Assembly: GCA_934130085.1 (NCBI GenBank)
Contig: CAKOXK010000002.1
Coordinates: forward strand, 97,049-161,048
DNA length: 64,000 nucleotides
Source of the DNA: an uncultured Clostridia bacterium
GTDB lineage: Bacteria > Bacillota > Clostridia > TANB77 > CAG-508
Reading direction: 5' to 3'
Shown: piece by piece, positions 1-64,000 of the stretch
How positions within the stretch are numbered: position 1 is the first letter of the stretch
How the letters are laid out: each line of letters starts with the position of its first letter
The notes under the pieces: generated by a model
The model's database searches: none
The model's input: the letters and a program-made list of their open reading frames with translations, nothing else
Told to the model about the DNA's origin: nothing
Position numbers and translations under genes: made by a program

Positions 1-766
1 GTTTTTCATCTGGATTTGCCTTCATCATTGCACCATAAACCATTTTTACTTCTTCTGCTTTAGCTTCTGCAACTTTTTTAATTGCTTCTGCCTCTCCTGC
101 TGCTCTTCTAACTTTTGCTTCTCTTTCAGCATCTGCATGAAGAATTGCTGCATCCTTCTCGCCCTGTGCCTTTAATACAGCTGCTTGTCTTTCTCCTTCT
201 GCTTGCAATATTGCAGCTCTCTTATTTCTTTCTGCATTCATTTGCTTTTCCATTGCGTCTCTAATATCAGCTGGTGGAATAATATCTTGAACCTCAACCC
301 TGTCAATATCACAACCCCATCTTGTAGTTGCTTCATCAAGAATAGCTCTTAATTTATCATTAATTGTATCTCTTGCGCTAAATGTAGAATCTAAGTCCAT
401 TTTACCAACTAAGTCACGCATTGTGGTAACAGATAAATACTCAATACCCTTTTTTAAATTTTGAATTTCATATACTGCTTTTGCTGGGTCAACTATACGG
501 TAGAAAACAACCGTGTTTATTGTAATTGTGACATTATCTTTTGTGATAACTTGTTGTGGTGCTATATCAAGAGTTTGTTGCTTCAAACTAACAATACTAC
601 GTACATGATCTATAAATGGTATGATTATTGTAAGACCTGCATCAGCTACTTTGTGAAATTTGCCGAGTCTCTCAATAATGTATACTTCTGATTGTCTAAC
701 TATTTTAACACTCATTACTGCAAAAATTATTAGTAATGCTACTATTATTAATAAAATCCAAATCAT
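1..766 (-). CDS. SPFH/band-7 (stomatin/prohibitin-like) membrane protein; 3' end cut by window edge
   Basis: Minus-strand frame is open from the window edge to an ATG at 766-764, preceded by AGGAGG. The N-terminus has a TM segment 'MIWILLIIVALLIIFAV', then 'IVRQSEVYIIERLGKF...LDIAPQQVITKDNV' typical of the SPFH domain, then an A/E/K-rich coiled-coil tail. Confidence 0.75.
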   Translation of the reverse strand, partial: MIWILLIIVALLIIFAVMSVKIVRQSEVYIIERLGKFHKVADAGLTIIIPFIDHVRSIVSLKQQTLDIAPQQVITKDNVTITINTVVFYRIVDPAKAVYEIQNLKKGIEYLSVTTMRDLVGKMDLDSTFSARDTINDKLRAILDEATTRWGCDIDRVEVQDIIPPADIRDAMEKQMNAERNKRAAILQAEGERQAAVLKAQGEKDAAILHADAEREAKVRRAAGEAEAIKKVAEAKAEEVKMVYGAMMKANPDEK

Positions 767-870
767 TGGAATCCTCCTAAAAATTAATTAACTGTTTTCA
801 TTATAGCATACAAATTCCAAAAAATAAAGGTTTTTTAGTAAATTTACATAATATATTGATGTAATGTTTT

Positions 871-2163
871 TTAGTTTTCTTTCTTTTGAAACTCTGTAGT
901 ATCTATGTTTTCATCAGGAATAAAATATTTTGTATCTTTTCTTGCATCAGGCAAATACTGTTGCTCAACCCAATGATTTTTATAATCATGTGGATATTTA
1001 TAGCCAACATGGTAGCCTTCTTTTTCCATTCCTTTAGCTACAGCATTTCTAATATGCATTGGAATTGTTCCTGTATCATTACTTTCGACATCTTCTAAAG
1101 CCTTATTAATTGCCATATAACTTGCATTTGATTTTTTGGAATTTGCATTATATATTGCCGCTTCAGCAAGTATTATTCTAGCCTCTGGCATTCCAACCAT
1201 CTTTACCGCTTCCATCGCAGCATTTGCAACAACAAGCGCATTTGGATTTGCAAGACCTACATCCTCTGCAGCTGATATTACTATTCTTCTTGCTAAGAAC
1301 ATAGGATCTTCCCCTCCATTTAATGCTCTAGCTAAATAAAACACAGCGGCATCAGCATCAGAACCTCTCATAGATTTGATAAATGCACTTATATTGTCAT
1401 AATGAGCATCTCCATTCTTATCAAATACGGCTTTTCTTGTTTGAACACATTCTTTGGCTATTTCATCTGTAATCTCAATCACTCCATCAGAATTAGGAGG
1501 AGTTGTTAAAGTAGCAACCTCTAAACTATTCAATGCAGTTCTAACATCTCCATTTGAAACAATTGCAAGCTTTCTAAGAGTATCATCTGAAATTTTTACA
1601 TTAAACTCTTTTAAACCTTCTTCACTTTTCACTGCCCTTTTTAAAACAGCAAAAATATTATCAACACTCAAATTATGAAGCATAAATACCATGCTCCTTG
1701 AAATTAAAGCTTTATTAACCTCAAAATAAGGATTCTCCGTTGTTGCTCCAATTAATATAACCGTACCATTCTCAACATAAGGCAATAAAGCATCTTGTTG
1801 CAATTTATTAAAACGATGTATCTCATCAATAAACAAAATACATTTTCCGCTAGGATTCAAAAATGTATTCTTCGCTTCTTCTATTGCATTTTTTATATCT
1901 GAAACACCCGATGTTACAGCATTTAACCTAACAAATTTATACTTAGTTGTATTACTAATTACTCTTGCAAGCGAAGTTTTTCCACAACCTGGGGGACCCC
2001 ATAAAATTAAGCTAGATAATCTATCTGCTTTTATAGTTCTATATAAAATTTTATCTTTTCCTAAAATATCTTCCTGACCAACATATTCATCTAATGTTCT
2101 AGGCATCATTCTATAAGCTAAAGGCTCTGTTAAATCAACCATTATTCTATAAATCCTTTCCAC
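871..2163 (-). CDS. rarA: Replication-associated recombination protein A (RarA/MgsA AAA+ ATPase)
   Basis: 430-aa ORF with Walker A 'GPPGCGKTSLA', 'ILFIDEIHRFNK' and a RarA C-terminal domain. The N-terminus 'TEPLAYRMMPRTLDEYVGQEDIL' aligns with RarA starts; the true start may be the internal Met near 2142. Confidence 0.9.
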   Translation of the reverse strand: MERIYRIMVDLTEPLAYRMMPRTLDEYVGQEDILGKDKILYRTIKADRLSSLILWGPPGCGKTSLARVISNTTKYKFVRLNAVTSGVSDIKNAIEEAKNTFLNPSGKCILFIDEIHRFNKLQQDALLPYVENGTVILIGATTENPYFEVNKALISRSMVFMLHNLSVDNIFAVLKRAVKSEEGLKEFNVKISDDTLRKLAIVSNGDVRTALNSLEVATLTTPPNSDGVIEITDEIAKECVQTRKAVFDKNGDAHYDNISAFIKSMRGSDADAAVFYLARALNGGEDPMFLARRIVISAAEDVGLANPNALVVANAAMEAVKMVGMPEARIILAEAAIYNANSKKSNASYMAINKALEDVESNDTGTIPMHIRNAVAKGMEKEGYHVGYKYPHDYKNHWVEQQYLPDARKDTKYFIPDENIDTTEFQKKEN

Positions 2164-2166
2164 TTA

Positions 2167-2757
2167 CTAATTAGCTAATTCTTTTAATCCTTCTTTTATA
2201 AGCTCTTCAACTGATTTATCATTAGAAACAATTTTCTCAAAGGCCTTTTGTATAGACTTACGATTATAGCCAAGAACTTGCAATGCATCAATTGCATCTT
2301 GAACATTTTGACTTGAAATAGCCCTTGTCTCACTCTCTTCATTAGTAATTGCCTCATTTGTTTTAATCTTATCTTTTAGTTCTAGTATGATTCTTTGTGC
2401 AGTTTTAGCCCCTATACCCGGAAGTTTCTTAAGCTTTGATACATCCTCAGTAATAACTGATAAAGCAAAATCTGTTGGCTCTATATTTGATAATATTTGT
2501 GTTGCGGATTTAGCACCAATACCACCTACACTTATCAAAAGCTCAAACATCGTAAGCTCATCATTTGATAAAAAACCGAACAAACTTATATCATCTTCCT
2601 TCACTCTCATGTAAGTATACACTTTTACTATATCACCTATTTCAATCTGCTGAATTTCTTTTTCAGTCATAAAAATTTTAAAACCAATATTGTTTACATC
2701 TATCGCAATAAAATTATTTGCTTTAATTTTTACTTCGCCCTTTATATATGAAAACAT
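2167..2757 (-). CDS. ruvA: Holliday junction DNA helicase subunit RuvA
   Basis: 196 aa with an OB-fold N-terminus and tandem HhH motifs 'GIGAKSATQIL' and 'LPGIGAKTAQRIILEL'. It lies directly upstream of rarA on the same strand. Confidence 0.9.
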   Translation of the reverse strand: MFSYIKGEVKIKANNFIAIDVNNIGFKIFMTEKEIQQIEIGDIVKVYTYMRVKEDDISLFGFLSNDELTMFELLISVGGIGAKSATQILSNIEPTDFALSVITEDVSKLKKLPGIGAKTAQRIILELKDKIKTNEAITNEESETRAISSQNVQDAIDALQVLGYNRKSIQKAFEKIVSNDKSVEELIKEGLKELAN

Positions 2758-2914
2758 TTTAGCTCCTTCTTAGCTTATAGAATTCTTCTTTTTTTGTATA
2801 TGACGCATTTTATAACAAACATCTGTTTTTGTCAATATTTTTTTATATAATTTTTCACGCTCGAATATTCAACAGATTTCAATCAAGCTTACCAATCAGG
2901 ATTGCTAAAGGTTT

Positions 2915-3041
2915 AATATTATATTGCTCTCAAAGCCTTGTTCGTTTTTTTCTTCGTTAGACAAAAATTGACTGTCGGAAGAAAAAAACATTCGCGCTGC
3001 GCTTGATCGCTAACGCGGCTTTTCTCGAACAATATAATATT
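2915..3041. repeat. MITE/REP-like structured intergenic repeat, copy 1 (A orientation)
   Basis: Terminal inverted repeats 'aatattatattg...caatataatatt' extend to 'gttt.../...aaac'. The GC-rich interior has an 11-bp stem 'tttttttcttc/gaagaaaaaaa' and the conserved core 'cattcgcgctgcgcttgatcgctaacgcggc'. Homologous copies lie at 5479, 42872, 48647, 51042 and 55637. Confidence 0.85.
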
Positions 3042-3112
3042 AAACTCATAAAATTTGTATATTTATATTTTTATTGGAAATAGTATTATAAATTAATTTT
3101 TAGGAGGTTATT

Positions 3113-3322
3113 ATGGGAATTGAAAAACACATTCAAGTCACAGGTTCTTCAACAGTTTCTTGGAAAGATGCAATTATAAAAACTGTAGAAAAAGTTTCTC
3201 AAACTATTAATTATATCACTGCTATTAAAATTCTTGAGCAGCGTGCAAAAGTTACTGGAAATATAATGTCAGAATACTATGTTGATTTAGATATTACTTT
3301 TATGGTTGATCAAAATCAGTAA
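3113..3322 (+). CDS. Dodecin-family flavin-binding protein
   Basis: 69 aa preceded by the RBS 'taggagg'. The pattern 'IQVTGSST...AI...VE...I..I.A.KI.EQ....G.I..Y.VDLDITF' matches the dodecin fold consensus. Confidence 0.65.
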   Translation: MGIEKHIQVTGSSTVSWKDAIIKTVEKVSQTINYITAIKILEQRAKVTGNIMSEYYVDLDITFMVDQNQ

Positions 3323-3337
3323 AAGAAAGAAGGTTTT

Positions 3338-3781
3338 ATGGGTAAATCATCTACTCCGGTGGAGTATCAAGATTTTGTTAATAAAAAATCTCCTCCATCT
3401 AATGTTTTAAAAAACTGTTTTAATGCATTTGTTATCGGTGGTCTAATTTGTTCTATCGGACAACTAATTTATTTTTTCTGCAAATATAAAGGGCTTGATG
3501 ATATTTCTGCATCAACAGTCGTTTCAATTAGCTTAATTGGCATATCTGCATTTTTAACTTCTATAAATGTCTTTAATAAAATTGGTAAAATAGCTGGAGC
3601 AGGTTCTCTTGTACCTATTACCGGATTTGCAAATTCCATTGTAGCTCCTGCCATGGAATATAAGTCTGAAGGATATATTATGGGCGTTGGTGCAAAAATG
3701 TTTACTATTGCTGGACCTGTTCTTGTTTTTGGTATTTCAACATCCGTTATAGTCGGAATTATAGCTTGTTTGTTTCTTTAA
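3338..3781 (+). CDS. spoVAC: Stage V sporulation protein AC
   Basis: 147-aa polytopic membrane protein with 'GGLICSIGQ' and 'GSLVPITGFANS' motifs, first gene of a spoVAC-AD-AE run. Confidence 0.85.
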   Translation: MGKSSTPVEYQDFVNKKSPPSNVLKNCFNAFVIGGLICSIGQLIYFFCKYKGLDDISASTVVSISLIGISAFLTSINVFNKIGKIAGAGSLVPITGFANSIVAPAMEYKSEGYIMGVGAKMFTIAGPVLVFGISTSVIVGIIACLFL

Positions 3782-3871
3782 TACTGTTTCTAGAATTACT
3801 TTAATTTTTTTAATACCAGTTTAAGGCAATAAATAATAAAGCGATTATAAAAGAGAAAGGAATTTTATTTT

Positions 3872-4876
3872 ATGAAAAAAGTTGGAAAGCATACTTTGAA
3901 AATGGATAATTTCATCACTGTTTCTGAAACTGCCTCAGTTGTTGGGCCAAAGGAATCTAATGGTCCGCTTAAAGATTATTTTGATAAATGTATTGACGAC
4001 GAATTCTTTGGTGAAAAATCATGGGAAAAAGCTGAATGCAAATTTGTAAAAGAAGCTGTAAACTTGGTAATTACCAAATCCGGATTTGCCGCAGCTGATA
4101 TAGATTATGCTTTTGCTGGTGATTTGTTAAATCAATGTATATCTTCTGATTTTGCTTTTCGAGATTTGAAAATTCCATTCTTTGGAGTTTTTGGAGCATG
4201 TTCTACATTTGTGGAAAGTTTATGTTTAGCTTCAGTTTTCATGGATAGCATGGCTTTAAATCATGTACTTTGTGCCACTTCTAGTCATTTTTGTAGTGCT
4301 GAGAAACAATTCAGGTTCCCTCTTGAACTTGGCAATCAACGTACACCAACAAGTCAGTGGACTGTAACAGGTTCTGGAGCAGCAATTCTTTCTAAAGAAG
4401 GAGGCGGTCCTTTTGTAACATATATTACACCAGGGCTTATAACAGATTTAGGTATAAAAGATGCTAATAATATGGGAGCCGCAATGGCTCCAGCCGCCCT
4501 TTCAACATTGCTATCACATTTCAAAGATACAAAAAGAACCCCAGATTACTATGATGCAATTTTTACAGGTGATTTAGGTTATATTGGAAAAGATATTTTA
4601 ATAGAACTTGCCGCTGAACACGGGTATGATATTTCAAAAAGATACAATGATTGCGGTGTTTTAATGTTTGATAAAGAAAAGCAAGACACACTTGCAGGTG
4701 GAAGTGGTTGTGCATGTATTGCAACAACATTTTCTGGCTATATTTATAAAATGCTTAAAGACAAAAAATTAAAAAAAGTTTTGCTCATCGCAACAGGTGC
4801 ATTAATGAATGCAACATCATCTCAGCAAGGTGAAACAATCCCTGGTATTGCCCATGCAATATCAATTGAAGTTTAA
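3872..4876 (+). CDS. spoVAD: Stage V sporulation protein AD (thiolase-fold)
   Basis: 334 aa with 'VGPKE..GPL', 'GACSTF' and 'AGGSGCACIATT' motifs typical of SpoVAD. Confidence 0.9.
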   Translation: MKKVGKHTLKMDNFITVSETASVVGPKESNGPLKDYFDKCIDDEFFGEKSWEKAECKFVKEAVNLVITKSGFAAADIDYAFAGDLLNQCISSDFAFRDLKIPFFGVFGACSTFVESLCLASVFMDSMALNHVLCATSSHFCSAEKQFRFPLELGNQRTPTSQWTVTGSGAAILSKEGGGPFVTYITPGLITDLGIKDANNMGAAMAPAALSTLLSHFKDTKRTPDYYDAIFTGDLGYIGKDILIELAAEHGYDISKRYNDCGVLMFDKEKQDTLAGGSGCACIATTFSGYIYKMLKDKKLKKVLLIATGALMNATSSQQGETIPGIAHAISIEV

Positions 4877-5054
4877 AGCTTAAATTTTAGTACTTTAAGA
4901 TTTAAATTTCAAAGTTCAAAATATATAAGGCTTGAATTTCAAACAATAAAATATAGTGGTATAAGACTTAAAATTCAAAATATAAGAGCATAAGTAAAAA
5001 AACGATCTTTAAGATTAAAATTTCAAAAATCAATGTTTAAGAATAGAGGTTTTT

Positions 5055-5447
5055 ATGGAAAGTTATTTAAAATCAATTAACTGGCAGACGATGTTATTTG
5101 CATTTTTAGTTGGAGGAATCCTTTGTGTAATTGGTCAAATTTTAATAGATAAAACAAAACTTACTCCAGCAAGAATTCTTGTGATTTATGTAACAACCGG
5201 TGTTATTTTAGGAGCTCTTGGAATATACAAAAAATTAGTTGACATTGCAGGATGTGGAGCAACGGTTCCCTTAACTGGCTTCGGCTATAATTTGGCCAAA
5301 GGAACAATGGAAGCAGTAAAGGAACAGGGATTACTTGGAGCATTTATAGGTGGGGTCAAATCCTCTGCAGGTGGAATTGCAGCTGCTGTATTCTTCGGAT
5401 ATATTGCATCTCTTTTAGCGAAACCAAAAATCAAGAGTACAAAATAA
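5055..5447 (+). CDS. spoVAE: Stage V sporulation protein AE (SpoVAEb-type)
   Basis: 130-aa membrane protein with 'GGILCVIGQ' and 'GATVPLTGFG' motifs, paralogous to SpoVAC, immediately downstream of spoVAD. Confidence 0.85.
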   Translation: MESYLKSINWQTMLFAFLVGGILCVIGQILIDKTKLTPARILVIYVTTGVILGALGIYKKLVDIAGCGATVPLTGFGYNLAKGTMEAVKEQGLLGAFIGGVKSSAGGIAAAVFFGYIASLLAKPKIKSTK

Positions 5448-5478
5448 GACTACAAAATACTGATTACAAAAAAGATTT

Positions 5479-5603
5479 AATATTATGTTGTTCTCGAAGC
5501 CTTGTTCGTTTTTTTCTTCGTTAGTCAAACTTAACTTGCGGAAGAAAAAAACATTCGCGCTACGCTTGATCGCTAACGCGGCTTTTTCGAACAATATAAT
5601 ATT
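5479..5603. repeat. MITE/REP-like structured repeat, copy 2 (A orientation)
   Basis: Same TIRs and core as copy 1 ('...cattcgcgctacgcttgatcgctaacgcggc...'), with stem 'tttttttcttc/gaagaaaaaaa'. It sits between the convergent spoVAE and rplS 3' ends. Confidence 0.85.
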
Positions 5604-5801
5604 AAATCTTTTTATTTTAAAATCTTTATTTATTTTAAAATCTTTATTTATTTCAATATCCATATTAAAATAAATTTTTAGAATTATAATATTAATCCTC
5701 TAATGATTATATATTTAAATTCTAAGCATCAAAACATAACTATGCCAAAAAAAGAATATATATGCAATTATACTTAGCACATATATCCTTTTTTACATAC
5801 A

Positions 5802-6281
5802 TTATTCAGCTTTTGGAGCTTCTTCTTTAACTTCAGCATTTTCTACTGGAGTTTCAGCTGTTTCGTCTGCTGCTTTTACTTCTTCTACCTTTTCAGGAAT
5901 TTCTTCTTTGATAATGATATCATCTCTATTTAAGTTAGCTCCGATATCTTCCTTTGTCTTAGAAGCTTTTCCTACTCTATCTCTTAAATAATATAATTTA
6001 GCTCTTCTAACCTTTCCTACTCTTATTACTTCGATTTTTTCAACTAGTGGAGAGTGTAATAAGAATGTTTTTTCAACTCCTACTCCATAAGCTACTCTTC
6101 TAACAGTGAATGTTTCATTTAATCCACCATTTTGTTTTTTGATAATGATTCCTTCAAATACTTGGATTCTTTCTCTGTTTCCTTCTTTAATTCTTTGATG
6201 AACTCTTACTGTATCACCAACTTTAATATCAGGAACTTTGTTTTTTAATTGTTCATGTTCAATTGAATTAATAATATCCAT
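5802..6281 (-). CDS. rplS: 50S ribosomal protein L19 with ~40-aa acidic E/K/A-rich C-terminal extension
   Basis: The L19 core '[21 protein letters not shown]' is followed by a low-complexity tail '[34 protein letters not shown]'. Its start overlaps the trmD stop (ATGA). Confidence 0.9.
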
Positions 6282-6982
6282 TATTTGACTCCTTTCTTAA
6301 TACTTTTTATTTGATCTTCATTTAAAAGATCTTTTCTTTTTTTTAATGTTTCAATTAACGATTGTTCTTGTCTCCACTTTTCAATTTCTTGGTGATTACC
6401 AGATGTTAAAACCTCTGGTACTTTTTCGCCTTCAAATTCAAGTGGTCTTGTATATTGAGGATACTCAAGTAAATTGTTTGAAAATGACTCCTCATCAGTA
6501 GAGCCTTCACTTAAAACTCCTTTAACATATCTTGATACAGAATCTATTAAAATCATTGCTGGAAGCTCTCCACCTGTAAGCACATAATCTCCAACTGAAA
6601 TTTCCTCATCTACAATTTTATCAAGAACTCTTTGGTCTATTCCTTCATAATGCCCACATAATAAAACTAAATGTTTTTCTTTAGAAAGATTTTTCACAAT
6701 TTGTTGATTTAAAGTTTTTCCTTTAGGCGTTAAATATATAACTTTAGCATTTTCTTTATCATTTATAGAATTATATGCATTATATACAACATCAGCCTTC
6801 ATTATCATTCCGGCTCCACCACCATAAGGTGTATCATCAACATGCTTGTGCTTATCTTTTGAGAAATCTCTTATATTTATTAAATTTAAATCAATTAACT
6901 TATTGTTGATAGCTCTTCCAATTATGCTTTCTTTAATTGCTGAAAACATTTCTGGGAAGAGTGTAAGTACATCAATCTTCAC
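6281..6982 (-). CDS. trmD: tRNA (guanine37-N1)-methyltransferase
   Basis: 233 aa starting '[13 protein letters not shown]', with SPOUT motifs 'PYGGGAGM' and '[13 protein letters not shown]'. Confidence 0.92.
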
Positions 6983-7028
6983 TAAAAATATATCCTTTCT
7001 CCATAAGATAAATAATCTATATACAATT

Positions 7029-7502
7029 TTATATAAGTCCTTTTATTATATGCACTATTATCTTTTGATTCTCGATATCGATTTTCTTGATTACATCTGG
7101 TATTGCTGGAAGTAAAATATTGTTAACCTGGTAGATATCATTGGCACCAGTATTAAATATATCATCTAACTTACCAAGAAGTTTTCCCTCATCAGTGTAA
7201 ACATCTAGTCCAATTAAGTCTTCTATATAATACTCTCCTTCTTTTAATTTAGGCAAATCTACTCTATCAATCTCAATCTCTTTGTTTTTAAAATCTTCAA
7301 CCAAATTGATATCATCTAACCCTTTGATTTTAATTATAACAACATTTTTTTGATTTCTTGATTTTGATAATGTGTATTCCTTGTTGTCAATATAAATTTT
7401 TGAAAGTTCATCAATATAATCAACATAAGGATATACTTTAAGTTCACCTTTAATTCCGAAGGTATTTACAATTTTACCAATCTTAATTCTTTCTTCTTTC
7501 AT
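7029..7502 (-). CDS. rimM: 16S rRNA processing protein RimM
   Basis: 157 aa with 'IGKIVNTFGIKGELKV' and a PRC-barrel C-terminus, positioned between the rpsP/KH gene and trmD. Confidence 0.85.
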   Translation of the reverse strand: MKEERIKIGKIVNTFGIKGELKVYPYVDYIDELSKIYIDNKEYTLSKSRNQKNVVIIKIKGLDDINLVEDFKNKEIEIDRVDLPKLKEGEYYIEDLIGLDVYTDEGKLLGKLDDIFNTGANDIYQVNNILLPAIPDVIKKIDIENQKIIVHIIKGLI

Positions 7503-7511
7503 TGCACTCCA

Positions 7512-7742
7512 CTAATCTTCAAATTCAATATCGACTTTCTTTTGCTCTTTTGCAGCAATAGACTTCATTAGCACTCTTATTGAATTAGCAATTTTTCCTT
7601 GTTTACCAATAATTTTACCCATTTCATCTTTGCTAACTTTTACTTTGAAGATTGTTACATCTTCTTTTTCTTCTTTAGAAATTGAAATAGCTTCCTTATT
7701 ATTAACAAGCCCTTCAATAATAGTTTTTAGAATTTCTTCCAT
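7512..7742 (-). CDS. KH-domain RNA-binding protein (YlqC family)
   Basis: 76 aa with 'MGKIIGKQGKIANSIR' (KH GXXG loop), in the conserved position between rpsP and rimM. Confidence 0.8.
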   Translation of the reverse strand: MEEILKTIIEGLVNNKEAISISKEEKEDVTIFKVKVSKDEMGKIIGKQGKIANSIRVLMKSIAAKEQKKVDIEFED

Positions 7743-7769
7743 TTTGCTTTCCTTCCAAATACTTGCTAA

Positions 7770-8003
7770 TTACTCAGCTTTCTTTATTAGAGCTTTTACT
7801 GTATCAGTTGGTTGAGCTCCATTCTTAATCCATGTATTAACTTTTTCTTTGTCAAGAACTATTGTTGCAGGATTTGTCATTGGATCATAAGTACCGATTT
7901 GCTCGATAATTTTTCCATCTCTAGCATTTCTTGAATCAGCTACAACGATGTGATAGAAAGGTGCTTTTTTAGCTCCTGCTCTTCTTAATCTAATCTTTAC
8001 CAT
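7770..8003 (-). CDS. rpsP: 30S ribosomal protein S16
   Basis: '[30 protein letters not shown]' is canonical S16. The ORF track begins 3 codons upstream, and the start overlaps the ffh 3' end. Confidence 0.92.
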
Positions 8004-9366
8004 ATTTTTCACCCCCTTCTTCTATTATTTTATCAAGATTCATATTTTTCATCATTTTCTTCATTTGAGGATTCATCTTGCCATTCTTCATTTTCTTCAT
8101 CATGTCTTGAGTCATCTCAAATGATTTCATGAATTTATTTATTTCTGAAACTTGTGTACCACTTCCATTTGCTATTCTAATTCTCCTTGAAGCATTGAGA
8201 ATTTTAGGGTTTATTCTCTCTGCATTTGTCATTGAAGAAATAATAGCTTCTATTTTTGAAAACTCATTATCATCAACCTGAACATTGTATTGACTCATTC
8301 CTGGAATCATTTTAAGTAATGATGATAAAGGTCCCATCTTCTTAACTTGCTTTATTTGAGCTAAATAGTCATTTAAATCAAGATCTTTATTTTTTTGTAA
8401 TTTCTTTTCAAGCTTTTCAGCTTCTTCCATATCAAACTTTTCTTCGGCTTGTTCGATTATTGATAAAACATCTCCCATGCCTAATATTCTTGATGCCATT
8501 CTATCAGGATGAAACTCTTCTAACTCATTAAGCTTTTCACCTGTACCAATAAATTTGATTGGCTTTCCTGTTACACTTTTTATTGATATTGCAGCACCAC
8601 CACGAGTATCACCATCAAGCTTTGTAAGAATAACTCCATCAATTCCTAAATCGGAATTAAACTTTGTTGCAATATTAACTGATTCTTGACCAATCATTGA
8701 ATCAACTACAAGTAAGATCTCATGAGGCTTTAAATTGGTTTTTAGATTCTTAAGCTCTTGCATAAGAGGTTCATCAATTTGCAGACGACCTGCTGTATCA
8801 AGAATAATAACATCATTTAATTTTGATATAGCTTGCTCTTTTGCTTGTTTTGCAATTTTCACAACATCTTTTTCATTCTCGCTAGCATAGACTGGAATTG
8901 AAAGTTCTGCACCAACTACTTGAAGTTGCTTTATAGCAGCAGGACGATAAACATCACATGCAACAAGTAATGGCTTCTTACCTTGCTTTCTAAGAAGGTT
9001 GGCAAGCTTTCCAGCAGTTGTTGTTTTACCAGAACCTTGCAAACCAACAAGCATTATAACTGTTGGTGGGTTTGGAGTAAATGCAATTTTGCTATCAGTT
9101 CCACCTAATAAATTAACAAGCTCATCTTTAACAATTTTAATAACCTGTTGACCTGGTGTAAGAGATTTTAAAACATCTTGGCCAAGAGCTTTATCATGAA
9201 TATTATTAATAAACTCTTTAACTACTTTGTAGTTTACATCAGCTTCAAGAAGTGCAAGCTTGACCTCTCTTAACATATCATTAAGATCTGATTCTGTAAT
9301 TCTAGCTTTTCCTCTAAGCTTTCTTGTAAAAGCTTGAAGCTTTTCTGATAACCCCTCAAAAGCCAT
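7990..9366 (-). CDS. ffh: Signal recognition particle protein Ffh
   Basis: 458 aa with an N-domain, the SRP GTPase motifs '[10 protein letters not shown]', 'DTAGR' and 'TKLDGD', and a Met-rich M-domain C-terminus. Confidence 0.95.
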
Positions 9367-9507
9367 CTAAAATCTCCTCCTCTGGTTTATTTAGCATTTT
9401 TCATCTTTCTTTATTCTGTTCTGATTTTGCTTATACTTTTTTTGCCCTTTATTTGAAATTTGCCTACAATCTGTTTGATTATTGTTCTGCCTTTTATTCA
9501 AATTCAC

Positions 9508-9861
9508 TTACGCAATTAAGTTAAGGTCTTTTTGAACTTCACTTAATATTTTCTCAATTTTTTTATCAGATGAAGAATCTTCAATCTTGCTTAACTTTGA
9601 AAGTATTAATTGAATAGTCTTTTCATTTTCTTGTGACTTTTTCATAATATGTAAAATCTTCTCGTACTCGAAAAGTTTTGCTTCTCCTTTCTTGATTATG
9701 TCATTCACAGCCTGCCTTGAAACATTTGTTAAATCAGCAATCTCTGAAAGAGATAAATCATCATTATAATAATAATTCAAGACCTTGTTTTGTTTATCAG
9801 TTAGAAGCTCACCATATATTTGCCACAATATACTTACCTCTATATGTTTCTCCATAATCAA
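9508..9861 (-). CDS. ylxM: UPF0122/YlxM putative helix-turn-helix protein (ffh operon leader gene)
   Basis: 117 aa containing 'LSLSEIADLTNVSRQAVNDIIKKGEAKL', a sigma-70 region-4-like HTH, located immediately upstream of ffh. Confidence 0.8.
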   Translation of the reverse strand: MIMEKHIEVSILWQIYGELLTDKQNKVLNYYYNDDLSLSEIADLTNVSRQAVNDIIKKGEAKLFEYEKILHIMKKSQENEKTIQLILSKLSKIEDSSSDKKIEKILSEVQKDLNLIA

Positions 9862-10147
9862 CTCTCCTAAAATGCTTTAAATTTTGTGCCTAAACTAATA
9901 ATTAGATTTGATACTAATTTATTTGTATTTGAGTCATACTACTCATCATAGCACACAAAAAACTAAAGCCTTATATGTAAAGCATATTTACTTTACACCT
10001 TTTTTGAAGAAAAGTCAAGAGAATTTGAGGAATTTACAGAATTTATAGAATAGAATTGCATTTGACTTTTACTTGACGATTTATTTACTTTTTTCAAATG
10101 GAATTTATATTTTTAACTTAAAACCCATTTTATTCGCATCATATTTC

Positions 10148-11596
10148 TTAATTGTACGAATTCTCATAATCAATTCCTTGATACAAGTTATTTTCTTTCA
10201 TTATTTTTTCAAAGCAATTCATTACTAATTTTTTATGTGCATTCCACTCTGGAGCAATTAGAATATCTTTTGGTGCATCTCCTACAATTCGGTGAACCAC
10301 TATTTCCGGCTTTAAGTGTGTAATTGCATATACTAAGTAATATAAATACTCCATTATATCAAGTGGCTGATATTGTTTTTGATTATAGAGAGCTTCAAGT
10401 AATGTATCTTTTACTACATAAGTTGAGTGAATTTTTATTCCTTGCAAATCAAGTTTATTGATAAAATTTATTGTATCAATTAATTCTTTGCTTGCAAGCT
10501 CTGATACATTCTGAATATCAAAATTACTGCATATTTCTGACACACTTGTGGATTTATTTAAGTCACTAATTTTTTTAAATTCACTTGATTTATCTTTCAA
10601 TTCGATTGTTTCTAATTCGGTTGTTTTTAATTCTGAGATTTTCGCTACTTGTTCGTCATTTTTCTGTTTTAAATTTTTGTTTTTAGATTCATTGCAATTT
10701 GAATATAGATTTCTTGTATTTGCTTTTTTTAGCGTTAGGTTTAATTTTTTAGAATATTCAAAATATTTGTGCCTATCTTCAAATGGCAATCCTAGCATAA
10801 TATGCACGCATACATTTATGTTGTATTTTCTCAAGAGTTTTACACTATTTATAAAATCACTATCTGAGTAACATCTGTTAATCTTTTTCCCAATTTCATC
10901 TGATGAAGTTTGTAAACCTAATTCAACTGTTACATCATATTTTTCTTTATATGAAGCAAGCAACTCACAAATTTCATTTGAAATGCAATCAGGCCTTGTT
11001 GCTATATCAATTCCAACTATTCTATCATCAATAAGCGCCGCATCATACCTTTTCTTTAAATTTTCAATAGTGTCATACGTGTTTGTGAAATTTTGAAAAT
11101 ACACTATAAATTTATTTGCTCTTGTAGCTCGATAACTACTTGAATAATCTTTAACCTGCTCTGTTATAAAGCCATATTGATTGTAAATGTTATCATTCTC
11201 TTTACTCTTAGTTATATTTTTTAAAGAAGTATTTGCGCTGTTCAAAATACTGTTAGATGTATTATGATTATTATTACCTTGCTCAGAAATTTTACTAAAA
11301 TCATTTGTTATATCAGCTTTAAATTTTCCTATAAGTTCTCCTGAACCTTTCGCACTACAATAAATGCAACCCGTTTTGGATAATGTTCCATCTCTATTTG
11401 GGCAAGAAAAGTGCCCATCTACACATATTTTTAAAACTTTCTCTCCAAATTTATCTTTTAAACAATCGCTTAATTTGTTATAAATTTCGTTTTTGCCATA
11501 ATTATTGTTGCAGCTTTTGTTATATGATTTGCTATTCTTATGATTATACTCTTTATAATAATTTTCTTTATTGTTTTCCATAAGGAGATTATACAT
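10148..11596 (-). CDS. Radical SAM protein, TIGR01212 (YhcC-like) family, with Asn/Lys-rich low-complexity insertions
   Basis: The radical-SAM motif 'CPNRDGTLSKTGCIYCS', 'ELGLQT' and the C-terminal 'HRIVGDAPKD' are interrupted by N/K/S-rich inserts (for example 'NNNHNTSNSILNSANTSLKN' and 'NCNESKNKNLKQKNDEQ'). Confidence 0.7.
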   Translation of the reverse strand: MYNLLMENNKENYYKEYNHKNSKSYNKSCNNNYGKNEIYNKLSDCLKDKFGEKVLKICVDGHFSCPNRDGTLSKTGCIYCSAKGSGELIGKFKADITNDFSKISEQGNNNHNTSNSILNSANTSLKNITKSKENDNIYNQYGFITEQVKDYSSSYRATRANKFIVYFQNFTNTYDTIENLKKRYDAALIDDRIVGIDIATRPDCISNEICELLASYKEKYDVTVELGLQTSSDEIGKKINRCYSDSDFINSVKLLRKYNINVCVHIMLGLPFEDRHKYFEYSKKLNLTLKKANTRNLYSNCNESKNKNLKQKNDEQVAKISELKTTELETIELKDKSSEFKKISDLNKSTSVSEICSNFDIQNVSELASKELIDTINFINKLDLQGIKIHSTYVVKDTLLEALYNQKQYQPLDIMEYLYYLVYAITHLKPEIVVHRIVGDAPKDILIAPEWNAHKKLVMNCFEKIMKENNLYQGIDYENSYN

Positions 11597-11735
11597 TATA
11601 AAAACGTGAATGTAAAATTGGACTTTTCATTTTATTTAACATTTTATTTTACTTCACGTTTTATTTCCACTAAATTTTTTATATGCTGTTGGAGTTTCAA
11701 AAATGATAAGTAATTTTATTTTCTCTAAAAGTTGA

Positions 11736-12485
11736 TTACATTTTCTGCATTTCGCTTATTGTGTATTTATAATCTTTTGAATTTATTAAATAGCTTCCTA
11801 CTGATACTATATTTGCTCCAGCTTCTGATACTTTTTTTGCTGTTTCAAGGTTTATTCCACCATCAACTTCAATCTCATTTTCAAGATGATTGTTTTCTAT
11901 ATAATCTTTTAATTTCTTTATCTTGTTTACAGTACCTTCTATAAACTTTTGTCCGCCTTTTCCTGGATGAACACTCATTACAAGCACGTTATGGATTAAA
12001 GGTAAAAAATTATAAATTCTTTCAACATCGGTTTCAGGATTAATAGCAATACCAACTTTGCAATTTGAATTTTTTATATATTTAATCATTTCAAATATTT
12101 CATCATCATTTACATTTGCCTTGTTTTCAAACACACCCGCCTTATTTGTTTCTTTCTCATTTTCATTATTTTTTTCTTCATCATTTATACTATTGTTTTT
12201 TTCAAATGCTTCTAGGTGAAAATTGATTATTCTTGGCTCACATGATGCAAACATATCAACATATTCTTTTACATTTTTACACATTATGTGGATATCTAGT
12301 GGAATATTTGTTACGTTCTTTAAATTATCTGCATACTCTTTCATTTTTTCAATTGTGTTATCCACAACAAACTTTCCATCCATAACATCAATGTGAAAAT
12401 AATCTGTATGAGCCATTTCTAACCTATAAAATGTGGTTATTGCTTCCTCTTCTTTTACATTTAAAAGTGATGCTGAAACTTCCAT
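11736..12485 (-). CDS. rpe: Ribulose-phosphate 3-epimerase with N/E-rich insertion
   Basis: 'DVMDGKFV', 'DIHIM', 'VMSVHPGKGGQKF' and 'VDGGIN' are Rpe TIM-barrel motifs. There is a ~35-aa low-complexity insert 'NNSINDEEKNNENEKETNKAGVFENKANVNDDE'. Confidence 0.85.
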   Translation of the reverse strand: MEVSASLLNVKEEEAITTFYRLEMAHTDYFHIDVMDGKFVVDNTIEKMKEYADNLKNVTNIPLDIHIMCKNVKEYVDMFASCEPRIINFHLEAFEKNNSINDEEKNNENEKETNKAGVFENKANVNDDEIFEMIKYIKNSNCKVGIAINPETDVERIYNFLPLIHNVLVMSVHPGKGGQKFIEGTVNKIKKLKDYIENNHLENEIEVDGGINLETAKKVSEAGANIVSVGSYLINSKDYKYTISEMQKM

Positions 12486-12533
12486 AATAGTTTTCCTTTC
12501 ATTATACTTTGTATAATATCTCTAAAAATTATA

Positions 12534-13469
12534 TTAGTTCTTTATATTCTCAATCTCTTCCTTAGATAATGAAGTAATGTCTTGAATTTCTTCTACTGAG
12601 AAATTCTTTGCTAACATTCTCTTTACAATTTCTTGTTGTTTCTTCTTTTCTCCCAATATCTGCCCCTCTTTTAGACCCTCTCTTTTTCCATCTTCTAATG
12701 CATGAGTAATCGCATTCTTTTCATCCATTATTGCTTTTTCTCTTAATTCTGCTACTCTTCTTAACTCTTCTTGCTGACTTATTTCATCTAAGTTCTGCAT
12801 TGCTTCTTTTAATTCTTTATTGGTTTCCATTGCTTTAAAAACCTCCTCTTGATTAGGATTATCCAAAAACAATACCCACTGTGCCAATTCATTATTTGGC
12901 TCTCTCTCCAGTGTTTTCTTTGCCTTCGATATTTCAATTATATAAATCTGAAACATATCTGTCAATACTAAATTTAAGCCTGTGGTCACCTCTGTTATTT
13001 TCCATTCTGTACATATATTTTCTAGTGCTTTTGTCTTCTCTAATGGAAAATCTATTATTATTATTCCAATTACTTTGTTTAAATCCTGATAAATATTTCC
13101 TTTCTGTAATTGGCTCGAGTAAATTCTGCTCCAATAATACAAGAACCTAGCTTCTGTGTCTTGGTTATCAACTAATTGTATCTCTACATCACATATTCTA
13201 CCATCTCCTAATGTTGCTTTTAAATCCAAAATTCCTAACTTTTCTTCTGGATATTTACCAAAAACGTGCCTGTCATTATCAAGTTTTATATCATTTATTT
13301 TTTCTTTTATTACTGATGATATAAGTGCTTTGGTAATTCCTTCATTTCCCTCTCTAAATAATGAATGAAACACAACATCAATTTTCGGTTTTAATAGCTT
13401 TTCTTTGTTTTCTTTTTCACCTTCATTATTATTGTTTTTCTCTTTAGTTAGATTTTGTTTTTTGACCAT
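12534..13469 (-). CDS. Rpn-family recombination-promoting nuclease / putative transposase (PD-(D/E)XK, YhgA-like)
   Basis: 311 aa with 'IDVVFHSLF', 'LDLKATLGDGRICDVEIQ' and a C-terminal 'EGLKEGQILGEKKKQQEIVKRMLAKNFSVEEI' typical of the Rpn/TIGR01784 family. It borders the variable pilin-like locus. Confidence 0.7.
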   Translation of the reverse strand: MVKKQNLTKEKNNNNEGEKENKEKLLKPKIDVVFHSLFREGNEGITKALISSVIKEKINDIKLDNDRHVFGKYPEEKLGILDLKATLGDGRICDVEIQLVDNQDTEARFLYYWSRIYSSQLQKGNIYQDLNKVIGIIIIDFPLEKTKALENICTEWKITEVTTGLNLVLTDMFQIYIIEISKAKKTLEREPNNELAQWVLFLDNPNQEEVFKAMETNKELKEAMQNLDEISQQEELRRVAELREKAIMDEKNAITHALEDGKREGLKEGQILGEKKKQQEIVKRMLAKNFSVEEIQDITSLSKEEIENIKN

Positions 13470-14059
13470 AAAATACTATCTCCTTTTAATATATTTCTAC
13501 TTGCACAATCCGACTTAAAATATTTCAAAGTATACTGACATTACTCCTGCTCAAATTTATTTCAACTAATTTTATGGGATTCAATATTTAAGATAATTTT
13601 TTATTGTTTAAAACATATATAGAAAGTATATGATGAAATAAAAAAATTGAATAGCAGAGTGTATATAGAATGTACCTCCTTCCCAATCTTTTATTTAAAA
13701 TTACTTTTTTCTTCGCTTGAAAATTTTTCGATTTAATAATTTCTAGATTTATAATTCTTAGATTTAACAATTTCTAGATCTAACAATTTGAATAAATCAA
13801 TTAATTTGATAACACTAAAAAGTTTTAATATAACTAATTTCATCTTGAAATCTTGAAATTCTGAAATAATTTAAGCACAAAATGTACTAAATAGATGGTC
13901 TATTTATAACATATTTTGTGTTCAACGTAAACATTTTATGGTAATCTTTTTGAACTTTCGATTGACAAAATTCGACTTTATTTTTATTAACATATATTTA
14001 TTTACGCATTTAAATAAGTTGTCTAATACAAGTAAAATACAAGTTTATTAGGATACTTT

Positions 14060-14262
14060 TTAATTAATCTTTTAGATTAATTAAAAATTTATAAAAAATA
14101 AATACCATGAAAGCCTAGTAAAATCAACGCACAAAGCTATAGTATAAAAATCGTGTAATAAGAAAAAAAATTTAAAAATTTTTAAGTCAAAACTGTGATT
14201 TATTTACTGTAAGTAAGAGTAACGCGATTTTTACTTTTTAATTAATCTAAAAGCTTAATAAA
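14060..14262. promoter_or_regulatory. Invertible DNA element Inv1 (25-bp IRs flanking a ~153-bp segment), in FLIPPED orientation relative to Inv2-4
   Basis: Left IR 'ttaattaatcttttagattaattaa' (14060-14084) and right IR 'ttaattaatctaaaagcttaataaa' (14238-14262). The internal segment 14085-14237 is the reverse complement of the segments of Inv2, Inv3 and Inv4 (for example 'catgaaagcctagtaaaatcaacgc' versus 'gcgttgattttgcaaggctttcatg'). Confidence 0.8.
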
Positions 14263-14300
14263 AATTTACCTTCAAACTTCAAAAAGAGCCATATCATTTT

Positions 14301-14348
14301 GTACTGAAACCAAAAAACATCTAATCTTTAGTTTCAGTACATTTTATT
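14301..14348 (+). terminator. Plus-strand intrinsic terminator directly outside the right IR
   Basis: 10-bp perfect stem 'gtactgaaac...gtttcagtac' followed by 'attttatt'. It is part of a ~185-bp direct repeat shared with 15707-15890. Confidence 0.6.
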
Positions 14349-14521
14349 GATATGACTCCTTTTTTAATATAAAAATTATAAGCGTTTTACCTATTAAGAA
14401 ACTTATATTCAGTCTGTTATTTAAACATTACCTAACATTAATCTTAGACATACCAGTTAATTTGCATTTTAAAATTAATGTTACCTAATAAAAAATACGT
14501 TTTACTTTATTATTTACATTT

Positions 14522-15478
14522 CTATTTGTGTACAAGTCTTACAACACTTGATGAAACATGGTTTCCACATGTTACATACATAGAAGTTGAGGTCGCGCGA
14601 ACAAGATTTACACGCGCTTGTTGCCCTCCGGAATTACCACCTGTTCCCCACAATGAGGTTGCTCCTGATATAGACCATGCAATATTTCCATTAACATTAT
14701 TGCCAAGTCCAAAGCAAATATATAATTCACCAGGAATAGTAGTAATATACTGATTTGCCGATCCCACCCCTTGAATAGAAGTTATTGATCCTTCGGTTTT
14801 TCCATTATTATATCCATCTTTATATGAAGCACTATCGGTATTTACTCTACCATCAGCATCACTTACTCCCTTGTTATATGCGCCAGCTCCAGAAACATAT
14901 CCTTCTCCATTATGATACCCAGCTGGAATTTTAACATTTTCACTTCCAGTAGTAGATGCTGTCCACGCACCATTATTCTTCATGGTACCTGTTAGTCCTG
15001 TTTCAGATGCATTTGAAAATGTTGCTCCTTGAATTACTTGACTCTCTGTTGCATCTCCTGTTGCTCTCATTGCTTCTAGCTCCGCTACTTGCTGCTGTAG
15101 ATTCTCTATCTGTTTCTTTAATTTTTCTACCTCATCACTGCTTTCTGATGAACTACCTCCTCCTGTTGTTGAATTTCCACCAGTACTACCTCCTGAACTT
15201 GAACCTCCGTTTGAGGTAGCAGCTATCGCTTGCGTAATTTGATTCAATGTAAGTTGCTCTTGTAAGCTTGAATTTTGATATTGTTGTCCAGCATTTTTAG
15301 CCTGACCAACTATTCCTTTATCATCTAATGCAAGTTTTATTGTAATTCCTGAAAGAATTAGTAAAACAATAATTGTTATTACAAGTGATAATATAGTTAC
15401 ACCGGTTTCTCTCATTTCACGTTTTTTATAATGTTTTTGCTTTATGTTATTTACTTTTCTCATTCTTAATTTCTCCAT
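14522..15478 (-). CDS. Pilin-like surface protein (type-IV-pilin-like N-terminal hydrophobic segment lacking Glu5, G/S-rich linker, coiled coil, divergent C-terminal domain)
   Basis: The N-terminus is basic leader + 'ETG|VTILSLVITIIVLLILSGITIKLALDDKGIVGQAKNAG'. The first ~210 aa are shared with the next gene. The C-terminus ends 'VTCGNHVSSSVVRLVHK'. Inv2 lies 50 bp upstream. Confidence 0.65.
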   Translation of the reverse strand: MEKLRMRKVNNIKQKHYKKREMRETGVTILSLVITIIVLLILSGITIKLALDDKGIVGQAKNAGQQYQNSSLQEQLTLNQITQAIAATSNGGSSSGGSTGGNSTTGGGSSSESSDEVEKLKKQIENLQQQVAELEAMRATGDATESQVIQGATFSNASETGLTGTMKNNGAWTASTTGSENVKIPAGYHNGEGYVSGAGAYNKGVSDADGRVNTDSASYKDGYNNGKTEGSITSIQGVGSANQYITTIPGELYICFGLGNNVNGNIAWSISGATSLWGTGGNSGGQQARVNLVRATSTSMYVTCGNHVSSSVVRLVHK

Positions 15479-15528
15479 TATAATCCCTAAAAGCCTTAAA
15501 TTTATTGGTTTACACCATTTATCTAGTT

Positions 15529-15731
15529 TTAATTAAGCTTTTAGATTAATTAAAAAATGAAAATTAAAGAATTCCTACTCTAAGTAAGAATTGCCCTGAT
15601 TTTCTATTCTAAAAGCTTTCGTTTTTTTCTTATTACACAAATTTTACGAAAGTATAAAAAGCGTTGATTTTGCAAGGCTTTCATGTTATTTTACTTATAT
15701 AAAATTTTAATTAATCTAAAAGCTTAATAAA
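15529..15731. promoter_or_regulatory. Invertible DNA element Inv2 (orientation X)
   Basis: IR-A 'ttaattaagcttttagattaattaa' (15529-15553) and IR-B 'ttaattaatctaaaagcttaataaa' (15707-15731) are inverted repeats of each other. The segment carries conserved 'TTGATT-N17-TATTTT' on the plus strand and 'GTGTAATAAG' on the minus strand. Confidence 0.8.
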
Positions 15732-15770
15732 AAATTTACCTTCATACTTCAAAAAGAGCCATATCATTTT

Positions 15771-15818
15771 GTACTGAAACTAAAAAAAATCTAATTTTTA
15801 GTTTCAGTACATTTTATT
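15771..15818 (+). terminator. Plus-strand intrinsic terminator outside IR-B (copy of the 14301 hairpin)
   Basis: 'gtactgaaac-N20-gtttcagtac' followed by 'attttatt'. Confidence 0.6.
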
Positions 15819-15923
15819 GATATGACTCCTTTTTTTAATATAAAAATTATAAGCGTTTTACCTATTAAGAAACTTATATTATCTATTCTTGCTTCTCACT
15901 GTACTTATCGTTTTTTGTTTCTT

Positions 15924-16925
15924 CTAATTCATAATCAAATATGCATGCATTGGTGTTGACCAGCTAATTGTATTATCGTAACGTGTTGCTCCATCATCAG
16001 TCCATAATCTTGCTCTCATTGTTGCAGCTAATGACGTTGTTAGTATCCCGCTTTTTGCATCATAGCTTTTGTTGAATGTTGCTCTATAATAAGCTCCTAC
16101 TCTCTTTTCTGCATTACATGTTCCACTTACGTTTTCTTTTGATATCGAGTTTTCTGCAAGCTCTACTAGGAAATTACTTGAACTTAATTTTGTATAGTCA
16201 ATTCCAAGGGCTTTGCATAGTGATACTATATTAAATGACGTTCCTGTACCTAAATCAACGAATTTTCCAAGTCCAAAATCACTTGGAGATTCTTTTACTG
16301 CTTTTTTACCTGCCTCAACACCGGAATTGTATGCTCCTGATAAATCTACATATCCGTTTCCATTGTGATAACCTTCAGGTACTGTTACCTTTCCGTTACC
16401 AGTAGTTGACGTAGTCCACGCTCCATTATTTTTCATTGTACCAGTTAGTCCTGATTCAGAAGAGTTAGAAAAAGTGGCCCCTTGAATTACTTGATCTACT
16501 GTTGCTCCTCCTGTTGCCTGTGTTGCTTCTAATTCTGTTACTTGTTGTTGCAACTCTTCAATCTGCTTTTTTAGTCTGTTAACTTCATCACTATTTCCTG
16601 ATGAACTTCCTCCTGATTCTGAACCACTTCCGCTACCTCCTGAACCTGTAATTCCATTTGAAGCATCAGCTATTGCTTGTGTAGCTTGATTCAATGCTAC
16701 TTGCTCCTGTACACTAGCATTTTGATATTTTAATCCTGCATTTTTAGACTGACCAACTATTCCTTTATCATCTAATGCAAGTTTTATTGTAATTCCTGAA
16801 AGAATTAGTAAAACAATAATTGTTATTACAAGTGATAAAATCGTAACACCTTCTTCTTTCATTGCACGTTTTCTATAATATTCTTTACTTATGTTTTTCA
16901 TTGTTCTCATTTTTAAACCCTCCAT
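15924..16925 (-). CDS. Pilin-like surface protein, paralog of 14522..15478 with a different C-terminal domain
   Basis: N-terminus 'KEEG|VTILSLVITIIVLLILSGITIKLALDDKGIVGQSKNAG'. The G/S linker, 'LKKQIEELQQQVTELEA' and 'QVIQGATFSNSSESGLTGTMKNNGAWT' are shared with the neighbouring gene, and the last ~110 aa are unrelated. It follows the large paralog at 17009..19231 after an 83-bp gap. Confidence 0.65.
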   Translation of the reverse strand: MEGLKMRTMKNISKEYYRKRAMKEEGVTILSLVITIIVLLILSGITIKLALDDKGIVGQSKNAGLKYQNASVQEQVALNQATQAIADASNGITGSGGSGSGSESGGSSSGNSDEVNRLKKQIEELQQQVTELEATQATGGATVDQVIQGATFSNSSESGLTGTMKNNGAWTTSTTGNGKVTVPEGYHNGNGYVDLSGAYNSGVEAGKKAVKESPSDFGLGKFVDLGTGTSFNIVSLCKALGIDYTKLSSSNFLVELAENSISKENVSGTCNAEKRVGAYYRATFNKSYDAKSGILTTSLAATMRARLWTDDGATRYDNTISWSTPMHAYLIMN

Positions 16926-17008
16926 TAGAATCCCCTAAAAGCATTAATTTTATTAGTTTTACATCTCTTATACTTTTTTAGTTAATTTTATACAGCCATT
17001 TTGTTTCT

Positions 17009-19231
17009 CTACTTTTCAACTTGCAAAACTGGACGAAGCCCACGGCACGAAGAGTCGTCGCCGGTGCTAGAGTAGAACACACCGCTCGATGTAACGGAGC
17101 CACTGCTTGAAACATAGCGTAAGTCGAAGCCTGCGCGGTACCAAACCGCACCAACGCAGCGAGACGAAAGCCAAAATTCAGCGCCAGCGCTGATATTACT
17201 TGTATTTCTGTTTGAACCTCCCCAATAATTATTGTATATAACTTTTAACCAAGGGTTACTTGACTTTTTATCGTTATTATATCTTTCGTAAGCATAGTTT
17301 CCTTTCTCTTCTGTTGAAAGCCATGTATTTATTCCAGTTGTATTCATGTTATATGATGTTATTTTAGCGTCAGAATAGCCTTTGCTTGCTCCTTTTGTTT
17401 TATCAATGTTCTCATATTGTGTAAATAGTGTTGGTGCATAGCTATTCCATGTACTTGTTATTTTATTTGGCGCACTTGTATCATCTGCATTTGCTGTCCA
17501 TAAGTTGCCAAAGTTACTTAATTTACTCTCATCCATGAAGTCTTCCCATTTTGCATCACGTGCTAACACTACCTTTACTTTTTTGGTTTGTCCGTTCTTT
17601 AGCTTTATTTCTGTTAAATTTCCATATAAATTATTACAGATTGTATCTAAAGCTAATACTCCGTTATTATATGCTGGTGCACCTGTTAATCTTACCTGTA
17701 ATTTTGTTGCTCTGTCTGCAATGTAATAGTCATACTTGCTTGTATCAAACGAACCTGATTGTAAATCATATCCTCCATCTGTTAGTTTTGACCATGTCAT
17801 ATCTGATTCTACTGTTGGCAAACCTGAATTTACTTTATTTACTGACCTTATATCTTTTCCAAGCAAAGCTGCTATTGAATCTGCTTTTACATATCCATGT
17901 GCTTCGCTTCCACTCTTATTCTTATAAAATCTATCTACATTTACTGCTGCACCTACTGATGTGTCTGAAACACTGTCAGCTGAAACTGTTATTACTGGAC
18001 GTAATGCGCAACTTCCACTTTGATTACTTCCTGTCGTATTATAGTTTTGATTTGTTTGAAACATTGTATATGTTGAATATGCTCCATCCGTTCTTGCAAA
18101 AGCAAATCGATAGTACTCATAAGATAAGTCTTCCGAATAAGGTGTTTTACCATCTGATCCTTGATTCCAGGTATAAGAATTCATTCTTGTTGCAAGCCAA
18201 TAATTGTTTCCTGTATTCATCATACTTACTGTTGATTTATTTGTTCTGTTTGGATTTGTAATTGTTGGTGATGTATTTTCAGCTAACATTTGTGTATTAC
18301 TTGATTGAGATGCTGATGTATTTGTTATATCAATATACTCACTTATTTGGTCTGTTGAATATCCATTGTTTGCTGTATCTAATTGATTTATTATTGGCTC
18401 TATCTTTTTATTGTTTTGGTAAGCTCTTGATACAGAATATGTTATATTATAAAAATCTTCTGCATTTACACTTCTTGCTGATAATACTTTTTTGCCGTTA
18501 ATCTCTAGATTTCCATATAACTTTGAGCAGATTTCGTTTAGTGCTTTTACTCCATTTGTATAGCCGTTAATTCCTGATATTGAAACCTCAAAACTTGTGT
18601 TTGCGTTGGCTATTAAGTTTACTGTTCCATCTTCATTTGTACTTAGTACTTTCCATCCTAAATCTTCTGTTTCAATCTCTCCAGCTTCTACCATTGCTAC
18701 ACCTGGTACATCTTGATTATCACTGTTTAATATTTGTCTTAAATGCCTATTTACTCCCTTGCCATCTGTTTTACCAATGTATGTGAATGTACCATCATCT
18801 AGATTTACCATGTAATTGTAACCTTTATATGCTACCTGTGCATAACCATCTCCATTATTTAAAAAATCTTCAAGACCATCATTTCCTACATTTGAACTCA
18901 AATAATCCGCAAGTCTTCCGGTATTTCCTTCTTGTTCCTTTTGAATGTCTATACCTGCTAAATACATGCTCATCTCTTCTTCAGCAGAAGATTTGTCTGA
19001 AACTGCTGTCGCATTTTTTGCTTTTCCAAGAATGCCATCATTGCTTACCATACTTATTGTTATACCTGCAAGAATTAGTAAAATTATAATTGTAATTACT
19101 AAAGCAATAATTGTAATTCCATCTTCACTTAATTTTCTTCTCATTACTTTATAATCTTCTAATTTATTTTTACTATTCAGTTTTGTCTTATTATTTTCAA
19201 CAAATTTTAAATCTTCTTTTAAACTTCCCAT
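17009..19231 (-). CDS. Large pilin-like surface protein, paralog 1 (pilin-like N-terminus + two C-type-lectin-fold-like domains; DGR-target-like C-terminus)
   Basis: 740 aa with N-terminus 'SEDG|ITIIALVITIIILLILAGITISMVSNDGILGKAKNA' and internal 'NYWLATR...GSCALRPVITV'. The C-terminal 'EFWLSSRC...SSCRGLRPVLQVEK' resembles Fib_succ_major/DUF1566/FGE-type CLec domains. Overall ~90% identical to the paralogs at 19625 and 22020. Confidence 0.7.
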   Translation of the reverse strand: MGSLKEDLKFVENNKTKLNSKNKLEDYKVMRRKLSEDGITIIALVITIIILLILAGITISMVSNDGILGKAKNATAVSDKSSAEEEMSMYLAGIDIQKEQEGNTGRLADYLSSNVGNDGLEDFLNNGDGYAQVAYKGYNYMVNLDDGTFTYIGKTDGKGVNRHLRQILNSDNQDVPGVAMVEAGEIETEDLGWKVLSTNEDGTVNLIANANTSFEVSISGINGYTNGVKALNEICSKLYGNLEINGKKVLSARSVNAEDFYNITYSVSRAYQNNKKIEPIINQLDTANNGYSTDQISEYIDITNTSASQSSNTQMLAENTSPTITNPNRTNKSTVSMMNTGNNYWLATRMNSYTWNQGSDGKTPYSEDLSYEYYRFAFARTDGAYSTYTMFQTNQNYNTTGSNQSGSCALRPVITVSADSVSDTSVGAAVNVDRFYKNKSGSEAHGYVKADSIAALLGKDIRSVNKVNSGLPTVESDMTWSKLTDGGYDLQSGSFDTSKYDYYIADRATKLQVRLTGAPAYNNGVLALDTICNNLYGNLTEIKLKNGQTKKVKVVLARDAKWEDFMDESKLSNFGNLWTANADDTSAPNKITSTWNSYAPTLFTQYENIDKTKGASKGYSDAKITSYNMNTTGINTWLSTEEKGNYAYERYNNDKKSSNPWLKVIYNNYWGGSNRNTSNISAGAEFWLSSRCVGAVWYRAGFDLRYVSSSGSVTSSGVFYSSTGDDSSCRGLRPVLQVEK
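17012..17180 (-). other. Putative DGR variable region (VR) at the 3' end of paralog 1
   Basis: The sense strand is adenine-depleted and GC-rich (~55% versus ~30% locally). Differences from the two paralogous copies are confined to codons with pattern [N][N]C/T (for example ggt/aat/ttt, cgc/atc/aac, ggc/aac/cac) and to third-position A/N changes. Confidence 0.75.
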
Positions 19232-19299
19232 TTTGATGTTTTCTCCTTTGAAATCTTGTAAAGCGTTACAATTACTGTATTTAGATTGTTTTTTTAATT

Positions 19300-19501
19300 T
19301 TAATTAAGCTTATAGATTAATTAAAAAAATAAAAAAGATGTTTTCTTACTCTCAGTAGAGAAAAATAAAGTTTTGTATTTTTTCTTTAACCTATTATCCT
19401 TATTACGCAATTTTTACACTTGAATCATAAGCGTTGATTTTACAAGGTTTTCATGTTATTTTTATCTTACTAGATTTTAATTAATCTATAAGCTTAATAA
19501 A
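19300..19501. promoter_or_regulatory. Invertible DNA element Inv3 (orientation X)
   Basis: IR-A 'ttaattaagcttatagattaattaa' (19300-19324) and IR-B 'ttaattaatctataagcttaataaa' (19477-19501). The segment is homologous and co-oriented with Inv2 and Inv4. It lies 69 bp upstream of the paralog-1 start. Confidence 0.8.
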
Positions 19502-19557
19502 AAAATATATTCATTATTAACTTTTTTTACTCTCTCTTCATAAATTTTTATATAATT

Positions 19558-19602
19558 ACACAGTATAATCAATTAAATATTGATTATACTGTGTTTTTTA
19601 TT
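19558..19602 (+). terminator. Plus-strand intrinsic terminator outside IR-B
   Basis: 16-bp stem 'acacagtataatcaat/attgattatactgtgt' with loop 'taaat' followed by 'tttttatt'. It sits 23 nt beyond the stop of paralog 2. Confidence 0.65.
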
Positions 19603-19624
19603 AAATTTCTTTAGATTCTTTTTT

Positions 19625-21880
19625 CTATTTAGCAACTTGTAGGACTGGACGAAGCCCACGGCACGAAGAGAGGACGTCGGTGGTAGAAAGGAACACATAG
19701 TCCGCGGTAATAGAGCCACTGCTTGAAACACAGCGTAAGAGGAAGTTAGCGATGCTCCAACGCGCATTAACGCAGCGAGACGAAAGCCAAAATTCAGCGC
19801 CAGCGCTGATATTACTTGTATTTCTGTTTGCTCCACCACCCCAACAAGCATTGTATATAACTTTTAACCAAGGATTACTTGATTTTTTATCGTTATTATA
19901 TCTTTCGTAAGCATAGTTTCCTTTTTGGTCTGTTGAAAGCCAATTGCTTGCGCCACTTGTGCTCATATTATATGATGTTATTTTTGCATCTGAATATCCT
20001 TTGCTTGCTCCTTTTGTTTTATCAATGTTCTCATATTGTGTAAATAGTGTTGGTGCATAGCTATTCCATGTTGATGTTATTTTATTTGGCGCACTTTTAT
20101 CATCTGCATTTGTTGTCCATAAGTTGCCAAAGTTACTTAATTTACTTTCATCTATGAAATCTTCCCATTTTGCATCACGTGCTAACACTACCTTTACTTT
20201 TTTGGTTTGTCCGTTCTTTAACTTTATTTCTGTTAAATTTCCATATAAATTATTACAGATTGTATCTAAAGCTAAAACTCCATTATTATATGCTGGTGCT
20301 CCTGTTAATCTTACCTGTAATTTTGTTGCTCTATCTGCTATATAGTAATCATATTTACTTGTATCAAATGAGCCTGATTGTAAATCATATCCGCCATCTG
20401 TTAGTTTTGACCATGTCATGTCTGATTCTACTGTTGGCAAACCTGAATTTACTTTATTTACTGACTTTATATCTTTTCCAAGTAATGTTGCTATTGAATC
20501 TGCTTTTACATATCCATGTGCTTCGCTTCCACTCTTAGTCTTATAGAATCTATCTACATTTACTGTTGCACCTACAGATGTGTCTGATACACTGTCTGCT
20601 GAAACTGTTATTACTGGACGTAATGAACAGCTTCCACTTCCATTAGAACCTGATGTTGCATAGTTCTGTCCTACTGTAAATAATGTATACGACGACCTTG
20701 CTCCATCTGTCCTTGCATAACCTAATTGGTAAAAATCTCTTGATAGCTCCTCTGAATATGGTGTTTTTCCATCTGACCCGCTATTCCAATCATAATATGC
20801 AGATCTTGTTGCAAGCCAATAATTGTTTCCTGTATTCATCATGCTTACTGTTGATTTATTTGTTCTGTTTAGATTTGTAATTGTTGGTGATGTATTTGCT
20901 GCTAGCATTTGTGTGTTACTTGATTGAGAGGCTGATGTATTTGCTATATCAATATAATCACTTATTTGGTCTGTTGAGAAACCATGATTTGCTGTATCTT
21001 TTTGATTTATTATTGGTTCTATCTTTCTATTGTTTTGGTAAGCTCTTGATACAGAATATGTTACATTATAAAAGTCTTCCGCATTTACACTTCTTGCTGA
21101 TAATACTTTCTTTCCATTAATCTCTAGGTTTCCATATAACTTTGAGCAAATTTCATTTAGTGCTTTTACACCATTTGTATAGCCATTAATTCCTGATATT
21201 GAAACTTCAAATCCTGTATTGGTATTTGCTATTAGGTTGACTGTTCCATCTTCATTTGTACTTAGTACTTTCCAGCCTAAGTCCTCTGTTTCAATCTCTC
21301 CTGCTTCTACCATTGCAATTCCTGGTACATCTTGATTATCATTACTTAGTACTTGCTTTATATGTCTGTTTACTCCTTTGCCATCGGTTTTTCCTATATA
21401 TGTGAATGTTCCATCATCTAGATTTACCATGTAATTGTGACCTTTATACGCTACTTGAGCATATCCATCTCCATTATTTAAGAAGTCTTCAACTTCGCCA
21501 TTCCCTAAATCATCTTGTATATAATCAGCCAATCTTTTATTTTCATCTTCTGCTTTTGAAACCTCTAAACTTGCTAAGTACATACTCATTTCATCCTCGG
21601 CTGATGCCTTTTCTGAAACTACTACCGCGTTTTTTGCCTTTCCAAGAATTCCATCATTGCTTACCATACTTATTGTTATACCTGCTAAAACTAATAAGAC
21701 AATAATTGTAACTACTAAAGCTATTATTGTTATTCCTGCTTGTTTTAATTTATAGTTTTTCAATTTATACTTTTTAAATTTTAATTCATTTATAGAATTT
21801 TTCATACACTCGTTTTTACTTAATTTTAAGCTTTTTTCATCATACCTCATTTTTGCTTTTTCTCCTTTAAAATCTCTCAA
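19625..21880 (-). CDS. Large pilin-like surface protein, paralog 2
   Basis: 751 aa with N-terminus 'KQAG|ITIIALVVTIIVLLVLAGITISMVSNDGILGKAKNA'. Near-identical to paralogs 1 and 3 except the N-terminal leader, a patch around residues 355-410 and the C-terminal VR. Confidence 0.7.
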   Translation of the reverse strand: MRDFKGEKAKMRYDEKSLKLSKNECMKNSINELKFKKYKLKNYKLKQAGITIIALVVTIIVLLVLAGITISMVSNDGILGKAKNAVVVSEKASAEDEMSMYLASLEVSKAEDENKRLADYIQDDLGNGEVEDFLNNGDGYAQVAYKGHNYMVNLDDGTFTYIGKTDGKGVNRHIKQVLSNDNQDVPGIAMVEAGEIETEDLGWKVLSTNEDGTVNLIANTNTGFEVSISGINGYTNGVKALNEICSKLYGNLEINGKKVLSARSVNAEDFYNVTYSVSRAYQNNRKIEPIINQKDTANHGFSTDQISDYIDIANTSASQSSNTQMLAANTSPTITNLNRTNKSTVSMMNTGNNYWLATRSAYYDWNSGSDGKTPYSEELSRDFYQLGYARTDGARSSYTLFTVGQNYATSGSNGSGSCSLRPVITVSADSVSDTSVGATVNVDRFYKTKSGSEAHGYVKADSIATLLGKDIKSVNKVNSGLPTVESDMTWSKLTDGGYDLQSGSFDTSKYDYYIADRATKLQVRLTGAPAYNNGVLALDTICNNLYGNLTEIKLKNGQTKKVKVVLARDAKWEDFIDESKLSNFGNLWTTNADDKSAPNKITSTWNSYAPTLFTQYENIDKTKGASKGYSDAKITSYNMSTSGASNWLSTDQKGNYAYERYNNDKKSSNPWLKVIYNACWGGGANRNTSNISAGAEFWLSSRCVNARWSIANFLLRCVSSSGSITADYVFLSTTDVLSSCRGLRPVLQVAK
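19628..19796 (-). other. Putative DGR variable region at the 3' end of paralog 2
   Basis: Same A-depleted GC-rich block. It retains AAY-type codons (aat, aac, aac) exactly where the other two copies carry substituted codons. Confidence 0.75.
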
Positions 21881-21918
21881 AGCATTGATACACCTGCGTT
21901 CACATCACTTTTTACTTT

Positions 21919-21943
21919 TTAATTAATCTTTTAGATTAATTAA
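21919..21943. repeat. Solo inverted-repeat site (A'-type) between paralog 3 and paralog 2; no partner IR, no invertible segment
   Basis: 'ttaattaatcttttagattaattaa', identical to the left IR of Inv1, lies 39 bp upstream of the paralog-2 start. The downstream 'aaactattttattgatatgtctttt' resembles the tail of the 185-bp repeat. Confidence 0.7.
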
Positions 21944-22019
21944 AAAATTTAAAATCAAATTCTATAGCAAACGACATATTATTTAAAACTATTTTATTGA
22001 TATGTCTTTTCCTTATATT

Positions 22020-24329
22020 TTATTTAACAACTTGCAAGACTGGACGAAGCCTACGGCACGAAGAGTCGACGCCGGTGCCAGAGTGGAACACACAGTCCGT
22101 TATAATGGATCCACTGCTCGAAACAAAGCGTAAGATGAAGTGCGCGTTGTACCAATCCGCAAAAACGCAGCGAGACGAAAGACAAAAGTCAGCGCCAGCG
22201 CTGATATTACTTGTATTCCTGTTTGCTCCACCACCCCAATAAGCATTGTATATAACTTTTAACCAAGGATTACTTGATTTTTTATCGTTATTATATTTTT
22301 CGTAAGCATAGTTTCCTTTTTGGTCTGTTGAAAGCCAATTGTTTGTGCCACTTGTGCTCATATTATATGATGTTATTTTTGCGTCTGAATATCCTTTGCT
22401 TGCTCCTTTTGTTTTATCAATGTTCTCATATTGTGTAAATAGTGTTGGTGCACAGCTATTCCCTGTTACTGTTATTTTATTTGGCGCACTTGTATCATCT
22501 GCATTTGTTGTCCATAAGTTGCCAAAGTTACTTAATTTACTTAATTTACTTTCATCCATGAAATCTTCCCATTTTGCATCACGTGCTAACACTACCTTTA
22601 CTTTTTTGGTTTGTCCGTTTGCTAACTTTATTTCTGTTAAATTTCCATATAAATTATTACAGATTGTATCTAACGCTAAAACTCCATTATTATATGCTGG
22701 AGCACCTGTTAATCTTACCTGTAATTTTGTTGCTCTATCTGCTATATAGTAACCATATTTATTTGTATCAAATGAGCCTGATTGTAAATCATATCCGCCA
22801 TCTGTTAGTTTTGACCATGTCATATCTGATTCTACTGTTGGCAAACCTGAATTTACTTTATTTACTGACCTTATATCTTTTCCAAGTAAAGCTGCTATTG
22901 AATCTGCTTTTACATGTCCATGTGCTTCGCTTCCACTCTTAGTCTTATAGAATCTATCTACATTTACTGTTGCACCTTCAGATGTGTCTGAAACACTGTC
23001 AGCAGAAACTGTTATTACTGGACGTAGTGAACAATTTGCACTTGCATTATTACCTGTTGTATTATAATTTGCGTTCGTATTAAACACCGTAGATGCAGAA
23101 TATGCTCCATCAGTTCTTGCAAAAGCTAATTGATAGGATTCATTTGACAACTCTTCAGAATATGGTGTTTTTCCATCGGTTCCATGATCCCAACCACAAG
23201 ATGCAGATCTTGTTGCAAGCCAATAATTGTTTCCTGTATTCATCATATCTATTGTTGATTTGTTTGTTCTGTTTAGATTTGTAATTGTTGGTGACGCATT
23301 TGCTGCTAGCATGTGTGTGTTACTTGATTGTGCTCCTGATGTATTTGCTATATCAATATAATCACTTATTTGGTCTGTTGAGAAACCATGATTTGCTGTA
23401 TCTTTTTGATTTATTATTGGCTCTATCTTTTTATTATTTTTATAGGCTCTTGATACAGAATATGTTACATTATAAAAGTCTTCCGCATTTACACTTCTTG
23501 CTGAAAGTACTTTCTTTCCATTAATCTCTAGACTTCCATATAACTTTGAGCAGATTTCATTTAGTGCCTTTACACCATTTGTATAGCCATTAATTCCTGA
23601 TATTGAAACTTCAAATCCTGTATTTGTATTTGCTATTAGGTTGACTGTTCCATCTTCATTTGTACTTAGTACTTTCCAGCCTAAGTCCTCTGTTTCAATC
23701 TCTCCTGCTTCTACCATTGCAATTCCTGGTACATCTTGATTATCATTACTTAGTACTTGCTTTATATGTCTGTTTACTCCTTTGCCATCGGTTTTTCCTA
23801 TATATGTGAATGTTCCATCATCTAGATTTACCATGTAATTGTGACCTTTATATGCTACCTGTGCATAACCATCTCCATTATTTAAAAAATCTTCAAGACC
23901 ATCATTTCCTATATTTGCACTTAAATAGTCAGCAAGTCTTCCTGTATTTCCTTCTTGTTCTCTTTGAATGTCTATACCTGCTAAATACATACTCATTTCT
24001 TCTTCAGCAGAAGATTTGTCTGAAACTGCTACAGCATTTTTTGCTTTTCTAAGAATTCCATCATTGCTTACCATACTTATTGTTATACCTGCTAAAACCA
24101 ATAAGACAATAATTGTAACTACTAAAGCTATTATTGTTATTCCTGCTTGAGTAATTTTATATTTTCTTAATTTGCATTTATTTATTTGATTGCTGTTACT
24201 AATTTTCTTATTTTCATTGTCCCTGTTTTTCATTTTTAATCTCATTCCTTCCTTGCCTCCGCTATCGCTAAGGCACAAATCCTTATTAAATCTAGAGTAT
24301 CTCATTTTTAATCTCCGTATAATGCGCAT
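22020..24329 (-). CDS. Large pilin-like surface protein, paralog 3 (first gene of the array)
   Basis: 769 aa with a long basic leader, then 'TQAG|ITIIALVVTIIVLLVLAGITISMVSNDGILRKAKNA'. It has a conventional AT-rich upstream region shared divergently with the RHH gene at 24719. Confidence 0.7.
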   Translation of the reverse strand: MRIIRRLKMRYSRFNKDLCLSDSGGKEGMRLKMKNRDNENKKISNSNQINKCKLRKYKITQAGITIIALVVTIIVLLVLAGITISMVSNDGILRKAKNAVAVSDKSSAEEEMSMYLAGIDIQREQEGNTGRLADYLSANIGNDGLEDFLNNGDGYAQVAYKGHNYMVNLDDGTFTYIGKTDGKGVNRHIKQVLSNDNQDVPGIAMVEAGEIETEDLGWKVLSTNEDGTVNLIANTNTGFEVSISGINGYTNGVKALNEICSKLYGSLEINGKKVLSARSVNAEDFYNVTYSVSRAYKNNKKIEPIINQKDTANHGFSTDQISDYIDIANTSGAQSSNTHMLAANASPTITNLNRTNKSTIDMMNTGNNYWLATRSASCGWDHGTDGKTPYSEELSNESYQLAFARTDGAYSASTVFNTNANYNTTGNNASANCSLRPVITVSADSVSDTSEGATVNVDRFYKTKSGSEAHGHVKADSIAALLGKDIRSVNKVNSGLPTVESDMTWSKLTDGGYDLQSGSFDTNKYGYYIADRATKLQVRLTGAPAYNNGVLALDTICNNLYGNLTEIKLANGQTKKVKVVLARDAKWEDFMDESKLSKLSNFGNLWTTNADDTSAPNKITVTGNSCAPTLFTQYENIDKTKGASKGYSDAKITSYNMSTSGTNNWLSTDQKGNYAYEKYNNDKKSSNPWLKVIYNAYWGGGANRNTSNISAGADFCLSSRCVFADWYNAHFILRFVSSSGSIITDCVFHSGTGVDSSCRRLRPVLQVVK
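22023..22190 (-). other. Putative DGR variable region at the 3' end of paralog 3
   Basis: Same A-depleted GC-rich block with the third set of codon variants (ttt, gat, aac, cac, atc, ttt...). Confidence 0.75.
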
Positions 24330-24718
24330 ATACCATTATACGAACTCCTTTCTTACAAATTTTGCTTTTTTGTTATAATATTTTTATATGCTCTGCAAAC
24401 TATTTTCTATTCTTTAATTTTCATTGATTCAATATTGATTGATATCTTTTTTATTAAAATTTGTCTTATTTTTATGTATTTTCAACATTTTTTCGTTTCT
24501 TTTTTGTTCGTTATATTACAATTTAGTAAAATAAGAAAAAAATTTTTTGTCGTTTTTTCAAATCGTTTGCATTCATTTTTCCTTGCAAAATCAATAATTT
24601 CTTATAACTCAGTTTAATATTTATCATACTATTTTTGTTTTTGCAAGCACTTTTAGGTGCATATTTATTTTTAATTTAGGTGTAAAATAATTACAAATTC
24701 TACCAGGAGGTGATAAGT

Positions 24719-24922
24719 ATGGATAAATTAAATATTCCTAAAAATCAAAGTGGTGTAAGTAAAACTCTTAGATTGCCAGAGGATATTGTTCAAGATGTGC
24801 AACATCTTTCTGAAATGAAGAACCTTTCTTTCAACAAAATTGTTATTATATTGCTTTCTTTTAGTCTTCATAATCTAGATGAAGTTGATAGATCAGTACT
24901 TGACAAGTTTAGAAAAAATTAA
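24719..24922 (+). CDS. Small ribbon-helix-helix-like putative DNA-binding protein, divergent from the pilin-like array
   Basis: ATG at 24719, 8 nt after AGGAGG; 67 aa. 'KTLRLPEDIVQDVQHLSEMKNLSFNKIVIILLSF' resembles an RHH beta-strand plus two helices (CopG/Arc-like). Confidence 0.5.
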   Translation: MDKLNIPKNQSGVSKTLRLPEDIVQDVQHLSEMKNLSFNKIVIILLSFSLHNLDEVDRSVLDKFRKN

Positions 24923-25038
24923 TGGTCTTCCATTTTGTGCCTTTTTTTCGGATATTTTTTTTGAAAAAAAATTATCCTCTTTTTTTACATAATTTTAAGG
25001 TTCTTGTAATCTTTTTGCAATTATTTTTAATTGCAAAA

Positions 25039-25105
25039 AGTATTCTTAATTTAGTTTTCCATTTTTTATGGCTTCTTATACTAAATTAAGAATACTTTTA
25101 TTGTT
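25039..25105. terminator. Bidirectional terminator between the RHH gene and prkC
   Basis: 17-bp stem 'agtattcttaatttagt...actaaattaagaatact' flanked by an A-run on one side and a T-run on the other. Confidence 0.55.
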
Positions 25106-25118
25106 ATATATATTTATT

Positions 25119-27134
25119 TTATAGTTCACAGTCTATTGATATATTATTTCCATTATAATCATCTATATTTTGCGTTGTTGTTCCTAGTGTTTTTGTTTCT
25201 CCGTTTACTTTGCCTTCTACAACTATTGTTTGTGAACCGTTTCCATGTATTTCTCCTAATGAGATTTCTTGTTGTTCTTTGCTTAGATCCACAGTTACGT
25301 TTTTCTTTATTTGCTCTTTTCCGTTTACTGTTACTACAATTGGTACTGATATTTTTGTACTTTCTGCTACAGTATTTGTTGTGTTTGATGTTTTTGAACT
25401 GTTCTTTTTTATCATGCTACTTGATACCGTAAGTTCAAGTGTTATCTTCGCAGTACTTTCCTTTTTTTCAATTTTGTTAACTACTAGGTCTATGGTTGTG
25501 TTTTGTGCTACCTCTTTACCTTGTTCAATACTTTGTGATATTACCTTGCCATCAGTTTTTGTCTCATCGCTTGTGTATGTTATATTAGCTTTTAGGTTTG
25601 CATTGCTTAATGTTGCTTTTGCTGTTCCTTCATCCATATCAAATACTGTTGGTACTGTAGTTTTCTTTACGCCTTTGCTTACGTGTATTGTTATTGTATC
25701 GCCTGATTTTACTAAAACTCCGGCTTTGGTTTCTTGTCTGATTACTTTGTTTTCTTCTACTGAGTTGCTATTTTCATCTACTTCTTTTATAGTAATTCCC
25801 ATTTTTTTGGCATCTTCTCTTACATCACCAATTTCTTTGCCTGTGAAGTCTGGTAATTCAGTTGTTTCTGGTCCTGTGCTTAATGTTATTTGAACCTCTG
25901 TACCTTCTTCTACCTTCTGGTTCTCATCTGATTTCGGATTTTGCGATATTATCTTTCCTTCTTCTACATCTGCGCTTGCTTCGGATTCAACTTTGCCTTT
26001 TTTAAGTTTTGATTTTTCTAGTAATTCAGTAGCTTCTTGTTCTGTTTTTCCTGTTAAATCTGGCACTACAACTTTTTTGCTTATTCCACCATCTAATATG
26101 ATTTTCGTAATTAGAAAAACTATTATGAATAATAATACTAGGCTTAATAATACGCATGGAACTTTGGCTTTTGGATGCTTTATAAAAAATGCATTTATTC
26201 CTTTTGGCTTTTTCTTTTTATCTTTAACCCCATCATCTGATACAGCTTGCATTATTCTTGTGTATCCGCCATCTTTATTTTCTATTATTACAAAATCTCC
26301 ATCTGGATCTTTTAGTGCTTCGCTCAAATCATGTAACATTTCTGTGGCTGATTGATATCTATTTATTGGGTCTTTTTGCATTGCTTTCATTACAATATCA
26401 TTCACAGCTTGTGGTATTTCAGAATTAATTTCAATTGGCTCCACTGGTTCTTCTTGCATGTGTTTTAGTGCAACTGATACTGGTGTATCAGCATCAAATG
26501 GCACTTTGCCTGTAAGCATTTCATACATTACAACGCCTAATGAATATAGGTCTGATTTTGCATCTGTTATTCCACCTTTTGCTTGTTCAGGTGAAAAATA
26601 ATGTACAGAACCAATTGTTGTTCCAAATGCAGTTATTGTTGAATTTGATACTGCTTTTGCGATTCCAAAATCAGTAACTTTTGCAACACCATCTTCTGTT
26701 ATTATTATGTTATGTGGTTTTATATCACGATGAATGATTCCGTTTTTATGTGCAACTTCAAGCGCTGCAGCTATTTGTATTGCAATATTTACTGCCCATT
26801 TCCATGAAATTGCTCCATCTCTATTAATTATCTCTTTAAGAGTTTTGCCTTTAACTAGCTCCATTACTATGTAATAAAGGTTATTCTCTTCTTCATGACC
26901 AACATCATATATTGAAACTATATTTGCATGAGATAACCCTGCAGCTGATTGCGCTTCAGTGTTAAATCTTTTTATGAAATCTGAATCCGTGGTAAATTCA
27001 TCTTTAAGTACCTTTACTGCAACAAGTCTATTTAAAACGTGATCTTTTGCCTTGTAAACTGTAGCCATTCCACCGTTTCCAGCCTCTTCAAGAATCTCAT
27101 ACCTGTTGCCAATTATTTTTCCTATTAAATTCAT
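25119..27134 (-). CDS. prkC: Ser/Thr protein kinase PrkC (Hanks kinase with C-terminal PASTA repeats)
   Basis: 671 aa with 'GNGGMATVYKA', 'HRDIKPHNIII' and 'DFGIAK' kinase motifs, a TM segment, and repeated PASTA-like 'VPDLTGKT...' units. Confidence 0.9.
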   Translation of the reverse strand: MNLIGKIIGNRYEILEEAGNGGMATVYKAKDHVLNRLVAVKVLKDEFTTDSDFIKRFNTEAQSAAGLSHANIVSIYDVGHEEENNLYYIVMELVKGKTLKEIINRDGAISWKWAVNIAIQIAAALEVAHKNGIIHRDIKPHNIIITEDGVAKVTDFGIAKAVSNSTITAFGTTIGSVHYFSPEQAKGGITDAKSDLYSLGVVMYEMLTGKVPFDADTPVSVALKHMQEEPVEPIEINSEIPQAVNDIVMKAMQKDPINRYQSATEMLHDLSEALKDPDGDFVIIENKDGGYTRIMQAVSDDGVKDKKKKPKGINAFFIKHPKAKVPCVLLSLVLLFIIVFLITKIILDGGISKKVVVPDLTGKTEQEATELLEKSKLKKGKVESEASADVEEGKIISQNPKSDENQKVEEGTEVQITLSTGPETTELPDFTGKEIGDVREDAKKMGITIKEVDENSNSVEENKVIRQETKAGVLVKSGDTITIHVSKGVKKTTVPTVFDMDEGTAKATLSNANLKANITYTSDETKTDGKVISQSIEQGKEVAQNTTIDLVVNKIEKKESTAKITLELTVSSSMIKKNSSKTSNTTNTVAESTKISVPIVVTVNGKEQIKKNVTVDLSKEQQEISLGEIHGNGSQTIVVEGKVNGETKTLGTTTQNIDDYNGNNISIDCEL

Positions 27135-27264
27135 CTATTCCAATCCTTTCTTATTATTCCTAGGCTTTTATTTAGTAATTAAAAATTCATAACGCATTTG
27201 TAATTTGTCTAAATTTACATTTTATTATCTATTAATTTGCTTTAAATATAATTTTATATTTAAA

Positions 27265-27993
27265 TTACCTAATAATAATAGCCGTTATGTTATCTTTTCC
27301 TCCTAAATCATTTGCTTTTTGAACTAATAATTTTGTAGAATCTGTTGGGTTTTCTTTTATTATTTGTTGGATTTCATCTTCTGAAACCATATTTGTTAAA
27401 CCATCTGAGCACATTAATAAAATGTCTCCTTTAATGAATCCTTTTATCATTGCATCTGGTTCAATAAATGGTGTGCACCCTAGTGCTTTCATTAGCATAT
27501 TTTTCTTAGGGTGGTTTTTGCTTTCTTCTTCTGTTATTTTTCCCTCATCTAGTAATTTTTGTACATAGCTGTGATCTTTTGTAAGCTTTCTAAAGAACTC
27601 TTTTCTCATTCTGTAGATTCTGCTATCACCAATATGTGATATAAAGGCCTTGTTTTGATATATTAAGCAAACATCTAGTGTTGTTCCCATTTTACTTAAA
27701 TCTGCATTTTCTTTTGCTTTTTCATATACAACCATATTAGCATACTGACTACTGTTTTTTACTAAATCAAGAAGCGTTTCTTTACTTTCTTTTGATTTTT
27801 CATAATTGCTCAAGATGTAGTTTTTAGCGGTTGTTACAGCAAGTTTGCTTGCTATTTCTCCGCCGTTATATCCACCCATACCGTCAGCTAAAATAAATAG
27901 CTGAACTGGGTCATCAGGAAAACTAATATAAAAATAGTCTTCATTTATTTCTCTAGCTTTTCCTACATCTGATGTTGCAAAAGCTTTTGCCAT
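27265..27993 (-). CDS. stp: PP2C-family Ser/Thr phosphatase (Stp/PrpC)
   Basis: 242 aa with 'DVGKAREINED', 'ILADGMGGYNGGEIAS' and 'SDGLTNMV' PP2C motifs, immediately upstream of prkC. Confidence 0.9.
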   Translation of the reverse strand: MAKAFATSDVGKAREINEDYFYISFPDDPVQLFILADGMGGYNGGEIASKLAVTTAKNYILSNYEKSKESKETLLDLVKNSSQYANMVVYEKAKENADLSKMGTTLDVCLIYQNKAFISHIGDSRIYRMRKEFFRKLTKDHSYVQKLLDEGKITEEESKNHPKKNMLMKALGCTPFIEPDAMIKGFIKGDILLMCSDGLTNMVSEDEIQQIIKENPTDSTKLLVQKANDLGGKDNITAIIIR

Positions 27994-27996
27994 TTA

Positions 27997-29022
27997 TTAA
28001 CCTCCTAAATTTTGTCTACGTAGTTGCCCACATGCTGCATTTATATCTGATCCTAATTCTCTTCTTATTGTTGCCACAATTCCATGGTCATTTAAATAAT
28101 CTCTAAATTTTATAATATTTTCTAGTGAACTTTTTTGATAATTTCCATTGTCGATTTTATTAATTGGTATTAAATTTACATGGCATAGCATTCCTTTTAA
28201 TAACTCCACCAGTTTTTTTGCATCTTGCAAATTATCATTATTATCTTTTGCTAAAGCATATTCAAATGAAATCCTTTTGTTAGTTTTTTCTATGTAATAC
28301 CTGCACGCTTTCATCAATTCCTCTATATTATATGCATTGTTGACAGGCATCATACTAGAGCGAATTTCATCATCGGCACTATGAAGTGAAATTGACAAGG
28401 TACATTGAATATCTTTATCAGCAAATTCATAAATTCTTGGAACAACTCCACTTGTTGAAACGCTTATGTGTCGTGCACCAATGTTTAATCCTTTTGGATT
28501 GTTAAGAATTCCAATTGCATTTAGCACATTTTCAAAATTATCCATTGGTTCACCAATTCCCATAAATACCACATTTGAAACTTTTGAGCCTGTGTCTTGT
28601 TCAATTGCAATTATTTGCTCAACAATTTCACCAGACGTTAAACTTCTTATAAAAGGAATTCCTGTTGATGCACAAAATTTGCAGCCCATCTTACAACCAA
28701 TTTGTGATGATACACATACACTCTTTCCAAAATGATATTCCATTAATACTGATTCTATAGCATTTCCATCATTCAAGCCGAATAAATATTTAATTGTTCC
28801 ATCTTTTGAAACTAGCTTTCTAACAATTTCAAAATTGCAAATATCAAAATTCTCTTTTAGCTTTTTTCTTAATTCTAATGATAGATTTGTCATCTCATCA
28901 AAAGACTTTACCTTTTCTACATAAAGCCATTTAAAAATTTGTTCAGCTCTAAACTTCTTTTCTCCAATGCTCTCTAGTTCTTTTGTAAGTTCATCAAGAT
29001 TATAATCTTTAATATTCTTCAT
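27997..29022 (-). CDS. rlmN: 23S rRNA (adenine2503-C2)-methyltransferase RlmN (radical SAM)
   Basis: 341 aa with 'CVSSQIGCKMGCKFCASTG' (the CX3CX2C cluster). Confidence 0.9.
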   Translation of the reverse strand: MKNIKDYNLDELTKELESIGEKKFRAEQIFKWLYVEKVKSFDEMTNLSLELRKKLKENFDICNFEIVRKLVSKDGTIKYLFGLNDGNAIESVLMEYHFGKSVCVSSQIGCKMGCKFCASTGIPFIRSLTSGEIVEQIIAIEQDTGSKVSNVVFMGIGEPMDNFENVLNAIGILNNPKGLNIGARHISVSTSGVVPRIYEFADKDIQCTLSISLHSADDEIRSSMMPVNNAYNIEELMKACRYYIEKTNKRISFEYALAKDNNDNLQDAKKLVELLKGMLCHVNLIPINKIDNGNYQKSSLENIIKFRDYLNDHGIVATIRRELGSDINAACGQLRRQNLGG

Positions 29023-29106
29023 TTCTATTCCTTAAATTATTTTGTTTATACCATAATTATTAATACGTTGCAATACATCTTTCAATTTGTAAAGTATTTT
29101 TTGCTT

Positions 29107-29433
29107 TTATATTTTTTCTTCGATTTCTTCTTTTGATGTTAGTCCTACAAATTGATTAACTACATTTCCTTTGTTGAATATAATAATTGTTGGTATGCTC
29201 ATTACATCATACTTTTCTGCCCATTCTGGAGCATTATCAACATCAAGTTTGCAAACCTTAATAATTCCATCTTTTTCTTTTGCAATCTCATCAATTATGG
29301 GTGATTGCATTCTGCATGGATTGCACCATGTTGCAAAAAAGTCAACAATTACTGTTCCTTCATAATTTAAAACTTCCTTTTCAAAATTTGAACTATCTAA
29401 ACTAATAACACCCATTTTTATTTTTGAAAGCAC
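29107..29433 (-). CDS. trxA: Thioredoxin
   Basis: 108 aa with the 'WCNPC' active site in 'FFATWCNPCRM'. Confidence 0.9.
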   Translation of the reverse strand: MLSKIKMGVISLDSSNFEKEVLNYEGTVIVDFFATWCNPCRMQSPIIDEIAKEKDGIIKVCKLDVDNAPEWAEKYDVMSIPTIIIFNKGNVVNQFVGLTSKEEIEEKI

Positions 29434-29609
29434 TTTTACCTAAAAACTCTTTTCAATACTCTTGCATCTTTTTTTACTATCTACTAGCTCTTTACGTTAT
29501 CTTAATATTAGGATGTTTTATTGTGCTTTCATACCTCCTTTTCTTTTTGTTTTTTCTTCTTGTTTTCTTTCTATTTTAGCTTTCTTTTTATTTTACTTTC
29601 TTTTTATTT

Positions 29610-30599
29610 TTACTTTCCAGAAACCTTTATATAATTTATTACATTTATTCCTGCTTCTGCTCCCTCGTATACAGCTTTACTTACTTGTAAAAGTCCTCCT
29701 GTAATATTTCCGCAAGCAAATACTCCTGGAACATTAGTCTGCATTTTATCATTTACAACAATAGTTTCATTTTTTGTAATGATGCCCATTCTTTTTGCAA
29801 ATTCAAATCCACCAGCTATGCCTTCAGCAATAAAAACTCCATCAACCTGAATTTCATTTGAATCATTTGAATTTGAATCATCAGAATTTGAATTTGTTGA
29901 ATTTGAATTCTTTTCGCCTAAAATACTGTTACATTCAATAAACTGTCTTTCACTTGCTTTATTCTTATTAACTTCTTCTTGATTACTTTCTTTGTTATTG
30001 CTTTTGCATTCATTGATGTCATTCTTCAAAGTAATACTTTTAACTTTTTGCTCTGTTCCATTTATTGACTTTATTTCTGAACTAGTAAGTATTCTAACAC
30101 TTTTGGCTACTTTTTTCAACACGTCCGCTTCTTCAATTGCATTTTTTCCATCTCCAATAACCACAACATTTTTACCCTTATAAAAATATCCATCACATAA
30201 AGCACAAAAACTTACGCCTTTATTAATGTATTTTTCAATATTTTCGATTTTAGGCACGATTCTTTTTAGACCAGTAGCCAAAATAACGGCCTTTGCCTGA
30301 TAAGTATCATTTTCAGATTTTACTTTAAACTCAAGATTATCTTCCATCTCAATATTAAGTATTTCTTCTTTTTTTATTTCTATACCTGAGTTAGTTGCTT
30401 GCATTATTCCTTTTTCAAATAATTCTTTTCCAGAAATTCCATTTTCAAATCCATAATAATTATCAATTTTTTCTGCTTTTTCAAGCTCCGACTCTCCTTT
30501 ATAAAAAACAATTGGGTTCATACCAGCTCTTTTTATATAAATTGATGCTTGAATTCCTGCAGGTCCAGCTCCAACTATAATACAATCATATATTTTCAA
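29610..30599 (-). CDS. trxB: Thioredoxin reductase-like flavoprotein with N/S/D-rich low-complexity insertion
   Basis: 'IIVGAGPAGIQASIY', redox 'CALCDG' and 'VFACGNI' motifs. There is a ~60-aa insert 'NDINECKSNNKESNQEEVNKNK...NSNSTNSNSDDSNSNDSNE', encoded by tandem 'aatttgaat' repeats at 29850-29900. Confidence 0.8.
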   Translation of the reverse strand: MKIYDCIIVGAGPAGIQASIYIKRAGMNPIVFYKGESELEKAEKIDNYYGFENGISGKELFEKGIMQATNSGIEIKKEEILNIEMEDNLEFKVKSENDTYQAKAVILATGLKRIVPKIENIEKYINKGVSFCALCDGYFYKGKNVVVIGDGKNAIEEADVLKKVAKSVRILTSSEIKSINGTEQKVKSITLKNDINECKSNNKESNQEEVNKNKASERQFIECNSILGEKNSNSTNSNSDDSNSNDSNEIQVDGVFIAEGIAGGFEFAKRMGIITKNETIVVNDKMQTNVPGVFACGNITGGLLQVSKAVYEGAEAGINVINYIKVSGK

Positions 30600-30673
30600 C
30601 TCTTAATTCTCCTTTCATGATCTTTGTATTATTTATTTAATTTTCTATTCTTACGTTTTTTATTCAATTTTCC

Positions 30674-31165
30674 TTAATCTAATTTGGCAAAATTAACTTG
30701 ATTTCCATGCTCTTTTATAATATCAACCAAGTCTGCAACCTTTAACCACACAGTAGCTGTATTATCATTTGGATGAATTCCAATTATCTGTTTACCATCA
30801 AGAAAAGCTTCATCCAACCAAAACATAACTTTTAAACTATCATCATTTAATAAACCAAACGGACTTACCGATCCGGGATGCAATTTCAAAATATCCATCA
30901 AATCTTGCTCCGAGGCAAACGTTAAAGGTCTTGTTTCATTTGTCCTTCTAAACTTTTTCAAATCTACCTTTTTGTTACCTTTTACAGTTATAAGATAATA
31001 ATTTCTTTTCTTATCATCTCTTACAAATAAATTTTTAGCATCATATTCAGAATAAGGCACTTCTATCTCAGATAACTCTTTCATGCTAACAACTGCTTTA
31101 TGCTCAGTGATTTCATACCATATATTTCTTTTTTTTAGAAAATTATATATTTCTTGTTTGTCCAT
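30674..31165 (-). CDS. YbaK/ProX-type Cys-tRNA(Pro) deacylase domain protein
   Basis: 'HPGSVSPFGL' and 'IGIHPNDNTATVWL' are deacylase motifs. The upstream part of the track ORF (to 31273) overlaps the pepE 3' end, so the start is placed at the internal Met 'MDKQEIYNFLKK'. Confidence 0.7.
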   Translation of the reverse strand: MDKQEIYNFLKKRNIWYEITEHKAVVSMKELSEIEVPYSEYDAKNLFVRDDKKRNYYLITVKGNKKVDLKKFRRTNETRPLTFASEQDLMDILKLHPGSVSPFGLLNDDSLKVMFWLDEAFLDGKQIIGIHPNDNTATVWLKVADLVDIIKEHGNQVNFAKLD

Positions 31166-31257
31166 ACTTATATTCTTAGCCTCCAATATTTTAGTTTCTA
31201 TGTTTATTAACTTCTTTTTAAACGTTTTTTCTTTTATATTCGTTCTTAAATAAATTT

Positions 31258-31846
31258 TTATTCTTTTATCCATTTGTCGTCTTTTAAATATAATATCTCA
31301 TTATCCGTCAGTGTTTCAACTTTTCTATTTTCTTTTAATAACTCTTTATATATTTTTTCTCTTTCTTTGCAATAGTGGCAAACTAAGATTCCATCATATA
31401 AATTAAGCCCCGACATATCTTTCTCATTGACTATATTATCATCAAATTTTAGAACATGCTTTAAGCTATTTGTTGCAATATGCGTTCCAGCACTTGCTCC
31501 TATATATATTACACCGTTTTCTTAAATAGTTATATATACTTTTCTCAAATCTTGATCTTTTTAAATAGTGTTTAAGTACAAATGTATTTCCACCACATAC
31601 ATATATAATATCTATATTTAGATTACTAAATTGACTCGCTTTTTCGTCATCAAAGAAATATATATTTTCTTTTCTAAATCCCAATTCTATATAATCTTTA
31701 ATATATTTTTCCTTTTTATATTCGTTCTTTCTTGCTGTTGGTATAACTAACATCCTTATTTCTTTTATATCTATATTTATTAAATTCATAATTTTATTAA
31801 AAACTAATTTGTTTTCAAATCCTTTTGACGTTAATATTACTTTCAT
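31258..31846 (-). pseudogene. pepE: Peptidase E (S51 dipeptidase) with an apparent frameshift
   Basis: N-terminus 'MKVILTSKGF...IIYVCGGNTFVLKHYLKRSRFEKSIYNYL' in one frame. The continuation 'ENGVIYIGASAGTHIATNSLKHV...KDDKWIKE*' is in the +1 frame from ~31520, at 'ttaagaaaacgg' (an A-tract). Confidence 0.65.
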
Positions 31847-31921
31847 TATATCCTCTTTTCATTATTAGATTTAAAGCTGTATGCAATTTTGCATACAGCT
31901 TTAAAAGCAAAGAATTATCTT

Positions 31922-32833
31922 TTACTTTATCATACACTCATTTAAGAAGTCCTTATACACTGTTGCAATCACCTTGTTAGCTTTCTCTTCCATATTTTTA
32001 AGCATGACAATATCTGTATTATTAAAATAATTGTTAAATGCAGTGTTCTTAGGTTCTATTACTCCTTTCCTGGCTTTTAAAATAGATTCCAATTCAAAAT
32101 TTCTAGTCCTACGAAATTCACGTTTGTGTTCTCTATATCCAACTTCATACCTCATGTTTCTTGTCATATCTTTTATTGCCGCCAAAAACATTGCGCTATT
32201 TCCTGATAAACAACTTTTTTTATCTAAATCTCCAAACATATGCATTAGGTTTCTTAACGAATAGTTATTGTTTGCTAATTCGGGCATGAAAAACTTGCTT
32301 ATTGTTCCTGTATAGTCTAAAGAATATATACTATATGCCCATTTTTCTTTTTCTAGAGATGCATAATATTTTGTATAATTTTCTTCCAAATATATATTCC
32401 GAAAAGATACATTTTTAAAATGCTTTTCAGCACTTCTACGAATAAATTCAGTAGTTTCTTTATAAACAACATCCATAGGCATTAACCTAATAAATGTTAA
32501 ATATGAAGAATCATCTTGATTTAACTTTTCTCTATTTTTTTCTGTTATCAACCTCTTGTTTAGCAACTTTTGCAAAATTTCATTTTTGTCTGCTATCAAT
32601 GTTTTGTCATTCTTTACTGGATTAAAGTCAAATCCTGATAGGTATTTTTCGTAAAACCCTACAGTTCCATGAGGCATTATTTTTTTACTTTTCTTAGGTA
32701 AATTGTGCCCATAATACACTATAATTGAATTTTTATCATAAAATTGAGGGTCTGATTGCCTCGCCGTATATATTAAAGCAATTGTTTTTTCAATTGATTC
32801 ACCGCTATTTTGTAACGAAATAATTTTCTTCAC
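31922..32833 (-). CDS. Hypothetical protein (no confident family assignment)
   Basis: 303-aa ORF with good RBS context, adjacent to a GT4-like glycosyltransferase. Confidence 0.4.
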   Translation of the reverse strand: MKKIISLQNSGESIEKTIALIYTARQSDPQFYDKNSIIVYYGHNLPKKSKKIMPHGTVGFYEKYLSGFDFNPVKNDKTLIADKNEILQKLLNKRLITEKNREKLNQDDSSYLTFIRLMPMDVVYKETTEFIRRSAEKHFKNVSFRNIYLEENYTKYYASLEKEKWAYSIYSLDYTGTISKFFMPELANNNYSLRNLMHMFGDLDKKSCLSGNSAMFLAAIKDMTRNMRYEVGYREHKREFRRTRNFELESILKARKGVIEPKNTAFNNYFNNTDIVMLKNMEEKANKVIATVYKDFLNECMIK

Positions 32834-32836
32834 AGC

Positions 32837-33787
32837 TCATTCCTCCACATTTTTTATAATAGAATTTATGAAACTTTTTATTGATTCTCTTTTTATACTT
32901 TCTTCAAAATTTTTTAGTATTACCTCTTTTGAACATATCTGAATCAATTTTGAAATAATTGGTTCATTATTGTACAAATTTACCTTGAATTTCATGCAAT
33001 CTATATGTCCATCAACATTTGAAACCAGCACTGGAACTTTCAATTGTTTTGCTTGAACCGCTGTCAAGTTATATGCCTCTGTTCTTGAAAATTGAATATA
33101 TGATTTAGAATTACATAATATATTCAAAAAATCATCATGATTGAATTTTCTACATTTAATTCCCATATATTCTCCATCAAATCCTAAAATTAGAGCTTTG
33201 TCTTTCAGTTTTATTTTCTCCATCTGGCTAGCGAACACATCTACCCCTTTTAAAGTCCGATATCTATAATCAGGTGATGTACAAATTGTTACATATTTAT
33301 CATAATATGGTTTTAATTCTACCTTCTTTCCTTGTTTTTGAATTCTATCTATTCCTATTTGAATAACTCCAACATTTATGCCAATTTTCTCATATTGTTT
33401 TGCTACGTTTTCTGATGGGCAAAAAAATTTAATATTATATCTTTTTTGAATATTTTCTAAATAATCTAAAAACAGTAACTTTTCTTTTTTAAATTGATAA
33501 TATTTTGGTGCTACATGTAGAAAAACAGAATATCTAATCCCATTTTTAGATAATAATTCCAAGTTAGAAATTATAGGATACATATGACCTGTTACATGTA
33601 AAATGTAGTTATCCTTTTGATTAAATCTGAATGACATCATATCATGCGTGAAAATAACTTTCTGATTTTCCTCTATTTGTAATGGTTGAACAAGTTGATG
33701 TAATGTACCATATCCATCGTGTTCTACAATATGAATTATAAATGAATATTTTCTATCCTTTTTTCCATTTTCAAATTCAATCCGCAT
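32837..33787 (-). CDS. Glycosyltransferase, family-1/GT4-like
   Basis: The C-terminal 'FSRTEAYNLTAVQAKQLKVPVLVSNVDGH' matches the GT-B E-X7-E/nucleotide-sugar-binding region. Confidence 0.55.
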   Translation of the reverse strand: MRIEFENGKKDRKYSFIIHIVEHDGYGTLHQLVQPLQIEENQKVIFTHDMMSFRFNQKDNYILHVTGHMYPIISNLELLSKNGIRYSVFLHVAPKYYQFKKEKLLFLDYLENIQKRYNIKFFCPSENVAKQYEKIGINVGVIQIGIDRIQKQGKKVELKPYYDKYVTICTSPDYRYRTLKGVDVFASQMEKIKLKDKALILGFDGEYMGIKCRKFNHDDFLNILCNSKSYIQFSRTEAYNLTAVQAKQLKVPVLVSNVDGHIDCMKFKVNLYNNEPIISKLIQICSKEVILKNFEESIKRESIKSFINSIIKNVEE

Positions 33788-34256
33788 ATAAGAACCTCCT
33801 TAAATAATATATGATTTTCAATGTACAAATACTTAAATTGTATTATATCACTTTTATTTTTTATGTCAACTTTTTGCTTATAAATACAATTTTTCTGCTT
33901 ATAACAAGTGAAAAAGTAAATGCACGTATCAACAAGGTGCATTGCAATAAGTCTTACATTTAGTCTTAATGTACAATATAATGCAATTTTGTTTATTAGC
34001 TATGTAAATTTTCTTTGAAATCTATATTAATTTTACACAAAAAAGCAAGGTTTTTGAGCAAATATATTGCTTAAAACTTGCTTTTTCTCGTACAAGTTGC
34101 ATTTAACTTTTTACTTGACGTTACAATCTAAAATGTAAGAGTTTGTTTTGTTTTTTGGTTGAGCTAGAATAGTATCTATATTGTTACAAACATTGAGTCC
34201 AGAATTATAAATTTCAAATAACTGCTTTGACGTATATTTCGGATTGTTTAATAGTT

Positions 34257-35027
34257 TTATTTAAGTCTTACTTTTTTATATTGTACATTATAGGCTAAAC
34301 CTATAAATTCGTCACTGATTTCTTCTAATCCGATATTAATCTTTTTGCAAACTTTCATTATTAAATTACTTATTTGCCCTTGTGTAATTGGTTCTACCAA
34401 AGCCTCTTTAGGGTCATAATTTAATAGTTTTGCAATTGTTATTTCGCTTTCATTTGGCAACTCCATAATCTTTTTAACAGCAGTATAAACAGGCTCATTC
34501 CAGTATGGATCATTATTTCCTATTACTTCTTCAACAATCTTTTTTAATTTTATGTCAGGATTTTCTTCTACAACTCTTTCATTATTATTAAGTAATCTAT
34601 TGTATTTTTCAAATATTTGCTTTACATCTAATGGCTTTACAATTTCTTTTGTAAAATCATTAAACAAGTGTCGATTTAATGAAAGTTTTTTAAAAAATTC
34701 TATTTTTCCGTCTTCACTTATATTAGTCAATTTATTAAAATATTCTTTTAATAAGTCTATCCAAAATGGATCATTTCCAATAAAAGATTCTATCACTTTC
34801 TCTAATGTTTCTGTCATCAAATTTAAATTCTTATCATAATCATAATTACATTTACTACAATGATATGTAGGATTATCCGGTCTCAATATACAACCGCCCG
34901 CAATATATTTATTTGTATCAATTTCTCCTTTAATTTTTCCATAAATATATTCCTTTAAAATCGAATGACATTTTGGACATCTAATTTCTTCTTTTTCATT
35001 TAATTCAAAACTTGGTTCTATAGCCAT
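34257..35027 (-). CDS. Hypothetical protein with N-terminal CxxC...CxxC zinc ribbon
   Basis: 'CPKCHSIL...HCSKCNY' at the N-terminus. It lies directly downstream of the ADP-ribosyltransferase gene. Confidence 0.4.
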   Translation of the reverse strand: MAIEPSFELNEKEEIRCPKCHSILKEYIYGKIKGEIDTNKYIAGGCILRPDNPTYHCSKCNYDYDKNLNLMTETLEKVIESFIGNDPFWIDLLKEYFNKLTNISEDGKIEFFKKLSLNRHLFNDFTKEIVKPLDVKQIFEKYNRLLNNNERVVEENPDIKLKKIVEEVIGNNDPYWNEPVYTAVKKIMELPNESEITIAKLLNYDPKEALVEPITQGQISNLIMKVCKKINIGLEEISDEFIGLAYNVQYKKVRLK

Positions 35028-35056
35028 TTTTTATCGCTCCTTTTTAATATTATTTT

Positions 35057-36511
35057 TTATAATTCCATACTTCCCATATCCTCTATAGGCTGTTGTTGAA
35101 CTTGTCCTTGTACCATTGTGGTATCACCTTGTTCTTGATTTTGTTGTGGTTGTTGTTCTCTGTGTTTCCTTGCAGTTTCAGCACTTTCTCTTTGTATTCT
35201 AGCCTTCTCTTCTGGTTCTAATTCCCATGATTTCTTTTCTCCTGTTTCAGTTTTTGTATTTTGTTGTCTATCTAGATAAGTCGTATCTTGTGTTTCATCG
35301 TTTCTTCCTCTATAAAATATTGATCTAATTTGACTAAAAAATCTTGAAAATCTATTTTGTCTAGCAGGTAATTTTTCTAAATTTTCGTGTTGTGAATATT
35401 TTTGGTGTTGTATCGTTTGGTTATACAAATTATTACTTTCTGTTTGTGTAGAAAAAGTTTTCTCATAACTATTGTATCTTTGTTCTGTTGCTTGTTGTCC
35501 TATATCTTTATAGCATTCTCTTTCTTTACTTAGTAATATTCCTTTTAAAACCGTCTTCGTTTTTCCATTTTGATCTACAACTCCCTTTTGAGCATCTATA
35601 ACATAAATATCATTAGGATTTAATAAAACTTCTTGCTCTGCACTATCATAATCTGATAATTGTGTTATATAAGTACCTTGTGTTCCTTTTGGTGCATATA
35701 TCTCCATAACAGTATCATAATCATCATATTTTGCAAATGATGATTGGTACAAGGGTGATGTACTTGTATATCCTTTATTGCTTATACTTTTTCCAATATA
35801 ACTCTCTGGATTTATATTTCCATCTGTTTTTATTGCTCTATAAAGTTTCATTGATTTTGATAATTTTGCTTTTGATAATCCTTCATCTAAGTTTGATAAT
35901 GTACTATCAATATGTTCTAAAGAATCCATATCTTTAACTGCTGTACAAATTGATGGATAACAATTATGTGGAATATTTCTTTGTTGAATATATTGACTAA
36001 TCATTTCATAATTTTCATGTACTGGCTTACTAAAATCTAGTGATTGAATATAATCTTCTATACCTTTAATTTGTTCTTGTGAAAGAGCTCTAGTTTTTAA
36101 TTTGTCCTCCATATCTGTTTTTATTCCATTTTGAATCTGACTTCTATCTGTCCAACTTCTTTTCATAGACAAAATCATATTACTTCCGTTGCTATATTGG
36201 TTTATTGCTTTTGCATTCTCAATACTTAAGTTATTCTTTTTTAATTCTTGCATAAATCCATCAATTTCTTTAGGATTTGTTCCTTGCTGTATCAATTCGT
36301 CAATAGTGTATCCATCTGCTAATCCTCTTAATACATTTTGATAATTAGCATCAGAGTTAAAAATTTGCTTTAAATCAATACTATTTTGAAAAGAGGAATA
36401 TTCACCATTTATAATCTCATCAATTTCAGATTCAGTTAACCCCTGTTTTTTCAGTATATCTGTAAGTGTTTGAGTTTGCTCATTCGACATTTTTAAGTGT
36501 TCGATTTGCAT
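35057..36511 (-). CDS. ADP-ribosyltransferase-domain protein (R-S-ExE class, C3/iota/VIP2-like) with Q-rich C-terminal tail
   Basis: Catalytic triad motifs are in order: 'KLYRAIK' (Arg), 'GYTSTSPL' (STS) and 'SAEQEVLLNPN' (ExE; compare iota Ia 'EYEVLLN'). There is no signal peptide, and the C-terminus is a low-complexity 'REQQPQQNQEQG...QGQVQQQP' tail. Confidence 0.7.
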   Translation of the reverse strand: MQIEHLKMSNEQTQTLTDILKKQGLTESEIDEIINGEYSSFQNSIDLKQIFNSDANYQNVLRGLADGYTIDELIQQGTNPKEIDGFMQELKKNNLSIENAKAINQYSNGSNMILSMKRSWTDRSQIQNGIKTDMEDKLKTRALSQEQIKGIEDYIQSLDFSKPVHENYEMISQYIQQRNIPHNCYPSICTAVKDMDSLEHIDSTLSNLDEGLSKAKLSKSMKLYRAIKTDGNINPESYIGKSISNKGYTSTSPLYQSSFAKYDDYDTVMEIYAPKGTQGTYITQLSDYDSAEQEVLLNPNDIYVIDAQKGVVDQNGKTKTVLKGILLSKERECYKDIGQQATEQRYNSYEKTFSTQTESNNLYNQTIQHQKYSQHENLEKLPARQNRFSRFFSQIRSIFYRGRNDETQDTTYLDRQQNTKTETGEKKSWELEPEEKARIQRESAETARKHREQQPQQNQEQGDTTMVQGQVQQQPIEDMGSMEL

Positions 36512-36556
36512 ATTTTTTACTTCCTTATCTTTCGATATTTTTCTTAATTAAATTTA

Positions 36557-37354
36557 TTATTTTTCTTGTGTAGTTTCTTGATTAGATGTTACAATCATTC
36601 CATCTACAGCTTCATTTATAATTTTAAGCATAAACTCAATAAACTCATTTGAATTTCCTGCATTATTGCAATTTTGAATTGCTGTATAATATTCTTCTTG
36701 ATGTTTCCTTATTATACTTTCTATTGGAATATATTTAAACAATTCTTTCCAATGTGCAAGTATTGCTGTTTGCCATAATCTTGCTGTTCTTCCATTTCCA
36801 TCTGAAAAAGGATGTATAAATACAAATTCATAATGAAATATGGAAGATAAAATCAAAGGATTAACATTTTCTTTAACTTCATTCATCCATCTAAATAGGT
36901 TATCCATTAATTCTGGAACCATTCTATGAGGTGGAGCCATAAATATTTGAACATCCCCATCATAAACAGCTTCTCCATGATTTCTAAATTTTCCGCTATC
37001 ATCTTCAATAGCAAAAGTAAATATTCCCTGTACCTTTTTTAAATCATCTATAGAATACGGATTCACATTATCAATTTCTTCATAAGCTTTATATGCATTT
37101 TTAACTTCTTGAATGTCTTTTTGTTCTCCAATAACTGCTTTTCCATTTATTACTGCTTCAACTTGAAACAATGATAATTGATTATTTTCAATAGCTAAAG
37201 ATGAATGTATTGATTGTATTCTTGTTTTCTTTCTTAATTCTGGAAATCTATTTAAACTTTCAAAATAATTTGCTTCTCCTATTTTCTCCATTATGCCTGT
37301 TGCTAAATTTAACATTTTATCTGTTATTGTATATGGTGGGTAATTTATTTCCAT
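36557..37354 (-). CDS. Fic/DOC family protein (AMPylator-type)
   Basis: Canonical Fic motif 'HPFSDGNGRTARLW'. Confidence 0.85.
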   Translation of the reverse strand: MEINYPPYTITDKMLNLATGIMEKIGEANYFESLNRFPELRKKTRIQSIHSSLAIENNQLSLFQVEAVINGKAVIGEQKDIQEVKNAYKAYEEIDNVNPYSIDDLKKVQGIFTFAIEDDSGKFRNHGEAVYDGDVQIFMAPPHRMVPELMDNLFRWMNEVKENVNPLILSSIFHYEFVFIHPFSDGNGRTARLWQTAILAHWKELFKYIPIESIIRKHQEEYYTAIQNCNNAGNSNEFIEFMLKIINEAVDGMIVTSNQETTQEK

Positions 37355-37646
37355 TTTAAAACCTCCAATTTCTATATGTATTATAACACAAACATATTCA
37401 TTATGATACTATCTATTATTTATTTTCTACTAAACATTTATAAACTTAATCTTCTGTAAGTTTATTTTTTTCATTTTAGTAATTTTGTCTTTAGCGTTTT
37501 TTCATTGTTCAAATTCTTTTTGAATTATTTGGCTTTCATATTTCTGCAAATGCTTTATTAGAACCAATTAATTTTTGATAAAATAAAAAAATTATCATAC
37601 TTAAACCTACTTGCAAAAATAAGTTTAATTAGATAATTCTTTAAAA

Positions 37647-37721
37647 TGGTTGGGCTAGCTAGATTCGAACTAGCGCATGTTAGAGTCAAAGTCTAATGCC
37701 TTACCGCTTGGCTATAGCCCA
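37647..37721 (-). tRNA. tRNA-Gln (anticodon TTG)
   Basis: The reverse complement gives a 7-bp acceptor stem UGGGCUA/UAGCCCA, anticodon loop CUUUGAC, T-loop GTTCGAATC and an encoded CCA. Confidence 0.8.
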
Positions 37722-37742
37722 ATGTTTATTTTGTTTTAAAAA

Positions 37743-37820
37743 TGGGGTGGAGTGTGGGATTCGAACCCACGGTCTCCAGTGCCACAAACTGGCGCGTTAA
37801 CCAACTACGCTAAATCCACC
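37743..37820 (-). tRNA. tRNA-His (anticodon GTG) with encoded G-1
   Basis: The reverse complement 'GGTGGATTTAGCGTAGTTGGTTAACGCGCCAGTTTGTGGCACTGGAGACCGTGGGTTCGAATCCCACACTCCACCCCA' has anticodon loop TTGTGGC and an extra 5' G. Confidence 0.75.
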
Positions 37821-38053
37821 ATGTTTGCGTCTCTCCTATTAAAGACTTATTAATTGTACCCCATTTTTTTTATATTGTCAACTGCTTTTTCAAATTTATA
37901 CTAACAGTTTTGCAAATTCATACTAATATGTGTATCAAAGTATATTAAATATATCTGGATTTGGAGTTAACCTTTTGGATTTACTTTATTTTCTTAGTCC
38001 ATTTTTTGTCAATTATTCTTTGTTTTATTGTTTTTGGCTTTTTTATTTTTACA

Positions 38054-38746
38054 TTAGTCGGCTTTTGCCCAGATTACTAGTCTTGATTGTACGTCATCTG
38101 TACAAGTTGATAGTGTTATTTCCATTTTTCCTGCTGTATCTCTTGATGCATATTCGAAGTCTGATGAGCCTGTTTCATATATGTTGTATACTGTGTATTT
38201 TACTCTTTTTCCAGTTGTATCAGTTATATAAATTGCATCGTTTTCTTTTACATTTTTTAGGTTTGAAAAGAATGTTCTGTCTCTATAATTGTGTCCCATT
38301 ATAACTGTGTTTCCTACTTGATTTAGACCTGGGCCATAAGATATTCCAACTGATGCTTCCATTGATGCTTTTGTGGCTCTATCAAGTACTGGGTAACTTA
38401 AGCTGATTGATGGTATTTCTATTTTACCGCATACAGTGAATCCTTTATAAGTTTGAACTGCCGCTGTTCCATTTCCGGTTTGGTTACCTTCTCCTTCTAT
38501 TGTTGAGTTAATATTTAATGATACTCCATTTTGTGTATTATTTGCGTTACTGTTTCCGGTTTGGTTTCCTCTGTTTATTATTGTTTCTATTTTATTATCA
38601 AACTGGTTTAGTGCTTCATTTGCTCCTTTATTTACATAGTATCTCTTATATACATTATATCCCCAAAAGCCAAATACTCCTAGTGCAATGATTGCAACTA
38701 CTATTATGACTATTGTCAATATTTTATTATATTTTTTATCAAACAT
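38054..38746 (-). CDS. Sortase-family transpeptidase (class A/D-like)
   Basis: N-terminal TM, then a N/G/Q-rich linker. The catalytic region has 'IEIPSISLSYPVL', 'IMGHNYRD' (His) and 'ITLSTCTDD' (TLXTC Cys). Confidence 0.8.
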   Translation of the reverse strand: MFDKKYNKILTIVIIVVAIIALGVFGFWGYNVYKRYYVNKGANEALNQFDNKIETIINRGNQTGNSNANNTQNGVSLNINSTIEGEGNQTGNGTAAVQTYKGFTVCGKIEIPSISLSYPVLDRATKASMEASVGISYGPGLNQVGNTVIMGHNYRDRTFFSNLKNVKENDAIYITDTTGKRVKYTVYNIYETGSSDFEYASRDTAGKMEITLSTCTDDVQSRLVIWAKAD

Positions 38747-38965
38747 CTCTTATTTCTCTTTCAACTTATTTAGATTTTACAAAATCTATAAAATTTTCTG
38801 CTGTACTTCGTTATGATTTCTTTATCTTAATTATCCTTATATTTTGTGCTACTTTATTGTTGATTGCTTTATTTTGCTTCACTTTTATGTATTATTTTAT
38901 TTGCCTTATTTTGTTACTATATTTTATTCGTTTTATTTCTTTATGTTTTATTTTTGCCTTTTATT

Positions 38966-39343
38966 TTATCTTGTTGGTAGTTTTGTTCCTCCAAGTATAT
39001 GGAAGTGTAAATGTTGTACTGCCTGACCTCCATCTTCGCCTATATTTGTAACTACTCTGAAGCCCCTTTTTGCTAATGTTTCTTTGCCTAATACCTCTGG
39101 TGCAATATCATCTCTGTTTGCAATTTCTTTGATTACTTTGAATATTTTTGCTAATAACTTTTCATCTTCTAGTTCCATTACGCTTAATATGTGTTTCTTA
39201 GGAATTACAAGTAGATGTACAGGTGCTATTGGATTTATGTCTTTTATTACTATTACATCATCATCTTCATATAATTTTGTTGATGGTAGTTCGCCTTTTA
39301 TTATTTTACAAAATACGCAGTTCTCTTCCATGTTTTCCTCCAT
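38966..39343 (-). CDS. HIT-family (histidine triad) nucleotide hydrolase
   Basis: 'HLHFHILGG' histidine triad and an N-terminal 'CVFCKI' zinc motif. The true start is probably 'MEENCVF' near 39328. Confidence 0.85.
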   Translation of the reverse strand: MEENMEENCVFCKIIKGELPSTKLYEDDDVIVIKDINPIAPVHLLVIPKKHILSVMELEDEKLLAKIFKVIKEIANRDDIAPEVLGKETLAKRGFRVVTNIGEDGGQAVQHLHFHILGGTKLPTR

Positions 39344-39452
39344 ACTTAATTTATTTTTTTCAACACTAGCTTCTTTTTCTTGTTTTTTCTTTTTATGTTA
39401 TTTTTATTTTTTTGTTATGCGTTTCTATTTTATATTTTGGTCTTTATTTTTA

Positions 39453-41204
39453 CTATTCTAGTATTGCCTTTATTCTTCTTACCCCAGCTGAGCTTGCCTC
39501 TTCTTTTACTATTTTGAAGTGTCCTAATTCTCTTGTATTGTTTACATGAGGGCCTCCGCATATTTCTTTTGATACATTTCCTATTGTGTATACGGTTACT
39601 TCATCTGGATATTTTTCAATGAACATACATTCTGCCCCTGATTTTATTGCTTCGCTTTTATTCATTTTTCCGTTTTTTACATCAAGGCCATCTTTTATCC
39701 ATTCATTAACCAAATCTTCTGTTTTCTTTTTTTCTTCATCAGTCAATTTATGGTCACATGAGAAGTCAAATCTCATTCTGTCTTCTGTAATGTTTGATCC
39801 TTTTTGATGACAATCTTTTGAAACTGTTATTTTTAATGCTGCATTTAATAAGTGTGTTGCTGTATGATATGCAATCTCTTTCTGGCTTGTTCCTGCAAGT
39901 CCACCCTTAAATTTTTTGTCAGATCCTAATTTTGATTTTTCTTGATGTGCTTTGAATAGTTCATTTACTTCTTCCATGTTAACTTTCATGCCATTTTCAA
40001 TCGCTAAATCTTTAGTAACTTCTGGTGGGAAACCGTAAGTCTCGTATAATTTGAATATTGATTCACTATCAATTGTATCTTTATTTTCTGATTTTAGTTT
40101 GTTTAACACTTTATTAAATTCTTTTTCTCCATGAGATAGTGTTTTCATAAACTTATCTTTTTCAGCTACAATTACTTCTTTTATTGTTTCTTTTTTATCA
40201 ACAAGCTCTGGGTACATCTCTTTTAAGTTTTCAATATTTAAATCAACTAGCTCTGGTAGTTTATCAAGGTCAATTTGTAATTTGTTCAAATGACGTGTCA
40301 TTCTACGAATTAATCTACGTAAAATGTAACCCCTATCAATATTACTTGGTCTTCCTCCATCTGATATAATCATCATGCTGGCTCTTAAGTGTTCTGCTAC
40401 AATTCTTCTGCTTTCTATATTATCATTCTTTGCAAGTTTTTGTAATTCATCCATAATTGGTGCAAATATTTCTGTATCAAATGGAGTTTTTTTACCTTGT
40501 AATAGCATTGCCATTCTTTCAAGACCTAAACCTGTATCAACATTTCTTTGGGCAAGTTTTGTATATTTTCCATCCTTTTTCAAAAATTCCATGAAAACAT
40601 TGTTCCAAATTTCAACATATTTTCCACAGTCACATGATGGCTGACAATCAGGTCCACAAGCAGGCTTCCCTGTATCATAGAACATTTCTGTATCAGGTCC
40701 ACAAGGTCCTTCTTCACCTGCAATCCACCAGTTATCATCTTTACCATAGAAATATATTCTCTCTTTTGGTATTCCTGCCTTTTCCCAGCATGTAGCTGTT
40801 ACATCATCTCTTTTACAGTCTTCATCACCTGCAAAGCATGTAACAGATAGCTTCTCTTTTGGTATTCCAAGTTCTTTGGTTAGAAACTCGAAACTCATGG
40901 CAATTGCTTCTTCTTTAAAATAATCACCTAAAGACCAGTTACCTAGCATTTCAAAATAAGTTAAGTGACGGTTATCTCCAACCTCATCAATGTCATTAGT
41001 TCTTAAGCATTTTTGGTAATCCGTTAATCTCTTGCCCTCTGGGTGCTTTTCACCTAATAAATAAGGTACTAATGGTTGCATTCCAGCTGTAGTAAATAAT
41101 ACAGATGGATCATTTTCTGGTATCAATGAGGCACTTGGTATTACTTTATGACCGTGTGCTTCAAAAAATTTTAAATATTTATTTCTAATCTCTATTGCTT
41201 TCAT
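39453..41204 (-). CDS. alaS: Alanine--tRNA ligase, short form (catalytic + tRNA-recognition + compact editing module; no C-Ala domain)
   Basis: 'IRNKYLKFFEAHGHKVIPSASLIP', 'LFTTAGMQ', 'GNWSLGDYFK' and 'VDTGLGLERM' are class-II AlaRS core motifs. 'HTATHLL' and 'ICGGPHV' are editing-site motifs. The protein is ~583 aa against the usual ~875. Confidence 0.7.
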   Translation of the reverse strand: MKAIEIRNKYLKFFEAHGHKVIPSASLIPENDPSVLFTTAGMQPLVPYLLGEKHPEGKRLTDYQKCLRTNDIDEVGDNRHLTYFEMLGNWSLGDYFKEEAIAMSFEFLTKELGIPKEKLSVTCFAGDEDCKRDDVTATCWEKAGIPKERIYFYGKDDNWWIAGEEGPCGPDTEMFYDTGKPACGPDCQPSCDCGKYVEIWNNVFMEFLKKDGKYTKLAQRNVDTGLGLERMAMLLQGKKTPFDTEIFAPIMDELQKLAKNDNIESRRIVAEHLRASMMIISDGGRPSNIDRGYILRRLIRRMTRHLNKLQIDLDKLPELVDLNIENLKEMYPELVDKKETIKEVIVAEKDKFMKTLSHGEKEFNKVLNKLKSENKDTIDSESIFKLYETYGFPPEVTKDLAIENGMKVNMEEVNELFKAHQEKSKLGSDKKFKGGLAGTSQKEIAYHTATHLLNAALKITVSKDCHQKGSNITEDRMRFDFSCDHKLTDEEKKKTEDLVNEWIKDGLDVKNGKMNKSEAIKSGAECMFIEKYPDEVTVYTIGNVSKEICGGPHVNNTRELGHFKIVKEEASSAGVRRIKAILE

Positions 41205-41323
41205 TAAAATCTGTCCTTTCAATTCGTTTTCATTATAGCATATTTAGCAAAAAAATGTAAACCTTTTAAATTATAATTTTTCCGCAGTTTGACACTAAAA
41301 TTTGTTTTTTAAATTGAATTTTT

Positions 41324-42718
41324 TCAATTAATAATTTTTCCATAGGTTTCAAGGTTTTCTGTTCTGACTATTTTAACCTTTTTAATCTCGTTTTGTAAGT
41401 TTTCTGTAGTTTTTACTTTTACCATTATATAGTTTTTAGTATGTCCTTCGAAATACTCTTTTTTTCTTTCTTCAAACAACACATTTACTACTTTTCCAAT
41501 TAATTCTTGGTTGTATTCCTCTTCATTCTTATTTGATAATTCTATTAAAATCTTACTTCTTTCTTCTTTTAATTTTCCATCAACTTGGTTTGGCATCTTT
41601 TCAGCTACTGTACCTTTTCTGATCGAGTATTTGAAAATGTGCATTTTATAAAATTTAATTTTCTTTAAAAAATCACAAGTTTTATTAAATTCTTCTTCAG
41701 TTTCGCCCGGAAAACCAACAATTATATCAGTTGTCAATTTTACATCTTTAAAATATTTTCTTAATAATTTAGCCGATTCTTCAAACTCTTCTACAGTATA
41801 TCTGCGGTTCATTCTTTTTAGAGTTTCATTGCATCCGCTTTGGAGTGATAAGTGAAAATGTTCGCAAATTTTATTAAGATTTGCTAGTCTTTTCACAAAC
41901 TCTTCATTTATCAACTTAGGCTCTAATGAACCAATTCTTATTCTCTCAATATCAGTTACTTTTTCAATCTGCTCTAGCAATTCTATTAACCTAAATCCTC
42001 CTGTATGTAAATCATCTTTTGGATCAAATTTAATATAATCACCTTTATAACCATATTTTTCTCTATATTCTTTGACTTTTTCATCAGTAAAATCTTTTCC
42101 ATAAGACGCAATATGAATTCCTGTTAAAACAACTTCTTTTATTCCTTGTTTAGAAATTGCCTCTATCTCTTTTAAAATACTGTCAGCATCTCTGCTCCTT
42201 ACTCTCCCTCTTGCATAAGGAATAATACAATATGAACAAAATCTATCGCAACCATCTTGAATTTTTACCACTGCCCTTGTAAGTTCTGTGTAAGTTGTTG
42301 TTCCAAAATCTTGAAACTCCTTTTCATGCATTACATCTGAAACCTCTTCAATTTTTTCACTTTGTTTTATGTACTTTTCAACAATTTCTACAATATTATT
42401 TTTTTCATTTACCCCTACTATAATATCTACTTCAGGCATTTTTTCAAGTTCATCTTTTCCTACTTGACTATAGCAACCACAAGCAACAACAATCGCCTTT
42501 TTATTAAGTTCTTTCATCCTTCTAAGCATTTGCCTTGATTTACGCTCTGCAATATTAGTTACTGAACATGTATTAACCACACAAATATCTGGGACATCTG
42601 AATCATTAGCTATATCATATCCTCTCTTAAGAAAACTCTGTTCCATTGCATTTGTTTCATACTGATTTGCTTTACATCCTAACGTTATAAATAATACTTT
42701 CATTTCTTCTCTTTTCAA
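41324..42718 (-). CDS. MiaB/MtaB/RimO-family radical-SAM methylthiotransferase
   Basis: N-terminal MTTase domain 'KVLFITLGCKANQYE', radical-SAM 'CDRFCSYCIIP', and a C-terminal TRAM domain. Confidence 0.8.
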   Translation of the reverse strand: MKREEMKVLFITLGCKANQYETNAMEQSFLKRGYDIANDSDVPDICVVNTCSVTNIAERKSRQMLRRMKELNKKAIVVACGCYSQVGKDELEKMPEVDIIVGVNEKNNIVEIVEKYIKQSEKIEEVSDVMHEKEFQDFGTTTYTELTRAVVKIQDGCDRFCSYCIIPYARGRVRSRDADSILKEIEAISKQGIKEVVLTGIHIASYGKDFTDEKVKEYREKYGYKGDYIKFDPKDDLHTGGFRLIELLEQIEKVTDIERIRIGSLEPKLINEEFVKRLANLNKICEHFHLSLQSGCNETLKRMNRRYTVEEFEESAKLLRKYFKDVKLTTDIIVGFPGETEEEFNKTCDFLKKIKFYKMHIFKYSIRKGTVAEKMPNQVDGKLKEERSKILIELSNKNEEEYNQELIGKVVNVLFEERKKEYFEGHTKNYIMVKVKTTENLQNEIKKVKIVRTENLETYGKIIN

Positions 42719-42871
42719 TCAAATTTGCTTTCTTATTTTACTTTAAAATTAAGGCAATGTCAATAATTATGTAAATTTATTGGATGCAAGTGCGTGCAAA
42801 TTGCATTTAACTTTTTACTTGACGTTCAAATAATGTAGGTTATTAAATTCCAACAACCTAAAAAGCACTTT

Positions 42872-42996
42872 AATATTATATTGTTTTTCATGCCTTGTTC
42901 GTTTCTTTCTTCATTAGTCAAAATTGACTGTCGGAAGAAAGAAACATTCGCGCTTTGCTTGATCGCTAACGCGGCATTGAAAAACAATATAATATT
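42872..42996. repeat. MITE/REP-like structured repeat, copy 3 (A orientation)
   Basis: The TIRs are intact. The stem variant 'tttctttcttc/gaagaaagaaa' is a compensatory change relative to copy 1. Confidence 0.85.
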
Positions 42997-43039
42997 AAAG
43001 TTCTTTGTGTTCTATTTACCTTTATTTTAATGCTGCATA

Positions 43040-43855
43040 TTAACTGAACGTTTCAACCTCTACATTCAGTCTTCCGGATTTTGTTGTTCCTGTAATTTTT
43101 ATTATTCTAAATCTTCCTTTTCCTCTTACTGTGATAATATCATTTTCTTCAACTTTTTTGCTGTACGAAATTTCTTCTTTGAAATTAATAAATACACGCT
43201 CTTCATCTATAACTTTCTGAGCTTCGTTTCTTGATGAATGTATTATCTCCGCTACTATTGCATCAAGTCTCATTGCTGGAATATTTATTTTCATTATTTT
43301 TGTTTCAGGTTTTATGTAGCTTATACAATCCAATTCAATCTTTTCTATTTTAGCTTTTTGAAACCTAGTTAGCAATCTCAAATCATTTAGCAAAAATTTT
43401 TCAATTTCTTTTGCAATTATAATTTCAGCTCCATTATTAGTTACAATGATATCTCCTATCATCTCTCTTTTTATTCCTAATTTCATAAGTGCTCCAAGGT
43501 ATGTTTTATGTGTGTATTCTTCTTTTTGCCCTTTTGGAAGTGTTACTTTTATAACACTTATTATTTGATCATAAATTTCATTTCTAGATTTCAAATATGT
43601 ATACACTTCATCTGAATAAACAATTAGCATTTTTCTTTCTGCATCTTCCAATCCACCAAAAAATTCGTAGTTTTCAAAATGCTTTATTTTTAATATGTTA
43701 TCTATCTCATAAATTTGCGCCATGTTAAGAAACACAGTACTTTTGAATCCGCTTCTTTCTTTTACTGCTTTTACCTTGTCCATTACATTTGCAATTAAAA
43801 TTTTCTCTTCGTCTCTTTGTGCTTTTGATATTTCATTTAATTTATTCATAATCAA
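43040..43855 (-). CDS. YlmH-like S4-domain RNA-binding protein
   Basis: C-terminal S4 domain 'MRLDAIVAEIIHSSRNEAQKVIDEERVFINF', ~270 aa, YlmH architecture. Confidence 0.65.
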   Translation of the reverse strand: MIMNKLNEISKAQRDEEKILIANVMDKVKAVKERSGFKSTVFLNMAQIYEIDNILKIKHFENYEFFGGLEDAERKMLIVYSDEVYTYLKSRNEIYDQIISVIKVTLPKGQKEEYTHKTYLGALMKLGIKREMIGDIIVTNNGAEIIIAKEIEKFLLNDLRLLTRFQKAKIEKIELDCISYIKPETKIMKINIPAMRLDAIVAEIIHSSRNEAQKVIDEERVFINFKEEISYSKKVEENDIITVRGKGRFRIIKITGTTKSGRLNVEVETFS

Positions 43856-44384
43856 TCCTTTTTTACTTATATATTTATTAATTATAACAATTTTTTTATA
43901 TTGTCAATTCTATATCTATACATTAATTATATATATTCATCTATCTTTGCATTCTATAAATTCTATATATTCTATACATTTTATAATCTGCATTTTTATC
44001 AATAAAGCTATACATTTCTCTTTTTCACTTTGTATTTATATATTTCTCGTATCAAACCTTTTTATATTCGTAGTTCTATTTTTATTCACCAAAATACAAG
44101 CATAAAGTATAACTGCTACATTTGCACCAATTATAATTCCAATAACCAATCCAACTCCAAAAATCTTTTTGTCCCCCTTATAAATTAATAAATTTCTTTT
44201 TTTATTTTTTATATTATATGCAACGTTTTTTTCATTATTCATTTTAATATTTGTTTTGCTTTTTTTACATCGTCAAATAAGAAGCTAAGTGCAAATTTTT
44301 AAAAGTAAACTTAATTTCTTAACAACCACATTTACTTTTTCACTTGTCAGTTTTTTTACTGTCGATAGTTTTTTCTTTTTTTAC

Positions 44385-44413
44385 TTGTATTTACTTTTTC
44401 AAAATGGTATAAT
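44385..44413 (+). promoter_or_regulatory. Sigma-A-type promoter for tRNA-Gln(CTG)
   Basis: 'TTGTAT' (-35), 17-bp spacer, extended -10 'TGgTATAAT' (44405-44413), ending 15 bp before the tRNA 5' end. Confidence 0.6.
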
Positions 44414-44427
44414 GAAAAAGTCGTAAC

Positions 44428-44502
44428 TGGGGTATAGCCAAGCGGTAAGGCAGACGGCTCTGACCCGTCGATGCGTAAGTTCGAATCTTACTACCCCAAC
44501 CA
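44428..44502 (+). tRNA. tRNA-Gln (anticodon CTG)
   Basis: 'TGGGGTATAGCCAAGCGGTAAGGCAGACGGCTCTGACCCGTCGATGCGTAAGTTCGAATCTTACTACCCCAACCA': acceptor TGGGGTA/TACCCCA, anticodon loop CTCTGAC, encoded CCA. Its body is nearly identical to the TTG isoacceptor at 37647. Confidence 0.8.
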
Positions 44503-44585
44503 AAATAAAAACTCTTGCATCTTCTTTTATTGAAAATGTAAGAGTTCTTTTATATAAAATTTATTTTTTGAATTAGTAAGATATT

Positions 44586-45860
44586 TTATTTCTTTTTATT
44601 TATCCAATTTTTCCCGTCAACTATTCTAGTTACCATCATTGATGATACTGTATCTCCTACAACATTTAGCATAGTTGCTGGTGGATCTATTATTGTAGCT
44701 ATCATTGTTAATATTGGTAGTGCAGAAACTGGATAACCCATCATTGAAATTATTAACATTTCAGAGATTGTTCCTCCACCTATTGGTACTCCTGTTATAA
44801 GTAAATTTGCAAGTAATGCAATTCCTAACACTCCTAATATTGATGATACACTTCCTAAATTCGTTCCAAATAAACATACTAAAAACATTATTTTAAACAT
44901 CGAACCTATAATTGATCCATCTTTATGGAAACTTGTTCCCATTGGTATTGCTGTTTCTGCTATATCATCTGGCACTCCCATTTTTTTTGAACATTCTATG
45001 TTTACGGGAATTGATGCTGCACTTGAGCATGTTGCAAGCGATGTTAGTGTTGATGGCATTACATTCTTCCAGAATAATTTTACTCCTTTTTTACCTCCTG
45101 CAATGAGTGCATAAATTGTGTATACTATAAAATAATACAAAAATGCAATTATAGTATATATTACGAATGTTCTTAAATACCCTACTGCTATTGAGGCTCC
45201 AAAACTTCCTACTAAATAAGCAAAATAGCAGCCTAATCCTATTGGTGCATAGTACATAATTATTTTTACTATGTTTTGAACTACTTCATTTAGTGATACC
45301 ATAAAATCTAAAAATGGTTTACCCTTTTCTTTAGACATATTTGTAGCGATTCCACAAATAATTGAAAATACTAACAATGCTATTATATTATCTTTTGATA
45401 ATAGCCTGCTAAAATCGTTTACCGTTAGTAACTCGACTGTTCTTTCTGCTATTGATACATTTTCATTATTCTCTTGCTCTTTGTTTTCATCTTTTGATGT
45501 CTGCTCTTCCTCCATCAATGTTTGCTTTATTCTTTCTCCATCGTTAGGATTTACTAGTTTGATAAAGTATGTACTTGCAAAACCAACAAATACGGCAATT
45601 ATAGATGTTACTATAAAAACAGCAAAAATTGTACCAATGATTTTTCCTAACCTTTTTGGCGTTTTCATTTTAGCTATTGATGTGGTGATAGTTGTGAATA
45701 TTAGTGGAACGATGACTACTAATAATAGATTTAAAAATATATCCCCTAATGGTTTTAGTATAACTGCTTTTTCTTGAAAAATGCAACCAACGATTGCTCC
45801 TACAATAATTGCAGTTAATAAAATTATTGTAGGTTTGTAATTTGATAAAAATTTTTTCAT
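44586..45860 (-). CDS. Dicarboxylate/amino-acid:cation symporter (DAACS family) with E/N/K-rich loop insertion
   Basis: 424 aa, multi-TM, with 'CSSAASIPV' and 'AIPMGTSFHKDGS' reentrant-loop motifs. There is a low-complexity insert 'EEEQTSKDENKEQENNENVS'. Confidence 0.75.
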   Translation of the reverse strand: MKKFLSNYKPTIILLTAIIVGAIVGCIFQEKAVILKPLGDIFLNLLLVVIVPLIFTTITTSIAKMKTPKRLGKIIGTIFAVFIVTSIIAVFVGFASTYFIKLVNPNDGERIKQTLMEEEQTSKDENKEQENNENVSIAERTVELLTVNDFSRLLSKDNIIALLVFSIICGIATNMSKEKGKPFLDFMVSLNEVVQNIVKIIMYYAPIGLGCYFAYLVGSFGASIAVGYLRTFVIYTIIAFLYYFIVYTIYALIAGGKKGVKLFWKNVMPSTLTSLATCSSAASIPVNIECSKKMGVPDDIAETAIPMGTSFHKDGSIIGSMFKIMFLVCLFGTNLGSVSSILGVLGIALLANLLITGVPIGGGTISEMLIISMMGYPVSALPILTMIATIIDPPATMLNVVGDTVSSMMVTRIVDGKNWINKKK

Positions 45861-46026
45861 ATAATACTACCTCTTATAAAAAGTGGCAACTAAGATATAA
45901 TTATATCTTTAGAATTTTGTTTATTATATTCTTTATTTATAAAAAATGCAACCGTTTTAATAATTACATTGTATTATTTGTAATCCTATAGTCTATTTCA
46001 AAGTACACCACTTAGAGTTTTACTGC

Positions 46027-47355
46027 TTATATTTTTTCATATAATGATAATATTGTTTTTCTCGTTGGTTGCAATGCTGTATAATTTGCAATTACATATT
46101 TTTTTGTTTTGGTTTTATATAGTGAATTTACTGCGTCTTCTAAATTTATATAACTTTCAATGTTTTCACTTGGATAAAACGATGTTTTTATTCTTATTGC
46201 CATATCATAGGCTCTTTTGCCTGATGTTATTATTCTTGTAACTTTTTTTACATCAAAGTTAATATCCCATATCCATGATACATCAAAACCATCTGCTATA
46301 TTGTCATTTAACACAAATAGCAATTCTTTTTCATCATCATCCTCGTTTAGCATTCTTAAGCTTACATTTGCACCAGTTGGGTTTTTGGCTAAATTTATTA
46401 TAGTTTTAGAACCTTTAACATCTATCTCCTCGCATCTTCCATTATTTAATTTAAATTCTTTTAATGCTTTTCTTGGGTCAAGTGAATATAACTTCGCAAC
46501 TGCAATTACCGCTGCATAATTATAAACTGAATATATGCTATTTGCTGTTGTTTTAAGATGTGTTAATTCTTTTTTGTTTACTAAAACATCAAACTCACCT
46601 GTTTTTACATTCACATTCCTTAATTCCACAAATAAATCTTCCTTGCCAAATCCACATTTAGGACATTTAAACTTTCCAATGTGAGAATATTGATAATAAT
46701 CATACTTTAATCTTTCTTTATCAAATGGACAGAACTTACCCTCTCCTGCTTCTTTTTCTTCATCTGTTGCAAATTCATATCTATCTACACTAAAATATTT
46801 AACATTTTTATTATTTATATTAGCCTTTCCAAGCCTTGCAACATTTGGGTCATCTGCATTCAAAATCAAATTGCCATCATATATTTTTAAGAAGTCATTT
46901 ATTTTTAAAATTAGAGTTTCAACCTCTCCATTTCTATCAAGTTGATCTCTGAAAAAGTCAAGAATTACTAGTGTATCAAGCTTTATTTTCTTGAATATTA
47001 TTGGCACATAGCTTTCATCAACTTCTAGAGTAAGATAATCACAGTCAACATCTCCATTAATTTTCGAATGCTTTATAAGCTCAGAAATTATTCCAGTCTC
47101 CATGTTATTGCCGTCTGCATTTGAGACTACCTTCTTTCCATTTTGCTCAAGCATAAATTTTATGCAATTATTAGTTGTAGTTTTTCCATTAGTTGCAGTA
47201 ACCGCAATTACCTTTCCTTTGATATTAAAGTATTTAATAAAATTCTTATTTAACTTTTTAGCAATCTTACCGGGCAAATTTCCACCATTCTTTTTCAATA
47301 CCTTAGTTAAAATAAAATTAATAAATTTTGTTAGTATGATAATAAATCTATTCAT
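46027..47355 (-). CDS. murT: Lipid II isoglutamine synthase subunit MurT (Mur-ligase-like)
   Basis: 'VTATNGKTTT' P-loop, 'FFRDQLDRNGE', the Cys4 ribbon 'CPFDKE...CPKCG', and the C-terminal DUF1727 signature 'NLAKNPTGANVSL...NDNIADGFDVSWIWD'. No gatD is adjacent. Confidence 0.8.
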   Translation of the reverse strand: MNRFIIILTKFINFILTKVLKKNGGNLPGKIAKKLNKNFIKYFNIKGKVIAVTATNGKTTTNNCIKFMLEQNGKKVVSNADGNNMETGIISELIKHSKINGDVDCDYLTLEVDESYVPIIFKKIKLDTLVILDFFRDQLDRNGEVETLILKINDFLKIYDGNLILNADDPNVARLGKANINNKNVKYFSVDRYEFATDEEKEAGEGKFCPFDKERLKYDYYQYSHIGKFKCPKCGFGKEDLFVELRNVNVKTGEFDVLVNKKELTHLKTTANSIYSVYNYAAVIAVAKLYSLDPRKALKEFKLNNGRCEEIDVKGSKTIINLAKNPTGANVSLRMLNEDDDEKELLFVLNDNIADGFDVSWIWDINFDVKKVTRIITSGKRAYDMAIRIKTSFYPSENIESYINLEDAVNSLYKTKTKKYVIANYTALQPTRKTILSLYEKI

Positions 47356-48607
47356 TAATTAACTCCATTTCAGATACTAAATCTGATATATTTATTTGCT
47401 TTTTCTCTCCAGTTTGCATATTTTTTAATTCTACTTTATTAGATGCTATTTCATCATCACCTATTGTGATAATATATTTGGCCTTCTTCTTATCAGCATA
47501 CTTAAACTGAGCCTTTAAAGAACGTTCCATGATATCTTTTTCTGCATAAATATTACTTCTTCTTAACTCCTCAACTAGCTTTGTAGCATACTTATTTGCG
47601 CTCTCTCCAATATATGAGACAAACACATCAGGAGTCTTTTCAAGCTTCTCTTTTAACCCCTTATTAGCATTATCTAGAACTTGAATCAATCTCTCTTCAC
47701 CTGTAGCAAAACCAACCGCTGGAGTTTCTACTCCACCAAGCTCTTCAACTAAGCCATCATATCTACCACCACCTAAAACAGTTAAACCATCAATATCAGA
47801 TACAAACTCAAAAACTGTTTTAGTATAATAATCTAAACCTCTAACTATTGAAGAATCAATTTGATATTCAATATTTAAATCTCCTAAGCCCCTCTTAAAA
47901 TTCTCAAAATGCTCCTTACACTCATCACAAAGAAAATCTAAAATCTTTGGAGCACCCTCATTCAATCTCTTGCAACCTTCTTCCTTACAATCAAGAATTC
48001 TCATAGGATTCTTATCAAACCTTGTTTTACATGTATCACAATACTTATCAAGATTTGGTCTAATAAAATTTCTAAGAGCTTCTTGATACTCCTTTCTACA
48101 ATTTTTGCAACCAATTGAATTAATATTCAACGTAACATTACTAATATTCAATCTATCTAAAAACTGCTTTATCATTGAAATCATCTCAACATCAGCAAGA
48201 TAACTCTTACTTCCAATAAGTTCCGCACCTATTTGATGAAATTCTCTTTGTCTACCCTTTTGAACATTTTCGTATCTGTACATAGGCATTGTATAATATA
48301 ATTTCAAAGGTGAAGGTAAACTTGCCATACCATCTTCAATATACGCTCTTATAACACCTGCTGTGCCCTCAGGTCTAAGAGCAATACTTCTACCACCCTT
48401 ATCATTAAAAACATACATCTCTTTTTGAACTACATCAGTAGTCTCCCCAACACCTCTTTGAAATAAATCAGTACTTTCTATAACTGGAACCCTGATTTCA
48501 TTATAACCATAATTTTCAAATACAGTTTTTGCAGTATTTTCAACATATTGCCACTCTTTAACTTCATCAGGTAATATATCTTTAGTTCCTTTTAATCTTT
48601 GAATCAT
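47348..48607 (-). CDS. hisS: Histidine--tRNA ligase
   Basis: Start 'MIQRLKGTKDILP', motif 2 'YRYENVQKGRQREFHQIG', motif 3 'GGGRYDGL'. A Cys-rich insertion domain carries CxxC pairs. The track ORF extends upstream through MITE copy 4 and is trimmed to the canonical start. Confidence 0.85.
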   Translation of the reverse strand: MIQRLKGTKDILPDEVKEWQYVENTAKTVFENYGYNEIRVPVIESTDLFQRGVGETTDVVQKEMYVFNDKGGRSIALRPEGTAGVIRAYIEDGMASLPSPLKLYYTMPMYRYENVQKGRQREFHQIGAELIGSKSYLADVEMISMIKQFLDRLNISNVTLNINSIGCKNCRKEYQEALRNFIRPNLDKYCDTCKTRFDKNPMRILDCKEEGCKRLNEGAPKILDFLCDECKEHFENFKRGLGDLNIEYQIDSSIVRGLDYYTKTVFEFVSDIDGLTVLGGGRYDGLVEELGGVETPAVGFATGEERLIQVLDNANKGLKEKLEKTPDVFVSYIGESANKYATKLVEELRRSNIYAEKDIMERSLKAQFKYADKKKAKYIITIGDDEIASNKVELKNMQTGEKKQINISDLVSEMELINE

Positions 48608-48646
48608 AATATCTCCTTTCAAAAACAATTTAAATATTACAAATTT

Positions 48647-48778
48647 AATATTATGTTGTTTTTCGATGACTTGCTTACTGCAATCTTCGTTAGTCGACAT
48701 CAACTGTCGGAAGATTGCACCATTCGTGCTCGCTACGCTCACTTGATCGCTGCGCGTCATCTTAAACAATATAATGTT
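48647..48778. repeat. MITE/REP-like structured repeat, copy 4 (A orientation, hybrid variant)
   Basis: The TIR is 'aatattatgttg...caatataatgtt'. It carries the 'gcaatcttc/gaagattgc' stem variant otherwise seen in B-orientation copies. It lies immediately upstream of hisS. Confidence 0.8.
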
Positions 48779-48804
48779 AAATTTTCTTCACGGTTTCACA
48801 ATTT

Positions 48805-51006
48805 TTATTTTTTACGCTTAACATCATATACACTATCAATCTTTCCAAGTTCCCTCTGTGTTTTGGTCAAATCATTTATATTCTTAACTTCAATTGTCAT
48901 TTCAATTGTTGCAATCTTTTCTTTATTTGCTTTTGCTGAAACTGCAATCAATTTTGCAGATGATGTTGAAATTACATTTATTATATCCCCTAGCAAACCT
49001 TCTCTATCATTTGCAAATATTGTAATATCTACATTATATGAGGTATCTTTTTCAGTATCCCAATAACACTCTATTATTCTTCCTTCATCTTTTAACAAGT
49101 CTTTTACATTTTTGCAGTCTGTTCTATGTACTGTAACTCCTCTTCCTCTTGTTATATACCCAATTATATCATCGCCTTGAACTGGATTGCAGCATTTTGA
49201 TAATTTTATTAAGCAATTGTCTATTCCTTTAACAATTACTCCTGTTCTTGATGGTCTTCCATCATTCTTTTTCTCTTGTAGTTCCTCAATTTTTTCTTCT
49301 ACAACATTTTGCGTTTCTTTGTTGTATTTTCTGTATTCTTCTAATATTCTTGTTATTACTTTACCTGCTCCTATTGAGCCAAAGCCAACCGCTGCAAACA
49401 TATCATCAGATGTTTTGAAACTATATTTTTGAAATGCTGGTGCATAGTATTTTTCATTGAATAATTCATCATATTGCATTCCAATTCTTTTTATTTCTTT
49501 ATCAATTAGGTTTTTTCCTTTTTCAATATTCTCTTGTCTTTCTGTTTTCTTAAACCATTGTTGAATTTTAGTTTTAGCTTGTGTGCTTTTTACAAATTTA
49601 AGCCAATCTCTACTTGGTCCTTTGCTATTATCACTTGTTAATATTTCAACTATATCACCATTATTTAATTTTGTAATTATAGGCATCATTTTGCTATTGA
49701 TTTTTGCCCCTATCATTTTGTTTCCAATTTCAGCATGAATCATATAAGCAAAATCTATTGGTGTACTTCCTTTTGGTAATGTTTTTATTTCACCTTTTGG
49801 TGTAAATACATAAACTTCATCCTCAAAAAGCTCTGTTCTTAATGTTGCTAAGAACTCTTGTGGATCTTCAATATCTTTTTGCCACTCCAGGCTTTCTCTA
49901 AGCCAAGATAACTTGTCTTCTGTAACTACTACATTTTCCTTTTTTCCTCTTAAAAAACTTTGCTCCTTGTAAGCCCAATGTGCAGCAATACCATATTCGG
50001 CAATTCTGTGCATGTTATATGTACGAATTTGAACCTCAAATGGAGTTCCATTTTGTCCAATTAATGTGGTATGTAAAGATTGATACATATTAGGCTTTGG
50101 AACAGCTATATAATCTTTAAATCTACCAGGCATTGGAGTAAAAAGTTCATGCACAATACCAAGAGCTGCATAGCAATCTTTAACTGAATTTACTAGTATT
50201 CTAAGAGCAAATAAATCATAAATCTGATCTAGTGTTTTATTATCTCTTTGCATCTTTCTATAAATAGAATATAAATGCTTAGCCCTGCCTGTAACCTCCG
50301 CTACAATATGATTCTTTTTTAGTTGAGCTCTGATCTCATCCATAATCTCATCAATAAATTTAAGTCTCTGATCTCTCTTCTTATTAATTCCCTCAACAAT
50401 TTCTCTATAATCTTCAGGATATAAATATTTAAAAGATAAATCCTCAAGCTCCCATTTTAAAGAATACACTCCAAGTCTATTAGCAAGAGGAGCATAAAGC
50501 TCCAATGTTTCTTTAGCATTAGCAATCTGTCTATCTCTTGATAAATACCTCAAAGTTCTCATATTATGAAGTCTATCAGCTAATTTTATAAGAATAACAC
50601 GAATATCTTTGCCCATAGCAAGAAACATTTTTCTATAATTCTCAACTTGTTGCTCCTCAGCACTTACATAGTTAATCTTGCCAAGTTTAGTTACACCATT
50701 AACCATCTCGGCAATCTCTCTTGAAAACTCATTTGCAATGTCATCAATTGTAACATCAGTATCCTCTGCTAAATCATGCATTAAAGCAGCACAAATAGTT
50801 GCATCATCAAGCCCTAATGTTGATAAAATATATGCAACTTGAATAGGGTGAATTATATAAGGCTCTCCAGATTTTCTCTTCTGATCACCATGATGAGCGC
50901 AGGCATAATTATATGCTTTCTTAATGAGCTTTAAATCAGCCTTTTTATTATGTTTCTTAACCTCTTGCAAAACATCTTCAATTGTAACATCTTTAACCTC
51001 TGACAT
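48805..51006 (-). CDS. rel: Bifunctional (p)ppGpp synthetase/hydrolase Rel
   Basis: 733 aa with the HD domain 'HDLAEDT', the synthetase 'RAKHLYSIYRKM' region, and TGS and ACT domains. Confidence 0.92.
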   Translation of the reverse strand: MSEVKDVTIEDVLQEVKKHNKKADLKLIKKAYNYACAHHGDQKRKSGEPYIIHPIQVAYILSTLGLDDATICAALMHDLAEDTDVTIDDIANEFSREIAEMVNGVTKLGKINYVSAEEQQVENYRKMFLAMGKDIRVILIKLADRLHNMRTLRYLSRDRQIANAKETLELYAPLANRLGVYSLKWELEDLSFKYLYPEDYREIVEGINKKRDQRLKFIDEIMDEIRAQLKKNHIVAEVTGRAKHLYSIYRKMQRDNKTLDQIYDLFALRILVNSVKDCYAALGIVHELFTPMPGRFKDYIAVPKPNMYQSLHTTLIGQNGTPFEVQIRTYNMHRIAEYGIAAHWAYKEQSFLRGKKENVVVTEDKLSWLRESLEWQKDIEDPQEFLATLRTELFEDEVYVFTPKGEIKTLPKGSTPIDFAYMIHAEIGNKMIGAKINSKMMPIITKLNNGDIVEILTSDNSKGPSRDWLKFVKSTQAKTKIQQWFKKTERQENIEKGKNLIDKEIKRIGMQYDELFNEKYYAPAFQKYSFKTSDDMFAAVGFGSIGAGKVITRILEEYRKYNKETQNVVEEKIEELQEKKNDGRPSRTGVIVKGIDNCLIKLSKCCNPVQGDDIIGYITRGRGVTVHRTDCKNVKDLLKDEGRIIECYWDTEKDTSYNVDITIFANDREGLLGDIINVISTSSAKLIAVSAKANKEKIATIEMTIEVKNINDLTKTQRELGKIDSVYDVKRKK

Positions 51007-51041
51007 AACAAATCCTTTCTATATCCTTTCTATATATATTA

Positions 51042-51166
51042 AATATTATATTGTTTGAGAAATCCGCGCAGCGATCAAGCGTAGCGCGAATGGTGCAATC
51101 TTCCGAAAGTTAGTATTGACTAACGAAGATTGCAGCGAGCAAGGATTCGAAAAACAATATAATATT
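51042..51166. repeat. MITE/REP-like structured repeat, copy 5 (B orientation)
   Basis: It reads as the reverse complement of the A copies ('...ccgcgcagcgatcaagcgtagcgcgaatggtgcaatcttccg...cgaagattgcagcgagcaagg...'). A truncated half-copy follows at 51183-51240, overlapping the recJ 3' end. Confidence 0.85.
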
Positions 51167-51237
51167 TAATATTAATTAATTCATATTGTTTCGGAAAGCC
51201 GCGTAGCTTACATGCGAAGTGCGAATGGTGCAATCTT

Positions 51238-52986
51238 CTAATCCTCCACCGCTTTTCTCATATCCTTCAAACTTATCTGTACTTTTTCTGTATTGTTAAA
51301 CTTATTTATTTCTATATTTCCAACCACATCTACTCTATCCCCAATTTGGTAACATTTTGAGTATTCTCCCATGTTAAATCCTATTGCATCAAGGTTTATA
51401 TTATCATCTTGCAAATTAAGTTTTATATGTTTTCCTTCTGACAATGCCCTTATTGATGTGATTTTCAAATTTTTATATATAATATTTATTTTTTTGTTGC
51501 CTTCTCCATAAGGTTCTAATATTTCTAGTTCCTTAATTGAATCTATTCTTATATCATTTTTATCAATTTCTTTATCAATTTCAATTTCTTTTTGTAGCAT
51601 TTGGCTCGTTATGTGTTCTTCAGCATATTGTTCGAATTTTTGTTTGAATTCTTCAAATTTTGATGTTTCTAAACTTAAGCCTATTGCCATACTATGTCCA
51701 CCTGCATTTTCAAGCAAATCATTTAATTTTAAAAGTGCTTCATGTAAATCAAAACCTTTGATGCTTCTGCCTGAACCTCTTGAGTCTTTTCCCTCAAAAC
51801 ATACTAGTATACTTGGTTTGTAGTATTTTTCTGTGATTTTTGATGAAACTATTCCTATTATTCCATGATGCCATTTTTCTTTGCCTAGCACTATGCAAGG
51901 CTTGTCATTTTCATGGTTTAATGCTATTTCTTCTTCCGCCTCATTGAAAATTCTTTTTTCAATTGCTTGACGTTCTTTATTGTAGTCATCAAGTTTTTTT
52001 GCTAGCTTACGTGCTTTGATTATATCATTTGTTAAAAACAAATTAAGTGCATCTTCTTGGTGTCCCATTCTTCCGCATGCGTTGATTCTTGGTGATATTC
52101 CGAATGATATTGTTTCAGCATCTATTTTTTTAAATCCTGCTAATCTTAGAAGTTCTCTTAATCCGATGTTTTTGGTTTGGTTTACTAATAGTAAGCCAAG
52201 CTTTGCAATTGTTCTATTTTCATCAACTAATGGAACTATATCCGAAATTGTTCCTATGCAAGCTATATCAATGTATTTTAAGTATTCGTTTTCATTAATA
52301 TTTAATCTTTTTGCTAGTGCTTGTGTTAATTTAAATGCCACTCCGCATCCAGCCAATTCTCTAAATTCATATTGACTATCACTTCTCTTGCAATCAACAA
52401 CTGCAATTGCTTGTGGCAATTTTTCTCCTGGTTCATGGTGGTCTGTTATAATAACATCAATTTTAAGCTCTTTTGCCAGCTCTACCTCCTCAACTGATGT
52501 AATTCCACAATCAACTGTAATTATTAAATTATACCCTTCACTTGCAATTTTCTTGACCGCTTCTTTGTTTAAGCCATATCCCTCTGATAATCTATTTGGA
52601 ATATATACAGAAACATCAACCCCTAAATCTTCAAAGAATCTCTTTAAAATTGTTGAGCTTGTTATTCCGTCTGCATCATAATCACCATAAACTATGATTT
52701 TTTCTTTGTTGTCAATTGCTTTTATAATTCTATCAATACATTTTGGCATATCTGGCATTTGAAAAGGATCTCTGAAATCGCTTCTTTTTGGGTTTAAAAA
52801 TCTTTCGATTTCTTCATCAGATTTAAAGTTTTTTTTGGCTAATATTTCCGATGCTAAATCATGAAGTCCAAATTTTTCTTTTATATGTTCTTTTTCATTT
52901 ATTAATTTTTCTTGTTCTTCTTTTTCTTTCCAGATACTCTTCATAAAACTCCTTACGCTAATACTTTTACTTTGTAAAAAATGCAC
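51238..52986 (-). CDS. recJ: Single-stranded-DNA-specific exonuclease RecJ
   Basis: DHH motifs 'VYGDYDADGITS', 'VDCG', 'ITDHHEP', and a DHHA1 domain 'GGGHSMAIG'. The true start may be the internal Met near 52944. Confidence 0.9.
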   Translation of the reverse strand: MHFLQSKSISVRSFMKSIWKEKEEQEKLINEKEHIKEKFGLHDLASEILAKKNFKSDEEIERFLNPKRSDFRDPFQMPDMPKCIDRIIKAIDNKEKIIVYGDYDADGITSSTILKRFFEDLGVDVSVYIPNRLSEGYGLNKEAVKKIASEGYNLIITVDCGITSVEEVELAKELKIDVIITDHHEPGEKLPQAIAVVDCKRSDSQYEFRELAGCGVAFKLTQALAKRLNINENEYLKYIDIACIGTISDIVPLVDENRTIAKLGLLLVNQTKNIGLRELLRLAGFKKIDAETISFGISPRINACGRMGHQEDALNLFLTNDIIKARKLAKKLDDYNKERQAIEKRIFNEAEEEIALNHENDKPCIVLGKEKWHHGIIGIVSSKITEKYYKPSILVCFEGKDSRGSGRSIKGFDLHEALLKLNDLLENAGGHSMAIGLSLETSKFEEFKQKFEQYAEEHITSQMLQKEIEIDKEIDKNDIRIDSIKELEILEPYGEGNKKINIIYKNLKITSIRALSEGKHIKLNLQDDNINLDAIGFNMGEYSKCYQIGDRVDVVGNIEINKFNNTEKVQISLKDMRKAVED

Positions 52987-53235
52987 TTGTCATATTTATA
53001 AATGAATACAAAATTCCAACATAGTTTACATCCTTTTTATAGTATATTTTTCCGATAAAAAATAAATGTATTGCCAGTATTTTATACCTTTTCAGAGTAT
53101 TTGGCAATACACTTGTTCAAAAAAAGTTTCAAGTGAGTTACAAATGATTTTAGTCAATAACTATCTTCTACCTTTTCAATTCACATTAGAGTTTATTACA
53201 AAATTATTCATAATGAGCAACATTTGACTTTACTT

Positions 53236-53849
53236 AAAATAGATTCAAGGTATCATCTTCTGTTACCCCTTTTAGATTATAGTATGTTTCTGGTATGTCT
53301 CCTACTATTACTGATTCTGCTAGAAGCACTTCTGTTGTGACTTCATCATCTGTATCTTTATATGGGGTAATTACACTCATGTTGCAGTGTATATTTAAAT
53401 AAATTTTATGTAATGATTGATTTATTCCGAACTTCAGTAAGCTCAGATTTTACGCTGGTTTGAACAGCTCCCATTGTTGTAATTTTTACATGTATTTTGG
53501 GACCTCTACCTGCTAATATTTTGTTACCAGTTAAGCTTCCAAGACTTATGCTTACCGTGTCTTTCTCATTATTTTTTAGGTCTTGTTGCATTTTTAGAGC
53601 AATTTTTGATGATATGTTATTAACAGTTATTACATTTAAATTTAGCATTTTGATGTTTCCATCACTATCTTTTTCAATATTACACAAGTCCTCGTATTTT
53701 ACACCTTGCATTGCTTCCTTCATTGCTTCATTTGAGATTCTCTCAGCAAGTGATTTTGCAATTACTCTTGATTGCCTTTCCAACGTTGGATTTATTGAGT
53801 TTATAATTGTAATTGCTGTTATATATGCAATTACAATTACTACAAGCAT
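53236..53849 (-). pseudogene. Sporulation protein YunB-like, apparent frameshift near 53411-53440
   Basis: The N-terminal 147-aa ORF has a TM segment and 'IAKSLAERISNEAMKEAMQ...LNLNVITVNNISSKIALKMQQDL'. The C-terminal continuation 'FGINQSLHKIYLNIHCNMSVITPYKDTDDEV...GDIPETYYNLKGVTEDDT*' is open only in the +1 frame. Confidence 0.5.
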
Positions 53850-54018
53850 CAGATAAAATATTAGTCTTTTTTTATTTACAATACAACATTTTCTTCCGTA
53901 TGCCTCTGTTTTGATTTTGAAAGTTTGGTCTTACTATTTTAATTTTTGGAATTCTAAACCTTGAGTAGATTTTATCCATACACGCACTCCATTTTAGTTT
54001 TAACCATCTAATAATCTT

Positions 54019-55539
54019 TTAACTAATTATAAATAACTGCATGCCACTTTGTATTTTATCATCTTCCATATTATTTATTTCTTTTATATTGTTTACAGTA
54101 CTTCTAAAGTTCTTTGCAATATTCCAAAGTGTATCTCCATCCTTCGTGAAATAAATAACCATATTTGCTCTTTTTTTACTATCTTCTTTGCTTTCTTCAA
54201 TACTATCAATTAATCTGATATTTGTTATGTTTGTTGTACTTGCAATAAATACTATGTCTACTTTAAAATCTATCTCCCCTCCAGGAAGAATGTTATAATT
54301 TTCATTAATTACATATTGATTTAATGATACTCCAGTTTTGGGCGTTACATCTTTTGCGGCCATTTTGTACACAAATGGAATACTAACATTTTTTATTTTC
54401 ATAGATGTATTTTCCTCATTCGTAAGCATTATTGCAAATTCAGCATTTCCACTTATTGCAATGCTTCCATCTTCGTTTCTTATACTATTTGTTAATACAT
54501 TAGATTGAATATCAATTACTCTTTCATTTGTAATTCCAATATTTTGCTTCTCACTAAAATTAAATGTTGCTCTGTACTCACTCTTGCTTGAGATTGCAGT
54601 TATACTCTTCTGCTTAAAAGCAAGGTTTCTACTAGGACTATACAAATCTTCTATCACATTTATAGTTTTACTTTGATACGCTGTAACTTTTATTCCAATT
54701 TCAAAGTTAACTGATATACTATGGTCTTCGCGGTTTTGTGATGGTTTTAGTACCATATTTCTTATTTCAATCTCACTATGGCAAAAACTATCATCACTTA
54801 TATCTTTCATATCAACAAATCCCATAATAGGAAATGATTTTTTAATTATTCCCACTCTTCCATCTTCAGTTAGATATACTAATTTTAAATTTAAATCTGC
54901 CTTAGTTAAGACCTTATTATAACTTATTTTGTTTTCTGTTGATGAAAATGTGGTTGATACTTTCAAAATTTCTGCTAAATCATCTGAAGGATCAATCGAA
55001 ACTTTCTCATTTACACTTGTTTTTGTTTCTGCACTTCCTATTACAGATTTTACGCTTAAACTCTTCTCCATTTTTTGTATATCAGGTAATTTTACATTAT
55101 TTACATATTCCTCATTACTATTTGAAAATACCTTAACATTGTAACTTACACTAGCCTTGATACTTATTTTTCTTTCATTTATAATCTTGCAATCTATGCT
55201 TTGAAGAGTGACGATTGTTGATTCCATCATTTCACTTTTAGCACCATCAAGTTGAATTATCTCAGAAAAATCAAGCGTATGATTTATACTCCTTACAGAT
55301 TTTTTCTTATCTTCTTCACCATAGTACATAATATAAGCCTGAATAGATCCATCTACTCTAATTTTGCCGTCAGACAACTCTTTTTTGTAAATATTAATTA
55401 CTCCTGATGTTCCAACAATCTCTAGAATATCAGGCTTCACATCAGGAACAATACAATCAGAATCCACCGTATCTGTTAAACTCTTTTGTGCAATTATTTG
55501 ATTTATATTTAAACTGCCTTTTTCAAGCTCTATTGCCAT
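54019..55539 (-). CDS. SipL/SpoVID-like spore coat morphogenetic protein (DUF3794 repeats + C-terminal LysM)
   Basis: The C-terminal 'MVIYFTKDGDTLWNIAKNFRSTVNNIKEINNMEDDKIQSGMQLFI' is a LysM domain. The N-terminal ~450 aa resemble DUF3794/SPOCS. The start is placed at 'MAIELEKG'; the upstream ORF extension runs into MITE copy 6. Confidence 0.55.
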   Translation of the reverse strand: MAIELEKGSLNINQIIAQKSLTDTVDSDCIVPDVKPDILEIVGTSGVINIYKKELSDGKIRVDGSIQAYIMYYGEEDKKKSVRSINHTLDFSEIIQLDGAKSEMMESTIVTLQSIDCKIINERKISIKASVSYNVKVFSNSNEEYVNNVKLPDIQKMEKSLSVKSVIGSAETKTSVNEKVSIDPSDDLAEILKVSTTFSSTENKISYNKVLTKADLNLKLVYLTEDGRVGIIKKSFPIMGFVDMKDISDDSFCHSEIEIRNMVLKPSQNREDHSISVNFEIGIKVTAYQSKTINVIEDLYSPSRNLAFKQKSITAISSKSEYRATFNFSEKQNIGITNERVIDIQSNVLTNSIRNEDGSIAISGNAEFAIMLTNEENTSMKIKNVSIPFVYKMAAKDVTPKTGVSLNQYVINENYNILPGGEIDFKVDIVFIASTTNITNIRLIDSIEESKEDSKKRANMVIYFTKDGDTLWNIAKNFRSTVNNIKEINNMEDDKIQSGMQLFIIS

Positions 55540-55636
55540 ATTAAAAATCCTCCCACTAAGCTTTTTGTTTAATTTTATGATGGAGGGGTTCAATATATTC
55601 ATGAAATGCAGCAAAATTGATTAGAAAAAAAACTTT

Positions 55637-55761
55637 AATATTATATTGTTTAAGAAAGTCGCGCAGCGATCAAGCGAAGCGCGAATGGTGCAATCTTCCG
55701 AAAGTTAGTATTGACTAACGAAGATTGCAGCGAGCAAGGCTTCGAAAAACAATATAATATT
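55637..55761. repeat. MITE/REP-like structured repeat, copy 6 (B orientation)
   Basis: Near-identical to copy 5. Confidence 0.85.
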
Positions 55762-55933
55762 AAAGCTTTTTTAAATAATAAAGTTAATTTTCTCTTTTCA
55801 TATAAAACAAAAGGGCAAGTCATCTTAAAGAAAACCAAATTTAATACTTTTAGTTTTATTTAGAATGACTTGCTTTTTACGAAAGTTTTTGTATAAAACA
55901 TTTTTGCATTATAAATATTTATCATGTTTAGGT

Positions 55934-56233
55934 TTAAACAGATACCGCTCTTTCTCTTTTAACTTTTTCTGCTGGTGGTACTAGTGGGCTATAACCAGTG
56001 CCATCAAAAACATCGACTTCAACAGTTCTAGTTAAAACATCTTTGTATTGATATGAGACATTTCTTTCGTTCTCTTCATACTTAACCACAAAAATATTGG
56101 GATAAGCCTTCTCAATAGTAGCTTCTTTTTCAAACAACTTACTTCTTCCTAATGATCCTTTTACAATTATCTTTTGTCCGATTTTCTCTTTAATATTTGA
56201 CTGTAAATTTAAAATATCATCTTGGTAAATCAT
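55934..56233 (-). CDS. veg: Veg protein (DUF1021; biofilm/sporulation-associated)
   Basis: 99 aa. 'IKEKIGQKIIVKGSLGRSKLFEKEATIEKAYPNIFVVKYEENERNVSYQYKDVLTRTVE' matches the Veg consensus. Confidence 0.8.
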   Translation of the reverse strand: MIYQDDILNLQSNIKEKIGQKIIVKGSLGRSKLFEKEATIEKAYPNIFVVKYEENERNVSYQYKDVLTRTVEVDVFDGTGYSPLVPPAEKVKRERAVSV

Positions 56234-56390
56234 TTTATTTCACCTGCTTTTCTTAAGATGATTGTATGCTATCATTTTTTTGCTAAAAAGTCAAAGAGAA
56301 TTATGTCGAGTTGTGTCGTAACATGTTAAGTTTTAAAGGTTTAGCGCTTTTATTACAATTGCATTACATTGTGTATTTTTGAAATTTTTA

Positions 56391-57431
56391 TTATTTTATA
56401 TAAATATTGGGGTTAACGTACTCATCATCTTTAAGCATTTCAAAGTGTAAGTGCGCTCCATCTGCTGTTTCAAAAACTCCAGAGTTTCCAATCTTTCCAA
56501 TTACATCTCCTTGTTTTACTTCTTGATTTTCTTCAAGACCATCTCTTGTTCCAAGTAAGCACGAGTATACAGTTTTAAAACCATTTTTATGCTCAATTAT
56601 AATACTTGTACCATAACGTGGATCATTTTTAATTGATTTTATCGTGCCTGATTGTGTAGCTCTTACTTCTTGATACATCTCACCTTTTATATCAATTCCT
56701 CTATGAGTAATCCACTCTTGCAAAGTATCTGAATAAACTAGACTATCCATTGAATATGTCCTTATTATCTCTCCATTACAAGGTTTGATAAAGGAGTCGT
56801 CAGTTGAAGAACCTTCACCTGCATTGTCATTGGAATCTACATTTTTCTCTACCACAACATTTGCTTTCACACTTGCATTTACATTTACATTCGCATTTGC
56901 ATTTTCGATGTCATCATCTTCTAGTTCAAAATTTGATAGCTCATTTCCATCGTTATTATTATTCTCTTCGTTGTTTTCTGTAGAAGTTTGTTCAATATTT
57001 GTTTTCTCACTATTATCTGATAAGTTTGTTGAATTTTTGTTACTGTTTTTTCTCGAATTGCTACTTGCTTCATTACTATTTTCTTTAACGGCCTTTGAGC
57101 TACTTGTCTGTTTTGTTTCTTTGTTTAACTCGCTATCACTACTTGTATTATTTTCTTTTGCACCATCAGTTTTATTCGCATTCTTTTTTTCTTTCACCTC
57201 ATTTATATTTTTACTAATATCTGAACTTGCAATTTTAGTAATATTCGTTTCAGAATTTTCAATCCTTGCTAACCTATCAGCTTTTTCTTGTTTCATTGAA
57301 AGAAAAATTGCTATTGTAAGAAGCACTATCGAAATAAGAAAACCTAACATGCTCAACGCTTTTCTTTTTTGGCTAAAAATTTCGACTTTTTCTTGCTCTT
57401 TCTTACTGTCTTTTTTATTTACTTCACGCAT
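56391..57431 (-). CDS. Membrane-anchored M23 (LytM-type) peptidase with long low-complexity N/E/S-rich linker
   Basis: N-terminal TM 'LSMLGFLISIVLLTIAIFL', then a ~170-aa low-complexity region. The C-terminal 'GDVIGKIGNSGVFETADGAHLHFEM' carries an intact HxH. Confidence 0.8.
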   Translation of the reverse strand: MREVNKKDSKKEQEKVEIFSQKRKALSMLGFLISIVLLTIAIFLSMKQEKADRLARIENSETNITKIASSDISKNINEVKEKKNANKTDGAKENNTSSDSELNKETKQTSSSKAVKENSNEASSNSRKNSNKNSTNLSDNSEKTNIEQTSTENNEENNNNDGNELSNFELEDDDIENANANVNVNASVKANVVVEKNVDSNDNAGEGSSTDDSFIKPCNGEIIRTYSMDSLVYSDTLQEWITHRGIDIKGEMYQEVRATQSGTIKSIKNDPRYGTSIIIEHKNGFKTVYSCLLGTRDGLEENQEVKQGDVIGKIGNSGVFETADGAHLHFEMLKDDEYVNPNIYIK

Positions 57432-57590
57432 AGTAAATCCTCCTAAAAATTACTAATAAGATTATTACCAACTTTTAGGAGGTTATACAATTAATTAATT
57501 TTATTTCTAGACTTTTCCCTTATTTTGTATTAAAATAAAGACTATATTTTAAATATAAATTTTTAATAAAATGTAGAAAGTGAATGTATT

Positions 57591-58220
57591 ATGGTTTCTA
57601 AAAATAAAGCCTATTTAATTTATCAAAAATTACATGAAGCATATCCAAATTCAAAATGCAGCCTCGATTTTCAAACTCCGTTTGAGATGCTGGTAGCTGT
57701 TTGTTTATCTGCTCAATGCACTGATGCACGTGTAAATATCGTGACTAAAGACCTGTTTAAAAAATATCATACACCAAAAGATTTTGCCGAAGCTCCTTTA
57801 TCTGATATAGAAAAAATGATTCATTCTTGTGGTTTTTATAAAAATAAGGCTAAAAATCTTAAAGCTGCTGGAATGAAAATTCAAAAAGATTTTAATGGAG
57901 TAGTTCCAAATTCATTTGATGAATTACTTTTAATTCCTGGGGTTGGAAGAAAAAGTGCCAATGTTATTATGCTTGAAGCATTTGACAATCCTCAAGGAAT
58001 TGCTGTTGACACTCATTGTAAACGTTTAGCTAATAGATTGGGACTTTCACATGAAAGCAATCCATCAAAAATTGAACAAGATTTGTTAAAAGAGTTTCCA
58101 AAAAGCAATTGGAAAAATATTAACCACTTATTTATAGACCATGGTAGAGCAATTTGTCATTCGAAAAATCCAAATTGCAAAGATTGTGTATTAAAAGATA
58201 TTTGTGATTATAACCTATAA
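57591..58220 (+). CDS. nth: Endonuclease III
   Basis: 209 aa with the HhH-GPD 'LIPGVGRKSANVI' and the 4Fe-4S cluster 'CHSKNPNCKDCVLKDIC'. Confidence 0.92.
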   Translation: MVSKNKAYLIYQKLHEAYPNSKCSLDFQTPFEMLVAVCLSAQCTDARVNIVTKDLFKKYHTPKDFAEAPLSDIEKMIHSCGFYKNKAKNLKAAGMKIQKDFNGVVPNSFDELLLIPGVGRKSANVIMLEAFDNPQGIAVDTHCKRLANRLGLSHESNPSKIEQDLLKEFPKSNWKNINHLFIDHGRAICHSKNPNCKDCVLKDICDYNL

Positions 58221-58271
58221 ATTTATTTTAGATATAATAAAATTCTAAAGCCAATAAAATAATTTCTATTT

Positions 58272-58320
58272 AAAATCAGAGCTTTCTTACTCTTTGTAAG
58301 TTTTGCTCTGATTTTTAATT
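58272..58320 (+). terminator. nth intrinsic terminator; homologous to the hairpin inside invertible element Inv4
   Basis: 'atcagagc-N22-gctctgat' followed by 'ttttt'. The ~75-bp block 58262-58340 matches 60455-60530 inside the Inv4 segment. Confidence 0.6.
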
Positions 58321-58361
58321 TTTATTTACTTTATAAAAAGTTTATTATTATATCCTACATA

Positions 58362-60351
58362 TTATGCATCCCAATATATTCCTCTTTCACCAATAGAAAG
58401 TCCCCATGGTGCATCTGCTATTGAATCTTTTTTCTTTGGTATGTGTACCTCCTTCAAATTATTGCAACTTTCAAATGTTCTTCCATTTAGGCTCTTAATT
58501 GATTCTGGTAAATATAGTTTTGTTAATTTATTACATCCCATAAAAACTTGATTTTCTATTGTTTGTACATCTTTATTAAGTTTCAAATCTGTCATTTCAT
58601 ATTGATCTGCAAAACAAAATGCATAAATTCTTGTTATACCACTTTTTAACGTAAATTCTCCTTTAATTTTATATAATACAGAATAAATTATTTTATCATC
58701 TTTTGAATACAAAATATCATTTTCAACTTTTAAATAAGGATTATCATTTGATACATTTACTTTTACTCCAATTGAACCTCTAAAAGCCCATGTTGAAAAA
58801 TTTTTTACTTTGCTTCCAATATTTAATGTTTTTACCTTTCTACCGGCTGTTGATGTAATAGCTGCTCCAAAATATGTTACTGTATCAGGAATATTTATTA
58901 CTGTGGCATTTAAACAACCTTGAAATGGATAGTCACTATTAATTGTTTCAACTTTTTCAGTTAATGTTATTTCTGCTGCATCAGAAAAACAATATACTAG
59001 ATTTATAGGAGATTTTTTGGTATAAATACATTTTTCACTTACTTTAAAGTTTTCATTTTTATCATCTATAATAATGTTTTTAAGTGTTTTAGGATATTTT
59101 GAACCAACTTCAGGCAATTTTTCAATTGATTGTGGTACCTTTAATGTTGTTATTTTTAAATTACTAAAATAAGTATCAAACTCCTTCGTTCCATCTGGAA
59201 TACTAAGTTCTGTTTTGCCTTCATAATATTTACTAGATAAAAAAACAATTTTTCTATTTTCTCCTTTAGTTTGTAGCATACCGTTACTGTATTCATAACT
59301 TGCGTTGCTAGGATCTATTTTTATATCTACTAGGGATTTGCACTTTCCGAATGCTTCTGAAGAAATATTATTTACTTTTTTGGTTATTTTTATATTTTTT
59401 AAATTTACATCATTATAAAATGCACATGCTGAGATTGTTTCAGTATTATTCCCATCAAATGTCACATCATTTAGTTTTGTACATGAATGAAATGTTCCGC
59501 CAACCTAAGTATTTTATTTGTGGAGGAATATTTACTTTTTCAAGTGTAGTACATGCATAAAATACTTGATTACCTAAATAATTTAATGAGCATGGCAATT
59601 TTATTTCTTTTATATTTGTGCATCCCTGAAATGCAGCACCTCCTAATCCTTCACATCCTTCGACAGTTCCATCAGAATTTTCTTTTGTTTCAAATATTAC
59701 TTCTTCAATTTCTGCATTATTATAAAATGCTTGTGCTTTTATTTCTTTGCATGAATACGGAATTACTACCTTCTTTAATCCTGCTGTATTTGAAAATGCT
59801 CCTGCTCCTATTGATGTTACTGTTTCTGGTAAAGTTAGTGTTCCTTGACTATCCATTAACATTAAGTTTGTTTCTGATGATTTTAGTTCTCCTCCTTCAT
59901 CTATGTTGTATGGATTTATTTCTATTCCTGATGTTTTTGCTATTTCTAACATTGCTTTATCTTGTGATTTGTATAGTAGCTCTCCTTTTATTACTTCAAA
60001 ATTATCTATATATTCTTCTTTTAAGTCTTTTATTATTGTTTTTATATTTCCACCTTGTTTCTTTTCTTCCTCTGTTTTGGTGTTATATGTTAATGAATCT
60101 TTTCCGGCATTTAGGCTTTCTATATAAAAGTTTTCATTTGATATTATTTTTTCTGTTTTATATAATTCAAATTCTTCACTATACTTTGTAAAGTCAACTA
60201 TTATGGCTGCTTTTTTCGTTTTTGATAATAATCCATTGTTACTCAATGTTTGTGTTAATGTTATTCCTGCTATTATTAACATTACTATTATTGTGATTAC
60301 AAGAACGATTAATGTAATTGCATTTTCTGCTTTATTTTTAGAGCTTTTCAT
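58362..60351 (-). pseudogene. Pilin-like N-terminus fused to BspA-type leucine-rich repeats; split by an apparent +1 frameshift near 59497-59505
   Basis: The upstream ORF (59467..60351) has 'AENA|ITLIVLVITIIVMLIIAGITL' and LRR_5-like 'SIGAGAFSNTAGLKKVVIP...AFQGCTNIKEIKLP'. The downstream ORF (58362..59465) continues the same repeats. The junction frame reads 'IKYLGGGTFHSCTKLNDVTFDG' if one T in 'aggttggcgg' is removed. Confidence 0.6.
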
Positions 60352-60420
60352 TTTTTAGTTATCTCCTTATAAAATCTAGCAAAGCATTGGTATTACTGAG
60401 CTTAACGTGCTTTTTCATTT

Positions 60421-60623
60421 TTAATTAAGCTTTTAGATTAATTAAAAAATAAAAATCAGGGCTTCCTTACTCTCTGTAAGTTTTGCTCTGATTTTTAATT
60501 TTTATTTACTTTATAAAAAGTTTATTACACAATTTTTACACAGGCTGCGTAATCATTGATTTTACAAGGCTTTCGTGATATTTTAGCATTGTTAAATTTT
60601 AATTAATCTAAAAGCTTAATAAA
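60421..60623. promoter_or_regulatory. Invertible DNA element Inv4 (orientation X), upstream of the LRR pilin-like gene
   Basis: IR-A 'ttaattaagcttttagattaattaa' (60421-60445) and IR-B 'ttaattaatctaaaagcttaataaa' (60599-60623). The segment is homologous and co-oriented with Inv2 and Inv3. It contains a strong bidirectional hairpin 'aaaaatcagggc...gctctgattttt'. Confidence 0.8.
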
Positions 60624-60726
60624 AAAGTTGATAATCTTGTTTCTAGACTTTTCCCTTATTTTGTATTAAAATAAAGACTGTATTTTAAATATAATTTTTT
60701 AATAAAATGTAGAAAGTGAATGTATT

Positions 60727-60927
60727 ATGGTTTCTAAAAATAAGGCCTATTTAATTTATCAAACATTACATGAAGCATATCCAAATTCAAAATGCAGCCT
60801 CGATTTTCAAACTCCATTTGAAATGCTGGTAGCTGTTTCTTTTTCTGCTCAATGCCCTGATGCACGTGTAAATATCATGACTAAAATATCATACACCAAA
60901 AGATTTTTCCTAAGCTCCTTTATCTGA
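60727..60927 (+). pseudogene. Truncated duplicate of the nth 5' region (part of a ~340-bp duplication 60641-60976 of 57505-57868)
   Basis: 'MVSKNKAYLIYQTLHEAYPNSKCSLDFQTPFEMLVAV' is ~95% identical to the nth N-terminus, including its upstream leader. A 28-bp internal deletion and loss of homology after 60976 truncate the copy. Confidence 0.75.
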
Positions 60928-61052
60928 TATAGAAAAAATGATTCATTCTTGTGGCTTTTATAAAAATAAAGCTAAGAATTATTAATATTAAAGTACAAAA
61001 AAGAACCTGCCTTTTTATATGACAGGTTCTTTCTTAGCATTTTTCACTTAAA

Positions 61053-61607
61053 CTAAAAAATAATTCGTATCGGATCTGTTATTACGTACTCTTTTATGTT
61101 ATACATCTTTAACAGTTTACTAGCATATAAATATATCTTAGCAATGTATTTGGAAAGGTTCTCAATATAATCTACAGCAAATATACTTTCTCTAGTATTA
61201 ATATTTTTTTCATTAAGACTATGTACACCTGTCTTAATTTGAAGAACAGCATTCCCATTTTCATCATTAGAAAAATGTGCAAATGTAGTAAATAATCCAA
61301 CTTGTATTTGGTTTATTTCAACATAGCAAGCACATAATTCATCACACCGGTGTATCTTTACATTTATTTCCTTGATATAGTCGCTCATCCATCTTGAAAC
61401 TCCAGGAAACTCATATTTCCTCTCTAAATATACAATTATTTGTAAATCATCAACTATGTCATCATTAATATGTATTGCCTTTTCTTCCTTCGTAAAATTT
61501 TGATCTTCCTTTATTGCCTTTATCAACCTTTTCAAAGATGTGGTAGTAACCTTGTTTGATGGTTCCCAACACTCAAATTGCTCTACTCTAAGTTCATCAT
61601 CAAACAT
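61053..61607 (-). CDS. Hypothetical protein
   Basis: 184-aa ORF with no recognisable motifs. Confidence 0.35.
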   Translation of the reverse strand: MFDDELRVEQFECWEPSNKVTTTSLKRLIKAIKEDQNFTKEEKAIHINDDIVDDLQIIVYLERKYEFPGVSRWMSDYIKEINVKIHRCDELCACYVEINQIQVGLFTTFAHFSNDENGNAVLQIKTGVHSLNEKNINTRESIFAVDYIENLSKYIAKIYLYASKLLKMYNIKEYVITDPIRIIF

Positions 61608-61869
61608 AATATCTCCTCCTTCTTTAAGTAAAAAATGTTATAGCCATAAATAAATGGCTTTAGTAATAATACAATTACAGTCAAATTATAACACTTTTAA
61701 ACGTATAAATCAATTATGTAAAGTTCTTGAGTGGATTATAAATATTGTAAAGTCGTTAACCCTTTACTAGAATTTATTCTCTTGATTAAGCTTAAAAACT
61801 TATATGTCTGTCATCATTTTTATTTTAGATTTCTTCTTATTTTTTTAGTGATTACTATCTTTTACGTTT

Positions 61870-63966
61870 TTATATTAAAGTGACTCTGAATCCTATATGA
61901 TAAATATTATAACCATTAACTCCTAAGAAACCAAACATTCCACATTCATCTGCTTTTCTATAGCTTCCACTTCTAATAAAAAATGGTGCCTCCTGTGCTG
62001 GAAATTGGGATACTCCTGAGTACCATGACGATATATCTGTTCCTTTAGTTGAGGTTTCTCTTATTGCATCTCCATATATTTTACTACTAGCTTCATAATT
62101 AGCTTGACTTTTTTTGTCATTTGTATCTGTGGAACTGGTTTCATTACTTGGATAAACTGTTGTATATTTAGTACTTTTATCTCCATCTTGCGTCATACTT
62201 GCCCCGAATGTGCTTCTCGCCCATGAACCAGTTGAATTATTTATATATGCAGCAACTCTTTCCCAGGTTCCCCCACGCATATCATATACTCCATAAATAT
62301 TTCCAGTGGTTGATGCCGAATTACCTCTTGTTATAGTTGCATCATTCCATACTTTTCCCTCATTATTATATCCTGTCCCCGCATACACATGAGTTGCAAC
62401 CCCAGAATTATTGAAGTTCTTATTATTTGTTGCTATTTCAGTCTTTTCTAATCCATACCAACTTTGACTTAAATAAACTACTGCTCCCCATTCGCTATTT
62501 TTTATTAGGTGGCTATCTGTATCGCTTGCTAATCCATAAATATTTCCAGTAGCAGTTAATTTTTTTGGTAACAAGTATGCATCATTTGGGCTTATGTAGT
62601 TCATAGAATAACTGGATCCTTGGAACGTTGGATATTTAATTGAGGTAGTTGTTGCTCCATATATTCCATCTACATGGTTTCTGGCAGTTACCCAATAGTC
62701 ACTCGTTACAGTTGGGTTTTCTGTTTTTGCAATATCCCATGGTGCCCATACTTTTGAATAGAAATAATTTATTTCACTTGATACATTACATTTATTCGCT
62801 GTTACATTTGCTTTTAATATTCCATCATCTTCCTTTATTGCATAAGCTGCTTCAAATTTTGCAACCCATATTCCATACAATTCTGAATCCCATCCACCAT
62901 TTCTGTATCCTATTGAGCTTTCATTTGTAAATGCTGGATGAACTGTGTAACCTGTTGTTGTATCAACTATGTCATTTATTGATTGGCAACGTTTTGCTGT
63001 ACCCTCTTTCCCATTATCGTCATAATATTTGTCTGTTAATCCATCTAGAAATACTATACTTGTCGTTCCTTTTTGTTCTTTATCTGATGAATCAGGCTTG
63101 TTTATTCTATATGCAAACCTTGGTATCCATACCCATAAGCTACCATCTTCTGTTCTTGCATTTGCCCATCTTTTTTCACAATAATTATACCAATTTGCAT
63201 CGTCTGCAGTTGTCGTAACCGTTTTTCTTTCACCTTTTCCGTTTGTTACTTCAAATTTTACTGGAGTCATTCCTTTCTTTAACACAGGTGTATTTGCTCT
63301 ACACTTTGTATTCATTGTAACTTTTGTATAAGCTTCTGGAAGTCTATAATAAATGTATTCTTTTCCAGATGCACCACTTTTATATTTAACTCCCTCTGTA
63401 TAATAAATGGTTCTACTTTCTCCATTTATAATATATACATCTTTTGTATTTAATTCAGTTAACATTGCACTTATTCCATAATTATTATTTCCATAATTTA
63501 AATCAGCTAATCCAATTCCATATTTAGATTTCAAATTCTTTTTAAGCTTACTTGCGTCTATTACATAGTAATCTTCTTTGTCATTTGGATTTTTTACTAC
63601 ATCCTTTGAAGTTTTTTGTGCTCCAATTTCACCTTGATTAATATATAAAAATGAACTTGAACCTGTGTCTCCTGTATACCTTGGACCTATTTTTGAAATA
63701 TTGTCATTCTCTCCATATACTTGTGAAATACTTTCTTCTAGATTTGTTATGTCATTTTTTAACTTTGTAAATTTATCTGTCTCACTAACTGTTTTTATGT
63801 TTGAAATACAAGGAATTGCAATCATCATAAGAACAACAATTGTTACAGCCATTGCGACTAAAGTTACCCCAGATTCTTGCTTTCTATCTTTGTTAATTGA
63901 TTTTCTATTGTTAATACAATTTTCACCGCTTATCTCAATATTTTTTATTCTTTCTAAAGTTTTCAT
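61870..63966 (-). CDS. Pilin-like N-terminus fused to an FGE-sulfatase (formylglycine-generating-enzyme-like, C-type-lectin fold) domain
   Basis: N-terminus 'KQESG|VTLVAMAVTIVVLMMIA'. The C-terminal half has FGE-family motifs 'NIYGVYDMRGGTWERV' (compare GLYDMSGNVWEW), 'RSGSY' and a terminal 'IGFRVTLI' (compare GFRCV). Confidence 0.65.
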   Translation of the reverse strand: MKTLERIKNIEISGENCINNRKSINKDRKQESGVTLVAMAVTIVVLMMIAIPCISNIKTVSETDKFTKLKNDITNLEESISQVYGENDNISKIGPRYTGDTGSSSFLYINQGEIGAQKTSKDVVKNPNDKEDYYVIDASKLKKNLKSKYGIGLADLNYGNNNYGISAMLTELNTKDVYIINGESRTIYYTEGVKYKSGASGKEYIYYRLPEAYTKVTMNTKCRANTPVLKKGMTPVKFEVTNGKGERKTVTTTADDANWYNYCEKRWANARTEDGSLWVWIPRFAYRINKPDSSDKEQKGTTSIVFLDGLTDKYYDDNGKEGTAKRCQSINDIVDTTTGYTVHPAFTNESSIGYRNGGWDSELYGIWVAKFEAAYAIKEDDGILKANVTANKCNVSSEINYFYSKVWAPWDIAKTENPTVTSDYWVTARNHVDGIYGATTTSIKYPTFQGSSYSMNYISPNDAYLLPKKLTATGNIYGLASDTDSHLIKNSEWGAVVYLSQSWYGLEKTEIATNNKNFNNSGVATHVYAGTGYNNEGKVWNDATITRGNSASTTGNIYGVYDMRGGTWERVAAYINNSTGSWARSTFGASMTQDGDKSTKYTTVYPSNETSSTDTNDKKSQANYEASSKIYGDAIRETSTKGTDISSWYSGVSQFPAQEAPFFIRSGSYRKADECGMFGFLGVNGYNIYHIGFRVTLI

Positions 63967-64000
63967 TAAAAAGAACCTCCTTGAAAGTTTCTTTCACAAT

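Follow-up and report, generated by a model that had tools for sequence, protein, structure and literature searches.

Mono-ADP-ribosyltransferases (ARTs) of the R-S-E class are familiar mainly as pathogen exotoxins or host-takeover enzymes of phage T4. C3-like and Certhrax-type enzymes (PF03496; C3bot2 1R45, Certhrax 4FXQ and C3stau2 1OJZ) carry R, S-T-S and Q/E-x-E in a common order and spacing. Binary actin toxins (iota, C2, CDT and VIP2) have a signal peptide, an N-terminal second ART-fold adaptor and a binding-component gene, while the 180-aa Lmo0066 of Listeria monocytogenes (PDB 8ZA7), described as an 'ART-ARH type toxin effector-immunity pair', and the Tre1-Tri1 pair are defined by an adjacent and required ADP-ribosylhydrolase immunity gene. 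Class II Fic proteins (PDB 4RGL; FICD/HYPE; SoFic) combine HPFxDGNGRxxR with an N-terminal (S/T)xxxE(G/N) inhibitory motif, and SoFic is classed in PADLOC as a single-gene defence. ARTs are the commonest protein-modifying domains in the polyvalent effector proteins of conjugative elements; T4 Alt, an R-S-E ART, serves as the model, although the polyvalent-protein ARTs belong to the H-Y-D clade and not to R-S-E (Iyer et al. 2017, PMC5512222). In Firmicutes, mobilizable elements (IMEs) with MOBV (Mob_Pre) relaxases and Tn4451-like mobilisable transposons have been described (Guedon et al. 2017, PMC5704250). Literature searches on Lmo0066, PF03496, ADPrib_exo_Tox and ART-ARH gave nothing on the ART family reported here, and no named or studied member was found.

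The window analysed here is a whole 64,000-nt stretch of DNA from an uncultured Clostridia bacterium (GCA_934130085.1, contig CAKOXK010000002.1, positions 97,049 to 161,048), and the locus is its block 34164..37545 on the minus strand. Three open reading frames listed in the initial annotation, for a Fic protein (36557..37354, 265 aa), an ART (35057..36511, 484 aa) and a Zn-ribbon protein (34257..35027, 256 aa; hereafter the partner), were all found on the minus strand at those coordinates. On the same strand lie tRNA-His(GTG) (37743..37819; ARAGORN, Rfam tRNA 64.9 bits) and tRNA-Gln(TTG) (37647..37721; ARAGORN, Rfam and blastn), and the mobile-element remnant starts about 100 bp downstream of the tRNA-Gln 3' end. 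The block had been placed between this tRNA pair and glycosyltransferase genes; the tRNAs were confirmed by ARAGORN, whereas the glycosyltransferase call is weak, with all Pfam matches of 32837..33787 below the cut-offs. The fic gene, the ART gene and the shortened partner gene likely form one transcription unit behind tRNA-Gln. A promoter scan gave no excess over the shuffled expectation, a canonical terminator was not found, and the Rfam scan returned three tRNAs and nothing else.

The ART carries LYRAIK (aa 223-228), GYTSTSP (aa 247-253) and AEQEVLLNPN (aa 291-300). In an alignment of 38 homologues with 42-98% identity, R225, S250-T251-S252 and E292-Q293-E294 were invariant (codons at 35837-35839, 35756-35764 and 35630-35638, respectively). 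The protein scored 57.7 bits against Pfam PF03496 ADPrib_exo_Tox (cut-off 23.4, aa 167-327), and phmmer against PDB sequences retrieved Lmo0066, Certhrax, C3larvin and Vip2, with the motifs aligned to LYRG, STT and EAE of Lmo0066. Because the Pfam score is above the cut-off and PDB matches were obtained by phmmer, the motif match goes beyond chance, and the motifs, order and spacing proposed in the initial annotation were confirmed. Structure prediction, named there as a check, gave the ART fold of a PF03496/C3-like R-S-E mono-ART. The folded part (aa 1-330, 35522..36511; profile, alignment and structure prediction) begins with about 95 aa of family-specific short helices, which are not an ART fold, and continues with a C3-like catalytic domain; what had been called an uncharacterised ~200-aa N-terminal region is actually made of these helices and the usual helical N-lobe of that domain. 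The reported lack of a signal peptide was borne out, and no hydrophobic segment was detected (maximum 19-residue Kyte-Doolittle mean 0.37). The protein is thus a predicted cytoplasmic R-S-ExE mono-ADP-ribosyltransferase with a C3/Certhrax/Lmo0066-like fold. The arginine specificity suggested by its ExE form may serve as a lead only; Certhrax has a QxE motif, yet arginine modification has been reported for it.

The likeness to the C3-like and Certhrax-type enzymes lies in the order and spacing of the motifs, at a sequence identity of only 24-26%. Unlike them, the window ART has no signal peptide, adds the ~95 aa of conserved N-terminal helices and a 150-aa conserved disordered tail, and belongs to a family whose genes lie under a Cro-like repressor in mobilizable elements of commensal gut Clostridia. 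Lmo0066 shares the ExE-type motif and the presence of a partner gene beside a bacterial ART, but is without both extensions. The kinship with binary actin toxins drawn in the initial annotation did not hold, since signal peptide, second ART-fold adaptor domain and binding-component gene are all absent; no binding (B)-component-like neighbour of the ART was seen in any annotated context.

The C-terminal tail (aa 331-484 and stop, 35057..35521; family alignment, pLDDT and strain variants) is Gln-rich and, over aa 341-484, predicted to be disordered except for a low-confidence helix at aa 433-452 (pLDDT below 50 at aa 341-432 and 453-484). Three conserved motifs were recognized in it, NLPxRQNRFSxFFxQxRSxF (aa 377-399), EKKSWELEPEEKARIQRE (aa 425-442) and the C-terminal QQPxxDMGxMEL (aa 473-484). 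Its variable middle is swapped among strains and is lost in L042 (related loci are given L numbers) by a premature stop. The dN/dS of the ART against nine alleles was 0.15-0.31, showing purifying selection.

In the Fic protein, the catalytic motif HPFSDGNGRTAR (aa 181-192) and the inhibitory motif S52-x3-E56-N57 (SLAIEN, aa 52-57) are both intact, as in class II Fic proteins. It matched Pfam Fic (2e-19), PDB 4rgl_A (1.5e-66) and PADLOC SoFic (1.3e-42, over positions 20-270 of the 361 in the profile), whereas against the NCBIfam SoFic equivalog it reached 60.9 bits at a cut-off of 550. The catalytic and inhibitory motifs of a class II, SoFic-type Fic are therefore present, but neither the full architecture nor an equivalog-level score. 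Unlike class II Fic proteins, it has lost the C-terminal winged helix through a frameshift and a deletion, while more than 100 clusters of close homologues are 325-330 aa long with this winged helix (HTH_24/MarR_2).

The origin of the block was found in intact relatives. The order in these elements is tRNA attachment site, tyrosine integrase, HTH_17 excisionase-like gene, 155-aa HTH protein, DUF6076, cargo slot 1, reverse Cro/C1-type HTH_26 repressor, cargo slot 2 and reverse Mob_Pre relaxase. Slot 1 holds defence-type cargo (full-length Fic-wHTH with an AAA_18 kinase-like gene, HEPN with Schlafen, or AAA_15/21 with Schlafen; the domain names seen were Fic/SoFic-like, HEPN_Apea, Schlafen AlbA_2 and AAA_15/21). 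Slot 2 holds either the ART with its Zn-ribbon/winged-helix partner or a zincin-like protein set, with an HEMGH motif and a faint Peptidase_M78 match (E 0.059); the zincin type is typical of polyvalent effector proteins. The tail of the ART showed no similarity to that of the 496-aa protein of the alternative slot-2 set. As slot 1 of these elements is defence-like, slot 2 could be defence cargo too, which would count against an effector reading of the ART. In L035 the order is int-xis-154aa-DUF6076-Fic-AAA_18-HTH_26(reverse)-308-496-79-133-Mob_Pre(reverse), and the element is delimited by tRNA-Leu and a direct repeat (56 bp) of the tRNA-Leu 3' end; its Fic is full-length (330 aa) and 97% identical to the window Fic, and it has no ART. 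L050 and L015 have the L035-type backbone, with the ART and a 428-aa partner between HTH_26 and Mob_Pre, and no Fic.

By blastn, the window had only 36542..34164 in common with L015 and L050 (96-97% nucleotide identity) and only 37545..36562 in common with L035 (95%; L035 7806-8793). At the tRNA side, 37355..37545 comprises the pseudogenised 3' end of DUF6076, an IME backbone gene, and the fic upstream region (blastn and three-frame translation); it is 95% identical to L035 7806-8000, with the reading frame disrupted by stop codons and a frameshift. At the other side, 34164..34256 is a non-coding remnant of the third module of the partner (blastn and sequence comparison), and 34164 is the distal limit of homology with the intact cassette (window 34260-34164 corresponds to L015 12604-12700 and L050 9626-9722, blastn). 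Neither an integrase nor a relaxase, HTH_26 or intact DUF6076 is encoded in the window, and no repeat of the 3' end of tRNA-Gln that could serve as a distal att site (direct repeat) was found in it. As in the Firmicutes MOBV elements (Guedon et al. 2017, PMC5704250), a tyrosine integrase, an excisionase and Mob_Pre occur in L035 and L050, along with a direct repeat of a tRNA 3' end, whereas the window has neither recombinase nor relaxase and no att repeat could be recognised in it. Since these parts are absent in the window and present in L035 and L050, the window holds a remnant and not an element. Judged by sequence comparison, the block 34164..37545 is an eroded IME remnant of uncultured gut Clostridia, holding only cargo and a backbone pseudogene. 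The accessory, tRNA-proximal island recognized in the initial annotation is supported, the block being what is left of a mobilizable element that integrates at tRNA genes.

The deletion junction that joins the 3' region of fic to the ribosome-binding site of the ART (36537..36562; side-by-side sequences and blastn end-points) was analysed by setting the sequences of the window, L010, L035, L015 and L011 side by side. A 1-nt loss in an A-run makes the fic stop codon, and about 108 nt kept in L011 are missing from the window, with the short repeat AAAAAT at both edges; the junctions of the window and L011 are nested deletions of one fusion event. L011 is an unrelated locus in which tRNA-Gln also directly abuts the fic remnant. 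Deletions stripped away the integrase side, most of DUF6076 and the relaxase, together with the whole segment, repressor included, that lay from the 3' part of fic to the ribosome-binding site of the ART. Because they brought the truncated fic up to the ART, the Fic-ART adjacency is a scar and not a designed pair. From the junction sequences and the shared backbone, we infer that a Fic-plus-ART ancestor element probably existed; among the elements recovered, none had Fic in slot 1 and ART in slot 2.

The partner has two Cys pairs (CPKC, aa 17-20; CSKC, aa 57-60) and consists of a Zn ribbon, a helical 'IGNDPFW' module (aa ~74-152) and a winged-helix-like 'IGNNDPYW' module (aa ~158-254). Compared with the 428-aa form of the intact elements, from which it derives by deletion, it lacks the N-terminal ~73 aa and the third module. 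Homologues adjoin the ART in the window, L001, L007, L015, L016, L023, L026, L031, L032, L034 and L050, so the Zn-ribbon protein is a genuine recurrent ART partner in ~11 independent contexts. In four of five sister strains it is absent through clean deletions from two independent events (L010 lacks window 35042-34280; L039, L041 and L042 lack 35039-34234), and the ART is intact in three of these four (L010, L039 and L041), L042 having the premature stop. The initial annotation was therefore right about a possible partner, while an essential antitoxin or immunity protein is rejected; the indispensable neighbour gene of a type II toxin-antitoxin system is not seen here. Unlike the ADP-ribosylhydrolase expected beside an Lmo0066-like ART, the window partner is a dispensable Zn-ribbon/winged-helix mosaic with a winged-helix fold, not ARH.

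About 280 relatives of the ART were collected, all from gut Clostridia metagenomes. No match was obtained by tblastn against 72,556 plasmids and 50,697 phage records or in an IMG/VR scan, and a phage or plasmid origin of the ART is unsupported; the link to conjugation therefore comes from integrated elements only. PADLOC, PHROGs and NCBIfam contain no model of the family. Over 21 distinct contexts, the recurrent neighbours of the ART were HTH_19 (5), YhcG (4), DUF6076 (4), Mob_Pre (3), TnpV (3), resolvase/recombinase (3) and phage integrase (2); L007 has TnpV, Mob_Pre and serine recombinases, a likeness to the MOBV elements and Tn4451-like transposons. Conservation of the locus as core across the genus had been named as evidence against an accessory module, and it holds in part: the 265-aa Fic and the ART are adjacent at this site in all five examinable strains of the species, while outside the species the ART occurs in many unrelated contexts. 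The ART module with most of its N-terminal helices also lies within the 3457-aa protein P0326 (residues 2095-2401; 36% identity, E 2e-57), a recurrence in a multidomain protein that may parallel that of polyvalent-protein ARTs. Pfam found nothing in P0326 besides this module, and its similarities to the transglutaminase neighbour in L004 and to the zincin-like protein of L035 were not significant, so the 'Rosetta-stone' argument is limited to the ART module itself. The module is C-terminal in further proteins of 550-1045 aa with differing N-terminal parts.

From the genomic context, we infer that the ART would transfer ADP-ribose from NAD+ to a side chain, probably that of arginine, of a protein in the bacterium harbouring or receiving the element. 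Its native operon would be controlled by the divergent repressor, and expression on entry into a repressor-free recipient is therefore proposed. The ART would then be a host-modifying or establishment effector, with a logic like that of T4 Alt/ModA/ModB and of polyvalent-protein effector domains of conjugative elements, these also being mobile-element ARTs predicted to act on bacterial host proteins; its predicted R-S-E chemistry is that of T4 Alt, while unlike the polyvalent-protein ARTs it is R-S-E and not H-Y-D, stands alone and has its own partner. The partner would be an accessory or regulatory component and not a neutralising antitoxin. Taken as a whole, a collapsed IME with a host-modifying or establishment effector and an accessory or regulatory partner is the explanation we favour, at a little better than even confidence.

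The two-enzyme operon proposed in the initial annotation, in which Fic and ART form one toxin/effector unit with the Zn-ribbon protein as immunity factor, fits the adjacency fixed in the species, the fic remnant that precedes the ART in L011 and L012 as well, and the distant Fic gene convergent to the ART in L024 and L025; but the window and L011 junctions descend from one fusion, the Fic is truncated relative to its close homologues, L035 as the sole full-length context examined has AAA_18 and not ART after fic, 17 of the 21 ART contexts have no Fic, and the ART is kept in strains without the supposed 'immunity' gene. In the intact elements examined, Fic lies in slot 1 (L035) and the ART in slot 2 (L050 and L015). 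This reading is largely refuted by the junction analysis, and we consider it highly improbable. A secreted C3/iota-like exotoxin against eukaryotic host proteins such as actin or Rho, or else a toxin delivered against bacteria in the manner of Lmo0066 from the Listeria T7SS locus, is suggested by the nearest solved structures, which are exotoxins and Lmo0066, by the ExE motif, by DUF4176 and Endonuclea_NS_2 genes near the ART in two loci, and by P0306, a 737-aa relative of polymorphic-toxin look with the ART at the C-terminus and a Gly/Ala-rich, hydrophobic N-terminal part. The window ART, however, lacks a signal peptide and any hydrophobic segment, carries neither LXG nor another delivery domain and comes without a binding-component gene; the annotated contexts showed no immunity gene of the ADP-ribosylhydrolase or macrodomain type, the partner fold is not ARH, and the ART domain is central and followed by the conserved tail, whereas polymorphic toxin domains are C-terminal. 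Such a toxin is thus quite improbable.

As another reading, the ART and its partner would be IME cargo that makes up a two-gene abortive-infection defence against phages or MGEs, in which the partner would sense or regulate and the ART would shut down a host or phage protein by ADP-ribosylation. The defence-type genes of slot 1, the PADLOC SoFic match, the variable-island look of the ART contexts and the persistence of the ART under purifying selection in a non-mobile remnant agree with it; against it, the ART matches no PADLOC family, retention of the ART after loss of the partner in four of five strains speaks against an obligate sensor-effector unit, a Cro/C1-like repressor beside a relaxase is unusual for constitutive defence genes, and the ART module also occurs within a giant multidomain protein. 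We regard this module as possible but unlikely. Against the host-modifying or establishment reading, the ART has stayed intact under purifying selection in a remnant that cannot transfer, which argues that it benefits the resident cell too or is simply young. A bolder form, to which we give only tentative credence, is that the ART and its partner are an undescribed repressor-controlled 'entry' module of gut Clostridia mobilizable elements and the conjugation-side counterpart of T4 Alt. The ART may be expressed by zygotic induction, or even be translocated via the type IV secretion system of a helper through the conserved C-terminal tail, and may modify a recipient protein (e.g. a defence or transcription/translation factor), aiding establishment.

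The interpretation in the initial annotation is thus partly supported, and the locus gives a caution for annotation: two 'effector' genes near a tRNA may be a deletion scar of a mobile element and not an operon. The ART family of the window, with about 280 relatives, proves to be regular cargo that small mobilizable elements carry in abundant, uncultured Clostridia of the human and animal gut, and it has conserved extensions of its own and a partner dedicated to it. If a host protein is indeed modified for establishment or defence, the biology of conjugative transfer would gain a post-translational weapon in the gut microbiome.

In the window, three minus-strand ORFs encode Fic (36557..37354, 265 aa), the ART protein (35057..36511, 484 aa) and the Zn-ribbon partner protein (34257..35027, 256 aa), with tRNA-Gln(TTG) (37647..37721) and tRNA-His (37743..37819) immediately upstream, as the initial annotation had placed them. 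Of the motifs that it quoted, those of the ART are at aa 223-228, 247-253 and 291-300, and that of Fic is at aa 181-192. Since GC is uniform at ~25-30%, composition gives no island mark.

The predicted ART domain proved genuine by Pfam, PDB-sequence matches and a structure model. Its catalytic domain is a member of a known Pfam family (PF03496, 57.7 bits, cut-off 23.4), and phmmer against PDB sequences matched Lmo0066 (8ZA7_B, 1.2e-7), Certhrax, C3larvin and Vip2, with which the R, STS and ExE motifs align. In the AlphaFold2 model, built on 38 homologues, confidence is high for most of aa 1-330 and dips near aa 281-290; from aa 341 to the end the chain is disordered, save for one helix of low confidence at 433-452. 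The catalytic domain, in which R225, S250-T-S252 and E292-Q-E294 are invariant, is preceded by ~95 aa of N-terminal helices and followed by a tail that bears three conserved motifs and terminates in QQPxMDMGGMEL; the complete architecture is kept down to 42% identity in the alignment of homologues. All 282 relatives are unnamed and of metagenome/MAG origin, and none was found in plasmid, phage and IMG/VR collections. Among GTDB species representatives there are 20 ART-bearing loci; the hosts are nearly all uncultured gut Clostridia, sampled from human (Hadza, Nepal, Brazil), rabbit and goat. Over codons 1-330, dN/dS was 0.15-0.31 against nine alleles, same-species copies included.

A profile for the first 165 aa of the ART matched just 91 proteins among 1.84 billion representatives, most of them of the same ART family, while a few place the module in other architectures: P0326 (3457 aa), P0315 (1045 aa, with DUF4116), P0316 (550 aa, with a HAD/NT5C domain) and P0306 (737 aa). 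Residues 2095-2401 of P0326, a metagenomic giant protein, are the ART module (36% identity, E 2e-57). Pfam gave no match on P0326 at E 0.001 or better; by eye, it also shows a C..H..D segment of transglutaminase type (about residues 975-1030), a zincin motif, HETLH, at about residue 2585, and recurrent 'VETLDVNNDDKVDVEQTE' linkers.

The window Fic is of class II and preserves its catalytic motif as well as the inhibitory SLAIEN. By sequence, the nearest solved structure is 4RGL (1.5e-66), with FICD at ~1e-17 and SoFic at ~7e-10; the PADLOC SoFic model matched at 1.3e-42 over positions 20-270 of 361 only, and Fic scored far under the cut-off of the NCBIfam SoFic equivalog. Close homologues form >100 clusters at 87-97% identity, almost all 320-337 aa long and ending in an HTH_24/MarR_2 winged helix, so the 265-aa Fic is truncated.

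A full-length Fic 97% identical to that of the window (P0167) is located in contig L035, in an IME (4210-15399) integrated in tRNA-Leu and bounded by the tRNA-Leu gene and a 56-bp direct repeat of its 3' end, ~11 kb apart. This element encodes integrase, HTH_17, 154 aa, DUF6076, Fic-wHTH, AAA_18 and HTH_26 (reverse), then proteins of 308, 496, 79 and 133 aa and Mob_Pre (reverse). The element of contig L050 (1-11758) has the same backbone, in the order integrase, HTH_17, 155 aa, DUF6076, AAA_15/21, Schlafen-wHTH, HTH_26 (reverse), ART, 428-aa partner and Mob_Pre (reverse), and its ART is 94% identical to that of the window; contig L015 carries the same element type with HEPN_Apea + Schlafen in the first slot. 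From this common layout, the IME family, which belongs to gut Clostridia, has two cargo slots. Slot 1 contains defence-type genes, Fic among them, and acts as a defence-gene hot spot, since Fic + AAA_18, HEPN_Apea + Schlafen and AAA_15/21 + Schlafen alternate there. Slot 2 is flanked by the Cro/C1-like repressor and relaxase genes and contains ART and partner or an alternative set that includes the 496-aa protein, with a HEMGH motif and a faint Peptidase_M78 match.

By blastn, window 37545..36562 is common to L035 (95%) and 36542..34164 to L015 and L050 (96-97%), with no other matches between the window and these elements. Positions 37355..37545 are the DUF6076 3' end, interrupted by stops and a frameshift. 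At the junction, one A is gone from an A-run in fic, a stop codon arises there, and the rest of the winged-helix-coding sequence is missing. Contig L011, from another species, has ~108 nt more of fic, joined to the ribosome-binding region of ART as in the window, and a tRNA-Gln directly abuts the remnant there; both junctions appear to stem from one fusion event through nested deletions. Genes for integrase, excisionase, repressor and relaxase are all lacking from the window. Given the shared blocks, the junction and the absent backbone genes, the Fic-ART adjacency is read as a scar that deletions left in a decaying IME, and we consider this history highly probable. Fic and ART had been proposed as one module; an operon of the two is unlikely. 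The window ART is stranded behind a truncated fic.

The contexts of ART vary widely between genomes, from a Tn4451-like mobilisable element in locus L007 (TnpV, Mob_Pre, serine recombinases) and an ICE-like region in loci L004-L006 to chromosomal spots adjoining various tRNAs. A Pfam scan of 194 neighbouring ORFs found recurrent HTH_19 (5), YhcG (4), DUF6076 (4), Mob_Pre (3), TnpV (3), resolvase/recombinase (3) and phage integrase (2). By phmmer and a module HMM, a partner-type protein directly adjoins ART in the window and in loci L001-3, L007-9, L015, L016/17, L023, L026, L031, L032, L034 and L050-54. The partner has only 45 relatives, none named and none with a meaningful Pfam family (one bears a single unrelated precomputed domain); they are mosaics that combine an N-terminal helix with either of two Zn ribbons and 1-3 ~85-aa 'IGNNDPFW' modules. 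The window partner derives from the 428-aa form by deletion: its N-terminal ~73 aa are gone, and the third module remains only as non-coding DNA (34164..34256).

Five contigs of the same species, with flanks 97-99% identical, were compared at this site. Fic(265 aa)-ART was present in 5/5, and the differences lie downstream. The window has the 484-aa ART followed by partner, GT-like 316 aa and 303 aa; sister strain L010 has a 482-aa ART with a different tail allele and lacks 35042-34280, with a 9-bp TATAAAAAA repeat at both edges; L041 (ART 484 aa) lacks 35039-34234 and 34097-32043; L042 has the same two deletions and an ART of 364 aa with a premature stop; and L039 (ART 478 aa) lacks 35039-34234 and 34121-31170. 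These differing deletions indicate that the partner was removed at least twice. Of the four strains without partner, three have an intact ART, which speaks against the Zn-ribbon protein being an antitoxin or immunity protein.

Other features of the window were also recorded. The GT4-like 316-aa ORF (every Pfam match under cut-off; PHROG glycosyltransferase 5e-10) and the 303-aa ORF without family form a strain-variable block (31922-33787, -), which the window and L010 have and L039, L041 and L042 lack; the promoter ahead of it (33842-33869) is a perfect TTGACA-16-TG-TATAAT consensus. A Peptidase_S51 ORF (31466-31846, -) has 126 aa only and aligns to positions 3-115 of a profile of 206; the gene is probably truncated, and the short form is kept likewise in L010, L041 and L042. 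A thioredoxin-reductase-like ORF (29610-30599, -) with an Asn/Ser-rich low-complexity insertion has 329 aa in the window versus 303 aa in L010. The alanyl-tRNA synthetase-like protein (39453-41222, -) has 589 aa only, with tRNA-synt_2c and tRNA_SAD and without the C-terminal extension; sister strains have the short form at 583 aa. Three tandem paralogous ORFs (17009-19231, 19625-21880 and 22020-24329, all -; 740, 751 and 769 aa, without Pfam family) correspond to a single 728-aa homologue in L039, which matches two of them at ~87% nucleotide identity and falls inside a 95% block with its syntenic copy.

A dispersed intergenic repeat of ~130 nt occurs at 2912-3044(-), 5476-5638(-), 48644-48730(-), 51039-51169(+) and 55627-55771(+), and in L039 (3599-3769) and L010 (3701-3871); one copy of the sister strains is absent from the window near 42781-42840. 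It ends in 17-nt terminal inverted repeats, TTTAATATTATATTGTT ... AACAATATAATATTAAA, and its internal hairpin has compensatory changes among copies (TTTTTTTCTTC/GAAGAAAAAAA vs GTGCAATCTTC/GAAGATTGCAG). No Rfam match was found, and the repeat looks like a MITE or structured RNA element.

The ART is a cytoplasmic C3-like R-S-ExE ART encoded as IME cargo and linked to a modular partner. Literature searches found no description of its family-specific extensions, the partner family or the IME slot organisation. The ART would ADP-ribosylate a bacterial protein, and the ExE rule points to Arg as the likelier residue. Natively it would be under repressor control, and its expression would therefore be expected on arrival in a new cell. 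As the main rival, a defence (abortive infection) module would fit the defence-type cargo of slot 1; we rate it as rather improbable. For an exotoxin, the matches to Certhrax and Vip2 are to be set beside the finding that the ART has no hydrophobic N-terminus, and this reading is unlikely. We tentatively favour an ART that may serve as a host-modifying/establishment effector, likened to T4 Alt and polyvalent-protein effector domains (PMC5512222; PMC12084326); the window itself carries a remnant of an IME.

Follow-up and report, generated by a model that had tools for sequence, protein, structure and literature searches.

Near the right-hand end of the window, by which we mean the whole 64,000-nucleotide stretch of DNA analysed here, an intact nth gene is followed by a convergent LRR gene, an invertible promoter switch, a second and incomplete copy of the nth 5' region, a hairpin and orf184 (Table 1). 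The 3' two-thirds of the intact nth belong to an allele class that we call N-class. The LRR gene is split by a 1-nt frameshift near 59502-59503, which is present in all contigs, and its N-terminal ORF has a dN/dS of about 0.2. All switch-controlled ORFs of the window share the N-terminal motif (A/S/E)G(I/V)T(I/L)I.LV.TII.LL..GITI. A prepilin N-terminus has a G followed by F/x-T-L-I-E and a hydrophobic helix; the shared motif is without the Glu at +5 of a prepilin, and no pilin model in Pfam or NCBIfam matched the pilin-like ORFs.

Table 1 Features of the nth locus (positions in the window; functions of hairpins and promoters are predicted)
Feature	Position	Strand	Remarks
Direct repeat, left copy (nth promoter, leader, codons 1-89)	57496..57857	+	
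Intact nth (endonuclease III, 209 aa)	57591..58220	+	TIGR01083 nth, 241 bits against a cut-off of 211.7
T_a, copy of the terminator module of the switch family	58272..58347	.	Hairpin core 58272-58316; 73/76 identical to 60452-60527
LRR gene, C-terminal ORF (367 aa, BspA-type LRR_5)	58362..59465	-	Pfam LRR_5, 4.5e-33
LRR gene, N-terminal ORF (294 aa), pilin-like hydrophobic N-terminus then LRR_5	59467..60351	-	Pfam LRR_5, 5.4e-22
Invertible promoter switch	60418..60626	.	Arms 60418-60456 and 60588-60626
Linker from the outer switch arm to the duplicated nth promoter (GTTGATAATCTTG)	60627..60640	+	Similar sequence upstream of the nth promoter in L059
Direct repeat, right copy (dead nth 5' relic)	60632..60979	+	Residual ORF 60727-60927
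Junction of the relic with the orf184 flank	60974..60979	+	AAGAAT, common to nth codons 88-89 and the native sequence downstream of nth
Native terminator hairpin	60996..61036	.	Fold -21 kcal/mol on the - strand
orf184, conserved right-hand neighbour of the locus	61053..61607	-	

The arms of the switch are 39 nt long, 131 nt apart and 90% complementary. The same arm occurs at nine places in the window, where none is expected, and a solo palindromic arm lies at 21919-21945. The interior of the switch holds a terminator module (T', 60452-60527) and a candidate promoter (-35 TTGATT, 60556-60561; TG-extended -10 TATTTT, 60579-60584), which was picked out by eye on the basis of the consensus and of its conservation among the switch copies. 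The pattern TTGATT-17-TGnTATTTT is conserved in these copies; in the window it is directed along the + strand and faces away from the LRR gene, and we read the window switch as being in a predicted OFF state. Two contigs with the same cassette differ in the orientation of the switch interior, which is OFF in L046 and ON in L047, where the promoter points at the RBS and ATG of the LRR gene. Both orientations are thus present among natural contigs, the window-type contigs being OFF only. A literature search returned no description of this switch family or organism, and an Rfam scan of the window returned three tRNAs and nothing else.

The nth copies on either side of the cassette form a direct repeat of 353 bp with ~95% identity. 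The first-pass annotation had seen 60641-60976 as a duplicate of 57505-57868. The repeat stands, but its ends lie at 57857 and 60979: in an alignment of the window copies, 57496-57749 pairs with 60632-60885 and 57761-57857 with 60883-60979 (95% each), with the clear onset of homology at TTTCTAGAC (57505 and 60641) and its end at GCTAA[A/G]AAT. The peptidase-side junction of the left copy is identical in a haplotype that has no cassette. After 60882 the right copy has lost 14 bp (AAGACCTGTTTAAA), not 28 bp as previously given. The repeat covers codons 1-89 and not merely the first ~66; the residual ORF is only 66 codons long because of the frameshift that the deletion causes. Only the window lineage lacks these 14 bp, since two other contigs of the same type (L003 and L044) carry the duplicate in undeleted form. 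The right copy also has nine private substitutions in 354 positions, including a GAA to TAA change that creates a stop codon, and its earlier description as a dead nth fragment is borne out by the stop codon, the substitutions and the deletion. Its closest allele is the nth of L001 (97.2%), with all differences but one private to the relic. The relics of the window and L003 differ at two sites only, which, together with the private substitutions and the premature stop, indicates that the relic arose once and is old. We read the right-hand piece as a decaying relic, and the bracket is an old, inherited haplotype: a segmental duplication with a pseudogene, whose intact and decayed copies recur in direct orientation across assemblies. 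The 66-codon 'HhH-GPD' ORF is a relic, and annotators should be warned accordingly.

The second duplicated element, T_a, lies 51 nt past the nth stop and 14 nt past the LRR stop. Homology between a block after nth and the switch interior had been noticed before (58262-58340 and 60455-60530) and is confirmed with slightly different bounds (Table 1). A 44-nt pattern from this block has no match in the window other than these two, with 0.00 occurrences expected by chance. The two copies fold with -21.5 and -24.6 kcal/mol (z about -7.5); on either strand the hairpin stands between a run of A and a run of U. The hairpin at 58272-58316 folds with -21.5 kcal/mol on the + strand and -20.5 kcal/mol on the - strand (z -7.7 and -7.0). 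A simple terminator pattern scan did not call this hairpin, probably due to its internal loop. The module is present in every member of the switch family examined (three in the window, four in L065 and one in L066), and the hairpin after nth is a copy of it. As predicted from the folds, T_a most likely serves as a shared bidirectional terminator of the convergent nth and LRR genes; of the nth terminator hairpin proposed in the first-pass annotation, the strong fold with its A- and U-runs is thus observed, and the role in termination is what we infer from it. T_a is 96% identical to the neighbouring switch and 94.7% identical to the switch copies of another strain (L065). Because the L065 copies are about as close, T_a need not originate from the adjacent switch, so that the earlier claim of a partly copied cassette holds for a module of the switch family but need not hold for this particular source. 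The left flank of T_a resembles a switch arm weakly (p about 0.016 to 0.05). The spacer at 58221-58271 was tried as a decayed arm and rejected (local alignment score 25 to 30; p about 0.016 when compared with random segments of the window and 0.05 when compared with AT-rich segments). No single observed junction explains how the copy reached its place. A different hairpin, at 60996-61036, directly follows nth in L045, L046 and L001, and is the native terminator, as predicted from its fold, that nth and orf184 share in empty-site strains.

Contigs of the same species were found through exact-protein look-ups, in which Veg, YunB and nth were productive queries; look-ups with orf184, the peptidase and the N-terminal LRR ORF returned the window's own strain only. 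In a scan of GTDB genomes with the nth protein the best relatives were at most 72% identical and had no shared synteny, and same-species genomes of the other nth class were probably missed there, since the peptide patterns were specific to the allele class of the window. A scan of JGI metagenomes with the 3' end of the LRR gene gave one unrelated 31-nt match. Synteny at nth, which the first-pass annotation had proposed to compare among related genomes, differs among these contigs, with at least five arrangements: (i) An empty site of peptidase, nth and orf184, which is the commonest (L045 and five similar contigs, L057 and seven, L060, and L061). (ii) The LRR gene and its switch ahead of a different nth allele, in the opposite orientation and with the switch found both ON and OFF (L046, L047). 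(iii) The window type with the 5' nth relic, likewise in L003 and L044. (iv) A relic of the nth 3' part instead of the 5' part, with a 10-bp inverted microhomology at its junction (L001, L002). (v) An arrangement in which a further LRR cassette is present. The haplotype of the L001 type needs at least two events.

Comparison of these arrangements defines the relocatable block and its surroundings. The cassette of L046 and L047 is 96.6-96.9% identical to that of the window and lies inverted upstream of an nth allele of 81% identity; the shared sequence runs exactly from the LRR stop codon (58361) to the distal switch arm (60634). Both haplotypes with the cassette on the reverse strand have an intact nth together with a relic beside orf184, of which different parts are kept, and the relic in L001 and L002 is the 3' part of the other allele class. 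In every contig seen, the N-class 3' part is followed by the spacer and terminator at 58221-58361 and then by the reverse-strand LRR gene. The nth 3' classes are strictly linked to the downstream flank, although arguments from linkage are weak because nth alleles are heavily mosaic. The empty-site nth is itself a mosaic of a window-type 5' part and a 3' part of the other class, as expected if two flanking copies had recombined. None of about 30 contigs obtained by exact-protein look-ups carries two complete nth copies.

The junctions indicate how the block may have moved. The window relic joins the orf184 flank at a microhomology of 3-6 nt (AAGAAT), whereas in L001 and L002 the relic abuts the switch-flanking sequence of L046 in reverse complement; the join is at GCAGAAAAAG / CTTTTTCTGC, a 10-bp inverted microhomology that lies outside the arm. 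Among the junctions read, none was demonstrably made by an invertase, and they point to microhomology and homologous recombination rather than an invertase. The suggestion that the 58.2-60.6 kb block had been inserted or translocated agrees with the empty sites and with the relocated cassette in the opposite orientation, but recombination through nth-proximal homology, the route suggested for it, does not fit junctions of 3-6 nt and 10 bp. Likewise, the suspected inversion or cassette shuffling finds a counterpart in the inverted cassette on the other side of nth, which stops short of making the bracket active or programmed. Two simple routes were rejected. Campbell integration of a circle with an nth 5' fragment would place the truncated copy upstream of the intact one, opposite to what is seen. 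A single inversion from the L046 type to the window type would not leave nth in the same orientation in both. An integrase-borne island would accord with the empty sites of related strains (L045, L057, L060 and L061), but no integrase or recombinase gene lies within the bracket, whose only contents are the switch, the LRR ORFs, the hairpin and the 3' part of nth, and the repeat, 353 bp long with ~95% identity and a right end in microhomology, is without short, near-identical att cores.

Given these observations, we propose a model, which we consider to have about an even chance of being right, in which the bracket is the fossil of the arrival of the cassette beside nth. The 58.2-60.6 kb block would be a strain-variable and phase-variable cassette, made up of a BspA-type LRR gene that is split and starts with a pilin-like N-terminus, and of the ~210-bp invertible switch that would drive it with its predicted promoter and bidirectional terminator. 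An invertase, probably encoded outside the 64-kb window, would flip the switch interior only. The cassette would once have lain between two nth copies, of which the intact one towards the peptidase was N-class, whereas the redundant one beside orf184 would subsequently have been destroyed in different ways. In the window lineage a microhomology deletion would have taken codon 90 onward and left the promoter and 89 codons, which later decayed; in the sister lineage of the L001 type an inversion through the 10-bp microhomology would have left only the 3' part. The two-copy intermediate and this order of events are inferred from the haplotypes above. The window-type relic is N-class-like at informative sites, so it cannot simply be the resident orf184-side allele, and the model needs, in addition, either gene conversion or a true intragenomic duplication.

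A single dispersed duplication, with never a second complete nth, is a less probable but still credible alternative. It would start from an ancestor with the order peptidase, nth, terminator copy, LRR(-), switch and orf184, in which one replication template-switch copied 353 bp of the nth 5' region and, separately, 76 bp of the switch. The short microhomology at the right junction and the closeness of the relic to an N-class allele (the nth of L001) are what such an event would give, and it does without the two-copy haplotype that has not been seen. The proposed relic-free ancestor, however, has not been seen either, and the duplication leaves two things unexplained that the two-copy model accommodates, namely that the sister haplotype has in this position a 3' relic belonging to the other nth class, and that the empty-site nth is a 5'/3' mosaic.

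It is also conceivable, if rather unlikely, that a second switch once followed nth and left the hairpin as its stump, truncated on its right side at the boundary between terminator and promoter and with a decayed arm; the hairpin would then not be a copy of the present switch. The nearly equal similarity of the block to the L065 copies and to the adjacent switch agrees with this, as does its right boundary (TTTATTA/CACAATT, the slash marking the boundary), which lies inside a family-conserved stretch as a truncation would give. The arm-like motif upstream of the block would be the remnant of the arm, but it is not significant. One contig (L007) joins nth, the terminator block, the promoter and an arm in one piece; this contig is a 2.4-kb k-mer assembly that may have crossed a 52-nt stretch identical in both copies, or could alternatively be a deletion product. 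A stump would in any case be compatible with the two-copy model rather than exclusive of it.

Less probable still is a movement of the cassette by the invertase itself, through recombination between a switch arm and secondary sites near nth, such that whole cassettes are inverted or transposed in a gene-scale shufflon and the nth and terminator copies are by-products. The homology of the inverted cassette ends at the distal arm, with an outer half-site AGCTTAATAAAA in the window type and AGATTAATTAAA in L001 and L046; the solo palindromic arm indicates that sites can be left behind; and TTTTAGAT..TAAT..AAAA just past nth resembles an arm. The last resemblance, however, is not significant against an AT-rich background (p about 0.05), the other boundary of the cassette is the LRR stop codon without a recognisable site, and the only junction readable base by base is the 10-bp microhomology outside the arm. 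Moreover, conservative site-specific recombination gives no duplications of 353 bp or 76 bp, and no tyrosine or serine recombinase gene was found within the 64-kb window (30 ORFs scanned). We similarly find it improbable that the unit of switch and gene is a mobile module whose arm a trans-acting invertase occasionally pairs with secondary sites at the promoter or the 3' end of nth; were this the case, such a module would land preferentially at the nth locus, and the duplicates would be the marks of events that had recurred there. An assembly artefact from a collapsed or mis-joined repeat, which the first-pass annotation had named as a possible refutation, can practically be dismissed: some contigs do break at the repeats (L006 and L010 end within the terminator block, L049 and L058 at the switch arm), but the nth copies are set apart by an indel and by differences at ~5% of positions, private mutations occur in the relic, and the same structure comes independently from at least three samples and different assemblers, including the assemblies ERZ27287143 (L003/L048) and ERZ28753917 (L044/L054), with L044 colinear with window positions 55900-64000 at 97.6%.

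Collectively, the nth and terminator scars show that a switch-controlled surface-protein gene was inserted, flipped and moved beside nth in some strains. The locus provides a base-level natural history of how a phase-variable surface cassette is gained, flipped, moved and lost at one site in one gut species; in the course of such moves a housekeeping gene nearby can be duplicated and then decay, and part of a switch can be put to use as an ordinary terminator. It also flags a multi-copy switch family, with a predicted promoter and bidirectional terminator, in uncultured gut Clostridia. The locus is instructive, and is no new mechanism or new kind of system.

Each of its elements resembles a known one. 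Illegitimate recombination, in the form of microhomology-mediated inversion or deletion, is recognisable in the 10-bp inverted repeat junction and the AAGAAT relic junction, although only one junction of the inferred inversion survives here and the reciprocal one was overwritten. Genomic islands and Campbell-type integrations can leave a partial duplicate of the target gene, and the present locus likewise has an accessory segment that lies between two copies, in direct orientation, of a stretch of a housekeeping gene; one of the copies is intact, and other strains have an empty site. However, what is duplicated here is the 5' part (promoter and 89 codons) and not an att core or a 3' end. The insert follows the intact copy, whereas simple Campbell integration of a 5' fragment would give the opposite order, the repeat ends in microhomology, and an integrase is absent. 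In Clostridioides difficile, cwpV, flgB and cmrRST are controlled by invertible switches that RecV flips in trans, and to our knowledge the present arm sequence (TTAATTAAGCTTTTAGATTAATTAA) is unrelated to those of C. difficile. The C. difficile switches, for which a genome-wide survey exists (PMC5903667), resemble the present one as segments of ~150-200 bp with inverted-repeat flanks upstream of a surface-protein gene in a Clostridium, in several copies per genome without a recombinase gene beside the switch, and, for cwpV, with a terminator as part of the logic. Unlike these, the present segment holds both a promoter and a bidirectional hairpin, as predicted; identity among its copies is about 90%, a pilin-like N-terminus is common to the controlled genes, and inversion is known here from contig sequences alone. 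The 'invertons' of gut Bacteroides capsule loci (PMC10403206) and fimS of E. coli are invertible promoters. As with these, promoter inversion here would turn a surface structure ON or OFF, and both orientations exist in natural populations; the phylum, arms and cargo are different, and the present finding concerns the scars around the cassette rather than the switch itself.

The bracket formed by two copies of the nth 5' region around the LRR gene and its switch is real, as the first-pass annotation had proposed: it recurs in contigs L003/L048 and L044/L054, is heritable and strain-specific, and neither an assembly artefact nor the same arrangement without duplication boundaries was found. Rearrangement has left scars at this locus, whose structural polymorphism is well documented. 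Contigs from human-gut metagenomes (L numbers) were retrieved by exact matching of the nth, Veg and YunB proteins; those of the same species are 93-98% identical to the window and display five arrangements of the nth locus, read here in window orientation. The empty site runs peptidase, nth, orf184 (L045 and five similar contigs, L057 and seven, L060, L061), and the forward type peptidase, ~200 nt, switch, LRR(+), 114 nt, a 219-aa nth allele (P0029; 81% amino-acid identity), orf184 (L046, L047, L051). The window type (window, L003/L048, L044/L054) runs peptidase, nth, hairpin, LRR(-), switch, nth 5' relic, orf184; between its nth copies lie the nth remainder, a 51-nt spacer, the 76-nt hairpin block, the reverse-strand LRR gene and the switch. 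The 3'-relic type keeps this order through the switch, followed by 67 nt, the 3'-terminal 265 nt of the other nth allele and orf184 (L001/L056, L002). In L059, finally, a further LRR paralogue of 701 aa, intact and equipped with its own switch, lies between peptidase and nth, and the contig ends within the reverse-strand LRR gene. Since this insert lies on the peptidase side, there are landing sites on both sides of nth. The L059 insert (record 2718-6225, between the M23 peptidase and nth) also holds a peptidase_S51 gene and a 191-aa ORF, and its switch has diverged. To the right of orf184, the 698-aa pilin-like gene is absent in empty-site strains, where glmS follows orf184, and in L001 a same-family switch lies upstream of it (16442-16696, beyond the window end); this strain-variable gene is thus a second variable cassette at the locus. 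In L003 the terminator hairpin that separates the nth relic from orf184 is broken by an insertion (13446-14327, corresponding to window 61022 onward), a putative IS element with an ORF of 276 aa or more on the reverse strand.

Features of the nth locus and related elements in the window
Feature	Position	Strand	Details
nth, endonuclease III	57591-58220	+	TIGR01083, 241 bits
nth promoter region and first 89 codons	57496/57505-57857		second copy 60632/60641-60979
Hairpin block, 76 nt	58272-58347		73/76 identical to 60452-60527 within switch
BspA-type LRR gene		-	split: ORFs of 294 and 367 aa
60.4-kb switch	60418-60456, 60588-60626		inverted 39-nt arms
orf184	61053-61607	-	
698-aa pilin-like gene	61870-63966		
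Further switches	14058-14264, 15527-15733, 19298-19503		flanked by arm TTAATTAAGCTTTTAGATTAATTAA
Solo switch arm	21919-21945		near-palindromic
751-aa pilin-like gene	19625-21880		downstream of solo arm
PD-(D/E)XK gene	12534-13469		PDDEXK_2, Rpn-like; transposase family
Second repeat family	5469-5613, 42862-43006, 51036-51172, 55626-55772		four copies

The reported duplication stands, with ~95% identity between the two nth copies; the second copy has a single deletion, of 14 bp rather than 28, and the repeat spans 89 codons, not ~66, the 66-codon ORF being just what a frameshift left open. This 14-bp deletion is absent from the relics of L003 and L044. The nearest nth to the relic is the L001 allele (97.2%), and 9 of 354 positions carry private substitutions, one of them GAA to TAA. 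These substitutions, together with only two differing sites between the window and L003 relics, argue for a single duplication event that is old relative to the species' diversity. Among the contigs compared, the 3' two-thirds of nth fall into two deep classes: the hairpin and LRR(-) invariably come after one, orf184 after the other. The 5' parts show free reassortment. The empty-site nth is a mosaic in which the promoter and 5' end are of the window type and the 3' end is that of the other class.

The simplest account that we infer to cover all haplotypes has three steps: (i) the cassette would have adjoined an orf184-side nth; (ii) a second nth would have arrived on the peptidase side; and (iii) the redundant copy would have been disabled, by different routes per lineage. 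The mosaic empty site would arise by recombination between flanking nth copies. The order of events stays inferred, since no intermediate with two complete nth copies was seen among the retrieved contigs. Forward and window-type cassettes share homology whose limits are precisely the LRR stop codon (58361) and the distal switch arm (60634). In the 3'-relic type, reverse-complementing the 67 nt that follow the switch yields the sequence preceding the forward-type switch; these 67 nt join nth at GCAGAAAAAG, whose inverted form CTTTTTCTGC lies in forward-type sequence upstream of the switch. An inversion across inverted microhomologies of 10 bp, which split the orf184-side nth, probably left this junction. 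The window-type relic ends at AAGAAT, a sequence that the native flank also carries shortly after nth, which points to a microhomology deletion or join. Neither junction lies at a recombinase site. An integrase-type island was rejected for the bracket: it lacks both an integrase and an att core, and it is the 5' end that has been duplicated. The scars are informative on the evolution of phase-variable loci, even if the mechanism is unsurprising.

Both copies of the 76-nt block fold as a long hairpin on both strands, flanked by A and U runs. The hairpin after nth, at the meeting point of two convergent genes, is the predicted terminator module of the switch family. It may derive from the adjacent switch or from a lost second switch; it is almost as similar to foreign switch copies (94.7%) as to the adjacent one (96%). 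In L007, a 2.4-kb Logan contig, nth runs directly into the post-nth hairpin, which has SNPs of its own, and on into the switch promoter and arm (2224-2447), as expected from LRR-gene deletion between the two hairpin copies; a k-mer assembly chimera across their 52-nt identical run could also produce this join.

The LRR split is a 1-nt frameshift at 59502-59503, identical in all contigs compared (at least 14), across every haplotype. Paralogues with 84% and 61% identity (L065 8876-8995, L066 3412-3425) split within the same LRR repeat, each requiring a +1 shift; the L059 paralogue is unsplit. Both halves are open, with dN/dS of ~0.2 and 0.35-0.66, and the split could represent a programmed +1 frameshift or a two-ORF layout under selection, not a dead gene. 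A dense patch of differences between the window and all other strains (59102-59195; nt 270-363 of the C-terminal ORF) suggests gene conversion from a paralogue, or compensating indels. Members of the second repeat family consist of a ~90-nt GC-rich interior (genome 30% GC) between terminal inverted repeats of 26-30 nt (TTTAATATTATATTGTT); the interior is present in both orientations among the four copies, and there was no Rfam match. One copy sits in the Veg-SipL spacer, whose length differs among strains. The family may consist of MITE-like elements or of another type of invertible element.

Every complete switch copy has the hairpin module beside one arm and a conserved predicted promoter (TTGATT-17-TGnTATTTT) beside the other. 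The relative L065 has four copies ~90% identical to the 60.4-kb switch, and L066 has one, each upstream of a gene. All genes downstream of window switches share a pilin-like hydrophobic N-terminus, which matched no pilin model. The 14-kb switch is oriented opposite to the other three, its promoter directed at the PD-(D/E)XK gene ~590 nt away; its right-hand flank and that of the 15.5-kb switch are duplicated sequence. The solo arm, with neither second arm nor promoter module, looks like a collapsed switch. No recombinase gene was found within the 64-kb window. In the window, the predicted promoter of the 60.4-kb switch is oriented in the + direction, with the LRR gene behind it. Between L046 and L047 the switch interior is inverted, and in L047 the promoter faces the LRR gene's RBS and ATG, which is direct evidence that the switch flips. 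The 60.4-kb switch resembles known invertible promoters in its behaviour and is best classed with them.
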